Made by a program: the position numbers and the translations under genes
The notes under the pieces: generated by a model
Told to the model about the DNA's origin: nothing
Databases searched by the model: none
What the model saw: the letters and a program-made list of their open reading frames with translations, nothing else
In this document: piece after piece, positions 1-64,000 of the stretch
Position numbering within the stretch: position 1 is the stretch's first letter
Layout of the letters: each line of letters opens with the position of its first letter
From: an uncultured delta proteobacterium
Lineage (GTDB): Bacteria; Desulfobacterota; Binatia; Binatales; Binataceae
Assembly: GCA_963842085.1 (NCBI GenBank)
Contig: CAWJET010000001.1
Location: 2,944,001 to 3,008,000, forward strand
DNA: 64,000 bases
Reading direction: 5' to 3'

Positions 1-804
1 TTCGGCAAAGATCGCGATCAGATCGCGGATCGAGGTGCGTCCGGCCAGGTTGAGCGCTGGCACGCCGTCGAGGTGGCGCATGACTTCGGCGGCAAGTTTG
101 GTTTCGTCGGGACCGCCGAGCAACACGGGGAAAAGCGCGGGACTGCCGGCGTCCGGGCACATGACTCTGCGAATTACCGCGGCCGTCGATTCGGGAAAGT
201 AGATGCGGCTCGGCCACGACGAGCCAAGAATCACCGCCAGAAGAGGACGCGGCGCATCGCGCAGCATCTCGAGCGCGCGGGCGCGTTCATCGTCCGCCGC
301 GGCGAGCCCGAATTCGATCGGCGATCGCGCCAGGCCGAGCGCGTCGCCGAACGCCTGGTACTGCTCGAGCTTCAGGCGCATGTTTGGCTGTGGTGCGATC
401 CGATGATTCGAAAAAAGATAGTTGAACTCCTTGGTGTTCGGCGCGGCGAAGCCAAAACGATTGCGGGCGCCCGAGGCCAGCGACGTGAATCCGCTTTTGA
501 GATGACGCTGAAGATCCAGCACCAGGTCGAAGTGCCCTTTGCGAATCCGCCACAGAAACGGAAGGAACGTCCACGGCGCGTGCGCGCGCTCGTACACGAT
601 GATTTCATCGAGCCAGCGCTGGCGCTCGAGTACCGCCTTCGACTTGGGTTCCACCGCCCATGCGATGTGCGCGTCGGGCCACGCGCTGCGAATTCGCCCG
701 AGCAATGGCAACGCGCGAACCACGTCGCCGATCGCGCCCAGCAGCACGATCAACACTCGATGCGGCGGCGCGATTTGCGGGCCGATGGCTTCAGGAGAGG
801 ACAT
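1..804 (-). CDS. Glycosyltransferase family 9 (ADP-heptose:LPS heptosyltransferase-like), runs off the window edge
   Basis: Not in the ORF track. Manual translation from ATG 804: MSSPEAIGPQIAPPHRVLIVLLGAIGDVVRALPLLGRIRSAWPDAHIAWAVE...LNLAGRTSIRDLIAIFAE, with the GT9 'xxIGD' and 'LAGRTS' motifs. Confidence 0.85.
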   Translation of the reverse strand, partial: MSSPEAIGPQIAPPHRVLIVLLGAIGDVVRALPLLGRIRSAWPDAHIAWAVEPKSKAVLERQRWLDEIIVYERAHAPWTFLPFLWRIRKGHFDLVLDLQRHLKSGFTSLASGARNRFGFAAPNTKEFNYLFSNHRIAPQPNMRLKLEQYQAFGDALGLARSPIEFGLAAADDERARALEMLRDAPRPLLAVILGSSWPSRIYFPESTAAVIRRVMCPDAGSPALFPVLLGGPDETKLAAEVMRHLDGVPALNLAGRTSIRDLIAIFAE

Positions 805-947
805 CTTGCGACTGGTCGTGGCCGGCTTCAGCTCCAGTGCTCGATGATAACGACGCGCACCGGCGCCGCAAAGAGCGTCCGCGCAATTGTTCGCGGCCGC
901 GACGGCGTAACCGTAGCGGAGGCGTCAGGAAGACCTACGCCTCAATC

Positions 948-1062
948 GTCATCCTGACGACCCGAGCAACGCGAACGGCAAGCTGTCACCCTGACCGAAG
1001 GAAGCAACGCGACCGGAGGGTAGGGTCTCGGACAGCTTCGCGCCAGCGAAGCCGGTACCGGT
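948..1062 (+). repeat. Family A REP-like element (partial copy 948-975 plus full copy 984-1062)
   Basis: TGTCACCCTGACCGAAGGAAGCAACGCG...TCTCGGACAGCTTCGCGCCAGCGAAGCCGGTACCGGT; matches copies at 19288, 19421, 20544, 26801 (rc) and 61668. Confidence 0.85.
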
Positions 1063-1146
1063 CTCTTAGTCGCCGCTTCCGTCCTTCGATTCGGCGACGC
1101 TGGTACGAAAGACGTTTGCAATCGGCGGCGAGCAGGTGACCTGCCG

Positions 1147-2361
1147 CTAGCGGTCGCACTCTCCGCCGATCATGTTGATCATCCCGAAGGTCGTGATGAT
1201 GTCCGCGATCATGCGGCCGATGAGCATCTTGTTGAGCGCGCCCATGCCGAGAAAGCATGGCGGCCGCACCCGCACCCGATACGGCCGCCCGCTGCCGTCG
1301 CTCACGACGTAAAAGCCCAACTCGCCGTTGGCGCCCTCGACCGCCTGGTACACCTCGCCGGCGGGCACGTGGATGCCCTCCATGATCAGCTTGAAGTGGT
1401 TCATCAAGCCTTCGATCGAGTTGTACACCTTCTCTTTCGCAGGCAGCACGACTTTGGGATCGGTGATCGTGACTGGCCCTTCGGGCAGCGCCGCGAGCGC
1501 CTGCTCGATGATTCGCTTCGACTGGTACATCTCCTGGAAGCGCACGTTGAAGCGATCGTAGTTGTCACCGCGGTCGCCCGTCGGCACCTCGAACTCCATC
1601 CTGTCGTACACCAGGTACGGATGCGCCTTGCGAACGTCGTACGACACGCCCGACGCGCGCAGCAGCGGACCGGTCAGCCCGTATGAGATTGCCTGTTCCT
1701 TCGGGAAGCTCCCGACTCCTGCCATCCGGTCGATGAACACCCGGTTGCGCGACAGCAGCTTGTCGCAGTCGCTGAGCACCTGCTCGAGCCGCGCGAACGA
1801 CGCCTTCATCCGCTCCGCGAAGTCCGCGGGCAGGTCATGCGTCATGCCGCCGACGCGGCACCATGTCACAGTGAGCCGCGCTCCCGTCACCGCCTCGATC
1901 AGATCGTAGAGAAACTCGCGCGCTTCCAGCATGTAGAACGCAACCGTCGTCGCGCCGACCTCGCTTGCCGCCATCCCCAGGCACGTCAGGTGGTCGGCGA
2001 TGCGCGCGACTTCGCTCATGATCATCCGCACGTACTTGCATCGCTCGGTCGTGTCGATGCCGAGCAGGCGCTCGACCGCGAGCGCGAAGCCGACGTTGTT
2101 GATGCACGGCGACGCGTAATTCAGCCGGTCGGTGTACGGAAAGCATTGCGTCCAGGTCCCCTGCTCGCACATCTTTTCGAATCCGCGATGCAGGAAGCCG
2201 ACTTCGACGTCGCAATCGACGATCCGCTCGCCGTCGAGCTTGAGGTTGAACTTGATGGTGCCGTGCGACGCCGGATGCGACGGCCCCATCTGCAGTTCCA
2301 TAATCTCGTCGGACGCATCCGACGGTACGATTTTGTCCTTCCAGCGCGCCGGTAGTGCCAT
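1147..2361 (-). CDS. nuoD: NADH-quinone oxidoreductase subunit D
   Basis: MGPSHPASHG, GFLHRGFEK, YTDRLNY, C-terminal GGECDR; start trimmed to ATG 2361, downstream of nuoC. Confidence 0.95.
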   Translation of the reverse strand: MALPARWKDKIVPSDASDEIMELQMGPSHPASHGTIKFNLKLDGERIVDCDVEVGFLHRGFEKMCEQGTWTQCFPYTDRLNYASPCINNVGFALAVERLLGIDTTERCKYVRMIMSEVARIADHLTCLGMAASEVGATTVAFYMLEAREFLYDLIEAVTGARLTVTWCRVGGMTHDLPADFAERMKASFARLEQVLSDCDKLLSRNRVFIDRMAGVGSFPKEQAISYGLTGPLLRASGVSYDVRKAHPYLVYDRMEFEVPTGDRGDNYDRFNVRFQEMYQSKRIIEQALAALPEGPVTITDPKVVLPAKEKVYNSIEGLMNHFKLIMEGIHVPAGEVYQAVEGANGELGFYVVSDGSGRPYRVRVRPPCFLGMGALNKMLIGRMIADIITTFGMINMIGGECDR

Positions 2362-2383
2362 GGCTGGTATCGCGTCGTGTCCC

Positions 2384-2884
2384 TTAGCGCGAGGAGCGAA
2401 TCGGATGCACGACCGGGTCGATCTCCGCGACGATTGGTTGGCGTTTGTTGTAGAGGTAGTCCTTGCGCAGCGGATGACCCTCGAACGAATCGTACATGAG
2501 GATGCGCCGCAAATCGGGATGCCCCTTGAACACAATCCCGAACATGTCGAAGCATTCGCGCTCGAGCCAGTCCGCCGCGCCCCACAGTCCCACCACGCTG
2601 TGCACCCACGGCTCGGCGCCGTCCACGCCAATCTTGACGCGGAGGCGATGGCCGCGCGTGAGCGAGTTCAACTGATAGACGACGTCGAAGCGCGGCGTGC
2701 GCTCCAGCCAATCGACGGCCGTCAAATCGGTCAGAACATTGAATTCGAAGTCCGGTTCGTCGCGTAGCGCGCGAAAGAAATCTTGGGCGCCTTCGCGCTC
2801 GATGGTGACAGTTTCCTCGTCGCGCTCATTCTGCGCGCTGACAATTTCGCCGCCGAAGCGTGCTCTCAGTTTTTCTATCAGCAT
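2384..2884 (-). CDS. nuoC: NADH-quinone oxidoreductase subunit C
   Basis: ADWLERECFDMFGIVFKGHPDLRRILM..GHPLRKDY signature. Confidence 0.95.
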   Translation of the reverse strand: MLIEKLRARFGGEIVSAQNERDEETVTIEREGAQDFFRALRDEPDFEFNVLTDLTAVDWLERTPRFDVVYQLNSLTRGHRLRVKIGVDGAEPWVHSVVGLWGAADWLERECFDMFGIVFKGHPDLRRILMYDSFEGHPLRKDYLYNKRQPIVAEIDPVVHPIRSSR

Positions 2885-2893
2885 CGCTCGCCG

Positions 2894-3247
2894 CTAGTCC
2901 CAATCGAGCGCGCCGCGCTGCCATGCGTACAGCAGCCCGACGCAGAGAATCGCAATGAAGATGAACGCCTCGACGAAGCCGAACATTCCGAGGTACCGCA
3001 ACTCGACCGCCCACGGATACAGAAAAATCACCTCGACGTCGAACAGCAGAAACAGGATTGCGGTCAGGTAAAAGCGCACCGAGAACCGCCCCCACGCCGA
3101 GCCGCTCGGCGGGTTGCCGCATTCGAAGGCTTCGCTCTTGATCTCGCCGGGACGCTTCGGCCCAATCAGCATGTTGATCGTGCACATCACGCCCACGATC
3201 GCGCCGGCAACAATCAGCGTCACAGCCACCGGAAACCAGGTTGTCAT
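2894..3247 (-). CDS. nuoA: NADH-quinone oxidoreductase subunit A
   Basis: FECG loop, FYLTAILFLLFDVEVIFLYPWAV, C-terminal GALDW; GGAG RBS before ATG 3247. Confidence 0.95.
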   Translation of the reverse strand: MTTWFPVAVTLIVAGAIVGVMCTINMLIGPKRPGEIKSEAFECGNPPSGSAWGRFSVRFYLTAILFLLFDVEVIFLYPWAVELRYLGMFGFVEAFIFIAILCVGLLYAWQRGALDWD

Positions 3248-3339
3248 TCTCGCTCCACCCTGCAAGTGCTTCTTATCTTCATATGAATACCCGATGAGCG
3301 TGTCTTTTGGAACGGTCGCGATTTTCGCGTGCTGGTTTG

Positions 3340-3575
3340 GGGCTGAACTATTCAGCCTGACGCCGGCGGATTTGGCGTGCTATGCGTATGGTATGTGCGA
3401 CCATCACGATGTTCCATGCTCGATTGGGCTCGCCAGAAATCGGGCGACCCCCAGTCTCTGGCAGAAACAATTTTTGACGGAACGAAGCTAGCCTTGGTAT
3501 CGGAGCCGTCCCAAAACCACAACGGAGGGTATGAATTGCTCTTTCCGCCTGCATTCGATCGGTCAGAATCGCGCC
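3340..3575 (+). repeat. Family B dispersed ~230-bp element, copy 1
   Basis: TGAACTATTCAGCCTGAC...CGTGCTA...TTTTTGACGGAACGAA...CGTCCCAAAACCACAA...GGTATGAATTG; homologous to 20672-20910 and 46714-46950. Confidence 0.75.
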
Positions 3576-3881
3576 AACCGCTTGTCCGAAGTGCCTGCGA
3601 ATGCCTCCGGTTGCCCCTTCGGAGGATTAGTTCAACGCTTCGCTAGCCTGAATTGGCGGCGTTGAATAGCCCTGAACGATCGTTTAATTCCGGTCATGCG
3701 GTCACAAAATGGCGAAATTCTTCAGACAAATGCTGCAACTTCAGCCGCGGCCGTTTTTCGATTATTATTGCTATTGACCATTTCAAGCCGTCGGGCTAAT
3801 GACCAACGGTAGAGTGTTAAGGGATTGTTGCGGGACCTAATTCCAGACGCCGGCAGATATTTGCCGAAAGAAGGAGCGAAC

Positions 3882-5201
3882 ATGAATCGCGCAATCGGAT
3901 GGGGAAGATGGTGCCTCGGAACTCTCGGTGCGTTGCTGCTGGTGATGGCGATTTCCAACGCGCCGGCATCGGCTCAGGTAAAACCGGGTGATTTCATTAC
4001 CCCTGACAACGCTTCCACAGTGAAGGACCTCCTTTCCCCGGGACAGTACCTGCGAGTGCTCCACGGAATGACCATCAAGGTCGTGCCAACCGAGCGTATC
4101 GATTGGCCGCCCCCTTACAAGGATGCAACCGAGAAGTACTCGAGCCAGGTCCGGCTGACCCCCGACCATCGCAGCCTGGTTGGCTACGTCGCCGGCGAGC
4201 CGTTCCCAATCGTTGACACCAACGATCCCGACGCCGGCACCAAGGTGATGTGGAACGTGGCGTTCCGTCCGATCTCCAGCGACGAGTACGATCTGCGTTG
4301 GTTTGACTGCGACAGCGTGTACTGGGGCAAAAACGCGCCGTTCCGTGAAATCACCGACATCGAAATCGGCCACTACGCCGGCTACAACGAAGTCGGACGC
4401 ACCGAAGTCGATCCGCTGCCGATCGATCCCGACTTCAAAGTTACCGGCCGCTATTTTCTCGGGCTGCTCTACCCTGTGCTCGCGCCGCAGTCTGACCGTG
4501 GGACAGGAATAATCAAGTTCCGCTACGCCAATCCGAATGTCGACGACGCCGCCTGGACTTGGACGCCCGGCGCTCGCCGTGTCCGCCGCCTGAACTACGC
4601 TATTCTCGACACGGCCAGCGGACCGCAGGCCTACGACCCTAATCATTACGAAGGCTTCAGCGGCAAGAACGAGAACTACGACTGGAAGTTGCTCGGCGAG
4701 AAGACGATGCTCGGCGCAATCAACGTCGCAACCGTGCCCGACATTCGCTGTCCGACCGACGGCGGCGCCAGCCACTGCCCCGACAAGTGGCAGCTCCGTC
4801 ACGATTTCATCATCGAGGGTCGTCCGCGTCCCGGCCGCTTCAACTCGATCTATAGTCACGAAATCATGTACATCGATTCCGAAGCGGACTTCGTGATGTC
4901 CAACGACATGTACGATCGCGGCGGCGAGTTGTTCAACAACTACACGTCGTGGATGCACTATGCCGACCGCGCCGAGCCGGATGCCAGAATCGCGATCTAT
5001 CCGTTCAAGCGCGAGTTCCAGGTCGGTTCCTCGACCGTCAACGTGCAGAGCGGCTTCTCGAGCGTTTGCTATCATCCTTCGATGAATGCGCCGTCGCACG
5101 ACTCATGGTTTATCAACATGGGCTCGGTCGATCGCAGCTGGTTCACTTCCGAGCAAATGGCGCGCGCGGCCGAAGGCGGACACGCAATCTCGGGCGACTG
5201 A
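3882..5201 (+). CDS. DUF1329 domain-containing periplasmic protein
   Basis: Signal peptide; YVAGEPFP, AWTWTPGARRVRRL, YDWKLLGEK and DMYDRGGEL motifs typical of DUF1329; AAGGAG RBS before ATG 3882. Confidence 0.8.
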   Translation: MNRAIGWGRWCLGTLGALLLVMAISNAPASAQVKPGDFITPDNASTVKDLLSPGQYLRVLHGMTIKVVPTERIDWPPPYKDATEKYSSQVRLTPDHRSLVGYVAGEPFPIVDTNDPDAGTKVMWNVAFRPISSDEYDLRWFDCDSVYWGKNAPFREITDIEIGHYAGYNEVGRTEVDPLPIDPDFKVTGRYFLGLLYPVLAPQSDRGTGIIKFRYANPNVDDAAWTWTPGARRVRRLNYAILDTASGPQAYDPNHYEGFSGKNENYDWKLLGEKTMLGAINVATVPDIRCPTDGGASHCPDKWQLRHDFIIEGRPRPGRFNSIYSHEIMYIDSEADFVMSNDMYDRGGELFNNYTSWMHYADRAEPDARIAIYPFKREFQVGSSTVNVQSGFSSVCYHPSMNAPSHDSWFINMGSVDRSWFTSEQMARAAEGGHAISGD

Positions 5202-5228
5202 GCTTTCGCACGACTCAGCCACGAAATG

Positions 5229-5270
5229 AACCGGTGCGGCCAGCGATGGCCGCGCCGGTTTTCTTTTTTC
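5229..5270 (+). terminator. Rho-independent terminator after the DUF1329 gene
   Basis: AACCGGTGCGGCCA-gcga-TGGCCGCGCCGGTT stem followed by TTCTTTTTTC. Confidence 0.8.
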
Positions 5271-5324
5271 ACTTGCGCTCGTCGTATCGCGCCACCGCCG
5301 CAGCGCCGCTAGAATCCACCTTCG

Positions 5325-6377
5325 ATGGATGACGGTGCGTTCGCAACCTGGGCGGCGGAGGCGCTCGCGCGGCGATGGCCGCGCGCGCGCGTCGACAACA
5401 TCGCCGCTCTCCGCGGCGACCTCTCGACTCGGCGTTTCTGGCGCGTCGCTATCGCGCCGCATGGCGAACGCACCGCGCCGTCCTCTGCCATCCTCGTCGA
5501 TCTCGGCCCCGACGACCTGCCCCGCTACGTCCGCGCACTGAACTTTCTCCCGGCGCCTGTCACCGAGCCGCCGTGGATCAATGTGCATCGGTTTCTCGAG
5601 TCGATCGGCACTCCCGTTCCTGCGCTCTATGACGCCGACCCCGCGCGGCGCGCGATGCTGGTGGAAGACGTCGGCCAACTCTCGCTGCTCGACGCTGTCC
5701 GCCGTCCTGGCGCCGACGCCGCCGATCTGTTCCGGCTGGCCGCCACCGAACTGCTTCGCCTTCATGTCGACGGCACCGCTCGAATCGATCATCGATGCAT
5801 CGCGCGGCAGATTGCGTACACCGGCCGGCTGTTCGAATGGGAGCTCAAGGAGTTCGTGGAAGTCGGTCTTTCCGCCGTCGCACCAGGCGCCGACTTTTCT
5901 CCGATCGCGCCCGAGCTCGCGATGCTGGCCGCGCGACTCGATCGGTTCCCACGCGTGTTCTCGCATCGCGACTACCATCGCGAAAACCTGTTCATCCAGA
6001 ACGGCCGGCGCATTCGCATCATAGACTTCCAGGACGCCCTGATGGCGCCCGCGGCGCAGGACCTCGCCGTGCTCCTGACCACGCGCGACACGGGCGAGAT
6101 GATCTCGCCCGCCATCGAGCGCCGTATCCTCGACTTCTACTGCGCCGGCCTCGCGCGGCGCGGCGCGCCCGTGCTCGACGCCGCCGAATTCATGTCAAGC
6201 TATCGCCTGTGCGTTCTGCAACACGCGCTCAAAATGATCGGGCGCTTCGAAATGTTCGAGCGGAGCGGCAAGACCGGGTACCGTCCCTACATTCCGCACG
6301 TGCTCGCACAGGCGCGCCGGATGCTCGCCGAAATGCGCCCCGACTTTCCCAAACTGTGCTCTGCGCTGACGCCATGA
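5325..6377 (+). CDS. amgK: Anomeric MurNAc/GlcNAc kinase (APH/choline kinase family)
   Basis: LRGDLSTRRFWR, HRDYHRENL, IIDFQDAL; directly upstream of a murU-like nucleotidyltransferase. Confidence 0.75.
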   Translation: MDDGAFATWAAEALARRWPRARVDNIAALRGDLSTRRFWRVAIAPHGERTAPSSAILVDLGPDDLPRYVRALNFLPAPVTEPPWINVHRFLESIGTPVPALYDADPARRAMLVEDVGQLSLLDAVRRPGADAADLFRLAATELLRLHVDGTARIDHRCIARQIAYTGRLFEWELKEFVEVGLSAVAPGADFSPIAPELAMLAARLDRFPRVFSHRDYHRENLFIQNGRRIRIIDFQDALMAPAAQDLAVLLTTRDTGEMISPAIERRILDFYCAGLARRGAPVLDAAEFMSSYRLCVLQHALKMIGRFEMFERSGKTGYRPYIPHVLAQARRMLAEMRPDFPKLCSALTP

Positions 6378-7159
6378 AAGCATTGGTACTTGCAGCCGGG
6401 ATTGGTGAGCGGCTTCGGCCGCTGACCGACGCGACGCCCAAGCCGATGCTCGAGCTCGGCGGCCGGCCGCTGATCCATTATCCGCTCGCGATGCTAAAGC
6501 GGGGCGGCATCACTCAGGTTGCAATCAATGTCCATCACCTGGCTTCGGTCGTTGAGCGCGGACTCGGCGACGGGTCGCAGTTGGGACTGCGCATCACCTA
6601 TGCGCCCGAACCTGTCTTGCTCGGCACCGGCGGCCCGCTCAACGGCCTGCGCGATTTTCTGGCGAGCGAGGAAAACACATTCGTAATCGCCAACAGTGAC
6701 ACGATCCTCGATCTCGATCTGTCTGCGATGCTCGCGTTCCATCGCACGCACTCCGCCCTCGCGACCATCGCGCTGTTCCACCCCTCCAATCTCGACTACT
6801 ACAGCCGCCTGGAGATCGATTCCGGCCACAGACTCTGCCGGATGCGCCTGCTGGCCCGCCGCAACCCGCTCAAATACCACGACTATCCGGCGGACCTCGA
6901 CGACACCGTCGCGCGATCGCTCTCATCCTTCATGTACTGCGGCGTGATAGTCGCGGACGTCGCGGTGTTAGACCTGATTCCGCCGAAGCCGCCGTGGAGC
7001 CTGATGTCCGGCTTGTTTGCCCCGATGGTAGCGAGCGCACGGGCGGTGTTCGGCTACGTCCATAGCGGCTACTTCCGCACGATTGACGATCTGAAGAGCT
7101 ACACTGCCCTGAAATCCGAGTTCGCCTCGTCGCCACCACCGGGAATTCTCGCGTGTTGA
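6374..7159 (+). CDS. murU: MurNAc-1-P uridylyltransferase-like NDP-sugar pyrophosphorylase
   Basis: MKALVLAAGIGERLRPLTDATPKPML, LLGTGG; ATGA overlap with amgK. Confidence 0.7.
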   Translation: MKALVLAAGIGERLRPLTDATPKPMLELGGRPLIHYPLAMLKRGGITQVAINVHHLASVVERGLGDGSQLGLRITYAPEPVLLGTGGPLNGLRDFLASEENTFVIANSDTILDLDLSAMLAFHRTHSALATIALFHPSNLDYYSRLEIDSGHRLCRMRLLARRNPLKYHDYPADLDDTVARSLSSFMYCGVIVADVAVLDLIPPKPPWSLMSGLFAPMVASARAVFGYVHSGYFRTIDDLKSYTALKSEFASSPPPGILAC

Positions 7160-7162
7160 ACT

Positions 7163-7894
7163 TCACCAGCCGAGCGCCTCGCGTATCTCGGCGCCTGCCG
7201 CTCCGCAACTCGTGTCAACTGTGCGCGAGACTCCGAGACGCTTGATTCCGATGAGACCGCCTAGCAGAAACACCAGGTTGAGCGCGTTGATCATCCAGAA
7301 CACGATCATCGCGACCCAATACGCGGCCGCCAATCTGTCCCGCACCAGCATTGCCGCCAGATAGGCACCGAGCGGCGAACCCACCGCGCCCGACAGATGC
7401 AGCGCGATTCGCGCCCACCGCGGCTGCGCGAGGTAGCTGCCGTATTCCATCTTGAAGCGCGGCTCGCCATTCGCCAGGTACGCGTAATCGTACTCCACGC
7501 CCAAAGCGGTTCCTGTCACTACTTTGACGAGCGGCTGAAGCGCCGACACCCACACCGCCATGCCGGCGATCGCCGCGACGTTCGACGACGCGTAGGCGCC
7601 AAGCGCCAGGAGAAAGTCGCCCAGCCCGATCGCCGCTATCTCGAGCATCACTCCGGTCTGCGACTTGACGGTCTTTCGCGCGCGGCGCAGATGAAGCTTG
7701 CGGCTTACTCGCGTCACGTCCGCAGCGATCGCGCGACGATCCGCTGCCGACGCCGCGCGCGCCCGCGTCAACAGTCGCGCCCACGGACCGGCACGATATA
7801 CGCCGGTGTCAATCGCGCGCTCGATCTCGGCAATCTCGGCGCGCAACTCCCCCGCCTTCGCAACGGCGGAACTTGCCTGCGGGCTCTTCATCAC
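7163..7894 (-). CDS. Hypothetical membrane protein
   Basis: 243-aa ORF with about four hydrophobic segments; 4-nt overlap with the menA stop. Confidence 0.7.
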   Translation of the reverse strand: MMKSPQASSAVAKAGELRAEIAEIERAIDTGVYRAGPWARLLTRARAASAADRRAIAADVTRVSRKLHLRRARKTVKSQTGVMLEIAAIGLGDFLLALGAYASSNVAAIAGMAVWVSALQPLVKVVTGTALGVEYDYAYLANGEPRFKMEYGSYLAQPRWARIALHLSGAVGSPLGAYLAAMLVRDRLAAAYWVAMIVFWMINALNLVFLLGGLIGIKRLGVSRTVDTSCGAAGAEIREALGW

Positions 7895-8823
7895 CGCCCG
7901 GCAAACGCAGCAACCAAAAACGCCGCAATCATCAACAACCCAAACTCCATGTGGAGCTGGATCGACCGAAACAACCCAAGGTTGAGTTTCTTCGGCTCAT
8001 TCTCCCGCGTCATGATCCTGATCTGATCGAGCGCCCGCGGGATCGTGATAGCCACGACCAGCGCAATCCACGGAATCGCGTGCAACACAATCGCCGTGAT
8101 CGTAGCCGCGTAAGCCGCGACATCCAGCGCGATCAATTCATAGTTCGCACCCGCGCGCCCCAGCATCGTCGCCAGCGTCCGCTTGCCGTGACGCGTGTCG
8201 CTCTCGATATCGCGGATATTGTTGGCGTGCAGAATCCCCGCCACCAGGAAGCCCAGCGGTATCGACGTCCACAGCGCCGCCCGCGAGAAATGCATCGCCA
8301 TGACGAAGTAGGAGCCCATCACGATCGCCGGGCCCATGAAGATGAACACCGTCAACTCGCCCAGCGCCACGTAGGCCAGCGACACCGGACTGGCGGTGTA
8401 AAAGTATCCGGCCGCGACGCTCGGGATTCCGATCGCCAGAATCGGCCACCCGCACAGGTAAACGAGAACCAGGCCCATCACCGCTCCGATCGCAAACGCC
8501 GCGATTCCGCCGCGCCAGACCTGCTCGGCGCTCAGCAGGCCGCGCTGAATCACCATGCTCGGCCCGAGCGATTGCTCGCTGTCCGCGCCGCTGCGGAAAT
8601 CGTAGTAGTCGTTGATCAGATTGGTGCCGGCCTGGATCGCCATCGCACCAACCAGCGCCAGAATCATCCGCCCCAGCGAGAAAAATCCCGCCCGCGCCGC
8701 AACCGCGACGCCCAGCAGCACCGGAATCGCCGCGGCGCTCAGCGACGGCGCCCGAATCGCCTGCATCCACACCGCCAACGCTCCAGGCCGCGTGCCGCCA
8801 CCGTGAGCAATAGCTTCATCCAT
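7891..8823 (-). CDS. menA: 1,4-dihydroxy-2-naphthoate prenyltransferase (UbiA family)
   Basis: NLINDYYDFRSGAD, ANNIRDIESD..GKRTLA. Confidence 0.9.
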   Translation of the reverse strand: MDEAIAHGGGTRPGALAVWMQAIRAPSLSAAAIPVLLGVAVAARAGFFSLGRMILALVGAMAIQAGTNLINDYYDFRSGADSEQSLGPSMVIQRGLLSAEQVWRGGIAAFAIGAVMGLVLVYLCGWPILAIGIPSVAAGYFYTASPVSLAYVALGELTVFIFMGPAIVMGSYFVMAMHFSRAALWTSIPLGFLVAGILHANNIRDIESDTRHGKRTLATMLGRAGANYELIALDVAAYAATITAIVLHAIPWIALVVAITIPRALDQIRIMTRENEPKKLNLGLFRSIQLHMEFGLLMIAAFLVAAFAGR

Positions 8824-9009
8824 GATGGTCCTCTACCTGTCCGTGACCGCCCTCTTCGACGAACGTTATCCTGAGCGCATCGCAGGCTCAGAACAAACCC
8901 GATTGTTCCGTGCACCAACAACAAATGGGAAGAGGTCAGGTCTGCCCGGCGTCCACCTCGCCGCCGACGCTTGCACGCCGTCGTCCTCTCTGAACATTCT
9001 CGATCCTCG

Positions 9010-9930
9010 ATGGCCAGGCAAATCGGTCCCGTCAAAGCCCGCATCGAATACACGGGCATAACCGCTGTGACCGCGGCGTTGCGCGCGATGCCATTGGAAC
9101 GTGCGGTGCGTGCGGGCGCGCGGCTGGGAGGATGGGCGATGAATTTCGATCGTCCCAACCGGCCGATCGCGCTCAAGAACCTCGAAATCGCTTTTCCCGA
9201 GATGACCCCCGCGGCCCGCCTCAGCATTCTGCGCAAGATGTATCGCAGTTGGGGCCGCGTGCTGGCCGAATGGACCCACGTGCCCGAGCTCAGCCGCGCC
9301 AATGTCGAGCGGGTCGCCACCTACGAGGGCAAGGAAAATTGGGACGAGGCGGAGCGCCGCTCCAACGGCCGCGGCATATTGGTGCTGACCGCACACTTCG
9401 GAAACTTCGAGCTCCTGCCGATTGCCCACTCCATCTACGGCTACCGCCTCGCCATCGTGCATCGCGCGCTGCGCAATCCACTCGTCGACGCCGCGATCTG
9501 CGCCGAGCGCGTCCGCTACGGCAACCGCATCATCGAGCGCAAGGCCGGCGGGCGCGAGATCATGCGGATGCTGCGGCAGAACTGGATGATCGCGGTGGCG
9601 CTCGATCTCGACGTGCGCAAGGGCGTGTTCGTCGATTTCTTCGGGATGCCCGCCTCGACCAGCGACGGCGTTGCGCGGCTGTCGATCGCCACCGGTGCGC
9701 CGGTGATGCCGGCGTTCATGGTGCGCCAAGGCGACACGATTCATCACAAGATAACGATTCTGCCCGCCTTCTACCCCGAGAAGACCCGCAACCGCGAGGC
9801 CGCCGTGCGCGAGTACACGCAGCTCTACTCCAACACGATCGAGCAAATGATCCGCGAGCATCCCGATCACTGGAACTGGATCCACCGCCGCTGGAAAACC
9901 CGCCCCTCCGGCGAAGCCCGCTTTTACTAG
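9010..9930 (+). CDS. lpxL: Lipid A lauroyl/late acyltransferase (LpxL/HtrB family)
   Basis: LTAHFGNFE, VFVDFFG, HPDHWNWIHRRWK. Confidence 0.85.
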   Translation: MARQIGPVKARIEYTGITAVTAALRAMPLERAVRAGARLGGWAMNFDRPNRPIALKNLEIAFPEMTPAARLSILRKMYRSWGRVLAEWTHVPELSRANVERVATYEGKENWDEAERRSNGRGILVLTAHFGNFELLPIAHSIYGYRLAIVHRALRNPLVDAAICAERVRYGNRIIERKAGGREIMRMLRQNWMIAVALDLDVRKGVFVDFFGMPASTSDGVARLSIATGAPVMPAFMVRQGDTIHHKITILPAFYPEKTRNREAAVREYTQLYSNTIEQMIREHPDHWNWIHRRWKTRPSGEARFY

Positions 9931-10553
9931 ATCGTCGTACCGGGAGAACTCGTCAGTAAGGCGTGGCGCAGCAACCGGCGGACGTAGGCACGCATGTCTT
10001 TGCGATTCTTGTGACCCGGACGAATCAGCAGGTGATACATGATCGCGCCTCCGAGCATGTCCTGCAAAATTTCCGGATCGGCTGCTTGGGCCACCAGGCC
10101 TCGCGCGCGCGCTCGATCGATAGTCTTGGCGACGAGCCTGCGCCGCGGGAGCAAATAGGTGTTCCAATAAACCAACATCAGCTTCGGAGAATCCGGTAAC
10201 GAGCCGACCAGTTTTGCGACCGTCCTCAGATAGCCCCGCCTGGTAACCGTCTCGGAAAGCGCGTTGGTCAGTTCGTCCGCCATTCGCTTCGGCGAAACGC
10301 GGGCCGCCGTCAAGGTTCGCTCGGGCGCTTTCCTGGACATGTCCATCGCGTGGGCGAGCAGATCTTCCCGCGACGACCATCGACGGTAGATGGTGGTGCG
10401 CGCGACGCCGGCGCGTCGGGCAATCTGCTCGAAGCTCGCACCCTCGAGGCCGTGCTCGACAAAGAGTTCGAGCGCCGCGCGAAGCACTGCTGCATCGGCG
10501 GCCGGATCGCGCGGCCGCCCACGGCCGGCCTTCGCATGAGGTTTCGCGGTCAT
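9927..10553 (-). CDS. TetR/AcrR family transcriptional regulator
   Basis: GRGRPRDP...IARRAGVARTTIYRRW helix-turn-helix. Confidence 0.9.
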   Translation of the reverse strand: MTAKPHAKAGRGRPRDPAADAAVLRAALELFVEHGLEGASFEQIARRAGVARTTIYRRWSSREDLLAHAMDMSRKAPERTLTAARVSPKRMADELTNALSETVTRRGYLRTVAKLVGSLPDSPKLMLVYWNTYLLPRRRLVAKTIDRARARGLVAQAADPEILQDMLGGAIMYHLLIRPGHKNRKDMRAYVRRLLRHALLTSSPGTTI

Positions 10554-10558
10554 ATCGC

Positions 10559-11395
10559 TCAGGCGTTGATCCGGAGCTTGCGAAACATCCTCATCCGGCG
10601 AAGGCTGATCCAATAGATCAGGCCTGGGAGCGCGCGATTAATTCGCCAGATCCATCGAACTGCCGCAGGAAAGACGATCAGAGCCTGGTTGCGGGACACG
10701 CCGCGCAGGATTTCGCGCGCGGCAGCTTCGGCGCTTATCTGGCGGATTGGAAAATGAGAACGCCGGCTTACCCGGACCACCTCATCGTGCGGCATATTCA
10801 TTACGACCATGTTCTCATAGACGCTCGTCTTCATGTCACCCGGACAAACCGCGCTCACCTTCACGCCCAGGTCAGCTCCTTCAAATCGCAGCGAGAGCGA
10901 GAGCCCGATAATCCCGTGCTTGCAGGTGCAATAGGATGCATTGCCGGGCTGCGGAGTCAGGCCGCTGGCGGAGGAAACGTTGACGATGTGCCCGTGTCCC
11001 TGTTTGACCATCACCCGATACGCGTCGATCGTCCCGTAGATGACGCCGTGCAGGTTCACCGCGAGCACGCGGTCCCACTGTTCGATCGAGACGTCGCGCG
11101 CGTCGCCGCCGATAAAGATCGCCGCGTTGTTGAAGATGTAATCGAGGTGTCCGAACTCGGAGACCGTGGTTTCAATCAGGCGCGCAACGTCCTCCTGCTT
11201 CGAAACGTCAACCGTTACCGCGCGAGCGCGTCCGCCGCCCTGCGCAATGCGGGACGTCACCTGTCCGGCGGCGTTACCGTCGATATCGGCGACCACGACG
11301 ACGGCTCCTCGGCGCGCCAGCTCCTGGCACAGGGCCTGTCCCAGGCCCATGCCGCCACCCGTGACGATCGCGACTTTGTTCTCAAACTGTTCCAT
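10559..11395 (-). CDS. SDR family oxidoreductase
   Basis: VTGGGMGLG, NNAA, YCTCK catalytic YxxxK. Confidence 0.9.
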   Translation of the reverse strand: MEQFENKVAIVTGGGMGLGQALCQELARRGAVVVVADIDGNAAGQVTSRIAQGGGRARAVTVDVSKQEDVARLIETTVSEFGHLDYIFNNAAIFIGGDARDVSIEQWDRVLAVNLHGVIYGTIDAYRVMVKQGHGHIVNVSSASGLTPQPGNASYCTCKHGIIGLSLSLRFEGADLGVKVSAVCPGDMKTSVYENMVVMNMPHDEVVRVSRRSHFPIRQISAEAAAREILRGVSRNQALIVFPAAVRWIWRINRALPGLIYWISLRRMRMFRKLRINA

Positions 11396-11400
11396 CCTGT

Positions 11401-11433
11401 AAATACGATACAGACCTGTATCGTATTTGTCCA
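11401..11433 (-). promoter_or_regulatory. sigma70-like promoter with an overlapping 13-bp inverted-repeat operator (probable TetR site)
   Basis: AAATACGATACAG-ac-CTGTATCGTATTT (11401-11428). On the minus strand: TGGACA-N17-TATCGT, 9 nt before the SDR ATG. Confidence 0.75.
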
Positions 11434-11477
11434 GCTTCGTGCATATATCCGGCTCGAGTCAACCGCGCCCGGGCAGC

Positions 11478-12767
11478 TCAGTTCATCTGCAGATGACTTG
11501 CTAGTTCGGTGACGCGAGCCGGATCGATTATGACTATTGCGGCGGCGCCGACGGCGAACATGATCGCGAACCCAGCCATCAGGCGCAGGTAGAAGGCCGG
11601 CTGATGGCTGGTCTCGGCCACAGCCGACTTGAAGATCGCGTTCACTCCGGCCGCCAGCGTCAGCCCGATTACCGCGTCGCGCGCCGCGCTGGTGCCGGCT
11701 TGCACGAAACCAGACAGTGTCAGCGAGATCGCATCGACGTCCACCAGCCCGCTGATCGCCGACACCACCATCTGGCCGCTGTATCCCGCGTAAGCCTTGG
11801 CGACGCGGGTAACCAGCAGCACCACGGTGAAGACCACGCCGAACTCGAGTGCGGGGCGGATCGAGAACGGGTTGCGGAAGGTGGTATCTGGCACTTGGTG
11901 GCCTTTTTTCGCAGCCGCCGGCGCGAGCACCACGGCCGCGGCGAACCCCGCGATCATCATCGCGGCGAACGCGGGGCTGGCCGCGAGCGCGAGCGTCGGG
12001 CTCACCAGGACGACCAGCAGCAGCATCCGCGGGAACAGTATCGCATTGGCGATTATCGAGTAGCGGGCCGCCGAGACTGCGGACTCCGGCGCGTCGGCAA
12101 CTGCCCGCGAGATCCCGGTGGTATAGGCAGTAGTCGAGGCGATCGCGCCGACGATCGCGGTGAGCAATGCGCCGCGCTGCTCGCCGGTAAACTTGGTCAG
12201 GAAGTAGCCTAGATACGAGACTCCGGATACGAGGATTACGAACAGCCAGATCCTGCGGGGCTCGAAAAATCCAAATGGTCCGTAACGGCCGCTTGGCAGC
12301 AGCGGGTAGATGATGAAGATCAGGGCGAGAAAACTCAGCGTGTCGATGTATTCGCGATCGGAGATCGCGTCGCGCACAAAATGACGGAGCTGGTCGCGCT
12401 CGGCCAGGATCGCGGCAAGCACGATCCCCAGCCCGGCGCCGAACTGACGATCCGCGGTCAGGCAGAGACCGGCCAGCACGAAGGTCGCCAGCGCTGCCAG
12501 CTCGGTGGTGATTCCGTTGCGCTCCGGATGCTGCGCGCGCATCACGAGCACCGCGCCGATGGTGCCGGCGAACAAGGCGATGGTGATCGCCGCGCTGCCG
12601 GAGTGTCCCGCGACCGCGCCGAGCAGCGCGATTATCAGGAAATCGCGCATCCCGGGGCGCGGCGTGCCGTGCAGGACGGGTTCCCGGGTGCGGCCGACGA
12701 GGAATCCGATCGTCAGCGCGAGCAGGAATCCCACGGCGGGTGAGTTGGGGCCGGTCAGCTCGGACAT
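11478..12767 (-). CDS. MgtC/SapB-family, DUF4010-domain membrane protein
   Basis: PGMRDF, GITTELA, LIFIIYPLLP, SGVSYLGY, ISGLVDVDAI. Confidence 0.8.
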   Translation of the reverse strand: MSELTGPNSPAVGFLLALTIGFLVGRTREPVLHGTPRPGMRDFLIIALLGAVAGHSGSAAITIALFAGTIGAVLVMRAQHPERNGITTELAALATFVLAGLCLTADRQFGAGLGIVLAAILAERDQLRHFVRDAISDREYIDTLSFLALIFIIYPLLPSGRYGPFGFFEPRRIWLFVILVSGVSYLGYFLTKFTGEQRGALLTAIVGAIASTTAYTTGISRAVADAPESAVSAARYSIIANAILFPRMLLLVVLVSPTLALAASPAFAAMMIAGFAAAVVLAPAAAKKGHQVPDTTFRNPFSIRPALEFGVVFTVVLLVTRVAKAYAGYSGQMVVSAISGLVDVDAISLTLSGFVQAGTSAARDAVIGLTLAAGVNAIFKSAVAETSHQPAFYLRLMAGFAIMFAVGAAAIVIIDPARVTELASHLQMN

Positions 12768-12791
12768 CGAGAGCGGAATGTTACCGGATTG

Positions 12792-17180
<4,389 letters not shown>

Positions 17181-17183
17181 GGC

Positions 17184-18209
17184 TTAGAACCGAAATGAGC
17201 CGGTCAGCCAGAGCGCATTGCCAGTCGATCGATTTTGCGCGGCGAATTCGAAGTCGTACTTGAAAGAAAAACTGATCGGTACTCTCAGGATCGGGACCGT
17301 CGCTCCGAGCAGCGGTCCCAGCCCAATCACGCGCCCTTTGAATGCGCCCAGCGTCGCACCGCTGCCTGAGTCGGGCGTCGTCTGCTGAACGGCGTAGCCG
17401 GCCACTCCGGCAATCAATCCGTGCGGCAAATGCTGCGCGAGTACGAAGTCCGCGTGAAACTCCTGGCCGCTCAGGTAATGCGTCGAAGGATTTTCAGCGT
17501 TAACGGTGTAGCCGGCGAACAACGACGCGTGCCGGCCCGTCTCTTCGTCCAGCCAGGTCACGCCGACGTCGGGCTCCACCGCCCATCGATTGAGCCCGAT
17601 GTCGATAACGCGGCGCCGGTCGTAACTGCCCGTCGGCGCATAGAACATCAGCGCACTGACCAGGTGAAACTTCGAAAAGTTCCAGTTCAACATCAACGGC
17701 GACACGATCAGATCGCCAAATCCCCCAACCGTCGAGCGCTGACTCGAGCTAGGCCCGCCAATCACCGTGGTCCGCAACGTCTGATCGGCAATTCGCGTCT
17801 GCGCCAGCGTCGCCACTCCCCAGTTTGCGCCGAAAATCCGCCACGGCGTCGTGTAGATCACAAACGTCGCGTCGGTGTAAGTGATCGTATGCGTATGCAA
17901 TCGCACCGGCGCGTTCTGCGGCTGCGCGGTAAGACTCGCGTCCTGAAATAGAAAATAATTTTTCACCAACACGCCGCCAGGCGCCGGCAACATTCCGGCA
18001 AACAGATCGACCTGCCCTGGCCGATAAGTGCCGACTCCGTACTCCGACGCGTGCAGGACGCCGGCGGCCAGCATCACCGCCACGACGACCGCGCCGCTAA
18101 TCAAGCGCAGTTGGCTCGCAGCGCTGCCACGATATGACCGTGCGCACTTCCACGACGGCATCGCGCCGCGCGCGGGCACTCCTGCCCGCATGATGGGGAA
18201 GGATCCCAC
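17184..18209 (-). CDS. Outer-membrane beta-barrel (SphA / phenol MetA-pathway-like channel); start codon uncertain
   Basis: Signal-like segment; GFGDLIVSP, YAPTGSYD, YAVQQTTPDSG; C-terminal aromatic strand (..WLTGSFRF). Confidence 0.75.
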   Translation of the reverse strand: MGSFPIMRAGVPARGAMPSWKCARSYRGSAASQLRLISGAVVVAVMLAAGVLHASEYGVGTYRPGQVDLFAGMLPAPGGVLVKNYFLFQDASLTAQPQNAPVRLHTHTITYTDATFVIYTTPWRIFGANWGVATLAQTRIADQTLRTTVIGGPSSSQRSTVGGFGDLIVSPLMLNWNFSKFHLVSALMFYAPTGSYDRRRVIDIGLNRWAVEPDVGVTWLDEETGRHASLFAGYTVNAENPSTHYLSGQEFHADFVLAQHLPHGLIAGVAGYAVQQTTPDSGSGATLGAFKGRVIGLGPLLGATVPILRVPISFSFKYDFEFAAQNRSTGNALWLTGSFRF

Positions 18210-18220
18210 ATCACTATAGT

Positions 18221-18236
18221 TGCAAGCGGGATGCCA
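18221..18236 (-). promoter_or_regulatory. sigma54 (-24/-12) promoter
   Basis: Minus strand TGGCATCCCGCTTGCA = GG-N10-GC with TTGCA, just upstream of the barrel gene. Confidence 0.65.
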
Positions 18237-18459
18237 CGCTCTTTGCTAACTGGAAGTCACCGAATCGCTCCAATTGCCCGCGCCAGCCAAGCAAAGACGA
18301 CGGTCATCGCAACCGCGCGTCACATTGGAACAGCAGATGGCACGGTCCCTTCTTCTCTTTTGTCGTTGTCCGTATCCCAACCTCTCCTCGGACAACGACT
18401 ATGGAATGCGGTCGGTCGCTTTGGCGGGAATGCGCGGGCAGCTGAGTCTCTGCGTCCAG

Positions 18460-19272
18460 CTACGACTTCGCTTTCTTGAAGTTTGGCTTGCGCTTCTCCA
18501 GGAACGCCGCGACGTATTCCTTGTGCTCGGGGCTTACGTAGCATTTCTCGAGCGCGAATCCCTCGAACGCCATCGCGGTCTCGAGCGTGCCCTCGAGCCC
18601 CTGGTACAGCGCCCTGCGCGTGAACGCCAGCGACGTCGGCGAGCATTGCAGCATCTCGCCCGCAAGCGCGCGCGCCGCCGCGGGCAACTCGGCGAGCGGC
18701 ACGACGCGGCTCACCAGTCCCATCGCAAGGCATTCGGACGCTGCGTATTGCCTGCCCGTCAGCATCATCTCGGCGGTGCGCGAAAGCCCGATCAGCCGCG
18801 GCATCAGGTAGCTTGATCCGAGCTCGCTCATCAGGCCCACGCGCGGAAAGATGACGCCCATCTTCGCGTTGTCTGACGCGATTCGCACGTCGAACAGCAG
18901 CGGAATCGTGCATCCCACCCCGAGCGCGTAGCCATTGATGGCGGCAATCGTCGGCTTGAATAGGTTGCGCATCACCTGCGGCAGCGACGCGACCGCGCGC
19001 GCTCGACGCTCGGTCGGGGCAGGCTTGTCTTTTGCTTCGCGCGTCTTGATTTCGGCCGCGAACATCGACATGTCGGCGCCCGCGCAGAACGCGCGGTCGC
19101 CCGCGCCGGTCATGATGACGACGCGCACGCTGTCGTCGGCATCGGCGCGCAGCATCGCGTCGGTGATCTCCGCGCCCATCGTGGCCGTGTACGCGTTCAT
19201 CTTGGCGGGACGATTGAGCGTAACCGTCGCAACTTCGTCCGCCACGTCATAGAGGATCGTTTCGTATTCCAT
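18460..19272 (-). CDS. Enoyl-CoA hydratase/isomerase family protein
   Basis: TLNRPAKMNA, AFCAGADM, KPTIAAINGYALGVG. Confidence 0.9.
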   Translation of the reverse strand: MEYETILYDVADEVATVTLNRPAKMNAYTATMGAEITDAMLRADADDSVRVVIMTGAGDRAFCAGADMSMFAAEIKTREAKDKPAPTERRARAVASLPQVMRNLFKPTIAAINGYALGVGCTIPLLFDVRIASDNAKMGVIFPRVGLMSELGSSYLMPRLIGLSRTAEMMLTGRQYAASECLAMGLVSRVVPLAELPAAARALAGEMLQCSPTSLAFTRRALYQGLEGTLETAMAFEGFALEKCYVSPEHKEYVAAFLEKRKPNFKKAKS

Positions 19273-19512
19273 CGCTGACCCCAATTTTGTCATTCTGACC
19301 GAAGCGAGCAACGCGAGCGCAGTGGAAGAATCTCGGACAGCTTCGCGCCGGCCAAGCCGGTACCGGTTCCGAGTCGCTGCGTCCAGCTGCCTGTGCGTAT
19401 TCCATCCCTGACTCCAATTTTGTCATTCTGACCGAAGCGAACGACGCGAGCGCAGTGGAAGAATCTCGGACAGCTTCGCGCCAGCGAAGCCGGTACCGGT
19501 TCCGAGTCGCTG
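19263..19512 (+). repeat. Tandem duplication (period 133 bp) of a family A element plus the hydratase start region
   Basis: 19263-19379 and 19396-19512 are near-identical: CGTATTCCATC.CTGAC.CCAATTTTGTCATTCTGACCGAAGCGA...GGTACCGGTTCCGAGTCGCTG. Confidence 0.9.
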
Positions 19513-19518
19513 AGCTCC

Positions 19519-19626
19519 CTACCGCTTTTTCCGGCCCTTCTTGCGCGCCTCCCTGGTCTTCGCCTGCATTCTCGATTTTTTCCGTTTGCGCCGCCGCTTG
19601 ATTTCTTTTTGCCGTTCGCTTGCCAT
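19519..19626 (-). CDS. Small highly basic protein, 35 aa (possibly DUF6800-like)
   Basis: MASERQKEIKRRRKRKKSRMQAKTREARKKGRKKR*; GAGAGG RBS upstream; below the ORF-track length cutoff. Confidence 0.6.
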   Translation of the reverse strand: MASERQKEIKRRRKRKKSRMQAKTREARKKGRKKR

Positions 19627-19648
19627 CTAACCTCTCTTCTTTTCTTCT

Positions 19649-20443
19649 TTAGTCCAGCGGGACCGTCCGTTCCACCTTTGCGCCCGAGTCGAGATGGATT
19701 CCAGCCGATGTCACATAGGGCTTGCCCTTGCCCGAAGTATTTTCCACATAAGCGTCGTAATCGCCCGGGTCCAGTTTGAAGCGATGCTCGCTGCCCGGCT
19801 CGCTCTCCGCGACTTTGGTCTGTGTGCCCGCGCGCAGGATCACCACGCGCGTCGAGTTGTCGATCGGAATTTTCGACATCACCGGCTGCACCACCAGCTC
19901 GGCCTTCACGACTTCGTCGAGCGTCAGCAGCGCACGATGGCCGGGGGCGAGCGCCACCGCGTGCCAGTCGTAGCCTTGCGGCGGCGCATCGACGTGCACG
20001 TCGACCTGGCTCGGCGCGAACAGGTACTTGTCGCCCGTAATGAAGCTCGCGACCTTCGCGTGCGGCGAGTCGGTCGTAGTGACGGTCACGCCGAAGCCGG
20101 GGTCATTGCCGCTCTTGTCCTTGACGCTGACCTGCATCACCGCGACGTTTGCAATCATCACGGTGTGCGTGCGCCCGGCCTCGATCTGCACGCCGTCCTT
20201 CACGATCTGCCCGCCGACGATCGGCAGCACGAGTTTGTACTCGCCCGGCGGCAAGGCCACCGACGAGCCCGCCGTAACCTGGCCGGCCTCCTTCCCGTCC
20301 GCCGCTATCACATGCGCCGGATTCTTCGCCCCCGCCCCCTCGTCCCCCATCACGTCGAGCTTTAGATTCCCGGTTTGCGCCGCGCCCACAATCGAGACGG
20401 CTGCGAGCAAGGCAGTAGCGGCAAGCAGTCGAATCGATCTCAT
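19649..20443 (-). CDS. Secreted hypothetical protein with repeated beta-sandwich modules
   Basis: Signal peptide MRSIRLLAATALLAAVSIVGA; repeated LPPGEY / LDPGDY turns; GGAG RBS. Confidence 0.7.
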   Translation of the reverse strand: MRSIRLLAATALLAAVSIVGAAQTGNLKLDVMGDEGAGAKNPAHVIAADGKEAGQVTAGSSVALPPGEYKLVLPIVGGQIVKDGVQIEAGRTHTVMIANVAVMQVSVKDKSGNDPGFGVTVTTTDSPHAKVASFITGDKYLFAPSQVDVHVDAPPQGYDWHAVALAPGHRALLTLDEVVKAELVVQPVMSKIPIDNSTRVVILRAGTQTKVAESEPGSEHRFKLDPGDYDAYVENTSGKGKPYVTSAGIHLDSGAKVERTVPLD

Positions 20444-20543
20444 TTCTGTCCCAACTCCCCGTAAGAAGAACTTTGCATAACCTGGCTCGCAATTCTTCCC
20501 CTCCGCCGACAAGGGAGAGAATGAAGGTGAGTATCTTTCCTTG

Positions 20544-20622
20544 GTCAGCCTGACGAAGCGAGCAACGCGAGCGGCATGAAGGATCTCCGACAGCGGCGCG
20601 TAAGTGCCGCCGGTTCCGGTTC
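20544..20622 (+). repeat. Family A element, diverged copy
   Basis: GTCAGCCTGACGAAGCGAGCAACGCGAGCG..GAAGGATCTCCGACAGCGGCGC-GTAA-GTGCCGCCGGTTCCGGTT. Confidence 0.75.
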
Positions 20623-20671
20623 CGCGTCGGCGCATCCAATGAGAAATCCGCACGCCTGCGCCCCGGCCCCG

Positions 20672-20910
20672 GGAGATGAACTTTTCACCCTGACCAAGCT
20701 GGATTCGACGTGCTACTCATACTGCATGGACAACCGTTTGGATTCCCCGTACTCGCCAAATCCCGCCCAAAATCGAGCGCCAACAGCCTCCGACAAAAAC
20801 AAAATTTTGACGGAACGAACCCACCGATGGTAGTGACATCGTCCCAAAACCACAAGGGATGGTATGAATTGTCTTTTTCGGCTCCATTCGGTCAGGCGGA
20901 CATCGCGCCC
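20672..20910 (+). repeat. Family B dispersed element, copy 2
   Basis: TGAACTTTTCACCCTGAC...GGATTCGACGTGCTA...TTTTGACGGAACGAACCCACCGATGG...CGTCCCAAAACCACAAGGGATGGTATGAATTG. Confidence 0.8.
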
Positions 20911-20977
20911 TTTACCCTTAATGATGCTCGCGCGCCCTCCGTTTCCACTTATCGATGCGTCGCGTTAGGTTGTCACC

Positions 20978-21349
20978 ATGCCCTCATCGAGCGCGCGCGT
21001 TGAAGCATGGAAGTCCGCGTGGGAAAGCCGCGACCCGGCGCGCGTCGTTGCGCTTTACACTCGCGACGCGACCCATCAGAGCGCGCTCATCGCAAAAATC
21101 TATCCGGAGCTGGGCAGGCTCGCGCTGAATGGCCATCATGAAATCGGCGTGTACGCGCGCCGCGGCCTCGAGCGCTACACCGACCTTAGCTTCGAAATCA
21201 TTACGGTCACCGAATCCGGCGATCGCGCCGCTGTCGAATACCGGCGCCATTCGAATCTCGATGGCGCCAATCCCGCGCACGTGCTCGAGCTGATCGAATG
21301 GCGCGACGCCCTGATCAGCGCGGTTCGCGTCTTTCATTTTGGCGGATAG
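20978..21349 (+). CDS. SnoaL-like / NTF2 family protein
   Basis: AWESRDPARVVALYTRDA..GDRAAVEY fold pattern. Confidence 0.75.
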   Translation: MPSSSARVEAWKSAWESRDPARVVALYTRDATHQSALIAKIYPELGRLALNGHHEIGVYARRGLERYTDLSFEIITVTESGDRAAVEYRRHSNLDGANPAHVLELIEWRDALISAVRVFHFGG

Positions 21350-21356
21350 CCGCAGG

Positions 21357-22733
21357 ATGAAGCTCTCGACGCGACTGCTCGGCAAGTCCTACCGCTTCCG
21401 TTCCATCAAGGAACTGCTCGCACGCGCTAACGAAGCGCGCTCGGGCGATGAACTGGCTGGAATCGCGGCGCGCTCCGAGCAGGAACGCATCGCGGCCAAG
21501 GCGGTGCTCGCCGATCTCACGTTGAACGACCTGCGCGAGAACCCGGTCGTTGCCTACGATCGCGACGAGGTGACCCGCGTTATCGACGACGCGCTCGACC
21601 GCGACGCATTTGCCGCCGTGCGCAATCAAACGCTTGGCGAGTTTCGCGAATGGCTGCTCAACGACGCGACCACCGGCGACGCGCTCCTCGCGACCGGCCG
21701 CGGAATCACCGCCGAGATTGCCGCCGCGGTCGCCAAGCTGTGCACCAATCTCGACCTGATCGTGATCGCGTCGAAAATTCGTGTCGTCACCCACGCGCGC
21801 ACCACGCTTGGCCTTCCGGGGCGCCTCTCGACGCGCCTGCAGCCCAACCATCCGCGCGACGATCTCACCGGGATCGCGGCCGCAATCTACGAGGGCCTCG
21901 CCTACGCAACCGGCGACGCGCTCATCGGAATCAACCCATGCATCGACGAACCCGACAACATCCGCCGGCTGCTCGAACTCACCGCCGACATCATCGAGCG
22001 CACCGGAGTGCCGGCGCAGAACTGCGTGCTCGGCCACATAACGACGCAGATGCGCGCGCTCGAAGCCGGCGCGCCGATGGACATCATGTTCCAGAGCCTG
22101 GCCGGCACCGAGAAGGGCAACGCTGGTTTCGGCATCACGGTCGCGATGCTCGACGACGGCTATGCGATGATTCGCGAGACGGGCCGCCTGCGCTCAGCGA
22201 AACCGAACCTGATGTACTTCGAGACGGGGCAGGGCTCCGAGCTGTCGGCCGGCGCGCACGAGGGCGCCGACCAGGTCACCCTCGAAGCACGATGCTACGG
22301 TCTCGCGCGCCGCTACTCGCCGCTGCTGGTCAACACGGTGGTGGGATTCATCGGGCCTGAGTATCTGTACGACGCGAAGCAAATCACGCGCGCCGGCCTC
22401 GAGGATCACCTGATGGGCAAGCTGCTCGGCGTCCCGCACGGCGCCGACGCGTGCTACACCAATCACGCGCGCGCCGATCAGAATGACTGCGAGAATCTCG
22501 CCGTGCTGCTCGCCGCCGCGGGATGTAACTACTTTATGGGGGTGCCGATGGGCGACGACGTGATGCTCTCATACCAATCCACCAGCTATCACGACGCCGC
22601 CGCGCTGCGCGCCGTGCTCAAGCTGCGTCTCGCGCCCGAGTTCGAAGATTGGTGCGAGACTCGCGGAATCATCCGCGACGGCCGACTCACCGCACGCGCG
22701 GGCGACGCGCGAATCTTGATGGACCAACAATGA
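21357..22733 (+). CDS. eutB: Ethanolamine ammonia-lyase, large subunit
   Basis: RSGDELAG, RLQPNHP, MYFETGQGSELS, VNTVVGFIGPEY, CYTNH. Confidence 0.95.
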   Translation: MKLSTRLLGKSYRFRSIKELLARANEARSGDELAGIAARSEQERIAAKAVLADLTLNDLRENPVVAYDRDEVTRVIDDALDRDAFAAVRNQTLGEFREWLLNDATTGDALLATGRGITAEIAAAVAKLCTNLDLIVIASKIRVVTHARTTLGLPGRLSTRLQPNHPRDDLTGIAAAIYEGLAYATGDALIGINPCIDEPDNIRRLLELTADIIERTGVPAQNCVLGHITTQMRALEAGAPMDIMFQSLAGTEKGNAGFGITVAMLDDGYAMIRETGRLRSAKPNLMYFETGQGSELSAGAHEGADQVTLEARCYGLARRYSPLLVNTVVGFIGPEYLYDAKQITRAGLEDHLMGKLLGVPHGADACYTNHARADQNDCENLAVLLAAAGCNYFMGVPMGDDVMLSYQSTSYHDAAALRAVLKLRLAPEFEDWCETRGIIRDGRLTARAGDARILMDQQ

Positions 22734-23497
22734 AAAAACCTGGCCCGGATTCCGATTTCGACGCGATGCGCAAATCTACGCCTGCGCGCCTTGGTCTTGG
22801 ACGCGCCGGTCCGCGCTACACTACGGCCGCGATGCTCTCATTGCGCGCGGATCACGCGCGCGCTGTCGATGCGGTCATGACACAGGTCGCGCAGGACTGG
22901 CCGCGGCGCAACAGCTTGCTCGAGGTTCACTCTCAGGCGCTCACGCGCGAGGACTACATCCGCCATCCCGAGCGCGGCCGGCGTCTCGACGCCGCCGATG
23001 CAAAGCGCGTCGCGCGGCTCAAGCTGCGTGGCCGCGGCAAATCGCCGATGCCGAGCGTATTGCTATGCATTGGCGACGGACTTTCATCGGCTGCCGTCGA
23101 AAAGAATGCGGCGCCGCTGCTCCGCGCGCTCACGCGGCTGCTCGCGCCGCGATACCGGCTCCTGAAGCCAATCTTCATTCGCAACGCGCGCGTCAGAATC
23201 GAGGACCATCTCGGCGAAATCCTGCGCCCCGACGTAGTATGCATGATCGTCGGCGAGCGTCCCGGCCTCGTCACCGCGGAGAGCTTGAGCGCCTACCTGA
23301 TTTACCGGCCCACGCTCAAATCGATCGAGCCCGACCGCACCGTCATTTCGAACATCCATCGCCGCGGCATTCCAATTGCGCAAGCCGCCCGCAAAATCGC
23401 AACGCTGCTCGAAGATGTTATCAAGTTTCAAGCCTCCGGCGCCCCCCTGGCCAGGAAAACTTCCGATTCCCTCCCACGTTCGTCGGGAGAGGGTTAG
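22730..23497 (+). CDS. eutC: Ethanolamine ammonia-lyase, small subunit
   Basis: TPARLGLGRAG, DHARAVDAV, DGLSS, IVGERPGL, SNIH; ATGA overlap with eutB. Confidence 0.93.
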   Translation: MKKPGPDSDFDAMRKSTPARLGLGRAGPRYTTAAMLSLRADHARAVDAVMTQVAQDWPRRNSLLEVHSQALTREDYIRHPERGRRLDAADAKRVARLKLRGRGKSPMPSVLLCIGDGLSSAAVEKNAAPLLRALTRLLAPRYRLLKPIFIRNARVRIEDHLGEILRPDVVCMIVGERPGLVTAESLSAYLIYRPTLKSIEPDRTVISNIHRRGIPIAQAARKIATLLEDVIKFQASGAPLARKTSDSLPRSSGEG

Positions 23498-23505
23498 GGT
23501 GGGGG
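23467..23505 (+). repeat. Family D (CCCTCCC...GGGAGAGGGTTAGGGTGGGG) REP-like element overlapping the eutC stop
   Basis: TTCCCTCCCACGTTCGTCGGGAGAGGGTTAGGGTGGGGG; degenerate relatives at 20496-20531 and 63063-63099. Confidence 0.6.
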
Positions 23506-23589
23506 ACCTCTTGCGGCGCGATTGCCCGATGCGCCGCAATCTCCCTGCGCTGGCGCCTGCTCATCCGAAAAACTACGCTGAAAACTGCC

Positions 23590-24003
23590 ATGTCCGATCG
23601 CGAATCAGCGCTCGCCGCCAACCGCGCCTTTTACGACGCCTTCGAAAGCCTCGACGCGGAAAAGATGGAAGCGGTCTGGCTTAAAGACCCGCGCATCATT
23701 TGCATCCATCCCGGATGGCGCAAACTTTCGGGATGGGGTCCGATCATGTCGAGCTGGGAGCGCATCCTCGACAACGTGTTCGAGATGAAGTTCGAGCTCG
23801 GCGAGATCGAAGTGATGATCAGCGGCGACCTGGCGATCGTCGTGGTCGAGGAAAACCTCACCCAGCGCGGCTACGACGGCACCCAGCGCTCGAACGTGCT
23901 CGCCACCAACGTCTTCGAGCGGGTCGGCACTGCATGGTTCATGGTGATGCATCATGGCTCGCCGGTGATCGCGCCGCCCGACGACGAGCCGCCGCTGCAA
24001 TAA
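23590..24003 (+). CDS. SnoaL_3 / NTF2 family protein
   Basis: ANRAFYDAFESLD..CIHPGW..ATNVFER..MHHGS. Confidence 0.85.
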   Translation: MSDRESALAANRAFYDAFESLDAEKMEAVWLKDPRIICIHPGWRKLSGWGPIMSSWERILDNVFEMKFELGEIEVMISGDLAIVVVEENLTQRGYDGTQRSNVLATNVFERVGTAWFMVMHHGSPVIAPPDDEPPLQ

Positions 24004-24024
24004 TGCGAGGACAACAGTTCGACG

Positions 24025-24897
24025 ATGCTCAAGCGCGTTGACAGAATTCAGATTGGAGTCGCGGACCGCAATGCGGCCGAGCGGGTCGTCGCGGAAGTCT
24101 TCGGCGCGGAACTGATTCGCCGCGACAAGGCGGCGCCGCTGGCCGCCAGGCGAACTACGATGCAGGCGGGGACGAGCTTCGTCGAAATTCTCGAACCCGA
24201 TGGCGCCGGCGCGGTCCAGGATTTCGTCGCCAAATGGGGCAGCGGACTTTTCGGCGCGGGATTTTCGGTGGATGACCACGCCGCGGCCGCGCGTCATCTC
24301 GCGAAATGCGGCGTCAACTTCGAGCAATCCGCGGGACAACTGTATCTCGACGCTGCCGCAACGTTCGGGATGCGCACTGTCATCTCGCAGCATCACGAGC
24401 GCGCGCCCGTCGGCGCGATCGAGTGGGCCTACGAAGTCACCAACGTCGTTGGCGATTGGCGGGCGGCGTCGGAGCGCTATGCGCGCATCTTCGGTCTCGA
24501 CCCGGCGAAGTTCAGTCCAATCGAGAGCAAGCAGTTCGGCTACACCGGCACGCTCACGCTGTTCGAGCCTCCCGCGCGGCTGGACCGAATCGAGATCGCG
24601 CAAATCACGGAGCCCAGCCTTGCGATGGGCCGCTTCCACCAGCGCCGCGGCGACTCGCTGTACATGTTTTTCGTCGAGACCGACGACGTCGGCGCGCTCG
24701 AACAGCGCCTGCAGGCGCGCGGCGCGCGTTTCGCAGCGCAACGACGCGACGAGGCGGGACTGGCGGAGTTGTTCATCCATCCCTCGGCATTTCTCGGCGT
24801 GCTGGTCGGCGTCAGCCGCACCGAGCACGCCTGGCTGTGGTCCGGCGACCCCGAGCGCGCGAAGCGCGCCGCCAACGAGCGCGCGCTGAAAGTCTAG
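24025..24897 (+). CDS. VOC (glyoxalase-like) family protein, two domains
   Basis: MLKRVDRIQIGVAD, VEILEP, RIEIAQ, LFIHP. Confidence 0.75.
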   Translation: MLKRVDRIQIGVADRNAAERVVAEVFGAELIRRDKAAPLAARRTTMQAGTSFVEILEPDGAGAVQDFVAKWGSGLFGAGFSVDDHAAAARHLAKCGVNFEQSAGQLYLDAAATFGMRTVISQHHERAPVGAIEWAYEVTNVVGDWRAASERYARIFGLDPAKFSPIESKQFGYTGTLTLFEPPARLDRIEIAQITEPSLAMGRFHQRRGDSLYMFFVETDDVGALEQRLQARGARFAAQRRDEAGLAELFIHPSAFLGVLVGVSRTEHAWLWSGDPERAKRAANERALKV

Positions 24898-24910
24898 CGC
24901 CCCGGAATTG

Positions 24911-24971
24911 GGTGCAGTGGTCACCCCTGCCCAAGGAAGTGTGAAACCCACGGTAGGTTTCACTACGATTA
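24911..24971 (+). repeat. Family C double-hairpin element, copy 1
   Basis: GGTGCAGTGGTCACCCCTGC..GTGAAACCCACGGTAGGTTTCAC; 55/61 identical to 40796-40856. Confidence 0.85.
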
Positions 24972-24976
24972 GGTTC

Positions 24977-26152
24977 TTACTTGGTCTCGCGCATTGCGCG
25001 CACCAGAATCGCCGCGAGCTCCGGGCGCGTGAATTCCGGCGGCGGCGCTTCCCCCGCGCGCAGCATCTCGCGGACTTTCGTGCCCGACAGTATCAAACGG
25101 TCCGCGTCGGTATGCGGGCAGGTCTTGAACGACGCCATCGCGTTGCATCGCTTGCAGTAAAAGGTGTTCTCGAACATCAGCGGCGTGATCCCGAGTTCCG
25201 CCGGCGCGAAGCGCTCGAAGATCTTCTGCGCGTCGTAGCTGCCGTAGTAACTGCCGACGCCGGCGTGGTCGCGCCCCACGATGAAATGCGTGCAGCCGTA
25301 GTTGCGCCGCGCGATGGCGTGCAGGATCGCCTCGCGCGGGCCGCCGTAGCGCATGTGCGCCGGGAACACGCCGATCATCGCGCGATTCTTCGGGTAGTAC
25401 AGGTCGAGCAGCACCTTGTAGGTCTCCATCCTGACCGCGGCGGGCACGTCGTCGCCCTTGGTCTCGCCGACCAGCGGATGGATCATCAGGCCGTCGCAGA
25501 TTTCCAGCGCCGCTTTCTGGATATACTCGTGCGCGCGATGGGTCGGGTTGCGGGTCTGGAAGGCGACGATCTTCTTCCAGCCACGCTCGCGGAACGCCGC
25601 GCGCGTCTGCCGCGGCTCGCGCGGAAATTCCAGGAACGTGCGCCCCGGTATCTCCTCGACCAGCGTGACCTTGCCCGCAATGCAGTACGGCGGCATCGAG
25701 GTGACGTTCTTCGCCCCCGGATGCGCATCCTCGGCAGTGCCGAACACGTTTTGCGCTTCTAGTTTGCGATCGACTTTGTAAATTTCCGCGAGCTTGAGAA
25801 TCGCCAGCCGCTTGCCGTCTTCGGTCGCCAGCGCGATCTCATTGCCCGTCTTCAGAGACTTCGCTGTCGCCTCATCGACGCCCAGCGTGATTGGAATCGA
25901 CCACGGTGCTCCCGACGCAAGGCGCATCTCGTCGCGCGAGCGTGTGTAATCGGCCTCGCCCATGAAGCCCGTCAGCGGCGAGAACGCGCCCGTCGCGAGC
26001 ATCTCGAGGTCGGCCAGGTCGCGCGCGTTGAGCGTGACGCTCGCGAGCTTCGCGGCATGCGCCGCCAGCGCAGCGCGCTCGGAGGCCGGCGCTTTCAGAT
26101 CGACCAGCTCGCCGCCGCCGTGCGCCCCGATTGCGTCGTCGCGCACGCTCAT
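24977..26152 (-). CDS. sat: Sulfate adenylyltransferase
   Basis: [41 protein letters not shown]. Confidence 0.95.
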
Positions 26153-26691
26153 CGCCGTCCTCCCCGGTTGATGTAGCTCAGCTCCTCGAGCCGCCCGATC
26201 AACTTGCCCAGGCTCTGGTCGACGGTTTCCACGCTGCTGTCGACGACCAGCTCGGGCTTCAGCGGCTCTTCGTACGGGTCCGACACGCCGGTGAAAGATT
26301 TGATCTCGCCGGCCAGCGCCTTCTTGTAGAGCCCCTTGACGTCGCGCTCGACGAGCTTGTCGATCGTGCAGCGCACGTACACTTCGAAGAAGCGGTCGTG
26401 CTTGCGGCGCACCTCGTCGCGAATCTCCCGGTAGGGCGAAATCGCCGCCGAAATCGCGATCACGCCGTTGCGCGACAGCAGATGGCACACGTAGCCGATC
26501 CGCCGGATGTTAATGTCGCGATCCTCCTTGGAAAAGCCGAGTCCCTTGGAAAGATTGGTGCGGACTTCGTCGCCGTCGAGGATTTCGACGCGATGCGCCC
26601 GACTGCGCAGTTCTTCGGCCGCCAGATTCGCAAGCGTGGATTTCCCCGCCCCGGACAGTCCCGTAAACCACAAGGTAAAGCCTTGATCCAT
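26149..26691 (-). CDS. cysC: Adenylyl-sulfate kinase
   Basis: [30 protein letters not shown]. Confidence 0.95.
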
Positions 26692-26710
26692 CGGCAAAAA
26701 CTGATGCTCC

Positions 26711-26758
26711 TCAATAATAGATTACTTACTGAACTCTTCAAGTTACTTAATATTATTG
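26711..26758 (-). promoter_or_regulatory. AT-rich promoter/operator region of cysC-sat
   Basis: Minus strand TTGAAG-N16-TATTAT; CAATAATA...TATTATTG inverted repeat; TAAGTAA direct repeats 21 bp apart; GAGGAG RBS. Confidence 0.5.
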
Positions 26759-26800
26759 GAGGAAACAAGGCTGCAACAAAGGACCCCTTCGCGAATTCTA

Positions 26801-26881
26801 AACCGGAACCGGCTTCGCTGGCCCGAAGCTGTCCGAGATCCTTGCGCTGCGCTCGCGATGCTCGCAGCGTTCAGGATGACA
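26801..26881 (-). repeat. Family A element (reverse orientation); supplies the HAD gene stop codon
   Basis: rc: TGTCATCCTGAACGCTGCGAGCATCGCGAGCGCAGCGCAAGGATCTCGGACAGCTTCGGGCCAGCGAAGCCGGTTCCGGTT. Confidence 0.85.
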
Positions 26882-27560
26882 AGCCAGCGGGCAGGTTCAG
26901 TTGAATCGCAAGCGCGGCCGGTGAGCCGAAGATTTCGGCGGCGCCCGCCGCCAACAGTCGATCCCGCGCGCTATCGGTAGGCGCGATTCCGTAAAACCTC
27001 ACGCCGCAACTTTGCGCGGCGCGAAGGTCGGCTTCGCTGTCGCCGACGAATGCGGCCTCCGATCGATCGATGGAAAATACTTCGAGCGCGCGAATCAGCA
27101 TGTCGGGCGCCGGCTTGAGTCCGAGCAGTGTGTCGCGCCCGACGATGGCATCGACGCATGGGTGCCCATTTCTGTCGAACCAGCGCGCGACCGTTCTCGA
27201 GGAGTTGGACGTCACGATCGCGACTGCGGCGCCGCTTTGTTTCAATGCCGCCAGTGTTTCGACTGCTCCTTCGAGCGGCTGTGCGCGATCGACTCCCGCA
27301 AGCTCGATCTTCTCGATTATCTCAGAAGCATGCCGCAGTCGTTCGATGACCTCAGCTCCGTTGGCTTGTGCGAGCATGAGGGTGCGGTAGGCATCGTAGA
27401 GCGGGAGGTTGCCGCGCGGGATTCGCGCGAACAGTTCGTCGGGCGCGCCGATCGAGCGCAGGTAGGGCTCGAGGATGAGCCGGCCGCCCGCCCAATCGAC
27501 CTCGGGCTCGAGCCGCGCGATCGTGTTGTCGAAGTCGAACATCCAGAGCTTGTACATCAC
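26871..27560 (-). CDS. HAD-superfamily hydrolase (subfamily IA)
   Basis: FDFDNT, VTSN, KPAP, VGDSEAD. Confidence 0.88.
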   Translation of the reverse strand: MMYKLWMFDFDNTIARLEPEVDWAGGRLILEPYLRSIGAPDELFARIPRGNLPLYDAYRTLMLAQANGAEVIERLRHASEIIEKIELAGVDRAQPLEGAVETLAALKQSGAAVAIVTSNSSRTVARWFDRNGHPCVDAIVGRDTLLGLKPAPDMLIRALEVFSIDRSEAAFVGDSEADLRAAQSCGVRFYGIAPTDSARDRLLAAGAAEIFGSPAALAIQLNLPAGLSS

Positions 27561-28159
27561 GGATCGACGCGAACCCTGGTCTCATAGCCGTCGAACTCGA
27601 TTGTCGCGCGCGACGGATTTTCCGCGTATCCGGCGAGCAGCTTGAATGCTTCCGCCGTCGCGAGCATCGCGATAAAATCCGCGGCCTCCGAACGCGTGCC
27701 GACCGATGCAGGCATCGACGCGTCGACGGTTCGCCCGCCCTGGGTTCGGGGGATGACGATAATTTTTCCCGGCGCGTCGAGACGCGCGATCACCAATGCT
27801 GGCACATCTCGATTGTTCGCGATCTCATGTGCAACCTTCCGAGCCGAATCACTTCCGACAATCACGAATGCCAAATTAATGCGTCCTCGTGGTTCATTCG
27901 CGACGGTGACGGATACGTCGGCATTCAGTGCGCGCGCTTGTGCGATCTTCTCGGCGAATCCGGCTTCGTTGCCGGCTACTCGAACGCCTATCGCTCCAAC
28001 TCCCGCACCGACCAGGTACGCGAGCGGCGCTTCGATATCGCGCGCGTCTCCCGCCAGCAGCATCCGTGCGGCGAGCAAGCGTTCCTGGCCGCGGCCGCCG
28101 ACGCGCGGCACGATGATTTGCCGGCTGTAGCGATCGATTTGCGCGTCAGTCAGGGTCAT
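27557..28159 (-). CDS. Catalytically dead ThiF/MoeB-like (E1-like) protein
   Basis: Keeps RYSRQII..VGGRGQERL, LVGAGVG, ALNADVSV and the AEAFKLLAG dimer helix; lacks GxGxxG and SNLxRQ; contains no Cys. Confidence 0.75.
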   Translation of the reverse strand: MTLTDAQIDRYSRQIIVPRVGGRGQERLLAARMLLAGDARDIEAPLAYLVGAGVGAIGVRVAGNEAGFAEKIAQARALNADVSVTVANEPRGRINLAFVIVGSDSARKVAHEIANNRDVPALVIARLDAPGKIIVIPRTQGGRTVDASMPASVGTRSEAADFIAMLATAEAFKLLAGYAENPSRATIEFDGYETRVRVDP

Positions 28160-28174
28160 CGCACACGCGCACGG

Positions 28175-28420
28175 TCACTCGATCACGTTCTTTTCGATTG
28201 GCTCGACGGTGACTCCGGTGCTGCGCAACCAGGTCAGCGCGCGTTCGATCTGATCCGAGCTGCCTTCGAATTCGACGGCGACGAGTCCCATCTCCTCGGA
28301 CACGCTCGCGCCCCGAATATTGAAAACGAGGTCGAACTTCTTCACCAGCTGGTAAAGGATCGGCTCCTTGATCAGCGTGCGCGGATAGCTCAGGTAGTAG
28401 CGTTCGTGGATACGTTCCAT
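28175..28420 (-). CDS. Standalone NIL-domain protein
   Basis: KEPILYQLVKKFDLVFNIRGASV..GLVAVEFEG..ALTWLRSTGVTVEPI. Confidence 0.8.
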   Translation of the reverse strand: MERIHERYYLSYPRTLIKEPILYQLVKKFDLVFNIRGASVSEEMGLVAVEFEGSSDQIERALTWLRSTGVTVEPIEKNVIE

Positions 28421-28427
28421 TTGCGGG

Positions 28428-29501
28428 TTACTTCTTCTTCCACTTGGCGATGACTTGTTGCAGGCGCTCGCGACGCCATTCCTGCCATCCGATCCACAAA
28501 TTCGTCGACAGATATTTGTCGCCGAAGTCGGCGAACACGGTGACTATCGTGCCTTCGCGAATTGAGCGCGCGACCCTGAGCGCTGCGATCATCGCGGCCC
28601 CCGACGATTGGCCGACCAGGATGCCTTCGGTCTGCCCGAGCGCGTACACCATCTCGTACGCTTCTTCGGTGCCGACCGGGATTTTGTCGTCGAGCTGTTT
28701 TTCGTGATAGATGCCGGGTACGATCGAGCTCGCCATGTGCTTGAGGCCCTCGAGCCCGTGCATCGCGTCGTCCGGCTCGACCGCAATCACTTTGAGCGCG
28801 CGGTTCTTCGCTTTGAGAAACCTGCCCGTGCCCATCACCGTGCCGCCGGTGCCGATCGCCGCAACGAAATGGGTCACCTGGCCGCGCGTCTGGCGCCAGA
28901 TTTCCGGGCCGGTGGTCTCGAAATGCGCAATCGAGTTGGCCTCGTTGTTGTACTGGTCGGGCTTGAAGTAGCGCCCGGGGTTGTCCTCGATAAGGCGGCG
29001 GCACATGACGATCGCGCCGTCGGAACCTTCCATCGGATCCGAGAAATGAATTTTTGCGCCGTAAGCCTCGACGATTTTCTTGCGCTCGCGGCTCACGTTC
29101 GACGGCATCACCAGCTCGACCGGGTAGCCGAGCGTCGCACCAAGCATCGCCAGCGCGATTCCGGTGTTGCCCGAGGTCGAATCCAGGATCACCTTGCCTG
29201 GTTTCAGCTTGCCTTCGTTGATTCCCACCTCGAGCATTTTCTTCGCCGGCCGATCCTTGACCGAGCCGCCGGGGTTGAAGCCCTCGAGCTTGGCGAAAAT
29301 CCGCACGCCCGCGGGGATCAACCCCGCCGTCAGCCGGGTGATCTCCAGCAGCGGAGTATTGCCGACGAGATCGAGCACGCTGTTCGCGCGCCCAACCGGG
29401 ACGATCTCGCGGAGCGGCGCGACACGGCTGCCCGCGCTGTCGCGAGCGCCGGCGTCAGCGTCCGCCGGCAATCGCGGGAACGATTGAGATGTCGTCGCCA
29501 T
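28428..29501 (-). CDS. cysM: PLP-dependent cysteine synthase (CysM-like); start uncertain
   Basis: GNTPL, KLEGFNPGGSVKDR, STSGNTG, IGTGGT, GQSSGA, DFGDKYLS. Confidence 0.85.
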   Translation of the reverse strand: MATTSQSFPRLPADADAGARDSAGSRVAPLREIVPVGRANSVLDLVGNTPLLEITRLTAGLIPAGVRIFAKLEGFNPGGSVKDRPAKKMLEVGINEGKLKPGKVILDSTSGNTGIALAMLGATLGYPVELVMPSNVSRERKKIVEAYGAKIHFSDPMEGSDGAIVMCRRLIEDNPGRYFKPDQYNNEANSIAHFETTGPEIWRQTRGQVTHFVAAIGTGGTVMGTGRFLKAKNRALKVIAVEPDDAMHGLEGLKHMASSIVPGIYHEKQLDDKIPVGTEEAYEMVYALGQTEGILVGQSSGAAMIAALRVARSIREGTIVTVFADFGDKYLSTNLWIGWQEWRRERLQQVIAKWKKK

Positions 29502-29733
29502 CCTTTACCTTGGAATTGATCGCATCGAGGAAGCGGACGTCGTCGCCGTTGAGATAAATGTTGACGAAGCGGCGGATGTCGCCTTTTTCATCGAGCAGCC
29601 GCTCGCGTATTCCCGGATGGCGCCGATCGAGGTCTTCGATCACCGCCTTGATCGAAGCGCCGTCGGCCGGAACTTCGTCGACACCCGCGGTGAACCTTCG
29701 AAGTGGAGTTGGAACTCTGACGCGTACTGCCAT
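29455..29733 (-). CDS. MoaD/ThiS/CysO-family ubiquitin-like sulfur carrier with a C-terminal GG-R extension
   Basis: VPTPLRRFT..RRFVNIYLNGDDVRF..ISIVPAIAGGR*. Confidence 0.9.
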   Translation of the reverse strand: MAVRVRVPTPLRRFTAGVDEVPADGASIKAVIEDLDRRHPGIRERLLDEKGDIRRFVNIYLNGDDVRFLDAINSKVKDGDDISIVPAIAGGR

Positions 29734-29803
29734 GATTGGGGACTTGCCTCCTGATTGAATTGCTACACTTATGCCCGCCGCATAGTCCAAACAAGCGCCG
29801 CCG

Positions 29804-31072
29804 TTACGCCGCGCTGTCTGCGGTGCGTTTCCCATTGGTGAGCCGGTCGAACAACGCGTCGAAATCCTTCAGCCGCGCGTCGATGATCGACGGCTGCTCG
29901 ATCGCGTTGGCAACCGCCTCGAGCGTCTTGTAGCCGTTGCCGGTTATCGACACGACCACGGTTTCGTCGGCCTTGATGCGTCCCTGTTTGACCAGCTTGA
30001 GCGTGACCGCGAGCGTGGTGCCGCCGGCGGGCTCGGCGAAAATTCCCTCGGTGCGCGCGAGCAACTTGATCGCGTCGATGATCTCCGGGTCGGTGGCGAC
30101 GTCGCCCCATCCGCCGGAATCGCGCACCGCCTTGAGCACATAGAAGCCGTCGGCCGGATTTCCGATCGCGATCGATTTCGCGATCGTGTCGGGCTTCACC
30201 GGCGTTATCAGGTCAGTGCCCTTGTGCAGCGCGTGGATAACCGGCGCGGAGCCGGCCGCCTGCGCGGAATGAATCTTGAACTCGCCGCTCTTGATTAGCC
30301 CGACCTCCTTCAGCTCCTTAAATGCCTTCGCGACTTTCGGCAGAATCGTCCCGCCCGCGGTTGGCACCACGATATGGTCCGGCAGCCGCCAGCCGAGCTG
30401 CTCGGCGACTTCGAAGCCGAAAGTCTTTGCACCCTCGGTGTAGAACGGACGCAGGTTGATATTGACGAAGGCCCACCCGTACTTGTCCGCGATCTCGCTG
30501 CACAGCCGGTTGACGTCGTCGTAGTTGCCCCGAATCGTGATCACGCGCGCGCCGTAAATCGTCGAGCCGACGATTTTTCCCGACTCCACGCCTTCGGGCA
30601 TGAAGATGTAGCATTGCAGTCCCGCGCGCGCCGCGTGCGCCGCCACCGCCGTCGCCAGGTTGCCGGTCGACGCGCAGGATACGGTGGTGAAGCCGAACTC
30701 GCGCGCCTTGGTGATTGCCACCGACACGACGCGGTCCTTGTACGACAGGGTCGGATGGTTGACGGTGTCGTCCTTGACGTAGAGATGCTCGAGCCCGAGA
30801 TCCGCGCCCAGCCGCTTGCAATGCAGCAGTGGGGTGAAGCCGGAGTTGGGGCCGACGACCTCGTTCTCGTTGAAATCGACCGGCAGCAATTCGCGATAGC
30901 GCCACAGATTGTGCGGACGTCTCTCGATTATCGAGCGCGAGAGCGCCGCGCGAATCCGCGCGTAGTCGTAGGTGACCTCGAGCGGACCGAAGCACGTCTC
31001 GCAGACGTGGAGCGGGCTTATCGGATACTCCTGGCCGCATTCGCGACACTTCAAATTGGTGATGTAGCTCAT
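29804..31072 (-). CDS. Threonine-synthase-like PLP enzyme (possibly O-phosphohomoserine sulfhydrylase)
   Basis: N-terminal CRECG..CETCFG zinc knuckle; HPTLSYKDR, ASTGNL, EGAKT, EGIFAEPAGG, TGNGYK. Confidence 0.85.
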   Translation of the reverse strand: MSYITNLKCRECGQEYPISPLHVCETCFGPLEVTYDYARIRAALSRSIIERRPHNLWRYRELLPVDFNENEVVGPNSGFTPLLHCKRLGADLGLEHLYVKDDTVNHPTLSYKDRVVSVAITKAREFGFTTVSCASTGNLATAVAAHAARAGLQCYIFMPEGVESGKIVGSTIYGARVITIRGNYDDVNRLCSEIADKYGWAFVNINLRPFYTEGAKTFGFEVAEQLGWRLPDHIVVPTAGGTILPKVAKAFKELKEVGLIKSGEFKIHSAQAAGSAPVIHALHKGTDLITPVKPDTIAKSIAIGNPADGFYVLKAVRDSGGWGDVATDPEIIDAIKLLARTEGIFAEPAGGTTLAVTLKLVKQGRIKADETVVVSITGNGYKTLEAVANAIEQPSIIDARLKDFDALFDRLTNGKRTADSAA

Positions 31073-31089
31073 CGTTTCCTCGATTCCTG

Positions 31090-31797
31090 TTACTTGCCCG
31101 GCGCTTGCGCCTCGCGACGGTCGGGCTTCCACGCGCCGCAGCCGCATCCACGGCGCGGACTAACCGCCGCGATTCGCACCCGGGCCGGGCCGGACGCGTC
31201 GTACGTGAGAATTTTTCCTGAGAGCAACGGTGTTTGCGCGCGCATCGCGCGCATCGCCTCGGACGCCTGTATCTCGCCAATCGCGCCCGCGACCGGCCCG
31301 GCGATCCCAGCCTCGCGGCAACTCTGGATTTCGTCCTCATCGGGCGCCGTCTCGAACACGCAGCGGATACACGCCGTCTCGCCCGGGATCACCGTCATCG
31401 CCTGCCCGGTCATCCCGACCACGCCGCCATAAACGAAGGGCGTCCGCGCCGCGATACACGTGTCGTTGATCAAAAGTTTCGCGGCCGGACTGTCCGTCGC
31501 GTCGATAACAAAGTCGTGTGCGGCGACCAGACGCGCCGCGTTGGACGCGTCGAGCGCAACCGCATGCCGCTTGACGTTGAGGTCAGGAAACCGCTCGGCG
31601 AGCCATCGTGCGGCAGCGTCGACCTTGGGCGTGCCGATATCGACGGGACGATAAATCACCTGGCGCGCGAGATTAGACAGCTCGACCGGGTCCGGGTCGA
31701 CCAGTGTCATCCCCCGAGCACCGGCGCGCCCGAGCGCCCACGATGCGGGGACGCCAAGTCCTCCCAAGCCAACGATCAGTATTCGTTCCGTTGCCAC
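31090..31797 (-). CDS. ThiF/MoeB-family adenylyltransferase (E1-like) lacking the N-terminal arginine-finger helix
   Basis: GLGGLG, DPDPVELSNLARQ, DATD, CIRC, SCREAG; GTG start with GGGAGAGG RBS and an in-frame stop upstream. Confidence 0.88.
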   Translation of the reverse strand: MATERILIVGLGGLGVPASWALGRAGARGMTLVDPDPVELSNLARQVIYRPVDIGTPKVDAAARWLAERFPDLNVKRHAVALDASNAARLVAAHDFVIDATDSPAAKLLINDTCIAARTPFVYGGVVGMTGQAMTVIPGETACIRCVFETAPDEDEIQSCREAGIAGPVAGAIGEIQASEAMRAMRAQTPLLSGKILTYDASGPARVRIAAVSPRRGCGCGAWKPDRREAQAPGK

Positions 31798-31801
31798 GTC
31801 A

Positions 31802-31835
31802 GTCGCGCCTCTCCCGTCTTGTCGAGAGCCGCAAC
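31802..31835 (-). promoter_or_regulatory. SD-sequestering hairpin (candidate riboswitch expression platform)
   Basis: Minus strand GTTGCG-G-CTCTC..loop..GAGAG-G-CGCGAC pairs over the GGGAGAGG RBS. Confidence 0.5.
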
Positions 31836-31903
31836 GCCGTCAGTGCCTATGGGAAGCCGGTGAAAATCCTGCGATGGCGATAAGACGAGGGCTTAATACA
31901 CTC

Positions 31904-32022
31904 GCCTTATCTTCCAGGAGACTCTCGCGCGGAGAACCCCTGCAGGAGTTAGCACCAGCACCCATCACGGGCCGGTTGCTGCGGCATCAGCGGGCCAGTC
32001 CCTCCGCCGCTCTCGATAAGGC
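31904..32022 (-). ncRNA. SAM-I (S-box) riboswitch
   Basis: rc: GCCTTATCGAGAGCGGCGGAGGGACTGGCCCGCTGATGCCGCAGCAACC...GGTGCTAACTCCTGCAG...CTGGAAGATAAGGC; P1 CTTATC/GATAAG and all S-box cores present; lies upstream of sulfur amino-acid genes. Confidence 0.92.
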
Positions 32023-32043
32023 TGCAATCGATGCAGTCGCCTA

Positions 32044-32073
32044 ACGGTAATATGCGGGCGCAGGCGTTGTCAA
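32044..32073 (-). promoter_or_regulatory. sigma70-like promoter for the riboswitch leader
   Basis: Minus strand TTGACA-N18-TACCGT, about 20 nt before P1. Confidence 0.55.
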
Positions 32074-32233
32074 TCGACAAACCAATCGGTCAGCCGTATG
32101 CCGAATTCGTTTGCTACTTGGCGCGCATTTTGTCCATGTTCGCCCCAACCTTTTGGGGGCCCTTTTGCGGGGAATCAAATCTCGCAGAGCCGGTGCTGCG
32201 GATTTTGCGATAAAAGGGCAGAGGAGATCGACT

Positions 32234-33551
32234 ATGACCTCTCGATGGGCGGGGCTGGCCGTTTGCCTGCTAATCGCGATTGCAGGGTTCTCTCTCAGTA
32301 CTGGATGCGACCCGTGCTCCTCTTGTTCGACTACTCGCAAGAAACCCACTGCTTCACCTACGCCGGCGCCCAACGCATGCTTGCCGTCGAGTTCCTTGGC
32401 GATACTGGTCCAGGGGAAGAATGCAACTGCTTATCTTCCGCAGGGAAGCTGGGGCGGAGATGCGAACAGCGTTAACGTCGTACCGATTGAAACCAGCAGT
32501 GGCCTTGGTACGGGTGGTGCGCCGACTTTAATTGCGACGCCGAACACTCCAAACTCTTGCTCCTCCAACTCCAATACCGGCGAGACGGTATGCGTCGCCA
32601 ACAACACCGATGTTTACCTGATTAACGGCACGACGCTAACCAGCACGCTGACCAGCGGCGCGACCGCCGATCAGTTCTTTTCTGGCGGTAGCTGTATGAA
32701 CTGTGGCGTAGTGGTGGACTCAACGACCAACAAGGCATTGATCACGATTGGACTCGACAGCGGTGGTCCTGGTGGATACCAATTTCTCGATTTGGGCGGC
32801 TCGCCAACTTTTGAAACACCCATTCCCGCCGGAGTGGGGACTTCAGAAGACGTTTCGATCGACCCGGTCCGCCACCTGATATTGTCGCCAAACGAATCCT
32901 TTCGAAAACGAAGGTCAATCGGATTACCAGATCGTTAATATCAGCACCTCGACGCCGGCACTGTTCAACAACGACCTGTCGGACTTGGGGCCCCAGTCGT
33001 GGGACTCGGCAGGCGAAGACTGCACCACCGGCATCGCGCCGGCTACGGATGAGGGCACCGGAGATCTGTTCATCGCCGATCTGACCCAGGCGGTCTTTAC
33101 GCCGGGATCGCCCGCAGGCACGTGGACCGACGCCGCCAGCCAGCTTCAGAACTTCCCCGAGTTTGAAGGGCTCGCGGCCGGCACCTGTGGTATTGCCGTC
33201 GCACCGGGCACGCATCTTGGCATAGTGACGGGTGAGTTTGGCGGCGATCTCGAGGGCGTGATCGAGCTGCCGGCCACTTCGGGAAGCGGAACGCCCGCAG
33301 TCGTCGACTATGTGGCGTTTAACGTACCCAGTCCCCCGACCGAGGAAGGTTGGTCGCAGGGTTTCGATCCTCACACGGTAACGGCTTACGTCAGCCCTAA
33401 CAGCAAAAAGGCATACGCGGTGTTGGAGAACGGCGACTTCAGTTATGTGGCAATCGTCGACCTGCAGGGGATGCTGAGCGCGCCACGAACGGGAGCGCAC
33501 ACGGCGACCAACCCGCTACCGCCCGGCCTGGTGACATTCGTCGCGGAGTAG
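32234..33551 (+). pseudogene. Secreted Cys/Thr-rich probable lipoprotein, interrupted by one frameshift (possibly an assembly indel)
   Basis: GAGGAG RBS and lipobox-like STGC; removing one T at 32900-32902 joins ORFs 32111-32938 and 32985-33551 (..PNESFENEGQSDYQIVNIST..). Confidence 0.65.
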
Positions 33552-33554
33552 CGG

Positions 33555-34562
33555 CTAGCGGCTACTGATGAGCAGTTCCGCGATCTGAACGCCGTTTAGC
33601 GCCGCGCCCTTGCGCAACTGGTCGCCCACGACCCAGAAGTTCAGCGCGTTGGGGCGGCTCAGGTCCTCGCGGACTCGCCCGACGAAGCAATCGTCCTGTC
33701 CCTCGACGAGGATCGGCATCGGGTAGCGGTTTTGCGCGGGATCGTCGAACAGCCGAAGTCCCGGGAAGTGCGCGAACGCCTCGCGCGCGTCGGAGGCCGC
33801 AATCTTCGTCTCGGTCTCGGCGTTGACCGAAATCGAATGCGCGGTGAAGACCGGCACGCGCACCGTAGTCGGCGAAATCGGCAACTCGGGCTGGTCGAGG
33901 ATCTTGCGGATCTCGTTGACCAGCTTGATTTCCTCGTCGGTATATCCGCCCTCGACAAATTTGCCTGCGGGAATCAGGTTGAACGCAATCTGATGCGGGA
34001 AAAATTTCGGCTTGATTGACTCGCCCTTCGCCCACGCCATCGTCTGCTCGCGCAACTCCGCGATACCGTTGACGCCTGCGCCCGAGACCGCCTGGAAACT
34101 CGTCGCAACCACGCGTTTCAAACGGCCGAGGTCATGGATCGGCTTGAGCGGCATCACGGTGACGATCGTCGTGCAGTTCGGACACGCGACGATTCCCTTG
34201 TGATTGCGCGCCGCGGCGCCGTTGATCTCGGGCACCACCAGCGGCACGTTGGGGTCCATGCGGAACGCGCTCGACTTGTCGACGACGATCGCGCCCGCCT
34301 TGACTGCAATCGGTGCGAACTCGCGCGACTGCTCCGAGCCGGCCGAGAACAGCGCGATATCGATTCCCTTGAACGAGTTGGCGTCGAGCTTTTGCACCGT
34401 TATCGGCTCGCCGGCGAAGGTCACGGTCTTGCCCGCCGATCGCTCCGACGCATACGCGCGCAGCTCGCGCACCGGGAACATCCGCTGCTCGAGAATTTTC
34501 AGCGTGGTCTGGCCGACGGCCCCCGTCGCACCCACCACCGCAATTCTCTGTCCACTAGCCAT
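33555..34562 (-). CDS. asd: Aspartate-semialdehyde dehydrogenase
   Basis: VVGATGAVG, SSAFRM, PNCTT, QAVSGAG, DQLRKGAALN. Confidence 0.95.
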   Translation of the reverse strand: MASGQRIAVVGATGAVGQTTLKILEQRMFPVRELRAYASERSAGKTVTFAGEPITVQKLDANSFKGIDIALFSAGSEQSREFAPIAVKAGAIVVDKSSAFRMDPNVPLVVPEINGAAARNHKGIVACPNCTTIVTVMPLKPIHDLGRLKRVVATSFQAVSGAGVNGIAELREQTMAWAKGESIKPKFFPHQIAFNLIPAGKFVEGGYTDEEIKLVNEIRKILDQPELPISPTTVRVPVFTAHSISVNAETETKIAASDAREAFAHFPGLRLFDDPAQNRYPMPILVEGQDDCFVGRVREDLSRPNALNFWVVGDQLRKGAALNGVQIAELLISSR

Positions 34563-34613
34563 CGCGCGATTCTATCGTGACGTAGCTATTCGAGTGAATA
34601 GCCGCCTCGGTTC

Positions 34614-35267
34614 TCAAACCTTTTGCATTAGCCAGTCGCTGACCAGATCGAATACTTCGTCGTCCGCTTCGGCCAGTCCGTGTCCGACGCCGGGTAAAAT
34701 CCTGAGCGTCTTGGGCTCGCCCGCGCGATCGTAAAGCGCCTGCGAACTCTCGTGCGAAAGAATCGTGTCCGCGCCGCCGTGAATCAGCAACAGCGGCTTG
34801 GGCGCCAGCTCGCCCGCCACGTGCGCGCCGGCGAGCTGGCTCGACAGCGCGATCACGGTGGTGACGATCGGGCTCAGAGTTCCCGCATTGATCGCGACTG
34901 CGCCGCCGAACGAATGCCCAATCAGCGCGACGCGCCGGTTGCCGATCCCGCCCAGGAACGTCAGCGCCGCCATCGCGTCGACCAGACATTCGCCGAAGTC
35001 GTTGGGCGCGCGATAGTCGAGCCGCGCCATCGTGAGTCCGCGCCGGGGCATCTCCAGTCCCAGCCGCGGATAGAGCATCGAGGGACCGTCGAACCCGCCC
35101 ATCGCGCCGCTGACGCAGAGCACAGCGCGTCCCTTTTCCGCCGCCGAATGCACGACCAGCGGGATCGCGCCGCGCGTCGTCGCGATCGTCACCTTGCGCG
35201 CGCCCGCGATCTCGTCGCCCGGCGCGACCCCGGTGATTCTCAGCGTCAGCTCTTCGTCCACCGTCAT
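34614..35267 (-). CDS. Alpha/beta hydrolase
   Basis: GHSFGG nucleophile elbow, IHGGADTIL, GVGH. Confidence 0.85.
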   Translation of the reverse strand: MTVDEELTLRITGVAPGDEIAGARKVTIATTRGAIPLVVHSAAEKGRAVLCVSGAMGGFDGPSMLYPRLGLEMPRRGLTMARLDYRAPNDFGECLVDAMAALTFLGGIGNRRVALIGHSFGGAVAINAGTLSPIVTTVIALSSQLAGAHVAGELAPKPLLLIHGGADTILSHESSQALYDRAGEPKTLRILPGVGHGLAEADDEVFDLVSDWLMQKV

Positions 35268-35524
35268 CCGCCCGCGTTCGATTGGGCGTCGGCCGGCTCG
35301 CCGAGCATTCGCATTCCGTAGCGAATCATCGCCGCCAGCCGTTCGACCCGCGTCAGGAGTTCCGCCTGCTCATTGCGCGGCGCGTCGGCCAGCTCGGCGG
35401 CGACGGCGGCCAGGTTCTCGCGCATCAGTTGCACCGCGCGCTCGAGGTTTTCGCGCTCGGGTACGCGCGCGCGGGCTTTGCGCCGCGCCTCCTGGATTTC
35501 CGCAAAATCGATTATCTCGGCCAT
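35264..35524 (-). CDS. Small helical hypothetical protein
   Basis: MAEIIDFAEIQEARRK..; 4-nt overlap with the hydrolase start. Confidence 0.6.
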   Translation of the reverse strand: MAEIIDFAEIQEARRKARARVPERENLERAVQLMRENLAAVAAELADAPRNEQAELLTRVERLAAMIRYGMRMLGEPADAQSNAGG

Positions 35525-35596
35525 CGGTGATTCACGCTTCGCGCGAGCCAACGCGATTATCGCTCATCATGCGGGTGCGTGGAAACAACGGGAAAT

Positions 35597-36373
35597 TTAC
35601 CTCACCTTCCTGCCCGCGCGACGCTTCTCCGCGAGCGTCTGATGCCCGCCCTCGGCGACCCATCGCATCTGCCGCGCCATCCCGTTGAGAATCTCGACCT
35701 CGCGCGCCGTCAATCCGCTCCTTCCGAAAATCTCGCGTAGCGCGAACATGATATGGTCCGGGTTGTCGTCGGGAATAAAGCCGATCGATACCAGCGCCTC
35801 CGCCATTCGCTCGAGCATCGGGTCGCTCACCGACGCTTCCACGAAATGCGGCGTGCGCGCGGCCTCGACCGCCGCCGCCGATTCGTTTGCGGCCATCATC
35901 AACTCGTACGCGACGACCATCACCGCCTGCGCCAGGTTGAGCGACGGATATTCGGGCGCGGTCGGGATCGTGACCAGCCGATGGCATAGCTTGAGCTCGC
36001 GATTAGTCAGCCCGCGATCTTCGCGGCCGAAGACGATCGCGATTTTGTTCGAACCGGCCAGCGCGTCGAGTTCCGCCGCCGCCGGGCGAAGCGCGGTCGC
36101 GCGACTGCGATAGCCGCCGCGGCGGCTGGTGGTGCCGACCGCGACCGAGCAATCAGCCAGCGCCGCCGGCAGGTCGGGATAGACCGTCGCGTGCGCCAGC
36201 ACGTCGTCGGCATGCACCGCCATCGCGACGGCCTCGCGGCTCTTCAGCGTGCCGGGTGCGACCAGGCGAAGATCGTCGAAGCCCATGTTCTTGAGCGCCC
36301 GCGCCGCCGCGCCGATATTGCCCGCCGACTGCGGCCGGAACAGCACGAACGCGAATTGGTCGCGCGATGGCAT
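35597..36373 (-). CDS. trmJ: tRNA/rRNA methyltransferase, SPOUT TrmH group 1 (TrmJ-like)
   Basis: PQSAGNIGAAARALKNMG, VFGREDRGLTN, YPSLNLAQAV. Confidence 0.88.
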   Translation of the reverse strand: MPSRDQFAFVLFRPQSAGNIGAAARALKNMGFDDLRLVAPGTLKSREAVAMAVHADDVLAHATVYPDLPAALADCSVAVGTTSRRGGYRSRATALRPAAAELDALAGSNKIAIVFGREDRGLTNRELKLCHRLVTIPTAPEYPSLNLAQAVMVVAYELMMAANESAAAVEAARTPHFVEASVSDPMLERMAEALVSIGFIPDDNPDHIMFALREIFGRSGLTAREVEILNGMARQMRWVAEGGHQTLAEKRRAGRKVR

Positions 36374-36409
36374 CTTCTTCTTATCCGGTTCCCGCTGTCG
36401 CAAGGGAAG
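36301..36409. repeat. 109-bp direct repeat, copy 1 (5' end of trmJ)
   Basis: 107/109 identical to 40505-40613. Confidence 0.95.
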
Positions 36410-36474
36410 AGCGGCGTCCGCATCCGCGGCGGTGCCGATCTTCTTAGTACTGGGTGCAGCGGTTGATCGAAGTT

Positions 36475-39400
36475 CTACTTCTTTTCCCGCGGTGCCTTGC
36501 CGGTACCGGACAACGCCACACTCTGCGGTGTCCCAACCACATTATCCAGGATCATGAGGTGTCCGGTCTGCTCCGTTGTGTCGGGAGGCGTGAACGTTAC
36601 CGCGACTTTGCAGCTCCTTCCCGGCAAAAGCGTCTGATCGCATTGCGATTTGACCGCATACACGCTTGGAGGCAACGCGTTCTCTGTTCCCACGGACACA
36701 GCTAGCCCCGTTTTCTTTTTGCCGGCGTTTTTTATCGTCACTGTTTTGGCCTTGCTGGTCGTTCCAACTACGACTTTGTTTCCAAAGGCCAGGCTGCGGG
36801 GCGAAATCTCTAACCTCTCTTCGACTAGAGGAAGCGCGATCACGAACGGCGACAGACTTGTGACGTTACCGCAGATTATGCCTTGTTGAGTGTCGTTGCT
36901 GGTCGTGACATTGACCCACCCACTCACCTCGAAGTGCAGCAGAGTGAGCTGGCTCGCATCGAATACCTGGCCTGGATTGTAGTTCAGGCATACGGTTATC
37001 GCCCCGCTGTACGACGCAGTTGTCATGATATCCGAGTACTGCGACACAGGATTATATCCCGAAGGAGGATTTGGATTGGTGTCGCTGGTCGTCGCCGAAG
37101 TGGTACCCGGTGATGAGACGTTAGAGAAGGTCAGGCTCGTCCCGCCGTTGGGTGCAACCGTCTGGTTGCTGCCGCTGGGGGTGCTCGTTTGGGAGATGTT
37201 GGCCGCGAAGCCGCTCAGCTGCGCCGTCGAGGTCTGCTGGTATGCTCCCATGGTGGTTGGGAAGTCGTGCGCATAGGTACCTCCGGCGAGGTAAATTGAG
37301 CCGCTACTGGACACGTTGAGCCCCAGGGCGAAGCCTGCTTCGCTGCCACCGAACAGACTCGAGAATAGGAGTTGCGATCCGTCGGAACTTATCTCCGAAA
37401 TCGTTGCGGTAGTGTCCATATACAGTGAAGCGAAAATACCGAGGGGTGAACCCGGGATCGATCGCGATTGAGGTAATAGGAGGATTGTCGTTGGCAAGGC
37501 CGCTATTCACAAATGTTTTGCCGCCATCTGAGCTTTTGTACACCCCTTGGGAAGTTCCAGTGTAAAGGGTTGCCGGCGTGGTCGTGCGGTCCAGGTCCAG
37601 CGCTTGCGCGTTGCCGAAGTACAGATTCAGGGGAAAGTTGAGCTGTTGATTAAAGCCGTCAGTACTGGAAATCACACCGTAATAAGCAACGCCTGCGTAT
37701 TCTGTGGAAGGATTGGTGCTGCTATCGACGATCACCTGGTATGCAGGCGAAAAATTCATGTTCGTCTGCACGAATGCGCCGCCGCTTGAACTGGCTAGAA
37801 CTCCCTGGTTGCTTCCAAGGTATAAGGTGTTGGTGTTTGGATCGTTGGCGATGGAATAGGCCTCTGCACCTGCCGGTAGTGCGATAGTCGTCGGGAAAGT
37901 GTTCCCGCCGTCCGTCGAAATTTGTACGTACCCGGGCTTTGAGTCCTCCCACACGTAGATTGGTCGTGGGCTGATTGTGTTGTCGATGCCGAGCAATGCT
38001 ACATTGTCGGTAATGTAAGTAGACGAGAGGCCTTGCCCTTGCGAGTACGCCTGATAGAGCCCAGTTGGCGATCCGAAAAAGACCGTCGCGGGCGAAGTAC
38101 TTGTGTCCAGGTACGCGTCATACATCGCTCCGGTAAGACTAGCCCGAGCGAAGGTAGAGCCGCCGTCAGTACTAACAAACATGCCTTCGCGGTACGTCCC
38201 GACATAGATTGTGTGAGGCGTCGTGGAGGAATCGACCAGAATGTCATGACTGCCCGCGGAGCCCACGTCTGTCGGGAAGTTCGAGTTCTGGAACGTGACG
38301 CCGCCGTCAGAGCTGTGCAGTACGACACGGCCGGTGGAGGTTCCGTTTGGACGGGATTAGCTGTCTGATAAGTATCCGGTGTGTTGGTCCATCCGGCCGC
38401 ATACACGTTATCCGACCCGTCCACGGCGACTACCTGCGATGGCTGACTGGCGAGATTTCCGAGATAGGTTGAGAACACGAAGCCACCGGTCGGGTTGAGC
38501 TTGGTAAGCCAGCCGCTCACATACAGTGGCGAACTTGTTTCCACGACCGTCCCGACGACAGGGAAATCGATTGAATACGTGTATCCAACCACGTAGGCGT
38601 TGCCTGAGTTGTCGATCGCGATACCTTGCCCCACATCAAAGCCGCTGCCGCCCAGGAAGGTTGAATACAGCATCTGCGATCCACTGCTGTTAAGCTTCAC
38701 CACCCAGCCATCACAGGTCCCGCCGAAAGTCGGCTGCGCAGCGCCCGCGGAGGTCGGGAGACTTGCGGGACCGGCGAAGGCGTTGGACCCGCCAGTGACG
38801 AACGCCTCGCCAGCCGAATCCACAGCAATGGCGGCAGCGCTGTCGCCGCCCTGGCCTCCGAGGTAGGTCGAATAAACCAAACCGGAGCCGGCAGGGTTCA
38901 CTTCGGTGACGTATGCATCGAAATAGTTGTTCGTAAGCGTGCTTGCGCATCCTGTTCCCGAACTCGTGTATCCCGCGTTTTTCGGCTGAACGGGGGTGCC
39001 GGCCGTCGGAAAATCGCAGGTCGGAGTCTGCCCGACGACGAACGCGTCGCAGTTCGAGACGCATCCCTGTGGCACGGCGACACCGAAGGCGCGATCCTGC
39101 TGCCCGGCAAAGGGCACTTGGCTGCCCCCCAGGTAGCTTGAGTAAATTAACGAAGTGCCGTCACTGCCTAGCTTTGCGACAAATCCTTCGACCGGTAGCC
39201 CGGGGTCGGACGGTAGGAAAGCCGTCGGAGTAGTCGGAAACTCGCCCGCGGTCTCCCCAACCACGTAAGCTGCTCCCGAACCGTCTACCGTAATCCCGTT
39301 GCCCTCATCGAAAAGACCGCCACCCAGGAACGTCGAGTACACAAGTTCGGTTCCGGACGGGTTCAGCTCGGTTACAAACGCGTCGCAATTGCCGGCGTAA

Positions 39401-40332
39401 CTGGACTGATAGACTCCAGCCGTGGTGGGAAAATCGCTTGAGCACGCGAGCCCCGTCAGATACTGGTCGCCCGCGTTATCGAGCGCGGACGCATTAACCA
39501 GATCGTAGCCGGTTCCGCTCAAGTACGTCGCATATGTGACGGTCGGGTCAATTATCAGCGGCCGCGATCGATCATAATTGGCGATCTGCACGCCCACCTC
39601 GTCGTCCGGCAGGCGCTTGAAGCCGCCGGCAATCGATCTTCGACTTGAGCCGGCTAGTTGGTAGATGATCGGCTTGTGCAGCACGATCCGTTCGCTGCTC
39701 ACGGAGGCAACAATGTCGCCGTCAGCGTTTAGATCGAGCGCACGGGCGCCTTCGAACCGCAACCGGATCCGACCTGGGTCGGCCCCCGGCGAAACGATCA
39801 AATCGTATTCGAGCGCTCCTTCTGAACCATAAAAAGCGAGGTCGATTCCGGGATAGAGCGATCGGTAACGTACCTTGCGGTAGGTCGGGATCCTGGTCCG
39901 CCAGTTCCGCGGGTCCGCGCCGATAAAGTAATTCGTTGTGCCCGTCAGGCGATCCTCGGCCTTGAGGGTGACGGTCCTAGAGGCTCCCTCGAAGACTATC
40001 CTGAGCGCGGATGACTTGAGTTGTTTCGTCAACTCAGAGTCTGGTTTCAAGCCTGGCACGCCCGGAATGGGCTGTTGCGTGTGAAGACCCGGAACTCTGG
40101 TGACAACGATCGTCGCGCCGGTCGAAGTGAGGAAGAGCGTCGAGTTGCGGTCGTGCGAGATGTAGCGCGCAACCGGGTTAGCCTGACCTCGGTTGGCCTC
40201 GAACCGGATCCGGAGCCGGGAATCATGAGTCGCTCGTTTGTCGAGGTCATTCGCGCGCCCCACGCCCGCGCAACTCAGGCCCACGATAACCAGAACGCAG
40301 AAGCCAACCACGCAGCTAAAGCGGCGCCTCAT
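36475..40332 (-). pseudogene. Large secreted SBBP beta-propeller / BNR (Asp-box) / ASH-Ig surface protein (~1285 aa if intact); two compensating frameshifts
   Basis: Signal peptide; FEANRGQ, YPGIDL, LIIDP; repeated 'LVYSTFLGG..D.G.GI.VD..G.AYV.G.T'; S.DGG.TF repeats; C-terminal SLAFG..C.VAVTFTP..L.GTG; single-base shifts near 38328 and 37451-37453. Confidence 0.8.
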
Positions 40333-40504
40333 GACAGCCTCCCTTGGGGGGGCGCTCCGCTCCCTCGCCCCGAGCCTCTCAGCGCTCAGGGTTCGAAAAC
40401 CTTTTTGCCAACAGAAGAAACCGCAGTTGGCGGGCGCCCCCACGCGGAACCGTTAAGCGACACCGAATTTTGCCAATTTCCGTTCAAAATTGTCAAGATT
40501 CAGA

Positions 40505-40613
40505 GCGCCGCCGCGCCGATATTGCCCGCCGACTGCGGCCGGAACAGCACGAATGCGAATTGGTCGCGCGATGGCATCTTCTTCTTATCCGGTTCCCGCT
40601 CTCGCAAGGGAAG
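40505..40613. repeat. 109-bp direct repeat, copy 2 (trmJ 5' stub encoding 25 aa)
   Basis: Minus strand 40577-40500 reads MPSRDQFAFVLFRPQSAGNIGAAAL*. Confidence 0.95.
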
Positions 40614-40633
40614 CGGTCGCTGAGTCTCGCCTC

Positions 40634-40721
40634 GTGTCATTCTGAGCGCAGCGAAGAATCCCGGATCCTCTTCTTCGCACCCGCAGTTTTCCGGGATTCT
40701 TCGCTGCGCTCAGAATGACAC
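40634..40721. repeat. REPIN-like doublet: perfect 32-bp inverted repeat
   Basis: GTGTCATTCTGAGCGCAGCGAAGAATCCCGGA-N24-TCCGGGATTCTTCGCTGCGCTCAGAATGACAC; shares the TGTCATTCTGA head with family A. Confidence 0.9.
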
Positions 40722-40795
40722 AAAAAAAGAGCAACCGGATGAAACCAAAAAAAGTTCGAACAGGGACGAAGTCCCGCATCCTCTCTTAATACTAA

Positions 40796-40856
40796 GGTGC
40801 AGGGGTTACCCCTGCCGAAGGAAGCGTGAAACCCACGGTGGGTTTCACTAAGATTA
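40796..40856 (+). repeat. Family C double-hairpin element, copy 2
   Basis: GCAGGGG-TTA-CCCCTGC and GTGAAACCCAC-G-GTGGGTTTCAC stems. Confidence 0.85.
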
Positions 40857-40871
40857 AGTGGATTCACTCCT

Positions 40872-41537
40872 ATGAAGATCATCTCCTTCGGCGACGTTCA
40901 TATGGCGACCCGCAATCTCGGCCGGATGGGCGAGGTGATGCGCGATTGCGACCTGGTAATCGTGTCCGGCGATCTCACCAACTTCGGCGGCGTCGACGAC
41001 GCGCGCAAAGTCCTGACCGACGTCCGCCGCGCATGCCCCGCGGTCCTTGCGCTGCCCGGCAATCTCGACCGGCGCGAGGTGATCCCGTTTCTCGAAGAAG
41101 ACGGAATCGCGCTGCACGGCAAGGGCCTCGTCACCGGCGGCGTCGGGATCTTCGGATGCGGCGGCTCGAACATCACGCCGTTCGGCACGCCGATCGAACT
41201 CAGCGAAGACGAAATCTACGCGACCCTGCGCGCCGGCTACGATTTCGTGCGCGACGTGCGTCCGTTGCTGATGGTTTGTCACACGCCGCCGTTCGACACC
41301 AAATGCGATCGAATCCTCAGCGGCAAGCCGGTCGGCAGCACGGCCGCGCGCCGGTTCATCGAAGAGGTGAAGCCCGACGTCTGCATCTCGGGGCACATCC
41401 ACGAATCCGCCGGCGTCGATCGGATCGGTCCGACCCAGGTTTTCAATGCGGGCCCGTTCAAGGGCGGCGGCTATATCGTTGTCCGCACGATCGAGGGCGG
41501 CGATGGGCGGCTGGACGCGAGGCTCGAATTTCTTTGA
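40872..41537 (+). CDS. Metallophosphoesterase (Icc-related)
   Basis: GDVH, GDLT, PGNLD, HTPP, SGHIHE. Confidence 0.9.
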   Translation: MKIISFGDVHMATRNLGRMGEVMRDCDLVIVSGDLTNFGGVDDARKVLTDVRRACPAVLALPGNLDRREVIPFLEEDGIALHGKGLVTGGVGIFGCGGSNITPFGTPIELSEDEIYATLRAGYDFVRDVRPLLMVCHTPPFDTKCDRILSGKPVGSTAARRFIEEVKPDVCISGHIHESAGVDRIGPTQVFNAGPFKGGGYIVVRTIEGGDGRLDARLEFL

Positions 41538-41706
41538 CGTGCCGGCGATGTCGCGCGCCGATCAATCGCTTCGCATGTACGCCGGGAAAATCGCCAACGG
41601 ATGGCCGCTGGTGCTCCGCAACTCGTTCCGGCTACTCTGGCGCTTCCGGCCCGGACGCTCCGCGAAATAGGGCGCACACTTTTGTCGAAGGGAGAATTGC
41701 TTGAGC

Positions 41707-42582
41707 ATGGCTGCGACTCACGATGTTCGCCTGAAGTTTGATCATGTTTCGATCGCGGTGAAGTCGATCGACCGCGCCTACGATTTTTTCTCGAAATATT
41801 TTCCGATCAAGTTGCGCAGCGCCAAATCGCTCGACGAGCAGGTCAGCGGGTCATTCTATTGGCAGGATTTCCATCTCGGCGGTTTCGTCGTCGAGCTGAT
41901 CGAGGACCCGCCGGGCAAGCCCGGCTTCGTGACGAAGTTCATCGAACGGCACGGCGAGGGGATGCATCACTTGTCGATCGAGACCGACGGTCTCGACGCG
42001 CTCGTCGCCAATCTGAAGGCCGGCGGCGTGCGCGTGGTCGACGAGCAGAAGTACGATTCGGGCTCCGCGACCGCGTTCATCTCGCCGCGCTCCGCCTTCG
42101 GCGCGCTGATCCAGTTCTGGCACACGCCGAATTGGGAGCAGGCGCATCCCCAGCCGGCGCCCGACGGTCTGGCGCACTTCGATCACGTCTCGCTCGCCGT
42201 CAAGGACATCGCCGCGGCGTACAGCTTCTTCACGCGCTATTTTCCCGGTACGAAAATTACCCACGAGATTCATACCAGCAATTCCGAGGGCAACTTCGCG
42301 CTCGGCCACATCGAGGTCGCCGGCTTCAAGCTGGAATTCATCCAGAGCCCGCCGCACAAGACCGACAACGACTTCGTCGGCAAGTTCATCGCGCGCTTCG
42401 GCGAGGGGCTGCATCATATTTCGATCGACCTCAAGGACTTCGACGAGACCCGCGAGAAGCTCAAGCGCGGCGGTGTCCGCGTGGTGGACGAGAAACGAAA
42501 CTGGCGCGGCGAGCGCCAATACTTCATCTCGCCGCAGTCGGCCTTCGGCGTGCTGATCCAGGTCTGGGACGGCTTGCAGTGA
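41707..42582 (+). CDS. Tandem VOC-domain protein (methylmalonyl-CoA epimerase-like, two domains)
   Basis: Two repeats of FDHVS.AV..ELI..FI.R.GEG.HH.SI..FISP.SAFG.LIQ. Confidence 0.85.
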   Translation: MAATHDVRLKFDHVSIAVKSIDRAYDFFSKYFPIKLRSAKSLDEQVSGSFYWQDFHLGGFVVELIEDPPGKPGFVTKFIERHGEGMHHLSIETDGLDALVANLKAGGVRVVDEQKYDSGSATAFISPRSAFGALIQFWHTPNWEQAHPQPAPDGLAHFDHVSLAVKDIAAAYSFFTRYFPGTKITHEIHTSNSEGNFALGHIEVAGFKLEFIQSPPHKTDNDFVGKFIARFGEGLHHISIDLKDFDETREKLKRGGVRVVDEKRNWRGERQYFISPQSAFGVLIQVWDGLQ

Positions 42583-42785
42583 TCGGTTAGGATTTCCCCG
42601 CGATGCCCGCCAACGACAAACCCGCCGCGCCGGATTCCATGCCTCCCGCGAACCACGTCGAACCGCCCAAAATCTATCTCGCCGCGTGCGGCGCGCTGTG
42701 CGACATCTTCTGGTGGGCTCGCCGCAATCCTCCTGGCGATGAGCGCGACACGGCCGGTAAGCGTTGAAGAACGAAACTCCGTGAG

Positions 42786-43517
42786 GTGTCGCTTTCCTTG
42801 ATTCGCGTCGCCTTTTTCGACGCCGCCGGCACGCTGTTCGAGGCGCGCGAGCCCATCGGACGCACCTACGCCCGCCTCGCGCGGCAATTCGGCCTCGACG
42901 CCCCCGAAGATGCTGTCGCTGCCAGTTTTCGCCGTGCTTTCGGTGCGGCGCCCGGCCTGGCCTTCGGACTGGGGCTTCGGCACGACGAGCTGCGCCGCCT
43001 CGAGCGCGAATGGTGGCGGCGCCGCGTCGGCGAGACGTTTGCCCCTTTGGGCAAATTTTCCGACTTCGACGCCAACTTCGACGCCCTGTTTGCCTACTTC
43101 GCCAACCCCGCTCATTGGATCGTCGATCTTGAAGCGGCGCCGACGCTGCAACGTCTAAAAGCTGATGGACTCAAACTGGGCGTGATCTCCAACTTCGACT
43201 ATCGCCTCTATCGAATTCTCGACGGTCTCGACCTGAGCCGTTACTTCGATTCGATTACCATTTCCTCCGAAGCCGGCTATGCCAAGCCGCGGCGCGAGGT
43301 TTACCAGGCCGCTCTCTCAGACACTGGCGCGTCCGCGCACGACGCGATGCATATCGGCGACTCGGAGGATCTCGATTTCGCGCCGGCGGCGGCGCTCGGG
43401 ATGGCCGCCGTGCTCATCGAACGCGGCGGGGATAAGCAGGCCGCGCCGTCAATTGCGGGCCGCAGGGCTAGAATACGCTCGCTCGCCAGCGTACCCGAGG
43501 TTGCACAGGTGTTTTGA
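42786..43517 (+). CDS. HAD-IA hydrolase (REG-2/HDHD3-like)
   Basis: FFDAAGTL, ISNFD, AKP, HIGDSEDLD. Confidence 0.88.
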   Translation: MSLSLIRVAFFDAAGTLFEAREPIGRTYARLARQFGLDAPEDAVAASFRRAFGAAPGLAFGLGLRHDELRRLEREWWRRRVGETFAPLGKFSDFDANFDALFAYFANPAHWIVDLEAAPTLQRLKADGLKLGVISNFDYRLYRILDGLDLSRYFDSITISSEAGYAKPRREVYQAALSDTGASAHDAMHIGDSEDLDFAPAAALGMAAVLIERGGDKQAAPSIAGRRARIRSLASVPEVAQVF

Positions 43518-43593
43518 CCAGCTTGACGTTATCGGTGCGTTATCCTTATCTAAAGCAGATTTTCCGGGGAACAGTAATTTGGGGATTAGACAA

Positions 43594-45984
43594 ATGAACC
43601 GTCCGTATTTTTCGCATCGCCTGATCGCGATGCTAACCGCGTTTTTCACGCTGGCTCTTACCGCCGGTATCGCCGCCGCGCAGGGTGCTGGACAGCTCGA
43701 GAGCGAGTTGTCGAGCGTCTCCGGCCAAATGTCGTCGGCCGAGAACAACGAAGCGACCGCCGACCAGGTGATCAACCACCTTGACGCCGCCGAGTCGACC
43801 TTCGCCAAGCTCACGTCGAGCGGCAAGGTGGACAAGGGCGCGCTGATTCCGCTCTACCGTCAGCTCGAGGGGATGCTCGATCGGATGCAGACGGTCTATT
43901 CGAAGAAGAAGGACGATTGCATCGCGCAGATCGACAACGGCGGGCAATGCGACTACGACAAGCCCGAGCAGTTCGCGTTGCGCGCCGCCTATCCGCTGGC
44001 CTGGCTGCGTTTCACAGCCGCGACCACGCTGTTCGACGATAACGCCGACCAATCCAAGAAACTGCTCAACGAGGCGATCGACGGCTTCACTGCCAGCATG
44101 CTGGCGATGCCCGATCCCAACCTGGTGCGCGAAAATACGCTGGGCCGCGCCTACTGCGAACGCGAGTTGGGCAAGTTCGATCACTCCCAATACGCACTCG
44201 CCGTCACCGACTTCAAGAAAATAATGGACGACGGCACCGGCACCCAGCAATACGCCGCCGCGCGCGAGGGACTCTCAACCACCTACGCCAAGATGGGTGA
44301 GGCCGATAAGGCCGCGGCTCTCCTCGGCGGGGCCAGCGCGAAAGTCGGCTCCGGCCAGTACATGCTTCAGTTGCAGACCCTGTTCAGCGCCGAACGTGCC
44401 ACCAGCGACCCCGTCAAGAAGGCCGCGTACCACAAGCAAATCATCGATCTGATGAAGTCCAAGGAGAACGACAAGGAAGGATGGGCGATCGACGTCGCCG
44501 CGGCGTCCAAGTTCCCGAGTAACGTCGTCGAGGAATTCGGCAACTCGAGCGATCCGTTCGAGAAATGGCTGCTCGCCAACGTTCTGCTGTCGCGCAAGGA
44601 CGAGGCCGGCGCCGCCAAGTACTATGCCGAGGCCGGCGCCAGCGGCAAGTACCCCAAGGCCTACAAGTTCGCCGCCGATATCTATCTGCGCGAGAAGCGC
44701 TACGACCTGGTCGAGGCGATGCTCAACAAGATTGCATCCAGCGGCGGCGGCGACGCCCAATGGGCCGAGTACGTGAGCTTCAGCCTGGCGCACAGCCGAT
44801 GGGAGCAGGGCGGTTCGAAGGATACCGCGCTGGAAGACCAGTGGGTTAAGAGCGCGCAGAACTATCTGCAGAAATATCCCAGTGGCGAGCACTCCGCCGA
44901 GATGCGCGTGCGGCTGGGCGACCGCCTCGAGCGGCAGAATAAATTCGCCGAAGCCGCCCAGATGTTTTCCGAGGCCAAGGGCGACCCCGAATTCGCCTTT
45001 ACCGCCAGGTTCAGAGCCGCGGAGTGCTACTACAAGGAACTCCAGAACGCCACCGCCAAGGACAACAAGGGCCCCAAGGTTGATACCGAGCAGCTGACAA
45101 AATTGGCGGTTGAAAATCTGAACGAGGCGATCAAGATGGCTCCGGAGGCGGAGCGGACCGCCCCCGGACCCGCCAAGAAGGCGGTTCGCGAGATTCACGG
45201 CGAAGCGGTCTATATGCTCGCCTCGATCATGGAAGAAGACCCGGAAAAAGTCGATTACGCGCAGGTCGCGCCGCTCCTTGCCGGCTACGAATCGCAATAT
45301 CCGACCATGAGCGGAAAGTTCCAGGACGTCGCCGAATGGCGCATCACGGCGCTCGATCATCTCGGCAAGTACGACGAGGTTAACAGCGATGTCGCCGCAC
45401 TGGTCGAACGCAGCAAGGGCAACGTCGCCAAGGGCGATTTCATCAAGGGACTCGGCATCGACTTCTGGAATGCCGCCAAAGAAGCCAAAGCCGGCGGCGA
45501 TCAGAAGGCATACCTCGCCAACGCGAAGCTGACCGAGACCGCCTACAGCTTTTTCGACGAGATGGTGGCGTCCGGTAAAATCCCGGTCAAGAATCTGACC
45601 GGCACCCTGTCAATCCTGGCGCAGGCTCAGCAGGCTTTGGGCCAGGAAGCCAAAGCTGAAACCATCTACAAGGAGGTCGTGAAGGCCGACCCGGCATCGC
45701 CGGATGCGAATGCAGGATTGGCCCGTATCGCGCAGTCCAAGAAGGACTGGAAGGATGCGGTGACGCTGTGGACCACCGTCGAGAGCACGGCAGCCGAGTC
45801 CGACCCGCTGTGGTACGAGGCCAAGTACAACATCGCGGTGGTTTACAACGAGCAGGGCAATACCCAGGGCGCGTGCAGCAAGCTGGCGCAGACGCGCGCC
45901 GAGCATCCTACCCTCGGTTCGCCCGTGATGAAGACGCAGTGGGACGCGCTGCAGCGCAGGATCTGCCTCGATCACCAGCGCTAG
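43594..45984 (+). CDS. Secreted TPR-repeat protein
   Basis: Signal peptide; all-alpha TPR-like repeats; C-terminal 'WYEAKYNIA..ACSKL....HP' resembling the CpoB/YbgF TPR end. Confidence 0.75.
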   Translation: MNRPYFSHRLIAMLTAFFTLALTAGIAAAQGAGQLESELSSVSGQMSSAENNEATADQVINHLDAAESTFAKLTSSGKVDKGALIPLYRQLEGMLDRMQTVYSKKKDDCIAQIDNGGQCDYDKPEQFALRAAYPLAWLRFTAATTLFDDNADQSKKLLNEAIDGFTASMLAMPDPNLVRENTLGRAYCERELGKFDHSQYALAVTDFKKIMDDGTGTQQYAAAREGLSTTYAKMGEADKAAALLGGASAKVGSGQYMLQLQTLFSAERATSDPVKKAAYHKQIIDLMKSKENDKEGWAIDVAAASKFPSNVVEEFGNSSDPFEKWLLANVLLSRKDEAGAAKYYAEAGASGKYPKAYKFAADIYLREKRYDLVEAMLNKIASSGGGDAQWAEYVSFSLAHSRWEQGGSKDTALEDQWVKSAQNYLQKYPSGEHSAEMRVRLGDRLERQNKFAEAAQMFSEAKGDPEFAFTARFRAAECYYKELQNATAKDNKGPKVDTEQLTKLAVENLNEAIKMAPEAERTAPGPAKKAVREIHGEAVYMLASIMEEDPEKVDYAQVAPLLAGYESQYPTMSGKFQDVAEWRITALDHLGKYDEVNSDVAALVERSKGNVAKGDFIKGLGIDFWNAAKEAKAGGDQKAYLANAKLTETAYSFFDEMVASGKIPVKNLTGTLSILAQAQQALGQEAKAETIYKEVVKADPASPDANAGLARIAQSKKDWKDAVTLWTTVESTAAESDPLWYEAKYNIAVVYNEQGNTQGACSKLAQTRAEHPTLGSPVMKTQWDALQRRICLDHQR

Positions 45985-45991
45985 CGCCGCG

Positions 45992-46396
45992 ATGCTCAAG
46001 AAGATTCATCACGTCGGCGTGGTCGTGCCGAGTCTCGACGCGGGCTTGAGATTCTGGCGCGACACGCTCGGACTGCATTTCACCAGGAGCGCCACGATTG
46101 AAGAGCAGGGCGTCCGCGCGGCTTTGCTCAAGGCCGGCGACAGCGAGATCGAACTGCTCGAGCCACTCGACGCCGGCAACGCGGTCGGCAAGTTTCTGGC
46201 GCGGCGCGGCGGCGGCCTGCATCACGTATGCTTCCAGACCGACGACGTCGCACGCGAGCTAGAGGCGGCGCGCGGCAAGGGAATCCAGCTGATCGATCAG
46301 AAGCCGCGCCACGGCCTGGCGGGCATGATCTGCTTTCTGCATCCCAAGGCCACGCGCGGCGTGCTGGTCGAGTACGCTCAGCCGCCCGCCGAGTAA
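45992..46396 (+). CDS. mce: Methylmalonyl-CoA epimerase
   Basis: IHHVGVVV, EIELLEP, KFLARRGGGLHHVCF, FLHPKATRGVLVE. Confidence 0.88.
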   Translation: MLKKIHHVGVVVPSLDAGLRFWRDTLGLHFTRSATIEEQGVRAALLKAGDSEIELLEPLDAGNAVGKFLARRGGGLHHVCFQTDDVARELEAARGKGIQLIDQKPRHGLAGMICFLHPKATRGVLVEYAQPPAE

Positions 46397-46404
46397 AGGA
46401 ACGC

Positions 46405-46659
46405 ATGCCGATCTACGAATACCGATGTGCCCACTGCGACCGCTCGTTCGAGGCGTTCGTGCGCCCCGGCGACGGCGGCGCGCAATGCCCGGATTGTCAT
46501 GGGTCCAGGCTGACGCGCGAGATGTCGACGTTTGCGGCGCGCGCCGGCAACGGCGACACCGCCGCTGCGGTCGCGTCCGCGATGGCCCATTCGGGCGCAT
46601 CGACCGGCGGCAGATTCTCAGGCGGCGGATGCTGCGGCGGCGCCTGCGGCTGCCACTAG
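46405..46659 (+). CDS. FmdB-family zinc-ribbon protein
   Basis: MPIYEYRCAHC..CPDC..; C-terminal GGCCGGACGCH; AAGGA RBS. Confidence 0.85.
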   Translation: MPIYEYRCAHCDRSFEAFVRPGDGGAQCPDCHGSRLTREMSTFAARAGNGDTAAAVASAMAHSGASTGGRFSGGGCCGGACGCH

Positions 46660-46713
46660 CATCTCCCCTGTCATTCAGACCGCTGCAGGTGCCTGTCCGG
46701 CTATCTTAGTTCA

Positions 46714-46950
46714 GGGATGAACTGTTCAGCCTGCCCGCGCCGCTTACTTGCGTGCTATTCGATCAACCATGGCCAGCAGTCATGGATGTTCGAAGTCACC
46801 GAGCGCGCCTAATCTCAGCAGAGACGACTCGACGTCGTTCGTCCGCCCTCCGAAAATTAAATTTGACGGAACGAACCCACCGATGGTGGTCGTTCGTCGC
46901 CAAACCACGACTAATGGTATAAATTGCCTGTTTGCGGCCGATCGAACATT
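46714..46950 (+). repeat. Family B dispersed element, copy 3
   Basis: GGGATGAACTGTTCAGCCTG...CGTGCTA...TTTGACGGAACGAACCCACCGATGGTGGTCGTTCGTCGCCAAACCAC...GGTATAAATTG. Confidence 0.75.
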
Positions 46951-46999
46951 CCGAATTTGGCCCAAATGCCTACAGATTCGACCACAAAACCCGCCCGAC

Positions 47000-48166
47000 T
47001 CAGCTCTCCCTGCGCGCTTCGAACTCCTTCTTCGCCGACGCGAGCAGCTCAGGCTCCGCCAGCAGGTCGTACCCCGTCATCGCCATCGCCTTCGCCACCC
47101 GGATCATCGCGTCGTAGCCGCGCTGCGAGTCGGCGTGCGCGACGAACGCGTCTTCGTGGCAGTTGCCTTCGCCGTGGCGCGCAATCGCAAACGACGGATG
47201 TATCGCCGGCATCACGTGACTGACGTCGCCCATGTCGGTGCTGCCGGTGGGCGTGTTCTCAGGCGCCTCGACGGACTTTGCGCCGAGCGCTTCGCTGTGC
47301 GCGGCGTATCGATGCGCCATGCTCAGATTGTTGATCAGATTTTTGTAGCCGCCTTCGACCACGTGCTCGACGCGCGTCCCGGTCGCCATCGCGGCGCCCT
47401 CGGCGCATCGGACCACCCGCTCGCCGATTTCTTTCGCGTAGCGGCTGGTCTTGGCGCGGGCCAGGAACAGGCACTCGGTCCGCTCCGGGATGATATTAAC
47501 CGCCTGGCCGCCGTTGGTGATGATGCCGTGGATGCGCGAGCCGTCGCGCAGGTGCAGTCGCATCGCATCGACGCTCTGGAAAGTCTGGATCACCGCGGCC
47601 AGCGCGCTCGATCCGTCCCATGGCGCCAGCGCCGCATGTGCGCCGTGCCCATGAAACGTCAGCTTGAGATGCTGCGTGGCGAGCGCGGGCATCGTGCAGA
47701 ATTCCGCGTCGGTCGGATGCGCCATCATGGCCGCATCGACGCCGCGCAGCGCGCCCTTGTCGAGCAGGATTATTTTTCCGCCGCCGCCTTCCTCGGCCGG
47801 AGTGCCGAGAAAAACAACTCGTCCCGGAAGTTGGCTCGCGATGCTCTTCAAGCCCGCCACAGCGCTGAGCGCCGCACCGGCGATCAGGTTGTGCCCGCAC
47901 GAATGTCCGTTAGGCAGCGCGTCGTACTCGGCGAGAATCGCGACCGCCGGACCCTTGGTGCCGAACTCCGCGCGAAACGCGGTCTTGAGTCCGCCGACTT
48001 CGCGCTCGACCGCGAGCCCCAGTTCAGTCGCGGCCCTGGTCAGGATGCCGGCGGCGAAGTGCTCCTGAAACCTGAGCTCGGGATGCTCGTGGATTTCGTG
48101 GCTGAGCGCGACCACCTTCTCGCGGTAATTGTCGATCGCGCGTGCTATTTCGGCATGAGCGTCCAT
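47000..48166 (-). CDS. M20 family amidohydrolase (PM20D2/AbgB-like)
   Basis: HPELRFQE, AEYDAL..HSCGHN, GTPAEEGGGGK, GSTDMGDVS. Confidence 0.9.
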   Translation of the reverse strand: MDAHAEIARAIDNYREKVVALSHEIHEHPELRFQEHFAAGILTRAATELGLAVEREVGGLKTAFRAEFGTKGPAVAILAEYDALPNGHSCGHNLIAGAALSAVAGLKSIASQLPGRVVFLGTPAEEGGGGKIILLDKGALRGVDAAMMAHPTDAEFCTMPALATQHLKLTFHGHGAHAALAPWDGSSALAAVIQTFQSVDAMRLHLRDGSRIHGIITNGGQAVNIIPERTECLFLARAKTSRYAKEIGERVVRCAEGAAMATGTRVEHVVEGGYKNLINNLSMAHRYAAHSEALGAKSVEAPENTPTGSTDMGDVSHVMPAIHPSFAIARHGEGNCHEDAFVAHADSQRGYDAMIRVAKAMAMTGYDLLAEPELLASAKKEFEARRES

Positions 48167-48304
48167 CGCAGTGCTCCTCTCGATGCGGTCAGCATTGTGA
48201 GTAGCACCGACGACTCGGACTATCCAACGCTGCTCTCCGACGCATCCCGCAGCGCGAAGCCCGTGCGCATCACCTGTGCCGCGCGCCAGGCATCGTCGCT
48301 CATG

Positions 48305-49525
48305 CTAGGGGCGGACGCGCGTCAGCGGCTGCAGCGTCATTTCCGGCACCGGCTCGCCTTTCTCGACCTTATGCTGCGCGTAGTCCTGCATCGCGGTTAT
48401 GATTCCCGCCACCGCTTTGCCGAACATCAGGTCGCGATTCTCGCGCGCCCAGTCATTCGAGTACTTCACCCCCGCGGCGACCTGGCCCTGAAACTGCGGT
48501 GCGACGTAGCGTGCGAACAGCTCGTACGAGTGCAGCGTCTTTTCGCGCGTGGTCCATTCGTGCGCGAGCCCGAGGATGCCGCCGAAGCCGCCGGTCGCCT
48601 GCTGCAGTTCCTTGATCCTCGCGATCGCGTCGTCGGGCGTGCCGACGATAATTCCGCCGCGCCCGTTCATCCGATCGATGTTCATCTCCTCGAGCGGCTG
48701 ATTCGGATATTCCTCGAACTGCACGCGCGTGCCGAGGGTGTCGATGAAGTACTCGCGAATCCAGCGGTTGGCGCCGTCGCGAATATCGTTCATCGCATCC
48801 TCGCGCGTCTCGGCGAGATGAATCGGGAAAACCATCCGCCAGTTCTTGCGGTCAACGGTCTTGCCGTTTTCGGCCGCCGACTCTTCCGCCATCGCCCAGC
48901 GCTTCGTCAGATCGTCCAGGCCGCCCGGCGCGTACGAGGCGACCGACAGCACGCCGCATCCGAGCTGTCCCGCCGCCACCATCCCCGACGGCGACACTGT
49001 GCTCGCGACGAAGATCGGCATGTGCGGCTGCTGGAACGGTTTCACCTGCAGGTGCGCATCGACCAGCTTGAAGTACGAGCCGTCGATCGAAATTTTGCCC
49101 TGCTCGGTGAACAGGCGAAGGATCGCCTGGACGCCCTCGACCATCCGCTTGCGCTGCGTGGTCGTTTCGATGCCGAGCATGTGCGCGTCGGCGGCCAGCG
49201 CGCCGGGACCGCATCCGAGCATCACGCGGCCATGAGTCAGTTGGTCCAGCAGGGCGAAGCGGTTGGCGACGTTGAACGGGTGATGGTACGGGATGCTGAC
49301 GACGCCGGAGCCCAGCATGATGCGCCGGGTGCGCGTCGCGGCTACCGCCATGAAAATTTCAGGCGACGAGATTATTTCCCATCCCGACGAATGATGCTCG
49401 CCGATAAACGCCTCGTCGAAGCCGAGCTGGTCGAGCCATTCGATCAACTGCATGTCGCGCTCAAAGCAGAGTGTTGGGTTTTCACCGACGCGGTGGAACG
49501 GGGCCATGAAAATTCCGAACTTCAT
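48305..49525 (-). CDS. LLM-class flavin-dependent oxidoreductase (LimB-like)
   Basis: MKFGIFMAPFH, GEHHSSGWE, SIPYHHP, SYELFARYVAPQFQG. Confidence 0.88.
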   Translation of the reverse strand: MKFGIFMAPFHRVGENPTLCFERDMQLIEWLDQLGFDEAFIGEHHSSGWEIISSPEIFMAVAATRTRRIMLGSGVVSIPYHHPFNVANRFALLDQLTHGRVMLGCGPGALAADAHMLGIETTTQRKRMVEGVQAILRLFTEQGKISIDGSYFKLVDAHLQVKPFQQPHMPIFVASTVSPSGMVAAGQLGCGVLSVASYAPGGLDDLTKRWAMAEESAAENGKTVDRKNWRMVFPIHLAETREDAMNDIRDGANRWIREYFIDTLGTRVQFEEYPNQPLEEMNIDRMNGRGGIIVGTPDDAIARIKELQQATGGFGGILGLAHEWTTREKTLHSYELFARYVAPQFQGQVAAGVKYSNDWARENRDLMFGKAVAGIITAMQDYAQHKVEKGEPVPEMTLQPLTRVRP

Positions 49526-49841
49526 CGCTTCTCCTTGGATGAGCGGGGTCTGAAAGCGGCGCCTTGAGCTACGGCAGACTTATCACGTTACGACGAAATC
49601 GGAACGTGAAACAAGAAACCCGCGACCGTGAATTAAACGATCGTTCAGCAAAAATGTTGATGCAAATTGGCATGAAATTCGGCAAGCGCTTCGTCTCTGA
49701 AACGTTGATTGCGCGAATTCGTCAAGAGTAACAGAGGATCGGAGATCAACATCCCGGAAAAACTGAGCGGCTTGCCCAACGAAGGAGCAAATAGGATCAT
49801 AATATAAGAACGCCGCTGCTGCGGCGGAGTGTTGGATCGCG

Positions 49842-51029
49842 ATGACTAAGATTCCTGGAATAGCGCGCAACTCGATTTCCGTGCTCACGGCCGCGGCGGT
49901 TGCGCTGGCGATAATAGTCGGCGGAGTTATACCAGCCGCGGCGCAGCAGGGTTCGTCGGCTCCTCAGTCGCTCCTCATACCCCAGAGTCAGCGCAAGGAA
50001 ACCTCGACACTCGAGCTGCCGTCGATGCCTGCGAAGCAGGGCGCCGACTCGCTCAACATCCCGCCACAGGCTCCACAGACCGGCCAGGAGCTGGTGCTGC
50101 CCACCCGCGAGTTGCGCCAGCAGCCGGGCTACGAACAAGTCACGGTGACGGTGACCGAGCCGAGCGGCACCTACGTCACCGGGTTGCAAAAAAGCGATTT
50201 CAAACTCTACATGGACGGGCAGCAGCGTCCGATAGAATTCTTTCGCCAGGACCTGAACACTCCCGTCTCGGTCGGCATCCTGGTGGACACCTCGGGCAGC
50301 ATGACGCCCAAGATTCCGCAGGCGCGCGCCGCGATCGCGGAGTTCCTGCGCGATCTGAATGACAAGGACGACGTGTTCCTGTTCGCGTTCTCCAGCCATC
50401 CGTTCCTGCTCCAGCCGTTCACGACCAATCACGATCTCGTGATGCGCCGGCTCGCATTGCTGCACGCCTACGGGCAGACGGCCTTGTTCGACGTGATCAT
50501 GCAGGGGCTGCAGATGGTGCAGCGCGGGCGCTACGACAAAAAAGCGCTGCTGGTCGTCACCGACGGCATGGACAACACCAGCGCGGCGACAGTGAATGAC
50601 GTGGTCGCCCAGGCGCGGCGCATGGGCGTGCTGGTGTACTCGATTGGCATCGGCGATCCCAACGGCGGCAGCGGTGGAGTTTCCGTCTCGATCGGTCCGT
50701 TCGTGCTGGGCGGCGACGACAGCGAGCACGTTGACGCCGAGACCCTGCACACGCTGTCGACCGAAACCGGCGCCAAGACCTACATCATCCGCGAAGCCGG
50801 GGACGGAGAGGCGCTGCGTCGCGCGTGCGAGAACATCAGTCTCGAACTGCGCGAGCAATACACAATTGGATTTCTGGCGCCTGATCCCACCGCCGGCGGA
50901 TACCGCAGCCTGAGAGTGGACGTTCCCGGCAAAGAGGGAGCGGACGTTCGCGTCCGCAAGGGAATCGAAGTCGGCGCGGCCGGCTCGACCGCGCCCGCGC
51001 TCGATCCGTCGGTCGCCGGCGGGCCCTGA
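49842..51029 (+). CDS. Secreted VWA-domain protein (acidobacterial VWFA-like)
   Basis: Signal peptide; VDTSGSM MIDAS motif, TALFD, VTDGMD, ELREQYTIGF. Confidence 0.85.
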   Translation: MTKIPGIARNSISVLTAAAVALAIIVGGVIPAAAQQGSSAPQSLLIPQSQRKETSTLELPSMPAKQGADSLNIPPQAPQTGQELVLPTRELRQQPGYEQVTVTVTEPSGTYVTGLQKSDFKLYMDGQQRPIEFFRQDLNTPVSVGILVDTSGSMTPKIPQARAAIAEFLRDLNDKDDVFLFAFSSHPFLLQPFTTNHDLVMRRLALLHAYGQTALFDVIMQGLQMVQRGRYDKKALLVVTDGMDNTSAATVNDVVAQARRMGVLVYSIGIGDPNGGSGGVSVSIGPFVLGGDDSEHVDAETLHTLSTETGAKTYIIREAGDGEALRRACENISLELREQYTIGFLAPDPTAGGYRSLRVDVPGKEGADVRVRKGIEVGAAGSTAPALDPSVAGGP

Positions 51030-51044
51030 TTCGACAGCGGCCCG

Positions 51045-52181
51045 CTATTGCCGCGGCGCCTGTACCGGGCGCACGATTTCGCCCTCGCGCGCGGTCTGCC
51101 CCAGGTTCAGCGCTACCATCTCATTGCCCGTCAGCCCCTCGACGATCTGGCACTTCATTCCATCGTCGAAGCCAAGCGTGACCGGCTCGAGATGAATGCG
51201 GTTGGCGTTCACGATCGGAACGAAGATCTTGTCGCCGTTGAAAATCAACGCTTCGTCCGGCACCAGCGGCGCCGACGAATTTCCCGTCAGCGAAATCTTC
51301 ACGTGCGCGTACATTCCCGGCAGCAACAGCAAGTCGTTGTTGGGTAGATCGACTTCGACCAGCATCGTGCGTGTCTGCGACGTGAGCGCGCTCGGATGGC
51401 GCGTGACAGTCCCGGTGAACTGCTTGCGGGGAAGCTGCGTGATCGTGACGACGGCCGGGTCGCCATCGTTGATGAACGCGGCGTCGTCCTGCGCCATCTG
51501 CAGATAGACGCGCACCGGCTTGAGCGTCGCCATCGAATAGATCGGCTGGGTCGAGGTCGCCGTGGCAGTCGCCGACCCGATCAGCGCTCCCGGATCGACA
51601 TTGCGCTCCGTGATCACGCCGTCGTACGGCGACACCACGCGCTCGTAGGCCTGCTGCGCCCGCAGCGACGCCCACGCCGCGCGCGCTTCGAGCATCGCCG
51701 CATGCGACTCGTCGGCGGTCTGCTGCGGAATTACCTGCTGACGAAGCAGAGCTTGATTGCGCCGATCGGTGATCGCGTTGATCTCGTAAGTCGCCTTGGC
51801 GTCGTTCACCTGATGGTCCAGTTCGGGCGATTCCAGCACCGCGAGCAACTGCCCCTTCTTCACCACCGCCCCCTTGTCCACCAGCATCGTCTTCACGTAG
51901 CCGGGAATCTTCGCGTAGATCGGGCTCTCGAAATAGCCGTGAACATCGCCGGGCAGCGACAGCATCCGCTTTTCCGCCGAATGCGACAGCGGCACCACGA
52001 TGACTGTCGGTCCCTCCTGCTCCTGCTCTTCGAGCACGCTGGTCTGGCGGCGAATCCATACGTCTCGCGCGAGCACCAGGCCGCCCAGTGCGATCAGCAC
52101 GACGACTACCGCGCCGATCCATCCGACAATGAACAGCGGTCCCGATTTGATTGCCGCCGATTTCGGATTCTCACCCGCCAT
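51045..52181 (-). CDS. RND efflux periplasmic adaptor subunit
   Basis: IYAKIPGYV..VDKGAVVKKGQLL, SPYDGVIT, LLPGMY. Confidence 0.9.
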   Translation of the reverse strand: MAGENPKSAAIKSGPLFIVGWIGAVVVVLIALGGLVLARDVWIRRQTSVLEEQEQEGPTVIVVPLSHSAEKRMLSLPGDVHGYFESPIYAKIPGYVKTMLVDKGAVVKKGQLLAVLESPELDHQVNDAKATYEINAITDRRNQALLRQQVIPQQTADESHAAMLEARAAWASLRAQQAYERVVSPYDGVITERNVDPGALIGSATATATSTQPIYSMATLKPVRVYLQMAQDDAAFINDGDPAVVTITQLPRKQFTGTVTRHPSALTSQTRTMLVEVDLPNNDLLLLPGMYAHVKISLTGNSSAPLVPDEALIFNGDKIFVPIVNANRIHLEPVTLGFDDGMKCQIVEGLTGNEMVALNLGQTAREGEIVRPVQAPRQ

Positions 52182-52184
52182 GCT

Positions 52185-55100
52185 TCAATCCTTCTCCGAC
52201 TGTTCGACCAGCTCGGCAACCTCGGCGTCGCGTTCGCGCTTTCCGACCCGCTTGAGAGTGAAAAGCGAATAGACCGCCGGCACCACCAGCAGCGTCATCA
52301 CGGTCGCGGCGAGCAGGCCACCGATGACTGCCCGGCCGAGCGGTGCGTTCTGCTCGCCGCCAGCTCCCAGAGCCAGTGACATCGGCAGCATGCCGAGGAT
52401 CATCGCGAGCGCGGTCATGATGACCGGACGCAAGCGCGTGACGCCTGCCTGGATCGCCGCCGAAATCGGGTCGTGGCCCTGCTCGCGCAGATCGTTGGCG
52501 AACGTGATCAGCAGGTTGCCGTTGGCGACCCCGACGCCCACCGCCATGATCGCGCCCATCATCGATTCAACGTTCAGCGTCGTCCGCGTGAACACCAGCA
52601 TCCAGAGCACGCCGGCCAGCGCCCCGGGCACCGCCATCATGATGATCATCGGATCGAGCCACGACTGAAAGTTGGTCGCCATCAGCAGGTACACCAGGAT
52701 GATCGCGAGAATCAGGCCGCTGCCCATGCTGGAAAACGACTGCCGCATCGCATCGCTCTCGCCCTGAATGCTGATCCTGGTGCCGGGCGGGAGATTCGTG
52801 AGTGCGTTGATCTTCTCCTGTACTGCGGTCGTTACGCTGCCGAGATCCGCGCCCTCGACTCCGCAATCCACGTCAACCACGCGCTGCACCGTGTAATGGT
52901 TGATGCCCTGCGCCTGGACCTCGTGGCTGATCGACGCGACGTTGGTCAAGAACTGGGGCGGCGGCGCTGTGCCGTCGATCTGCGAAGCTGTCAAGGGCGT
53001 CCGCCCAATAGCCTGTATCGAATTGACTATATGCTGCGGCGTCTGCACGGCCACGCTGTAGCTAACGCCGTTTGTATAGTCGAGCCACTGACTGGGTGAA
53101 AAAATGAGGCTCGAGCTGAGCGAAGTGAGTATGCTCGTTGTGACGTCTCGCTCGGTGATTCCGAGCTGAAGCGCCTTGTCGCGATCGACTTTCACCCGCA
53201 GTGTCGGGTAGTCGAGCACTTGCGGAATTCGTACGTCAGCCGCGCCGGGAACGGTTTCCATCTCCGCCTTGAGCTTTTCCGCGATGCGGAAGTCGGAATC
53301 AAGATCGTTCCCCACGATCTGCACGTCGATGGGCGCGGACAAACCGAAACTGAGTACTTGACTGATTATATCCGCAGCCTGCGGATAAATAGTCACTCCC
53401 GGGAACTGAGTATGTACTGCGGAACGGATTTTCTTGATGTATTCCTCGGTCGGGTGATGCTTCTTTTTCAGTTGGATCTGCAGGTCGGCATCCTGCGGGC
53501 CCAGGCTGTCGGTCTGGTAAAACAACAACGCCCAATAGACCGGCAACCCGATGTGATCGGTCATCAGCTCGAACTCGTCGGCCGGGATCAATCCGCGAAT
53601 CGTGCGCTCGACGCCGTCCAGAATGCGCGAGCTTTCCTCCAGTCGCGTGCCGACCGGCACGCGAACGTGCAGTCGGATCATCCCGGTATCCACGTTCGGG
53701 AAAAAATCCTCGCCCGCCACCCGCACCAGCATCATCGACGCGAGGACCATGACGCCGATCGCTCCCAGCACGAATCCGCGATGCGCCATGACGCGGCTTA
53801 AGAGTCCTTCGTAACGGGTGCGCTGGCGGTCGAACCATCGCTCGAATGCACCGGTTATTTTCCCCAGCCAGCCGCCGGATTTGTGGCCCTCGGGCTCCGC
53901 TGCGAGCAGATGAATCGCCATGCTCGGTACCAGCGTGCGCGACAGCAGGTACGACGTCAGCATCGCGTACACCACCGCGAGCGCCAGCGGCAGGAACAGG
54001 TATTTGGCGACACCGGTCAGCGCGATGACGGGAGAGAAGACGATGCAAATCGACAGCGTGCCGACGAACGCCGGCACCGCGATCTGTCGCGCGCCGTCCA
54101 GGATCGCGACGCCAAGCTGTTTGCCCATCGCGTGGTTGCGATGGATGTTCTCAACTTCCACCGTCGCGTCGTCGACCAGCATGCCGACCGCAAGCGCGAG
54201 TCCGCCAAGCGTCATGATGTTGATGGTCTGGCCGGAGAGCTTGAGCCCGATTATCGACGTCAGGATCGCCAGCGGAATCGACGTGACGACGATCAGCGTG
54301 CTCCTGAGTGAACCCAGGAACAGCAGCACCATCAGCCCAACCAGCGCCGCGGCGATCACGCCCTCCTGCATGACGTCGTAGAGCGACTCGCGCACGAAGA
54401 TCGACTGATCGAAAGCGAGTGTCGCCTTCAGGCCCTTGGGCGCGATCGCCAGCATCTTCGGCAACACGCCTTTGACGGCGTCGACGACTGTCATCGTCGA
54501 GGCCGCGGGATGCTTCAGGATGAGCATGTAGGTTGCGAGCCGGCCGTTGACCCTAACCAGGTCGGTCTGCACCGCGGAGCTGTCGCTGACCTTCGCCACG
54601 TCCTCCACGTAAACCGGCGAAGTGCCCTGGTACTTGATCGGCAGACGATTCAAGTCTTCGGAGTGCAGCGGGCTGCCGTTGATCACTACGTCGTATTCAG
54701 TGTTGCCGATTTTCGCGGTGCCACCCGGAATGATTACATTCTGCTGCTGCAAGGCGTTGACGACGTCTTCCGGCGAAACGCCGCGCGCATACATCAGCGA
54801 CGGGTCGATATTCACCATCACCTCGCGCGACGCGCCGCCAAACGGAGCGGGGGTCGACAATCCGGGAATGGTAAACAGGAATATTCGCGCGAAGTTGTAG
54901 CCGAAGTCATATACTTTGCTCTGCGGCAAAGTTTCGCTCGACAATAGCAAGTAGCTAATCGGAACCTCGGTCGCGTTATAGTCAATTACGCTCGGCGGAT
55001 TGATCCCGGGCGGCAGGATGTTCTTGATAGCTTCTGACACAGATACTAATTGCGAGATAGCCAGTCCGGTGTCTGCGCCGTGCTGAAAATAGAACTTCAG

Positions 55101-55373
55101 CAGGCCGATGCCGTTGAGCGAGATCGATTCGATGTGATCGACGCCGTTGACGGTCGTCGACGCGGCGCGCTCGCTAATGTTTACGACCCGTTGCTCCATT
55201 TCCTGCGCCGACAGGCCCGGGTAGTTCCAGACCAGGTCGACGACCGGTATGTCGATTGCCGGAAAGATGTCGAAATTCATCGACGACAGAGAAACGATGC
55301 CGAGCAGCAGCATCAACGCCGCCATCACGGCCACGGTAACCGGGCGACGGAGCGCGAGTTGGACGATCCACAT
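52185..55373 (-). CDS. RND efflux permease
   Basis: 1062 aa; GMLVDDATVEVEN, RLRPVIMTALAMILGMLP, PLGRAVIGGL. Confidence 0.93.
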   Translation of the reverse strand: MWIVQLALRRPVTVAVMAALMLLLGIVSLSSMNFDIFPAIDIPVVDLVWNYPGLSAQEMEQRVVNISERAASTTVNGVDHIESISLNGIGLLKFYFQHGADTGLAISQLVSVSEAIKNILPPGINPPSVIDYNATEVPISYLLLSSETLPQSKVYDFGYNFARIFLFTIPGLSTPAPFGGASREVMVNIDPSLMYARGVSPEDVVNALQQQNVIIPGGTAKIGNTEYDVVINGSPLHSEDLNRLPIKYQGTSPVYVEDVAKVSDSSAVQTDLVRVNGRLATYMLILKHPAASTMTVVDAVKGVLPKMLAIAPKGLKATLAFDQSIFVRESLYDVMQEGVIAAALVGLMVLLFLGSLRSTLIVVTSIPLAILTSIIGLKLSGQTINIMTLGGLALAVGMLVDDATVEVENIHRNHAMGKQLGVAILDGARQIAVPAFVGTLSICIVFSPVIALTGVAKYLFLPLALAVVYAMLTSYLLSRTLVPSMAIHLLAAEPEGHKSGGWLGKITGAFERWFDRQRTRYEGLLSRVMAHRGFVLGAIGVMVLASMMLVRVAGEDFFPNVDTGMIRLHVRVPVGTRLEESSRILDGVERTIRGLIPADEFELMTDHIGLPVYWALLFYQTDSLGPQDADLQIQLKKKHHPTEEYIKKIRSAVHTQFPGVTIYPQAADIISQVLSFGLSAPIDVQIVGNDLDSDFRIAEKLKAEMETVPGAADVRIPQVLDYPTLRVKVDRDKALQLGITERDVTTSILTSLSSSLIFSPSQWLDYTNGVSYSVAVQTPQHIVNSIQAIGRTPLTASQIDGTAPPPQFLTNVASISHEVQAQGINHYTVQRVVDVDCGVEGADLGSVTTAVQEKINALTNLPPGTRISIQGESDAMRQSFSSMGSGLILAIILVYLLMATNFQSWLDPMIIMMAVPGALAGVLWMLVFTRTTLNVESMMGAIMAVGVGVANGNLLITFANDLREQGHDPISAAIQAGVTRLRPVIMTALAMILGMLPMSLALGAGGEQNAPLGRAVIGGLLAATVMTLLVVPAVYSLFTLKRVGKRERDAEVAELVEQSEKD

Positions 55374-55404
55374 AAGGTGGTCTCCTGTTTATTCCGGGTC
55401 GCCG

Positions 55405-56106
55405 CTAGGGCGACTCGCGCTTTTTCGATATGAATGGCGCGACAAACGCGCGTTCCGGGTCCGGCAACAGGTTCAGGAATTTCATTTCAGCGAAATCGCC
55501 GATTAGTTGGAAGCCTGAGAAGGCCGCGTTGTCAACCCGGATCCGCCGGAAATGCGCAAGTTCGAGCCGCATAAAATGGCACAAAACGGTGCGGATGATG
55601 TCGCCGTGAGAGACGAACAGAATCCGCCGCCCGCTATGCTCTGCAATCGCGCGCCGCACCGCCTCGACGCCTCGCGATTGCACTTGGACTATCGTCTCGC
55701 CGCCGGGTGTGGACGCGTCCAGCGGATGCTCGCGGTAGTTCAGATAGTCGGCATCCTCGATCAAATCGTCGTACACCATCCCTTCCCAGCGCCCGTACTG
55801 GACTTCCGACAGTTGCGGATCTTCGGTCACCGGGATGCCGCCGATGCCGGCCGCGATAATCTCCGCCGACTGCCGCGCGCGCGCCAGTGGGCTGGTGACG
55901 ATCAACTCGGGCTTTATCTCGCGAGCGAAGGGAATTGCGGCTTCAACCTGCGCGCGTCCGCCCTCATCGAGTTCGATTGGATTGCGGCCCATCACGCGGC
56001 CTTCGCGGTTCCACGCGGTCTCGCCGTGGCGCATCAAGAGCGCGATTCCTCTCACGCCGTTGCGACCTTTCAATTTGTCCGCGACGTAAAATGGTCCCAG
56101 CGCCAT
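55405..56106 (-). CDS. Histidine phosphatase family protein
   Basis: MRHGETAWN, SPLARA, E.QYGRWEG, VSHGD. Confidence 0.88.
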   Translation of the reverse strand: MALGPFYVADKLKGRNGVRGIALLMRHGETAWNREGRVMGRNPIELDEGGRAQVEAAIPFAREIKPELIVTSPLARARQSAEIIAAGIGGIPVTEDPQLSEVQYGRWEGMVYDDLIEDADYLNYREHPLDASTPGGETIVQVQSRGVEAVRRAIAEHSGRRILFVSHGDIIRTVLCHFMRLELAHFRRIRVDNAAFSGFQLIGDFAEMKFLNLLPDPERAFVAPFISKKRESP

Positions 56107-56216
56107 CGAAAATCGCCTCGGTAGTTGAATGCCAGCCCAAAAAAGGCGGCAGCGCCTCGCTGGGCGCCCGCCGCAATCAAACCAGATTTTCGGCCGTTGA
56201 GACGGGCGCGCGAATG

Positions 56217-57452
56217 TTAGCGCGCGGACGCCGCCGCGCTCGTATGTGACGTTTGTTCTGCATGCGCAGTTCCGTTTGCAGCCGCACCCAGACCGCAGAA
56301 TGCTTCGTAATCTATGAGCGTGGTTTGGGTGGGATGCTCGCTGCAGACGGGGCACTTCGGATCTTTGCGGATCTTCAGAATTCGCACGTAGTCCTTGTCC
56401 GACAGCGTGTCGAAATAAACCATCTTGCCAATCAGAGGAGACCCCGCGCCAAGAATCAGCTTGATCGCCTCGAGCGCTTCGATCGATCCGATCAATCCCG
56501 GCAATGCGCCGAGCACACCGGCTTCCGCGCACGACGGCGCCATGTCCGGCGGCGCCGGCTCGGGATACAGGCATCGGTAGCACGGTCCGCCCTTGGCCGG
56601 GTAGAAAACCGTGGTGTTGCCTTCGAAGCGGAAAATCGCGCCGTCCACCAGCGGCTTCTTCGAGAACACGCACGCGTCATTGATCAGGTATCGAGTCGGG
56701 AAATTATCTCCGCAGTTCACGACGACGTCGTAGTCCTTGATGATGTCCATCGCGTTCTCGGACGTCAGTCGCACGTCGTGACGAATCACCTTTATGCCCG
56801 GATTCAGCGCGTTGATTGATTTCTGCGCCGACTCCGTCTTGGGCATCCCGACGCGCTCGGTCGTGTGGATGATCTGCCGCTGAAGATTCGACATGTCGAC
56901 CACGTCGAAATCCACCAGGCCGATCGTGCCGACTCCCGCCGCCGCGAGATACAGCGCCGACGGTGAGCCGAGCGCGCCGGTGCCGAGCAGCAGCACCTTG
57001 GCGTCGAGCAGTTTGGCCTGTCCCTTTTCGCCGACTTCGGGGATTACGAAATGTCGCGAATAGCGCGTCAGCTCCTCGGCCGTGAACGCGCGATCCGCCA
57101 CCCATGGCAGGCCGCGATCCTTCCACGCGTTGAAGCCGCCCATCAAGTTGTACACATTTTCGTAGCCGAGCTCGCGCAGTGTGCGCGCCGCCAGCAGCGA
57201 GCGCGTGCCCGACGCGCACTGCAGAATGACCGGCGTCTTGTGGTCGGGGACTTTCTCCTCGATTCTGAGTTCCAGGAATCCGCGCGGAATCGCGACCGCC
57301 TGCGGAATATGGCCCTGCCGCCATTCGTCGCTTTCGCGCACGTCAACCAGCACCGTGCCGGGCTTGTCGATCATCCGGCGCGCTTCGTCGATATCGACTT
57401 GCTTAATCGTCGAGCGCGCTTCGTCGAGAATATTCTTCGAGGTTTTCGCCAT
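56217..57452 (-). CDS. moeB: Rhodanese-ThiF fusion (MoeZ/MoeBR-type sulfur-carrier adenylyltransferase/sulfurtransferase)
   Basis: N-terminal rhodanese (DVRE, CASGTRS); RYSRH, GTGALG, SNLQRQ, CYRC, SCAEAG, CPVC. Confidence 0.9.
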   Translation of the reverse strand: MAKTSKNILDEARSTIKQVDIDEARRMIDKPGTVLVDVRESDEWRQGHIPQAVAIPRGFLELRIEEKVPDHKTPVILQCASGTRSLLAARTLRELGYENVYNLMGGFNAWKDRGLPWVADRAFTAEELTRYSRHFVIPEVGEKGQAKLLDAKVLLLGTGALGSPSALYLAAAGVGTIGLVDFDVVDMSNLQRQIIHTTERVGMPKTESAQKSINALNPGIKVIRHDVRLTSENAMDIIKDYDVVVNCGDNFPTRYLINDACVFSKKPLVDGAIFRFEGNTTVFYPAKGGPCYRCLYPEPAPPDMAPSCAEAGVLGALPGLIGSIEALEAIKLILGAGSPLIGKMVYFDTLSDKDYVRILKIRKDPKCPVCSEHPTQTTLIDYEAFCGLGAAANGTAHAEQTSHTSAAASAR

Positions 57453-57542
57453 AAATTTCCCCGTCCGATCCGTCGGCGGAGTCAGTTTCAATATACAACT
57501 ATAACCACGCGCGCGAGTCACGCCCGACGGCGCCGCGGTCGG

Positions 57543-58028
57543 CTATCCGCCAATCATTCGATGCGATTCGACCAGCGTACGCATGAAATTGAGCACCTGC
57601 GCCGCATGTCCGCGCGGCATCACATCATGAAAGGCGCGGCGTACGCGAAGCTCGCCATCGAGCACGAAGGTCGAGCGCGCGGCTACCTTGCCATTGAGCA
57701 CGCCCAACGCGGCGGCCAACTTTCCGTCTTCGTCCGCGAGCAACATGAACGGAAGCGCGTGCTTCTCAGCGAACGCGCGATGACGCTCGACCGAATCCGT
57801 GCTCACGCCGACAACGACGCAATCCAGCGCATGGAACTGTTCCAAACTGTCGCGAAATTCCTTGCCCTCGACCGTGCAACCGGGCGTGTCGTCCTTTGGG
57901 TAAAAATAAACGACGAGGTTGTGGCCGCGAAAATCCTTCAGCCGGCGCATCTCGCCGCGAGCGTCCGGCAGCGAGAGCTCGAGCGCCGTCGAAAGATCCG
58001 GGATGCTGTTCGCGTCAGCCAGCGGCAT
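57543..58028 (-). CDS. bcp: Peroxiredoxin, BCP/PrxQ family
   Basis: YFYPKDDTPGCTVE, ARSTF. Confidence 0.88.
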   Translation of the reverse strand: MPLADANSIPDLSTALELSLPDARGEMRRLKDFRGHNLVVYFYPKDDTPGCTVEGKEFRDSLEQFHALDCVVVGVSTDSVERHRAFAEKHALPFMLLADEDGKLAAALGVLNGKVAARSTFVLDGELRVRRAFHDVMPRGHAAQVLNFMRTLVESHRMIGG

Positions 58029-59325
58029 GCGCTTCGGCCTCGGCCAGCGATCGCCGCTTGCTGAACTTGATCGCCGCGTTGTCGATGTTGATCGAGCACA
58101 GCGACCCGCACATCGTGCATACGTTGGAACCCGCCGCCTCGCTTTCTTCCTTGTAGCGGCGCGCCTTGTCCGGGTCCATCGCCATCGCGTACATGCCTTC
58201 CCAGTTGAGCGCCTTGCGGTATCGCGACATCTGGTCGTTCCAGACTTTCGCCGCGCGCACGCCTTTGACCAGGTCGCCCGAGTGAGCCGCGATTCGCGTC
58301 GCGATCACGCCTTCGCGCACGTCGTCGATATCGGGCAGCCGCAAATGCTCGGCCGGCGTCACGTAGCAGAGAAAATCGGTGCCCGCCGCCGACGCGATCG
58401 CTCCGCCAATCGCGCCGGTGATGTGGTCGTAGCCCGGCGCGACGTCGCAGGTCAGCGGCCCGAGCACGTAAAACGGCGCGCCTCCGCAGACTCGCTTCTC
58501 GAGCTTCACGTTGGCCTCGATTTGATCGAGCGGCACATGGCCGGGACCCTCGATCATCACCTGCACGCCCATCGCCCGCGCGCGCTCGGTCAACTCGCCC
58601 ATCAGCAACAACTCCGCGATTTGCCCGCGGTCGGTCGCGTCGCCCGTGGCGCCCGGCCGCAGCCCGTCGCCGATCGAGATCGTCACGTCATGCTCGCGCA
58701 GCACCGCGCAGACTTCGTCGAAATGCTCGTAGAGCGGATTTTCGTTGCCGGTGCGCTCGACCCACGCCGCCAGCATCGAACCGCCGCGCGAGACGATGCC
58801 CTCGATTCGCTGATGCCCGCGCAGCCGCTTCACGCTTTCGCGCGTGACGCCGCAGTGCAGCGTCATGTAGTCGACGCCCTGGCGCGCCTGCCGCTCGATA
58901 ACGTCGAGAAAGTACTCGGCCTCCATCTCCATGATCGAGCGCTCGGAGCCGAGCTGGTAGATCGGCACCGTGCCCAGTATCACCGGGCATCGCGACAGAA
59001 TCTCCGCGCGGATTTTGTCGAGGTCGGTGCCGGTCGAAAGGTCCATCACTGAGTCGGCACCGAAGCGGACCGCGGTGTAAAGTTTCCCGACTTCCTCTTC
59101 GATCAGCTGATGGAAGTTCGACGCACCGATATTGGCGTTGACCTTGGTGCGCAGGCTTTTGCCGATTCCGATCGCCCTGAAATCGTGATGAATATTGTGC
59201 GGGATCACGACCTCGCCGGTCGCGACCAGCGCGCGAATCTCTTCGGCGGTGAAACCTTCGTCCTCGGCAACTTCGGTCATCTGCCGGGTGATTATGTTTT
59301 TGCGGGCGGCTTCAATTTGCGTCAT
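58015..59325 (-). CDS. thiC: ThiC-family radical-SAM enzyme (phosphomethylpyrimidine synthase; Bza paralog not excluded)
   Basis: TKVNANIG, MDLSTG, IVSRGG, GDGLRPG, EGPGH, YVTPAEHL, CTMCGSLC. Confidence 0.85.
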   Translation of the reverse strand: MTQIEAARKNIITRQMTEVAEDEGFTAEEIRALVATGEVVIPHNIHHDFRAIGIGKSLRTKVNANIGASNFHQLIEEEVGKLYTAVRFGADSVMDLSTGTDLDKIRAEILSRCPVILGTVPIYQLGSERSIMEMEAEYFLDVIERQARQGVDYMTLHCGVTRESVKRLRGHQRIEGIVSRGGSMLAAWVERTGNENPLYEHFDEVCAVLREHDVTISIGDGLRPGATGDATDRGQIAELLLMGELTERARAMGVQVMIEGPGHVPLDQIEANVKLEKRVCGGAPFYVLGPLTCDVAPGYDHITGAIGGAIASAAGTDFLCYVTPAEHLRLPDIDDVREGVIATRIAAHSGDLVKGVRAAKVWNDQMSRYRKALNWEGMYAMAMDPDKARRYKEESEAAGSNVCTMCGSLCSINIDNAAIKFSKRRSLAEAEAHAAG

Positions 59326-59378
59326 GGTCTCACCTCCGCGGCCGCGCTCGACGCTCGGCCTTGGATTTTAAGTATAGC

Positions 59379-59642
59379 TCAATCCTCGCCGTACTCGATG
59401 CCGTTCTTCTCGCACAGCGCGCGCAGTTCCTGGATCATGCGCTCGGCGCGCGCCAGGTGCGCTACCGCGATAAAGTTGGCCAGCGCCACGAGAGTCAGCG
59501 CGCCCGTCGCCCAGTACATGTGGCTCAGCACGGCGGCGACGTGGTCCGCTTGCGGGGCGTGGATCGCACCCACACCTTTCGCGTAGGCGATGAACAAAAC
59601 GATCAGCCCCGCCAGGGTCAGGCCAATAGTTACTCGGGTCAT
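59379..59642 (-). CDS. Small two-TM hypothetical protein
   Basis: 87 aa, two hydrophobic helices, starts 4 nt after the nuoI stop. Confidence 0.6.
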   Translation of the reverse strand: MTRVTIGLTLAGLIVLFIAYAKGVGAIHAPQADHVAAVLSHMYWATGALTLVALANFIAVAHLARAERMIQELRALCEKNGIEYGED

Positions 59643-59646
59643 CTGG

Positions 59647-60354
59647 CTATTTGCCGTTGCGCGCCGGATGCCGATCGATCGCGGTGAGATCGTCGATACG
59701 GTCCGGTGCCTCCGCGTAATGCTTGGGCGCTTGGCGATTGGTGTAGGTTTTCATCTCGGGCCGCTGCGGATCGTAAACCGCGGCGTCCTGCTCGCGGTAC
59801 CACTCCAGCATCTCGTTCATGTTGCCGTCGCGGCCTTTCTCGGCCAGCACGCGCGACCGATGCATCAGCAGTTCCTTGGTCTCGACGAAATCCTTGCGGT
59901 CGAAACCCCAGATGCGTGGATGCACGTAGGTGTCCATCCGAATCGCGTCGCACGGGCATGCCTCGACGCACAGACCGCAGTAGATGCAGCGGAGAGTGTC
60001 GATCTCGTAGCGCACCGGGAATTTCTCGACGTGCGGATCGGGCGACTCGCCCGCCTCGATATATATGCACTGCGCCGGACACGCGGTCGCGCACAGAAAG
60101 CACGCGGTGCATCGCACGGAAGAATCTTCGCGCAGCGTCAGCCGATGACTGCCGCGAAAATTGTCGGGATAGCGCTTGCGCTCCTCGGGATATTGCGTCG
60201 TCGCGGTCGCGTTGACTCCCTTCTTCATCCCGAACAGATGCGCGGTATGCAGCGCGAGGTTGCGCACAAAGTGGTAGTTGGTGATCGCAAGACCTCGCAG
60301 GATTTCGGGGATATAAATCCGCTCCCAGAAGGTCATTTGCTCGCTTCTCTGCAT
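59647..60354 (-). CDS. nuoI: NADH-quinone oxidoreductase subunit I (2x[4Fe-4S]) with C-terminal extension
   Basis: TTQYPEE, FRGSH, CTACFLCATACP, RCIYCGLCVEACPCDAI. Confidence 0.85.
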   Translation of the reverse strand: MQRSEQMTFWERIYIPEILRGLAITNYHFVRNLALHTAHLFGMKKGVNATATTQYPEERKRYPDNFRGSHRLTLREDSSVRCTACFLCATACPAQCIYIEAGESPDPHVEKFPVRYEIDTLRCIYCGLCVEACPCDAIRMDTYVHPRIWGFDRKDFVETKELLMHRSRVLAEKGRDGNMNEMLEWYREQDAAVYDPQRPEMKTYTNRQAPKHYAEAPDRIDDLTAIDRHPARNGK

Positions 60355-60490
60355 TTCTAAACCAGCGCCAAATCCATTGTCTGAACGGGGGTTTCTGCGT
60401 TCACCGCAGACTTCGCCGGGCTCCGGAACTAGACTATAAGGAGTCCTCGGAATTGCAGTCAAGTTCGATGGATTCGCTGCGCGTCCGCCT

Positions 60491-61618
60491 CTACTTCAGC
60501 CGCGGATACAGCCGCGTCGGATTCTCGTGCAGGATTTTTTTGGGCACGTCCGCAGCGAACTCCTTGCGTCCCGCAGTCAGGCTCACGGTATGCGGGAATC
60601 GGCCGTCGAAATGCGGATAGTCTGACGCATACAGAATGTGCTCTGCGCCAACCGTTTCGACCACGAACGGCAGCGTCTCCTCGTCGGGATCGCACGAAAT
60701 GAAAAAGTTCTCGCTGCGAATCACGTCCGACGGCTTGCGATGGAGAAACGGCACGTACTCCGGCATCAGTTCGTAGTGCTCGTCGAGCCGCTCCATCCAG
60801 AACGGCAGCCAGCCCGCGCCTGCTTCCAGAAAAGCAACGCGCAATTTCGGAAAAATGTCGAGCACGCCGCCGCCGACCAGCGCCGCGATCCCGCGCATCA
60901 CCTCGAACGGATTCGTCGCCGAATGCTGGATGAATAGATTGTTGCCCATCTCGAACGTGCCCATTCCATATGGCGGGCGCGCCGTGCCGCCGTGAAAGCA
61001 CGCCGGCAGATCGGTCTCGACGCACGCCTTCCAAATCGGATGGAACGCCGGATGGTCCAGCAGCTTGTCCTCCATGTGAGCAGACAGGTAGATGCCGACG
61101 CACCACGGTTCGTTCGCGACCCGCCGGATTTCCTCGGCCGCGCGCTCGGGCGCGCGCATCGGCACGACCGCGACACCCTTCAAGCGATTGGGATAGGCAG
61201 CGCAGTAGTCGGCGAGCCATCGATGGTACGCGCGGATCATCGCGACTTCGAAATCAACGCTCTCGAGTGAGCAGAAGCTCGACACCACCGTCGCGAACAG
61301 CACGGCGACGTCGATACCCTCGCGCGCCATATCCTTGATGCGTACATGCGGATCGAATCCACCGCGGAGATCCGGCCGTTCGCCGTGCGGTTTGCGCCCG
61401 GTCCGGGTCAGCGGCTTGTCCGGCTGTGCGATACCCAGCGGGCGCCCGGTGTTTAACTGATGGAAGTAGCCGAAGAAATATTTCGTCGTGCGCGTTGACG
61501 CGATCTTCTTCAGTTGGTCGAGCTGCGGCTTGAACTTCTGATCGAGGTATTCGTCGTAGAGCTCGTTAGGCTCCATCACATGCCCGTCGGCGTCGATTAC
61601 TTTGTTGCCGTTGAACAT
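60491..61618 (-). CDS. Amidohydrolase_2 family protein
   Basis: IDADGHVME, LEAGAGW, ASDYPHFD. Confidence 0.88.
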   Translation of the reverse strand: MFNGNKVIDADGHVMEPNELYDEYLDQKFKPQLDQLKKIASTRTTKYFFGYFHQLNTGRPLGIAQPDKPLTRTGRKPHGERPDLRGGFDPHVRIKDMAREGIDVAVLFATVVSSFCSLESVDFEVAMIRAYHRWLADYCAAYPNRLKGVAVVPMRAPERAAEEIRRVANEPWCVGIYLSAHMEDKLLDHPAFHPIWKACVETDLPACFHGGTARPPYGMGTFEMGNNLFIQHSATNPFEVMRGIAALVGGGVLDIFPKLRVAFLEAGAGWLPFWMERLDEHYELMPEYVPFLHRKPSDVIRSENFFISCDPDEETLPFVVETVGAEHILYASDYPHFDGRFPHTVSLTAGRKEFAADVPKKILHENPTRLYPRLK

Positions 61619-61667
61619 ATGATCCACTTATCGCGCCTGCAGTTGCCAAACTCAAGCTGCCTCGTCC

Positions 61668-61753
61668 GTCATCCTGACGATGCGAGCAACAACGAAAACG
61701 AGCTGAGGAACGGAGCTCGGACAGCTTGGCGCCAGCGGAGCCGGTACCGGTTT
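61668..61753 (+). repeat. Family A element, diverged copy
   Basis: GTCATCCTGACGATGCGAGCAAC...CTCGGACAGCTTGGCGCCAGCGGAGCCGGTACCGGTT. Confidence 0.8.
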
Positions 61754-61807
61754 TGGGTCGCAGCATCCAATGACAAATCGCATCAGTTCGATTAATCATC
61801 ACACGCC

Positions 61808-63037
61808 ATGGATTCCCGCGCCGCCACGCTCGAGCCGGTCCACGCGATCACTTCCGCCGAGGCGGCGCACACCCTGCTCGCGACTTTTCTGGGCTGGACG
61901 CTCGACGCATTCGATTTCTTCATCCTGATTTTCGTGATGCCCGCGGTCGCGCGCGAATTCCATCGCCCCATCTCGCACATTGCATTCACGATCACCGCGA
62001 CGCTTGCGCTCCGTCCAGTCGGCGCTCTGATCTTCGGCTGGCTCGCCGACCGTTACGGCCGACGCATCCCGCTGATGGTCGATGTCATCTTCTATTCAAT
62101 TGTCGAAGTGCTGAGCGGCCTCGCGCCGACGTACGGATGGTTCCTGTTCATGCGCGCGCTGTATGGCATCGGGATGGGCGGCGAGTGGGGCGTGGGCGCG
62201 TCGCTCGCGATGGAAGCGGTCTCGCCGCGATGGCGCGGATTCTTCTCCGGCCTGCTGCAGGAAGGTTATGCGGTCGGCTATCTGCTCGCGGCGGCCGCGT
62301 TCTTCTTCGTCTTCCCGCTCTCCGGGTGGCGCGCGATGTTTTTTCTCGGCGGCGCGCCAGCGCTGCTGACCATCTATATCCGCACCAAGGTTCCGGAGTC
62401 CGAGGCATGGCAGCGCACGCGTCCCGACATGTCGAAGATTCGCAACGCGATTCGCGCCAACTGGAAATTGTTCGCCTACCTGTGCGCGCTGATGACGATG
62501 ATGAACTTCGTCTCGCACGGCACCCAGGACATGTACCCCACCTTTCTGGAAAAGACTCGCGGCTTTGACACCCGTACCGTCGCGACCATCGCGCTCATCT
62601 ATAATGTAGGCGCTCTGCTGGGCGGCCTGACCTTCGGCTACCTATCCGATGGCTGGGGACGGCGCCGCACGATGGCGACTGCGGTGATCTGCGCGGGCCT
62701 GCTGATACCGTTGTGGATCTACCCGAGCACGCTCGTGGTGCTGACGCTCGGCGCGTTTCTCATGCAGTTCATGGTGCAGGGCGCATGGGGCGTCATCCCG
62801 GCGCATCTGACCGAGCTCTCGCCGCCGGAAGTTCGCGGCCTGTTCTCGGGCCTTGCGTATCAAACCGGGGTTTTGCTGGCTTCTGGAGCGGCCTTCAGCC
62901 AGGCTATCCTCGCCGAGCGATTCGGTTACGCCGCGACGCTCGCGAGCGTCGCCGCAATCGTAATGCTCGCCGCGGCCATCGTCATCCTGCTCGGCCGCGA
63001 GCGCATGGGCCGCGAGCTCAATTCGTCCGCGGCATGA
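61808..63037 (+). CDS. MFS transporter (SHS / JEN1-NanT-like carboxylate symporter)
   Basis: GWTLDAFDFF, LADRYGRR, GMGGEWG, SHGTQDMYPTFL, QGAWGVIPAHL. Confidence 0.9.
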   Translation: MDSRAATLEPVHAITSAEAAHTLLATFLGWTLDAFDFFILIFVMPAVAREFHRPISHIAFTITATLALRPVGALIFGWLADRYGRRIPLMVDVIFYSIVEVLSGLAPTYGWFLFMRALYGIGMGGEWGVGASLAMEAVSPRWRGFFSGLLQEGYAVGYLLAAAAFFFVFPLSGWRAMFFLGGAPALLTIYIRTKVPESEAWQRTRPDMSKIRNAIRANWKLFAYLCALMTMMNFVSHGTQDMYPTFLEKTRGFDTRTVATIALIYNVGALLGGLTFGYLSDGWGRRRTMATAVICAGLLIPLWIYPSTLVVLTLGAFLMQFMVQGAWGVIPAHLTELSPPEVRGLFSGLAYQTGVLLASGAAFSQAILAERFGYAATLASVAAIVMLAAAIVILLGRERMGRELNSSAA

Positions 63038-63123
63038 GTCACGCATCAACTCAACCCGATTGTTCCCCTTGCCACGTGAGAGGAGTTTAGGGGTTGGGTC
63101 GTCTGCATGCCTCGTCCCGCGAG

Positions 63124-64000
63124 CTATCCCGCAAGCCTTTCCGATCCACCGCTCCCGAACAACCGGGGCAGGTGGCGCCGCACCTGCGCCTCCATCTCCT
63201 GGTCCGAGATCGACGTGGTCCGGCCATCGTCATACTGCGCATCGACCCACTTCGCGATCTCGAGCACCTCGGGCGACCGCTTTTCGACTTGCTCGCCGTA
63301 CGCGAGGCCGAAGTACGAATTGATCCACCACGCGATCCCGGCCACGCCCGAAGTTTTGTCGACCGCCACGCGCGGCGGCCGTCCGAGAATCTTCGCCGTG
63401 TCGAAGACGTTGTAGATTTCCTCGTCCTTCAGCAGCCCATCGGCATGGATCCCCGCGCGCGTCACGTTGAAGTCGCGCCCCACGAACGGATAATTGGCGG
63501 GAATCCGGTAGCCAGCTTCGCGCTCGAAGTACTCCGCGATTTCGGTGATCACCGACAAGTCCATTCCGTTCGCGCCGCCCTTGAGCGACACGTAGTCCAT
63601 CACCAGCCCTTCCAAGGGAGGATTTCCGGTGCGCTCGCCGTAGCCGAGGATCGTGCCGTTGGCGTACATAATTCCTAAAGCCACGCGGCCGTCGCGTTGG
63701 CCAGCACCTTGTGAAAATCATTGTGCCCGTGCCATTCCAGTTGCTCCGGCTTCACGCCGCATTCCCGGCGCAGCCCCAAAATGAGCTTCGGCACGCTGCG
63801 CGGGAGCGCGACTCCCGGGTAGGGCACGCCGAATCCGAGCGTGTCGCAGACGCGAATCTTGACGGGAATTCCAGCCGCCTCGCCCAGTTCCATCAGCTTC
63901 GACACGAACGGCACGACGAAACCGTAAAAGTCCGCGCGCGTCGCGTCCTCGAGATGGCAGCGGATTCTCAAGCCCGCATCCAGCGCCGCGTTCACTATCT
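63124..64000 (-). pseudogene. Re-citrate-synthase-like DRE-TIM (LeuA family) enzyme, 3' part; one frameshift (likely an indel)
   Basis: RCHLEDATRADFYGFVVPF, CDTLGFGVPY, EWHGHNDF, GERTGN, TRAGIHADGL; adding one base at 63675/63676 restores AAWLYGIMYANG. Confidence 0.75.

Follow-up and report, generated by a model that had tools for sequence, protein, structure and literature searches.

The SAM-I-headed gene unit

The window analysed here is a 64-kb stretch of DNA from an uncultured delta proteobacterium of the Binatia (GCA_963842085.1, CAWJET010000001.1, positions 2,944,001-3,008,000). The host is a Binatia-type soil bacterium and not an actinomycete. On the minus strand, a unit of nine to ten genes, nine of which are itemised below, runs from 32022 to 24977 and is headed by a SAM-I riboswitch aptamer:

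33555..34562, minus strand: asd, aspartate-semialdehyde dehydrogenase (NF011456, 446.8 bits, cut-off 223)
31904..32022, minus strand: SAM-I riboswitch aptamer (RF00162, 89.8 bits, gathering score 44.4, E 4.6e-20)
31798..31903, minus strand: expression platform and leader with the GGGAGAGG Shine-Dalgarno-like run
31090..31797, minus strand: ThiF-type E1 adenylyltransferase, N-terminally short, catalytic subunit (PF00899, E 2.4e-62)
29804..31072, minus strand: MetM-type ThrC homologue, candidate carrier-thiocarboxylate-dependent homocysteine synthase (PALP, E 7.3e-73)
29455..29733, minus strand: CysO/MetO-type sulfur carrier, 92 aa, C-terminus AGG-R (PF02597 ThiS, E 4.3e-15)
28428..29501, minus strand: CysM-type cysteine synthase (TIGR01138, 366.5 bits, below the cut-off of 394.2)
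28175..28420, minus strand: stand-alone NIL-domain protein, 81 aa (PF09383, E 2.3e-15)
27557..28159, minus strand: ThiF', degenerate E1 paralogue with an N-terminal RYSRQ helix, candidate non-catalytic subunit
26871..27560, minus strand: HAD-IA phosphatase-like protein (HAD_2, E 1e-22)
26149..26697, minus strand: cysC, adenylyl-sulfate kinase (PF01583, E 7.7e-60; NF002059, 266 bits, cut-off 244)
24977..26155, minus strand: sat, sulfate adenylyltransferase (PF01747 and PUA_2; NF003166, 539.1 bits, cut-off 387)

The aptamer matches the Rfam model over its full length (positions 1-108 of 108) and is the sole Rfam match in the 64-kb window. The 3' strand of P1 is able to pair with a downstream segment of the leader. 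No intrinsic terminator was found in 31798..31903, and the fold of this interval is not more stable than that of shuffled sequences (z -1.42). Behind the leader the genes are tightly packed: ThiF is separated by 17 nt from the ThrC-like gene, which lies 70 nt from the MoaD/CysO-like carrier gene; the latter overlaps CysM by 47 nt, and gaps of 7 nt and 15 nt separate CysM from NIL and NIL from the degenerate ThiF'. ThiF' overlaps the HAD gene by 4 nt, 173 nt lie between HAD and cysC, and cysC overlaps sat by 7 nt. The 173-nt gap 5' of cysC could accommodate a separate promoter. The first-pass annotation had named all elements from SAM-I to sat, and we recovered each of them by open reading frame, Rfam, Pfam and NCBIfam analysis, in the order that it gave and on the minus strand. 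It had also placed asd about 1.5 kb away, which agrees with the 1,532 nt that we measured between asd and the aptamer downstream of it on the same strand. This arrangement is also found at L001, another Binatia locus; asd itself lies upstream and is not part of the riboswitch unit. The HAD protein exceeds the NCBIfam cut-offs of generic HAD-IA models alone. Within the 64-kb window, we found no metA/X, metB/Y/Z, cysE or second thrC.

We compared the unit with a set of at least 80 loci from 15 named phyla, whose ThrC-like proteins share 55-87% identity with that of the window. The same neighbours recur around the ThrC-like relatives in many phyla, and the grouping of these genes is therefore not due to chance. 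At 70 of the 80 listed loci the cluster includes a co-oriented carrier gene (within 700 nt at 63 of the 80), a SAM-I riboswitch lies upstream at 24/80, and a CysK/M gene is part of the cluster at 15/80. NIL is present at 28 of the 80 and is fused to the carrier at 7 of these. The NIL protein is a conserved partner of the carrier, newly recognised here, and likeliest acts either as a methionine- or homocysteine-binding regulator or as a carrier adaptor.

The ThiF and ThiF' pair

ThiF covers positions 21-236 of the PF00899 profile, and its alignments start at residue 32 of MoeB and at residue 29 of the reference ThiF. Since an in-frame TGA occurs at 31842, there is no room for the missing ThiF helix. 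In ThiF', residues 11-59 alone match the ThiF family, with 20.6 bits and hence below the cut-off of 28.1. The motif RYxR[QH] is found in 0/120 ThiF orthologues and in 120/120 ThiF' orthologues, SNLxRQ in 119/120 and 0/120, respectively, and all 120 ThiF orthologues have two or more Cys pairs, which occur in none of the 120 ThiF' orthologues. In ThiF, the active-site loop is present together with the ATP site and Zn-binding cysteines, but the N-terminal arginine-finger helix is absent; ThiF' retains the helix and the dimer interface without the ATP site. The complementarity of these E1 halves is absent from the first-pass annotation.

The predicted ThiF-ThiF' complex scored 0.92 in each of three runs, and the best of three controls scored 0.00, which supports binding. 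Among 157 solved complexes, 116 attained the mark of 0.92, as did 2 among 215 mismatched pairs; these counts apply roughly here, since the runs used our own alignments. The three runs share at least 94% of contacts, with a partner pLDDT of at least 86, and place residues 6, 9-14, 16-18 and 20 of ThiF' against residues 17-24 and 40-52 of ThiF, at the ATP site. PMC13139853 likewise describes Arg11 of ThiF and Arg14 of MoeB as contributed from the adjacent subunit. The monomer model of ThiF', of modest confidence (pLDDT 64.9), has a fold that resembles ThiF, MoeB, Uba4 and APPBP1. Sequences and models together suggest that ThiF and ThiF' probably form a two-gene heterodimeric E1, which is newly proposed here.

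Alternatively, ThiF' may not be an E1 subunit at all, but either a duplicate undergoing decay or a protein that scaffolds or regulates a different partner, with the short ThiF acting as a fingerless homodimer. We consider this somewhat doubtful. In its favour, the complex score may mirror likeness to the homodimers of MoeB and ThiF, which are solved. The consulted portion of PMC13139853 also reports that the arginine finger is catalytically non-essential in MoeB and ThiF and that E. coli TcdA has none. At L001, moreover, a short ThiF is present, and neither the 9 kb upstream nor the 8 kb downstream contains a ThiF'. A decaying gene, however, is at odds with the conservation of ThiF' in 120 cluster representatives with 66-81% identity to the window copy, and with its 43 invariant residues in a 38-row alignment (A5). 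These include the RYSRQ run, and 14 of them surround the RYSRQ helix, from position 7 to position 27. ThiF and ThiF' also complement each other perfectly, the former having lost the helix and the latter having kept it; ThiF' is translationally coupled inside the operon, and six Nitrospirota loci have two full-length ThiF paralogues in those same two positions.

The carrier and its two neighbouring enzymes

The top solved relatives of the carrier, 4n6e_B (85.4 bits) and 3dwg_C (78.4 bits), are of the CysO type. Direct reading of its C-terminus gives GG-R, a feature that the earlier annotation had missed. No JAMM/Mec protease was found in the 64-kb window (best tblastn E 0.44). The Binatia locus has a single carrier, where Nonomuraea has a separate one next to each of the two enzymes, and it is equally close to the CysO-like (50.5%) and MetO-like (49.5%) paralogues of Nonomuraea. 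Because the single carrier gene lies between the genes for the MetM-type enzyme and CysM, we infer that it would be common to both PLP enzymes.

The carrier may instead serve the MetM-type enzyme alone, with CysM as a co-regulated O-acetylserine sulfhydrylase that takes sulfide or thiosulfate and has no O-phosphoserine route. CysM could indeed accept either of these sulfur sources, like its E. coli counterpart. By sequence it is equally near to CysM of E. coli and of Salmonella (231-239 bits) and to the O-phosphoserine sulfhydrylase of M. tuberculosis (212 bits). A small tree places it and the mec-cysO-cysM enzyme of the actinomycete Nonomuraea in separate clades, and the clustered enzyme of Nitrospirota is CysK-type (TIGR01139, 460 bits). 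Nevertheless, we judge a carrier devoted to the MetM-type enzyme to be unlikely. The 47-nt overlap between the CysM and carrier genes is present in L001 too, and the single Binatia carrier lies between both enzymes rather than one beside each as in Nonomuraea. In addition, the window CysM is one of nine CysM proteins that form a clade (SH-aLRT 93), all of which are in carrier clusters. Another of the nine is on an Aliarcobacter plasmid, where its neighbour is an M67 peptidase; a MoaD/ThiS gene lies some 2 kb beyond. A JAB peptidase accompanies five of the six clade members searched or annotated, L067 among the five; the JAB search was negative for the window and gave no match for L001 and L002.

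The ThrC-like protein bears an N-terminal four-Cys zinc ribbon and exceeds the NCBI thrC equivalog cut-offs (NF006050, 327.5 bits, cut-off 303; TIGR00260, 288.8 bits, cut-off 167.1). It is 51.5% identical to the MetM-like protein of Nonomuraea gerenzanensis, where the order is SAM-I, MetM-like gene, carrier. We built a ThrC tree of 126 rows with the window, the 80 listed loci, Nonomuraea and second short ThrC copies. In it, the Nonomuraea protein clusters with those of the window and all 80 listed loci (SH-aLRT 98-99), and five of the short ThrCs encoded as second copies at these loci constitute the outgroup (support 100). The phylogeny proposed earlier as a check on this protein therefore sets it with the actinomycete gene in the metM layout and apart from the short ThrCs. 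At two loci, L017 and L024, a single gene row comprises the MetM-like gene, carrier, NIL, a canonical thrC (TIGR00260, 320 and 328 bits), a proposed homoserine kinase (TIGR02535, 560 and 567 bits, cut-off 446) and an aspartokinase. Hence neither type of ThrC is redundant with the other, and this gene row ties the clade to the supply of O-phosphohomoserine and to coexistence with a true ThrC. SAM-I occurs without a nearby carrier in seven of the eight listed Acidobacteriota loci, so that some members of the clade may use free sulfide.

The Streptomyces MetM/MetO route, which the first-pass annotation had named, does exist: the consulted part of PMC13759103 (GapMind 2026, Table 2, S1D) lists MetO, Mec, MoeZ and MetM for Streptomyces albulus and gives threonine synthase as a frequent misannotation of MetM. 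According to the portion of PMC12172450 (mSystems) consulted, a SAM riboswitch lies upstream of S. albulus metM, and a Microcystis ThrC that is 51.6% identical to MetM adjoins a metO-like gene, has threonine synthase and deaminase activity and did not raise methionine. A genuine threonine synthase or bifunctional synthase/deaminase, with ThiF and the carrier serving cysteine or another thio-cofactor, would fit these in vitro activities, the cut-offs exceeded and the threonine synthase labels of relatives in their sources, but is very improbable in view of the SAM-I riboswitches here and at related loci, the adjacent carriers, the canonical thrC in the same gene row at L017 and L024, the separation from short ThrCs and the misannotation noted by GapMind. 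The MetM/MetO reading is well supported by comparison, because the clade has adjacent carriers, SAM-I riboswitches and an actinomycete relative with the metM-metO layout; likeness to MetM was judged through the layout of this Nonomuraea relative. The database 'threonine synthase' at this locus is thus probably a homocysteine synthase. Of the joint cysteine and homocysteine route proposed earlier, this part is supported, a single carrier for both PLP enzymes is suggested by gene position, and O-phosphoserine is a hypothetical substrate of CysM.

Proposed route and known systems

We propose, with a probability of roughly 0.7, that the genes from 32022 to 24977 form one SAM-repressed unit that makes sulfur amino acids via a protein thiocarboxylate. 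Sequence features, families, gene order, recurrence and phylogeny are observed, and homology and context suggest the chemical steps. Sat and CysC would activate sulfate, with the reduction to sulfide encoded elsewhere, and a protease encoded outside the window would trim the terminal Arg of the carrier. The ThiF-type E1 would adenylate the exposed Gly-Gly end of the carrier, which would then become carrier-COSH; this E1 is probably a heterodimer in which ThiF' supplies the arginine-finger helix to the ATP site of ThiF. On the MetM-type ThrC homologue, O-phosphohomoserine would give a PLP-bound vinylglycine-type intermediate to which the thiocarboxylate sulfur adds, and an acyl shift and hydrolysis would then release homocysteine. 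CysM would carry out the analogous reaction from an activated serine to cysteine, in the simplest case with the same carrier, and high SAM would turn the unit off through the riboswitch.

Several known systems resemble parts of this unit. The mec-cysO-cysM genes of Mycobacterium tuberculosis, whose order Nonomuraea also shows, encode a cysteine route and likewise place a CysM-type PLP enzyme directly beside a CysO-type carrier (78.4 bits between the window carrier and 3dwg_C). In contrast, the window CysM belongs to another clade, no JAMM protease adjoins it, and its carrier is positionally shared with the MetM-type enzyme. HcyS/HcyF/HcyD of Wolinella form a protein-thiocarboxylate methionine route with a carrier that has an additional C-terminal residue, a ThiF-type activator and a link to sulfate assimilation. 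The acceptor there is a MetY-type O-acetylhomoserine sulfhydrylase, whereas that of the window is ThrC-like, and we found no member of the Cys/Met-metabolism PLP family within the 64 kb.

Streptomyces albulus offers another parallel with its MetM/MetO route (Hasebe et al. 2024, AEM), as presented in the consulted parts of PMC13759103 and PMC12172450. In both cases a SAM riboswitch precedes adjacent genes for a MoaD/ThiS-type carrier and a ThrC-homologous enzyme annotated as threonine synthase, and the carrier residues beyond Gly-Gly require trimming. The window unit differs in adding a rhodanese-less E1 (ThiF and ThiF'), CysM, NIL, HAD, cysC and sat, and in having no Mec, while the Streptomyces MoeZ and Mec are listed as separate genes. 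For the E1, the consulted portion of PMC13139853 describes APPBP1-UBA3, SAE1-SAE2 and yeast Tcd1-Tcd2 as pairs of a catalytic subunit and an inactive subunit that donates the finger, and APPBP1 chains are among the matches of the ThiF' model. Unlike these, the predicted pair is bacterial, is encoded by two small genes (235 and 200 aa), would serve sulfur-carrier thiocarboxylation and has no E2 transfer domain; its division of labour would also be sharper, as the helix is wholly absent from the catalytic ThiF. Finally, a NIL-domain protein is also linked to homocysteine synthesis in the NIL-ferredoxin and DUF39 route of methanogens and Desulfovibrio (PMC5764234, consulted portion). No DUF39/COG2122 protein was found within the 64-kb window, and the NIL protein of the window differs in having no ferredoxin domain and in pairing with a ubiquitin-like carrier, to which it is sometimes fused.

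A SAM-I-headed unit, probably for sulfur amino acid synthesis

A complete SAM-I aptamer (89.8 bits against a gathering score of 44.4, E = 4.6e-20) is the sole Rfam match across the 64 kb of the window. Nine genes lie downstream of it on the same strand, with ThiF, a short E1-type adenylyltransferase, placed between the riboswitch and the gene for the ThrC-like, or MetM-like, PLP enzyme:

32022..31904, minus strand: SAM-I aptamer (Rfam RF00162)
31797..31090, minus strand: ThiF
31072..29804, minus strand: ThrC-like PLP enzyme with an N-terminal four-cysteine ribbon
29733..29455, minus strand: MoaD/ThiS-fold carrier, 92 aa
29501..28428, minus strand: CysM-type cysteine synthase
28420..28175, minus strand: NIL protein, 81 aa
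28159..27557, minus strand: ThiF', a degenerate ThiF paralogue, 200 aa, with the ThiF match confined to the first 60 residues
27560..26871, minus strand: HAD-IA protein
26697..26149, minus strand: cysC
26155..24977, minus strand: sat

The first-pass annotation had described this riboswitch and gene row, and every element and every coordinate proved correct. The genes overlap or are separated by 7-70 nt, with the one exception of a 173-nt gap ahead of cysC. Since the gene past sat is convergent, the unit stops at sat. On the other side, asd lies on the same strand 1,532 nt upstream of the aptamer. The named relatives of the window proteins are from Candidatus Binataceae or Binatus. Our scan of the window found no terminator-like site from the aptamer to the start codon. 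An alternative helix draws on the 3' strand of P1, with a fold z-score of only -1.42, and the promoter and terminator scan performed much like shuffled sequences (2 found versus 1.7 expected, and 9 versus 8.8). Our preferred reading of the unit is a protein-thiocarboxylate pathway to homocysteine that is repressed by SAM and coupled to sulfate activation, and that probably yields cysteine as well.

Two further functional assignments were rejected. The HAD protein had been considered as a ThrH-like phosphoserine:homoserine phosphotransferase; it is of the HAD-IA class, which we take to be distinct from the SerB/ThrH type, and it is present in none of the best 80 related loci. An APH-family open reading frame (5325..6377), considered as a type II homoserine kinase, finds its best matches among AmgK-type kinases, far under the cut-off.

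The space from asd to the riboswitch is occupied by a divergently oriented, conserved hypothetical gene (window 32111-33551, plus strand) that belongs to no Pfam family. It forms one 439-aa reading frame in L001, a related Binatia locus (7459-8778, minus strand), and is split in the window into two frames (32111-32938 and 32985-33551) by a frameshift or a sequencing error.

Phylogeny and genomic context of the ThrC-like enzyme

According to GapMind 2026 (PMC13759103; Table 2, S1D), Streptomyces albulus converts O-phosphohomoserine to homocysteine via a thiocarboxylate, with MetO as carrier, Mec as maturing hydrolase, MoeZ as ligase, and MetM. An mSystems paper (PMC12172450) places a SAM riboswitch upstream of S. 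albulus metM and describes a Microcystis ThrC, encoded beside a metO-like gene, with 51.6% identity to MetM. The Microcystis data show that the in vitro behaviour of such homologues can be mixed.

By model matching, the window gene would be an ordinary threonine synthase: its product scores above two thrC models (TIGR00260, 288.8 bits with a cut-off of 167.1; NF006050, 327.5 bits with a cut-off of 303). Genes of the MetM clade from other loci, such as L023 and L036, also exceed the TIGR00260 cut-off. The NCBI thrC models cannot tell MetM from ThrC, and we therefore relied on context and phylogeny. Structure comparison offered no solved structure named MetM when searched with the window protein; the closest solved relatives are short threonine synthases, which align only from residue 52-57. 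The context does not suit canonical threonine synthesis, as the gene is under SAM-I control and adjoins the carrier and CysM.

We built a profile from the window protein and 15 representatives and scanned one genome per species. At least 600 matches were listed, and the best 80 loci, with 55-87% identity and from 15 named phyla, were retained; the clade is therefore widespread. The reading frames of these 80 loci were searched with the window proteins. A carrier gene lies on the same strand in the cluster in 70 of the 80 loci (69 as a separate or NIL-fused gene, and one, L039, fused to ThiF), and in 63 it is no more than 700 nt downstream of the MetM-like gene. Genes of CysK/M type (15 out of 80) and ThiF type (19 out of 80) are also found in the clusters. 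SAM-I elements occur directly upstream on the same strand in 24 of the 80 loci, as detected by nhmmer profiles seeded from the window aptamer rather than by Rfam (E-values 1.9e-21 to 4.8e-13). The same search returned none in the 31 cyanobacterial and nine Nitrospirota loci, and Rfam, applied to ten nhmmer-negative loci, reported two tRNAs and no SAM riboswitch of any class. The order SAM-I, MetM-like gene, carrier is also present in an 11.85 Mb record of Nonomuraea gerenzanensis (filed as a plasmid), with a 51.5% identical gene, and this is the layout reported for Streptomyces.

In a quick IQ-TREE phylogeny of 126 rows (LG+G4), the window protein, all best 80 loci and the Nonomuraea gene group together in a single clade (SH-aLRT 98-99). 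The outgroup (support 100) is made up of five short ThrCs that occur as second copies in the same loci, and a sixth such copy is a long-branch fragment. The placement of the window protein in the MetM clade runs through the Nonomuraea gene with its metM-metO layout and not through S. albulus MetM itself. The earlier proposal that a thrC label would be wrong here had called for such a phylogeny, and the outcome agrees with it: the window protein falls in the carrier-linked clade and the short ThrCs fall outside. Two loci, L017 and L024, carry in one row, in this order, a MetM-like gene, carrier, NIL, canonical thrC, a proposed homoserine kinase of the apgM family (TIGR02535, 560 and 567 bits with a cut-off of 446) and aspartokinase; both ThrC types therefore coexist beside an enzyme that would make O-phosphohomoserine. 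A putative MetM-type function of the window gene thus has strong comparative support. Because members of this clade score above the NCBI thrC equivalog model, genomes that depend on them seem to lack homocysteine synthesis and to have two threonine synthases. Such misreading skews auxotrophy predictions for Binatia and other uncultured groups.

L017 (175-5723) and L024 (10001-15384), from Nitrospirota and Thermodesulfovibrionia, thus place the homocysteine and threonine branches from O-phosphohomoserine in one operon. The four-cysteine ribbon of the window enzyme (29804-31072, minus strand) spans residues 9-27; in a 16-row alignment of the clade, C9, C24 and C27 do not vary and C12 hardly varies. 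The ribbon is missing from the short canonical ThrCs and may be where the carrier docks. Seven Acidobacteriota loci (L012, L015, L016, L026, L033, L049 and L066) have a MetM-like gene and no carrier within reach. SAM-I lies upstream in six of these seven and in the carrier-bearing L008, and L066 has a sulfite reductase just upstream. In these carrier-less loci, the sulfur source of the enzyme may be free sulfide or a carrier encoded further away.

The carrier and its partners

The carrier gene begins 70 nt downstream of the MetM-like gene, and its product ends in AGG-R. Among solved structures it comes closest to 4n6e_B (85.4 bits) and to the Mycobacterium tuberculosis protein of the 3dwg complex (78.4 bits). 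The C-termini of 69 carriers from the best 80 loci were examined: 45 stop at the GG, 15 carry 1-6 further residues, 7 run into NIL, one is cut by a contig end and one has an unreadable reading-frame end. No JAB/JAMM/Mec protease, the type that would trim residues after the Gly-Gly, was found in the 64-kb window by Pfam or by tblastn with five JAB proteins (best E 0.44). Trimming of the terminal Arg would therefore fall to something encoded elsewhere. JAB genes are present in 13 of the best 80 loci.

Of the two carriers in Nonomuraea, the first follows MetM and the second lies in a JAB-carrier-CysM row that resembles mycobacterial mec-cysO-cysM. The window carrier is 49.5% identical to the MetM-side copy and 50.5% to the CysM-side copy, and the two Nonomuraea carriers are 54% identical to each other. 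In the window and in L001, the start of CysM overlaps the carrier gene, by 47 nt in the window. A 21-row tree did not place window CysM with the M. tuberculosis type, as an orthologue from the actinobacterial mec-cysO-cysM row. It belongs there to a clade of nine proteins (SH-aLRT 93), each encoded in a carrier cluster, and the other side of the tree holds E. coli CysM, the CysM of Nonomuraea mec-cysO-cysM and the CysK group. Carrier dependence of the window CysM is thus suggested by context and not by orthology to a characterised enzyme. One riboswitch unit brings together two PLP enzymes, their single neighbouring carrier, an E1 and the genes of sulfate activation, and it is a convenient system for asking whether a single ubiquitin-like carrier serves two enzymes.

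One member of the CysM clade, with 50.3% identity to window CysM, is encoded on the mobilizable Aliarcobacter cibarius plasmid pACIB (L083, NZ_CP043858.1, 56700-69587). It adjoins an M67 peptidase, and a MoaD/ThiS gene lies about 2 kb further on. The cluster also includes a 'threonine synthase', ThiF, and cysteine and sulfate transporter genes, and is broken up by IS110 and IS5 elements.

Related clusters contain genes for TusA, for DsrE-like proteins, for a small sulfite reductase and for a cysteine desulfurase, at L010 8458-8712, L032 1778-3020 and 5663-6924, L025 4651-4974 and L022 14384-15580. Their products may donate sulfur to the carrier adenylate; the window operon has none of these four types.

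The NIL domain is otherwise known from MetN. Among the best 80 loci, a separate NIL gene follows the carrier in 21 and a carrier-NIL fusion is found in 7 more, which brings the total to 28 out of 80, or 28 out of 49 outside cyanobacteria. In the fusions, the Gly-Gly is followed by a linker of 5-25 residues and then by the NIL domain:

Carrier-NIL fusion reading frames
L009: 11275-11790
L010: 8709-9239
L011: 11288-11803
L025: 3326-3853
L032: 3020-3535
L052: 6334-6903
L040: 3041-3472 (cut by contig end)

A JAB protease lies in the cluster in all six loci with complete carrier-NIL fusions and in L039, where the carrier is fused to ThiF, as would suit a cleavage that frees the Gly-Gly end. L039, from an Actinomycetota MAG, has a full ThiF with the carrier joined to its N-terminus and a CysK-type enzyme preceded by a ThiS-like stretch (8834-9952 and 11235-12302), in a row that also holds PAPS reductase, TauE and JAB.

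As stated in PMC5764234, a NIL-ferredoxin protein takes part in the DUF39 route to homocysteine, where the role of NIL is unknown. None of the 70 window reading frames scanned encodes a DUF39 protein. Whereas the DUF39 route has a NIL-ferredoxin fusion, the window NIL is an 81-aa protein with no Fer4 domain. A literature search of titles and abstracts returned no publication linking NIL with the MetM/MetO route; the distribution, the linkage to cysM or NIL may already be covered by Hasebe et al. 2024.

A pair of ThiF proteins and comparison with known systems

The match of window ThiF starts at residue 32 in MoeB and at residue 29 in ThiF; a longer N-terminus is excluded by an in-frame stop that lies 14 codons upstream. 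ThiF' starts with the segment that ThiF misses, including RYSRQ; it has neither the glycine-rich loop nor the DxDxV..SNLxRQ block, and no zinc cysteines. We counted these motifs in each family's top 120 cluster representatives.

Motif counts in ThiF and ThiF' representatives
RYxR[QH]: ThiF 0/120; ThiF' 120/120
SNLxRQ: ThiF 119/120; ThiF' 0/120
Two or more Cys pairs: ThiF 120/120; ThiF' 0/120

An alignment of ThiF' (A5, 38 rows) has 43 invariant residues, 14 of them at positions 7-27, around the RYSRQ helix. The motif counts and alignments show the split expected of a heterodimeric E1, with the ATP site in one subunit and the arginine-finger helix in the other. PMC13139853 describes how this helix, with ThiF Arg11 or MoeB Arg14, reaches into the ATP site of the neighbouring subunit. 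It also describes yeast Tcd1-Tcd2 as a heterodimer on the same principle, and the arginine finger as catalytically non-essential in MoeB and ThiF.

In all three runs a complex predictor scored ThiF-ThiF' at 0.92, against 0.00 for the highest of three controls. The mark of 0.92 is reached by 116 out of 157 solved complexes and 2 out of 215 mismatched pairs, counts that are only roughly valid because our own alignments were used. Contacts agree by at least 94% between runs, partner pLDDT is at least 86, and residues 6, 9-14, 16-18 and 20 of ThiF' are predicted to lie on residues 17-24 and 40-52 of ThiF. The prediction supports ThiF-ThiF' binding but falls short of proof, and the score may mirror likeness to homodimers, as those of MoeB and ThiF are solved. 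The monomer model of ThiF' is moderate (pLDDT 64.9, below 50 in the N-terminal helix) and matches ThiF, MoeB and Uba4, and also APPBP1 chains.

As a heterodimer, the pair would consist of a helix-less catalytic ThiF and a pseudo-enzyme ThiF' that keeps almost only the helix and the dimer interface. Six Nitrospirota loci have two full-length ThiF genes at the same two positions around MetM-carrier-NIL, plausibly an earlier stage. Against the heterodimer, L001 has a short ThiF and no ThiF' within its 21 kb. Jointly, we give a probability of about 0.4 to a two-gene heterodimeric E1 in Binatia together with NIL as a third part of carrier-dependent homocysteine synthesis in general. The search of titles and abstracts found no publication describing a bacterial two-gene sulfur-carrier E1.

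By Pfam, the operon ThiF has no rhodanese domain, in contrast to the S. albulus ligase, which is of the rhodanese-bearing MoeZ type. A separate, ordinary rhodanese-MoeB is encoded at 57521..56217 (PRK08762, 549 bits with a cut-off of 449); it is a general carrier-activating enzyme, apart from the operon ThiF pair. In its surroundings (window 56217-59325, minus strand), the rhodanese-MoeB is intact, keeps the N-terminal RYSRH helix and adjoins an AhpC-type peroxiredoxin and thiC.

The unit is a richer variant of two published routes. The link of NIL to the carrier and the fusions offer a direct way to study the role of NIL in homocysteine synthesis, unresolved since the DUF39 work, and NIL, if a general component, would tie two otherwise unrelated homocysteine routes together. 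If the heterodimer is real, it would be a simple bacterial model for the origin of asymmetric E1 enzymes from symmetric forms, with the paired full-length genes of Nitrospirota as an intermediate stage and ThiF/ThiF' as an independent bacterial parallel to APPBP1-UBA3 and SAE1-SAE2.

Follow-up and report, generated by a model that had tools for sequence, protein, structure and literature searches.

The E. coli enzymes MoeB and ThiF (PDB 1JW9, 1ZUD) are symmetric homodimers that take a MoaD/ThiS-like carrier as substrate, and passages of PMC12355090 describe both subunits of such dimers as binding ATP and carrier. Passages of PMC13139853 name MoeB Arg14 and ThiF Arg11 as arginine fingers and report them as non-essential. 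The eukaryotic E1s SAE1-SAE2 (SUMO) and NAE1-UBA3 (NEDD8) each join an inactive adenylation-fold subunit to an active one, and sections of PMC11354881 and PMC12355090 present such heterodimeric E1s as pseudo-symmetric active/inactive dimers. Yeast Tcd1-Tcd2, which acts in tRNA ct6A formation, pairs two ThiF-family paralogs in a heterodimer that has one catalytic centre; in the account given in parts of PMC13139853, active Tcd2 depends on inactive Tcd1 for its stability and receives from it an arginine finger (Arg59), and in the model there Tcd2 gives no finger to the Tcd1 site. BilD, the E1 of bacterial Bil antiviral operons, contains an inactive and an active adenylation domain (IAD and AAD), which form a pseudodimer according to passages of PMC11354881 and PMC11601596. 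Finally, in the accounts drawn on here, the mycobacterial CysO-CysM-Mec-MoeZ and Streptomyces MetM/MetO pathways combine a MoaD-like carrier, CysM, a ThrC-like enzyme, and a ThiF-type activator, the activator being one MoeZ protein that carries a rhodanese domain; a section of the GapMind 2026 paper describes the MetM pathway.

In the 64,000-nucleotide window, by which we mean the whole stretch of DNA analysed, one minus-strand operon lies behind a SAM-I riboswitch (S box; 31904..32022) that matches the full Rfam RF00162 model (1-108; 89.8 bits against a gathering score of 44.4, E 1.4e-20). The first gene is ThiF-A (31090..31797), a ThiF/MoeB-type adenylyltransferase that lacks the N-terminal RYxRQ helix. 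It is followed by a threonine-synthase-like PLP enzyme (29804..31147; NCBIfam PRK08197, 328.5 bits; Pfam PALP), which is a MetM-like candidate homocysteine synthase, a MoaD/ThiS-like sulfur-carrier protein (29455..29835; Pfam ThiS, 55.1 bits; NCBIfam MoaD family TIGR01687, 50.0 bits, cut-off 49.5), a CysM-type cysteine synthase (28428..29501; TIGR01138 cysM, 366.5 bits, cut-off 394.2; Pfam PALP, 234.7 bits), and an 81-aa NIL-domain protein (28175..28420; Pfam NIL, 56.7 bits). Next comes ThiF-B (27557..28159), a ThiF-fold protein of 200 aa whose stop overlaps by 4 nt the start of a HAD-family phosphatase (26871..27560; Pfam HAD_2, 81.6 bits), and the operon ends with the adenylyl-sulfate kinase CysC (26149..26697; NCBIfam PRK00889, 266 bits, cut-off 244) and the sulfate adenylyltransferase Sat (24977..26488; NCBIfam PRK04149, 537.8 bits, cut-off 387). 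Since the family match covers only residues 25-416 of the longest ThrC-like ORF, the true start of this gene is probably near 31072. In the longest carrier ORF the family match runs from residue 37 to 125, and in the longest Sat ORF it begins at residue 122. The carrier translation ends in AGG followed by a single Arg.

The genes grouped here suggest that a sulfur carrier is thiocarboxylated to make cysteine and homocysteine, and we found no pointer to protein conjugation or tagging in any data of this analysis. The logic matches that of the CysO and MetM pathways, except that helix-less ThiF-A and a dead ThiF-B without rhodanese stand where those pathways, as described, have a single rhodanese-bearing MoeZ, and that the JAB peptidase is encoded elsewhere in the genome. 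Unlike the SUMO and NEDD8 systems, the operon contains no E2 or E3 and its setting is sulfur assimilation; BilD conjugates a Ubl to proteins via an E2 in phage defence, whereas ThiF-A and ThiF-B belong to a biosynthetic operon. The sole further ThiF in the genome is a complete rhodanese-ThiF (56217-57521) beside thiC, which marks the A/B pair as specific to the sulfur operon. The host is a soil bacterium, and the operon is of the cysteine/methionine sulfur type.

ThiF-A (235 aa; Pfam ThiF, 210.6 bits) begins at the Rossmann strand. Its Pfam alignment spans profile positions 21-236 with nothing before 21, and residues 4-212 align with MoeB 32-238 (E 2.1e-37), an offset that equates G13, R45, K58, and D102 with MoeB Gly41, Arg73, Lys86, and Asp130 (named as in passages of PMC12355090). 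Every MoeB nucleotide-binding and catalytic position is kept, and the translation contains DPDPVELSNLARQ, K58, DATD, CIRC, and SCREAG. The gene starts with GTG, about 10 nt downstream of GGGAGAGG; the reading frame upstream is open for only 14 codons, and none of the three frames contains the helix motif [RK][YFW]xR[QH] in the interval from riboswitch to start codon. In contrast to SAE and NAE, ThiF-A has neither a catalytic Cys domain (FCCH/SCCH) nor a ubiquitin-fold domain for E2.

ThiF-B scores 20.6 bits against Pfam ThiF, under the 28.1 cut-off, and MoeB/ThiF models match its residues 2-59 only. Residues 3-58 align with MoeB 4-59 and residues 5-57 with ThiF 3-55, and by these offsets Arg13, within RYSRQ (residues 10-14), corresponds to the named fingers MoeB Arg14 and ThiF Arg11. 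The N-terminal helix and the dimer helix are retained, but AGDARD occupies the GxGxxG site in place of a P-loop, an 18-column alignment gap replaces the DxDxVxxSNLxRQ loop, the active-site Lys and Asp are gone, and the translation contains no cysteine. The two proteins are complementary across nine key columns (finger Arg, the three Gly of the P-loop, ribose Asp, Asn, Arg73, Lys86, and Asp130), which read '-GGGDNRKD' in ThiF-A and 'RGRE-----' in ThiF-B, an Arg followed by degenerate letters or gaps. The AlphaFold2 model of ThiF-B (pLDDT 86.7) has the ThiF fold, with Foldseek TMq of 0.72-0.75 to ThiF, MoeB, and Uba4 and with SAE1 and APPBP1 chains among its matches (E about 1e-6). An earlier note, written from the DNA alone, had located both genes here, listed the ThiF-A motifs (DxDxVxxSNLxRQ, K, DATD, CxxC, and SCxEAG) and the ThiF-B replacements and losses, and taken the missing helix behind a riboswitch for a real loss; each of these readings is borne out.

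The division of features differs from that in the described asymmetric enzymes. In Tcd1 most of the site is intact and one Arg is missing, whereas ThiF-B has lost the entire nucleotide-binding loop; Tcd1-Tcd2 is also eukaryotic, membrane-anchored, and directed at tRNA rather than a carrier protein. BilD holds both domains in one chain with a mobile Cys domain, whereas ThiF-A and ThiF-B are two small genes. The origin of the pair is independent of that of SAE and NAE, with ThiF-B clustering with ThiF-type sequences of its own class.

Among 74 genomes of the class, we found helix-less A in 64, a count that takes in the unpublished G018, where A sits on another contig. A dead, helix-bearing B was present in 63 of these, and in the single miss (G120, L143) the contig ends about 190 nt beyond A. 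Nine genomes (G109, G065, G074, G100, G059, G102, G119, G094, and G117) were retrieved solely through the coordinates of A, before any B hit in them was known, and all nine contain B. In contrast, none of the eight genomes with a complete first ThiF in the same operon has a dead B: seven lack a second copy, and G029 has a second complete copy. The transitional family f6 shows both states, two complete copies in G029 and a helix-less A with a half-degenerate B (signature 'RGGGDARKP') in G104. Recurrence in dozens of genomes argues against chance as the source of this pattern. The helix-less A genes may, however, form one clade, so that much of the co-occurrence could reflect shared inheritance rather than repeated events; the state tree needs three changes, yet its starred branches force only one. 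In 14 genomes B is reduced to 120-193 aa, yet these forms retain both the N-terminal and the dimer helix as well as the first Rossmann elements.

ThiF-B is under purifying selection, with Nei-Gojobori dN/dS of 0.27-0.38 in the 14 lowest-dS of 78 pairs; the range for ThiF-A is 0.17-0.29 (14 lowest-dS of 45 pairs). Residues 1-30 of B show the highest block conservation, and the finger-equivalent Arg13 occurs in 170 of the 170 B-family sequences that cover that column. A B profile search returned 262 clusters at E <= 1e-30, and among the best 150 cluster representatives the helix motif is found in 148, SNLxRQ in none, and the Zn-type CxxC, which ThiF-A keeps, in 134. Conservation at positions of the predicted B interface is 0.562 versus 0.402 elsewhere (2 of 10000 random sets equally high) and, past residue 30, 0.492 versus 0.356 (3 of 10000).

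Prediction of an A + ATP + B complex gave an ipSAE of 0.91 in three runs, compared with 0.01 for the best of three controls; the runs share at least 95% of contacts, with partner pLDDT of at least 87. In the predicted complex, B residues 6, 9-14, 16-18, and 20 contact A residues 40-41, 43-45, 47-48, and 50-51, and the B helix rests against the SNLxRQ nucleotide loop of A. In the calibration of the mark applied, 80 solved complexes yielded 58 that reached it and 110 mismatched pairs yielded 2; that calibration used neither the custom alignments nor the ligand of the A + ATP + B runs, and the pass of A + ATP + B may stem from resemblance to solved MoeB/ThiF homodimers.

We consider it likely that ThiF-A and ThiF-B assemble into one asymmetric dimer of the ThiF/MoeB type, each contributing a subunit and the pair having a single active site. 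We expect the fold and chemistry of MoeB and ThiF, with functions divided between a subunit without the helix and one without the nucleotide site. ThiF-A would bind ATP and the MoaD-like carrier and adenylate the C-terminal glycine of the carrier. ThiF-B, a dead paralog that keeps the ThiF dimer interface, would pair with it, as the modelling suggests, and cover its nucleotide loop with the helix bearing invariant Arg13, a place that the partner's own helix takes in homodimeric MoeB/ThiF. Arg13 would then lie at the ATP site of A, and A would presumably depend on B. The activated carrier would become a thiocarboxylate and supply CysM for cysteine and the ThrC-like enzyme for homocysteine, with SAM shutting off the whole operon via the riboswitch. 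Such a pair could have originated by gene duplication and complementary loss, of the helix in A and of catalysis in B, and its members probably act as unequal partners, in close parallel to the two-subunit activating enzymes of the ubiquitin type in eukaryotes.

The earlier note had likewise proposed active and inactive halves of an E1-like enzyme, naming co-occurrence, dN/dS of B, and complex prediction as checks; the comparative results lend this proposal support, the last of the three at the level of a model. Its designation as an E1 for a co-encoded ubiquitin-like protein holds insofar as the operon encodes a MoaD-like carrier, but the context is a sulfur-carrier pathway and not protein tagging. 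It had also known of no description, and we found none of this A/B split in the literature; the principle of asymmetry is not new, however, given what the passages cited above say of the closest precedents, Tcd1-Tcd2 and BilD.

The non-essential fingers of MoeB and ThiF, as reported in those passages of PMC13139853, imply that A might work without the B Arg and that any need for B may have a source other than this Arg. An alternative that we regard as unlikely, but still of some weight, is that A alone forms a helix-less homodimer, like TcdA, from which the finger is absent in the same account, and that B has been retained for some other function within this pathway, for instance to provide a surface on which the sulfur donor, the carrier, CysM, or the NIL protein can dock. 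A Magnetococcales genome encodes a fusion of a B homolog with a TusA sulfurtransferase domain (Pfam TusA, 41.2 bits, cut-off 28.6), pointing to a sulfur-delivery role, and Pfam and NCBIfam profiles found in neither A nor B a rhodanese domain that could serve as sulfur source, which we counted against the paired enzyme and in favor of A acting alone. However, the best-kept part of B is the very helix that A is missing, the shrunken forms of B retain that helix together with the dimer helix, and dead B accompanies helix-less A and not a complete first ThiF. The docking and dimer-partner roles are also compatible with each other.

It is very improbable that B instead partners a different ThiF-family protein, such as the rhodanese-ThiF, or regulates it as a homodimer. 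The interface retained in B is a generic ThiF dimer interface, and complex predictions also pass for close cousins of a true partner, but B sits inside the A operon in almost every genome examined, and its stop overlaps the next gene. Moreover, the rhodanese-ThiF needs no donor, since it possesses a helix of its own and every catalytic position, and genomes with a complete first ThiF lack B despite a second ThiF-family hit (open frame of about 400 aa) elsewhere.

That B is a functionless, decaying remnant of a duplicated ThiF gene is scarcely credible: it is the fastest-evolving operon gene (48-77% identity in the genus versus 64-87% for ThiF-A), scores under the Pfam cut-off, and matches in two frames in three genus loci (G003, G006, and G020), but its frame is open in dozens of genomes of at least 16 families, its dN/dS contradicts decay, Arg13 and neighbouring residues are invariant or nearly so, its model is confident, and other genes are split in the same three loci (HAD in G003, Sat in G006, and most genes in G020), which fits assembly indels instead. 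Across the genus loci, the NIL gene is the most conserved of the operon (89-100% identity over the full length). One relative (G117, L171) has an A with Gly at the Arg73 column.

The feature under study is an operon of nine genes on the minus strand, headed by a SAM-I riboswitch (31904-32022; 89.8 bits). Following the riboswitch, all on the minus strand, are ThiF-A (31090-31797), a threonine-synthase-like PLP enzyme (ThrC-like; 29804-31147; 328.5 bits), a MoaD/ThiS-like carrier ending in Gly-Gly-Arg (29455-29835; ThiS 55.1 bits), CysM (28428-29501; 366.5 bits, under the TIGR01138 cut-off of 394.2), an 81-aa NIL-domain protein whose gene shows the strongest conservation in the operon within the genus (28175-28420), ThiF-B (27557-28159), an HAD phosphatase whose start overlaps the ThiF-B stop (26871-27560), CysC (26149-26697), and Sat (24977-26488). 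This gene order was conserved across the class Binatia in the loci that we fetched. A carrier with Gly-Gly adjoins CysM and ThrC-like genes, as is characteristic of the CysO-CysM-Mec-MoeZ and MetM/MetO pathway, and the GapMind 2026 paper describes a pathway type that combines a carrier, a ThiF-type ligase, a Mec peptidase, and MetM (a ThrC homolog). The operon encodes sulfate activation and a putative carrier-thiocarboxylate route to cysteine, with homocysteine probably a second product. Since the carrier ends in Gly-Gly-Arg, one residue has to come off before activation. Prok-JAB matches the genome at a single site (74.1 bits; G000:C2:964090-964395), on the other contig and outside the operon.

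Pfam and NCBIfam profile searches found no rhodanese domain in ThiF-A or ThiF-B, so that neither is a MoeZ-type activator. Apart from the pair, Pfam ThiF matches the genome in one place only, a rhodanese-ThiF in the window (56217-57521, minus strand), a separate gene beside thiC (58015-59325, minus strand) and not in the operon, which presumably serves thiamine and molybdopterin synthesis. This protein is complete: it begins with a rhodanese domain, has an RYSRH helix of its own, and retains every catalytic position.

All ThiF-like frames of the fetched loci were classed by their residues at nine canonical-profile columns (the finger Arg, three P-loop Gly, the ribose Asp, Asn, Arg73, Lys86, and Asp130). 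Three states emerged, namely -GGGDNRKD (A-type), RGGGDNRKD (complete), and R followed by degenerate letters or gaps (B-type). The earlier note had held that ThiF-A keeps its active-site motifs and that its loss of the RYxRQ helix looks real, and both points stood. ThiF-A reads -GGGDNRKD and belongs to PF00899 (210.6 bits against a cut-off of 28.1), with the ThiF domain spanning its 235 aa end to end. By alignment offset, its G13, R45, K58, and D102 correspond to MoeB Gly41, Arg73, Lys86, and Asp130, which are listed as adenylation-site residues in PMC12355090, and all four are invariant in 18/18 A orthologs. The match covers Pfam ThiF profile positions 21-236 and aligns to MoeB residues 32-238. 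Only 14 open codons precede the GTG start, GGGAGAGG lies about 10 nt before it, and no RYxRQ-like motif was found in any frame from the riboswitch to the start. The N-terminal helix with its trans arginine finger was likewise absent from all A orthologs examined. Cys160 (SCREAG) is also invariant in 18/18 orthologs and is a candidate for persulfide chemistry. One A ortholog, in G117 (L171:4096-4890, minus strand), has Gly at the MoeB Arg73 column (SNLQGQ) and is the sole A-type sequence deviating at a catalytic column.

ThiF-B presents the opposite set of features, as the earlier note had described. It keeps RYSRQ at residues 10-14, its P-loop is replaced by AGDARD, the DxD...SNLxRQ loop is missing (an 18-column gap in the alignment), and its translation contains no cysteine. 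The protein falls under the PF00899 threshold (20.6 against 28.1 bits) and matches profile positions 1-49 only, as the MoeB/ThiF models match residues 2-59 only. Its signature is RGRE-----, lacking nucleotide-binding and catalytic residues. Arg13 falls by alignment offset on MoeB Arg14 and ThiF Arg11, both described as arginine fingers in PMC13139853. An AlphaFold2 model built from an alignment of 22 relatives had a mean pLDDT of 86.7 and a pTM of 0.85, and Foldseek matched this model to Uba4, ThiF, and MoeB at E values of 1e-10 to 1e-9 (TMq 0.72-0.75), with the inactive subunits SAE1 and APPBP1 lower in the list. As modeled, ThiF-B is a folded protein of the ThiF/E1 adenylation type and not debris.

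We predicted the complex of A (18-row alignment), ATP, and B (22-row alignment) in three runs with three controls. An ipSAE of 0.91 was obtained in all three runs compared with 0.01 in the best control; the calibration mark is reached by 58/80 solved complexes and 2/110 mismatched pairs, our own alignments and the ligand depart from that calibration, and resemblance to solved dimers of MoeB and ThiF can itself produce a pass. The runs shared at least 95% of contacts, with a partner pLDDT of at least 87. In the predicted interface, B helix residues 6, 9-14, 16-18, and 20 contact A residues 40-41, 43-45, 47-48, and 50-51, which form the SNLxRQ loop region of A, and B helix 158-173 packs against A 160-176. 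Conservation of B was higher at the predicted interface than in the rest of the protein (0.562 versus 0.402, with 2/10000 random sets as high), and this difference persisted without the first 30 residues of B.

We infer that A and B pair, that Arg13 of B sits at the ATP of A, and that A depends on B. One A-B dimer would then hold one active site. The extra Arg would be removed from the carrier, perhaps by the single JAB peptidase of the genome; A would then adenylate the terminal Gly of the carrier, sulfur addition would yield the carrier thiocarboxylate, CysM and the ThrC-like enzyme would use it, and SAM would repress the operon. A sulfur donor, the NIL-domain protein, and the HAD phosphatase would have further roles in this scheme. 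Candidate sulfur donors are a TusA-type protein like the one fused to B in Magnetococcales, free sulfide, and Cys160 of A. Because the finger Arg is reported as nonessential in MoeB and ThiF in PMC13139853, the helix may act in packing or closing the site and not via its Arg alone.

In principle, A could work without B as a helix-less homodimer, leaving B to serve as a docking platform for a sulfur donor, for example. The best support for this alternative comes from outside the class, from a Magnetococcales genome in which the open frame of a helix-less A (L117) begins 11 residues ahead of the P-loop and a separate contig carries a dead B (L051:5995-6909, plus strand) fused to a C-terminal TusA domain (41.2 bits against a cut-off of 28.6). 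The fusion points to sulfur delivery as a possible further role of B, one that is compatible with A-B pairing. Shortened forms of B bear on the same question. Fourteen genomes, from families f4, f9, f11, f12, f15, f17, and f19 (loci L133-L136, L146, L152, L156, L159-L161, L166, L167, L169, and L171), encode a B of no more than 120-193 aa. These proteins keep the Arg-bearing N-terminal helix, followed by the Gly-rich loop and the first Rossmann strand and helix, and also the C-terminal helix of the predicted interface (the dimer helix), and they are without the C-terminal hairpin and Cys pairs. Such a pattern would be expected if B served to dimerize and to present the helix.

Conservation of the B family was assessed within the genus and beyond it. 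Within the genus, identity was 48-77% for ThiF-B and 64-87% for ThiF-A. The dN/dS (Nei-Gojobori) was 0.27-0.38 for ThiF-B (14 lowest-dS of 78 pairs) and 0.17-0.29 for ThiF-A (14 lowest-dS of 45 pairs), which contradicts the possibility raised in the earlier note that B is decaying. A search of 1.84 billion representatives with a ThiF-B profile retrieved 262 clusters at E <= 1e-30. Among the best 150 of these 262 clusters, the helix motif was present in 148 (the remaining two are cut at the N-terminus), SNLxRQ was present in none, the P-loop and SNLxRQ were both missing in 144, and at least one CxxC was kept in 134. Arg13 was found in 170/170 sequences covering its column among 172 aligned B-family sequences, and residues 1-30 are the best-conserved stretch of the family. 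We reject a pseudogene reading of B in view of its dN/dS, open frames, and invariant residues. B was matched in two frames in G003, G006, and G020; since other genes of these loci are split as well, we read the split of B as assembly indels.

The joint distribution of A and B was examined in 74 genomes, comprising the genome of the window, 20 others, and 53 further genomes that span most genera of a 101-genome class draw, a few genera being sampled more than once. A helix-less A occurs in 64 of the 74, and 63 of these 64 also carry a B-type gene, nearly always 2-4 kb downstream of A in the same operon. In the sole genome where a helix-less A was seen and B was not (G120), the contig stops about 190 nt after A. 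The earlier note had proposed co-occurrence as a check on the pairing; with this one miss at a contig end, the co-occurrence lends the predicted pairing indirect support. The unpublished genome G018 (loci L023, L036, and L115; identical with G041), which has A on a separate contig from B, is counted in both the 64 and the 63, and the count without it is 62/63. Nine genomes fetched by the position of A alone, with no prior B match, all contained B (9/9). Conversely, a complete ThiF heads the same operon in eight genomes, and a dead B was found in 0/8. No second copy is present in the locus in seven of these eight (families f3, f14, and f16), and the eighth, G029, has a second copy that is also complete.

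Several genomes stand apart from these counts. In G015, a short contig carries B alone. Two fragmentary genus genomes, G022 and G024 (82% and 89% complete), were left out; their A genes are on contigs of 2389 and 5297 nt, respectively, that end before the place of B. In the genus tally, the only count to include the unpublished G023, true B-type matches occurred in 22/24 genomes, and the match in G022 is a rhodanese-ThiF. G033, G075, and G082 gave no A-type or B-type match, their only ThiF frame being one of about 410 aa. Related genomes are non-independent samples in the co-occurrence count, and a tree of A-type and complete sequences fits one helix loss. Two other observations therefore weigh more than the count itself: A and B have stayed together as B diverged to under 30% identity, and the states of the two change together within family f6. 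A Nitrospinaceae contig of 3353 nt carries a dead B-like gene (L081:1693-2343, plus strand) between MoaD-like and CysM genes, with a further CysM upstream; the A profile matched only a rhodanese-ThiF in that genome, which may be partial.

Family f6 contains what appear, from their motifs, to be intermediate states. The operon of G029 (L032) carries two copies of ThiF, both complete, and G104 (L137) of the same family has a helix-less A and a B reading RGGGDARKP, which keeps the P-loop, Arg, and Lys and has lost Asn and the catalytic Asp. In a tree of A and complete sequences (67 rows, quick method, SH-aLRT only), the single complete ThiFs of f3, f14, and f16 were set apart from the A group (94, not starred) in a separate clade (95*). 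This tree requires three state changes, of which starred branches force one, and is compatible with one helix loss. In the tree of B and complete sequences, eight B rows were kept, most having been dropped for too few filled canonical columns, and these eight grouped with the complete second copy of G029 at 92 (not starred), which hints at a relationship.

We tentatively consider it a real possibility, a shade short of an even chance, that the class preserves living steps from a symmetric ThiF/MoeB homodimer to an obligate active/inactive heterodimer. The series would run from a single complete gene (f3, f14, and f16) through two complete paralogs (G029) and a helix-less A with a half-degenerate B (G104) to a helix-less A beside a dead B, as in most families, and, finally, a helix-less A with a B of about 120-190 aa that retains hardly more than the helix, a Rossmann stub, and the dimer helix. 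If so, this series would be an independent, prokaryotic, biosynthetic rerun of the event behind the IAD/AAD architecture of eukaryotic E1s. In Magnetococcales, the dead subunit would also have become the bearer of a sulfur-donor domain (TusA), paralleling inactive E1 halves that gained accessory roles.

The earlier note had proposed a bacterial parallel of the eukaryotic E1 split. In function the predicted pair resembles SAE1-SAE2 and NAE1-UBA3; it falls outside that group, since translations and Pfam/NCBIfam profile searches showed neither A nor B to have a Cys domain, ubiquitin-fold domain, or other extra domain and revealed no E2-like gene in the operon. The closest precedent within the ThiF family is yeast Tcd1-Tcd2, and the closest bacterial precedent is BilD, which has both domains in one chain. 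In PMC11354881 and PMC12355090, bacterial MoeB and ThiF are described as symmetric homodimers, and the active/inactive split is treated as a trait of eukaryotic E1s and single-chain BilD. Neither a bacterial ThiF pair divided into an active and an inactive gene nor any B-type protein was described in the literature searched, which covers work on the E1 superfamily and MetM/MetO in part.

If the pairing is correct, an ordinary biosynthetic E1-like enzyme divided between two genes would provide a simple, tractable model, with small soluble subunits, no extra domains, natural intermediates, and hundreds of sequence clusters. Such a model could show why and how E1s came to give up one active site out of two and what part is played by the trans helix and by its arginine, and the natural intermediates would make the origin of E1 asymmetry testable. 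Source annotations of B-type proteins ("hypothetical protein," "ThiF family adenylyltransferase," and "adenylyltransferase/sulfurtransferase") are generic or wrong, some implying an adenylyltransferase though the nucleotide site is gone, and tools that reconstruct cysteine and methionine pathways would miss the predicted two-subunit nature of the activator.

Other observations concern the genes around ThiF-B. Contigs of metatranscriptome run X15 matched the B region (four runs; 88% likeness), and one of 573 nt covers the 5' end of B, the NIL gene, and the 3' end of CysM; these contigs come from relatives and cannot show transcription, uncovered stretches carry no information, and we give the matches no weight. 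The NIL protein (28175-28420, minus strand) is 89-100% identical over its full length in genus loci, and across the class its gene tends to accompany the ThrC-like gene, with exceptions at L157, L158, L165, L168, L174, and L131. One open frame of about 400 aa spans B and the HAD gene after it at L027 (G004) and at L048, which could represent either a fusion or a missed stop.
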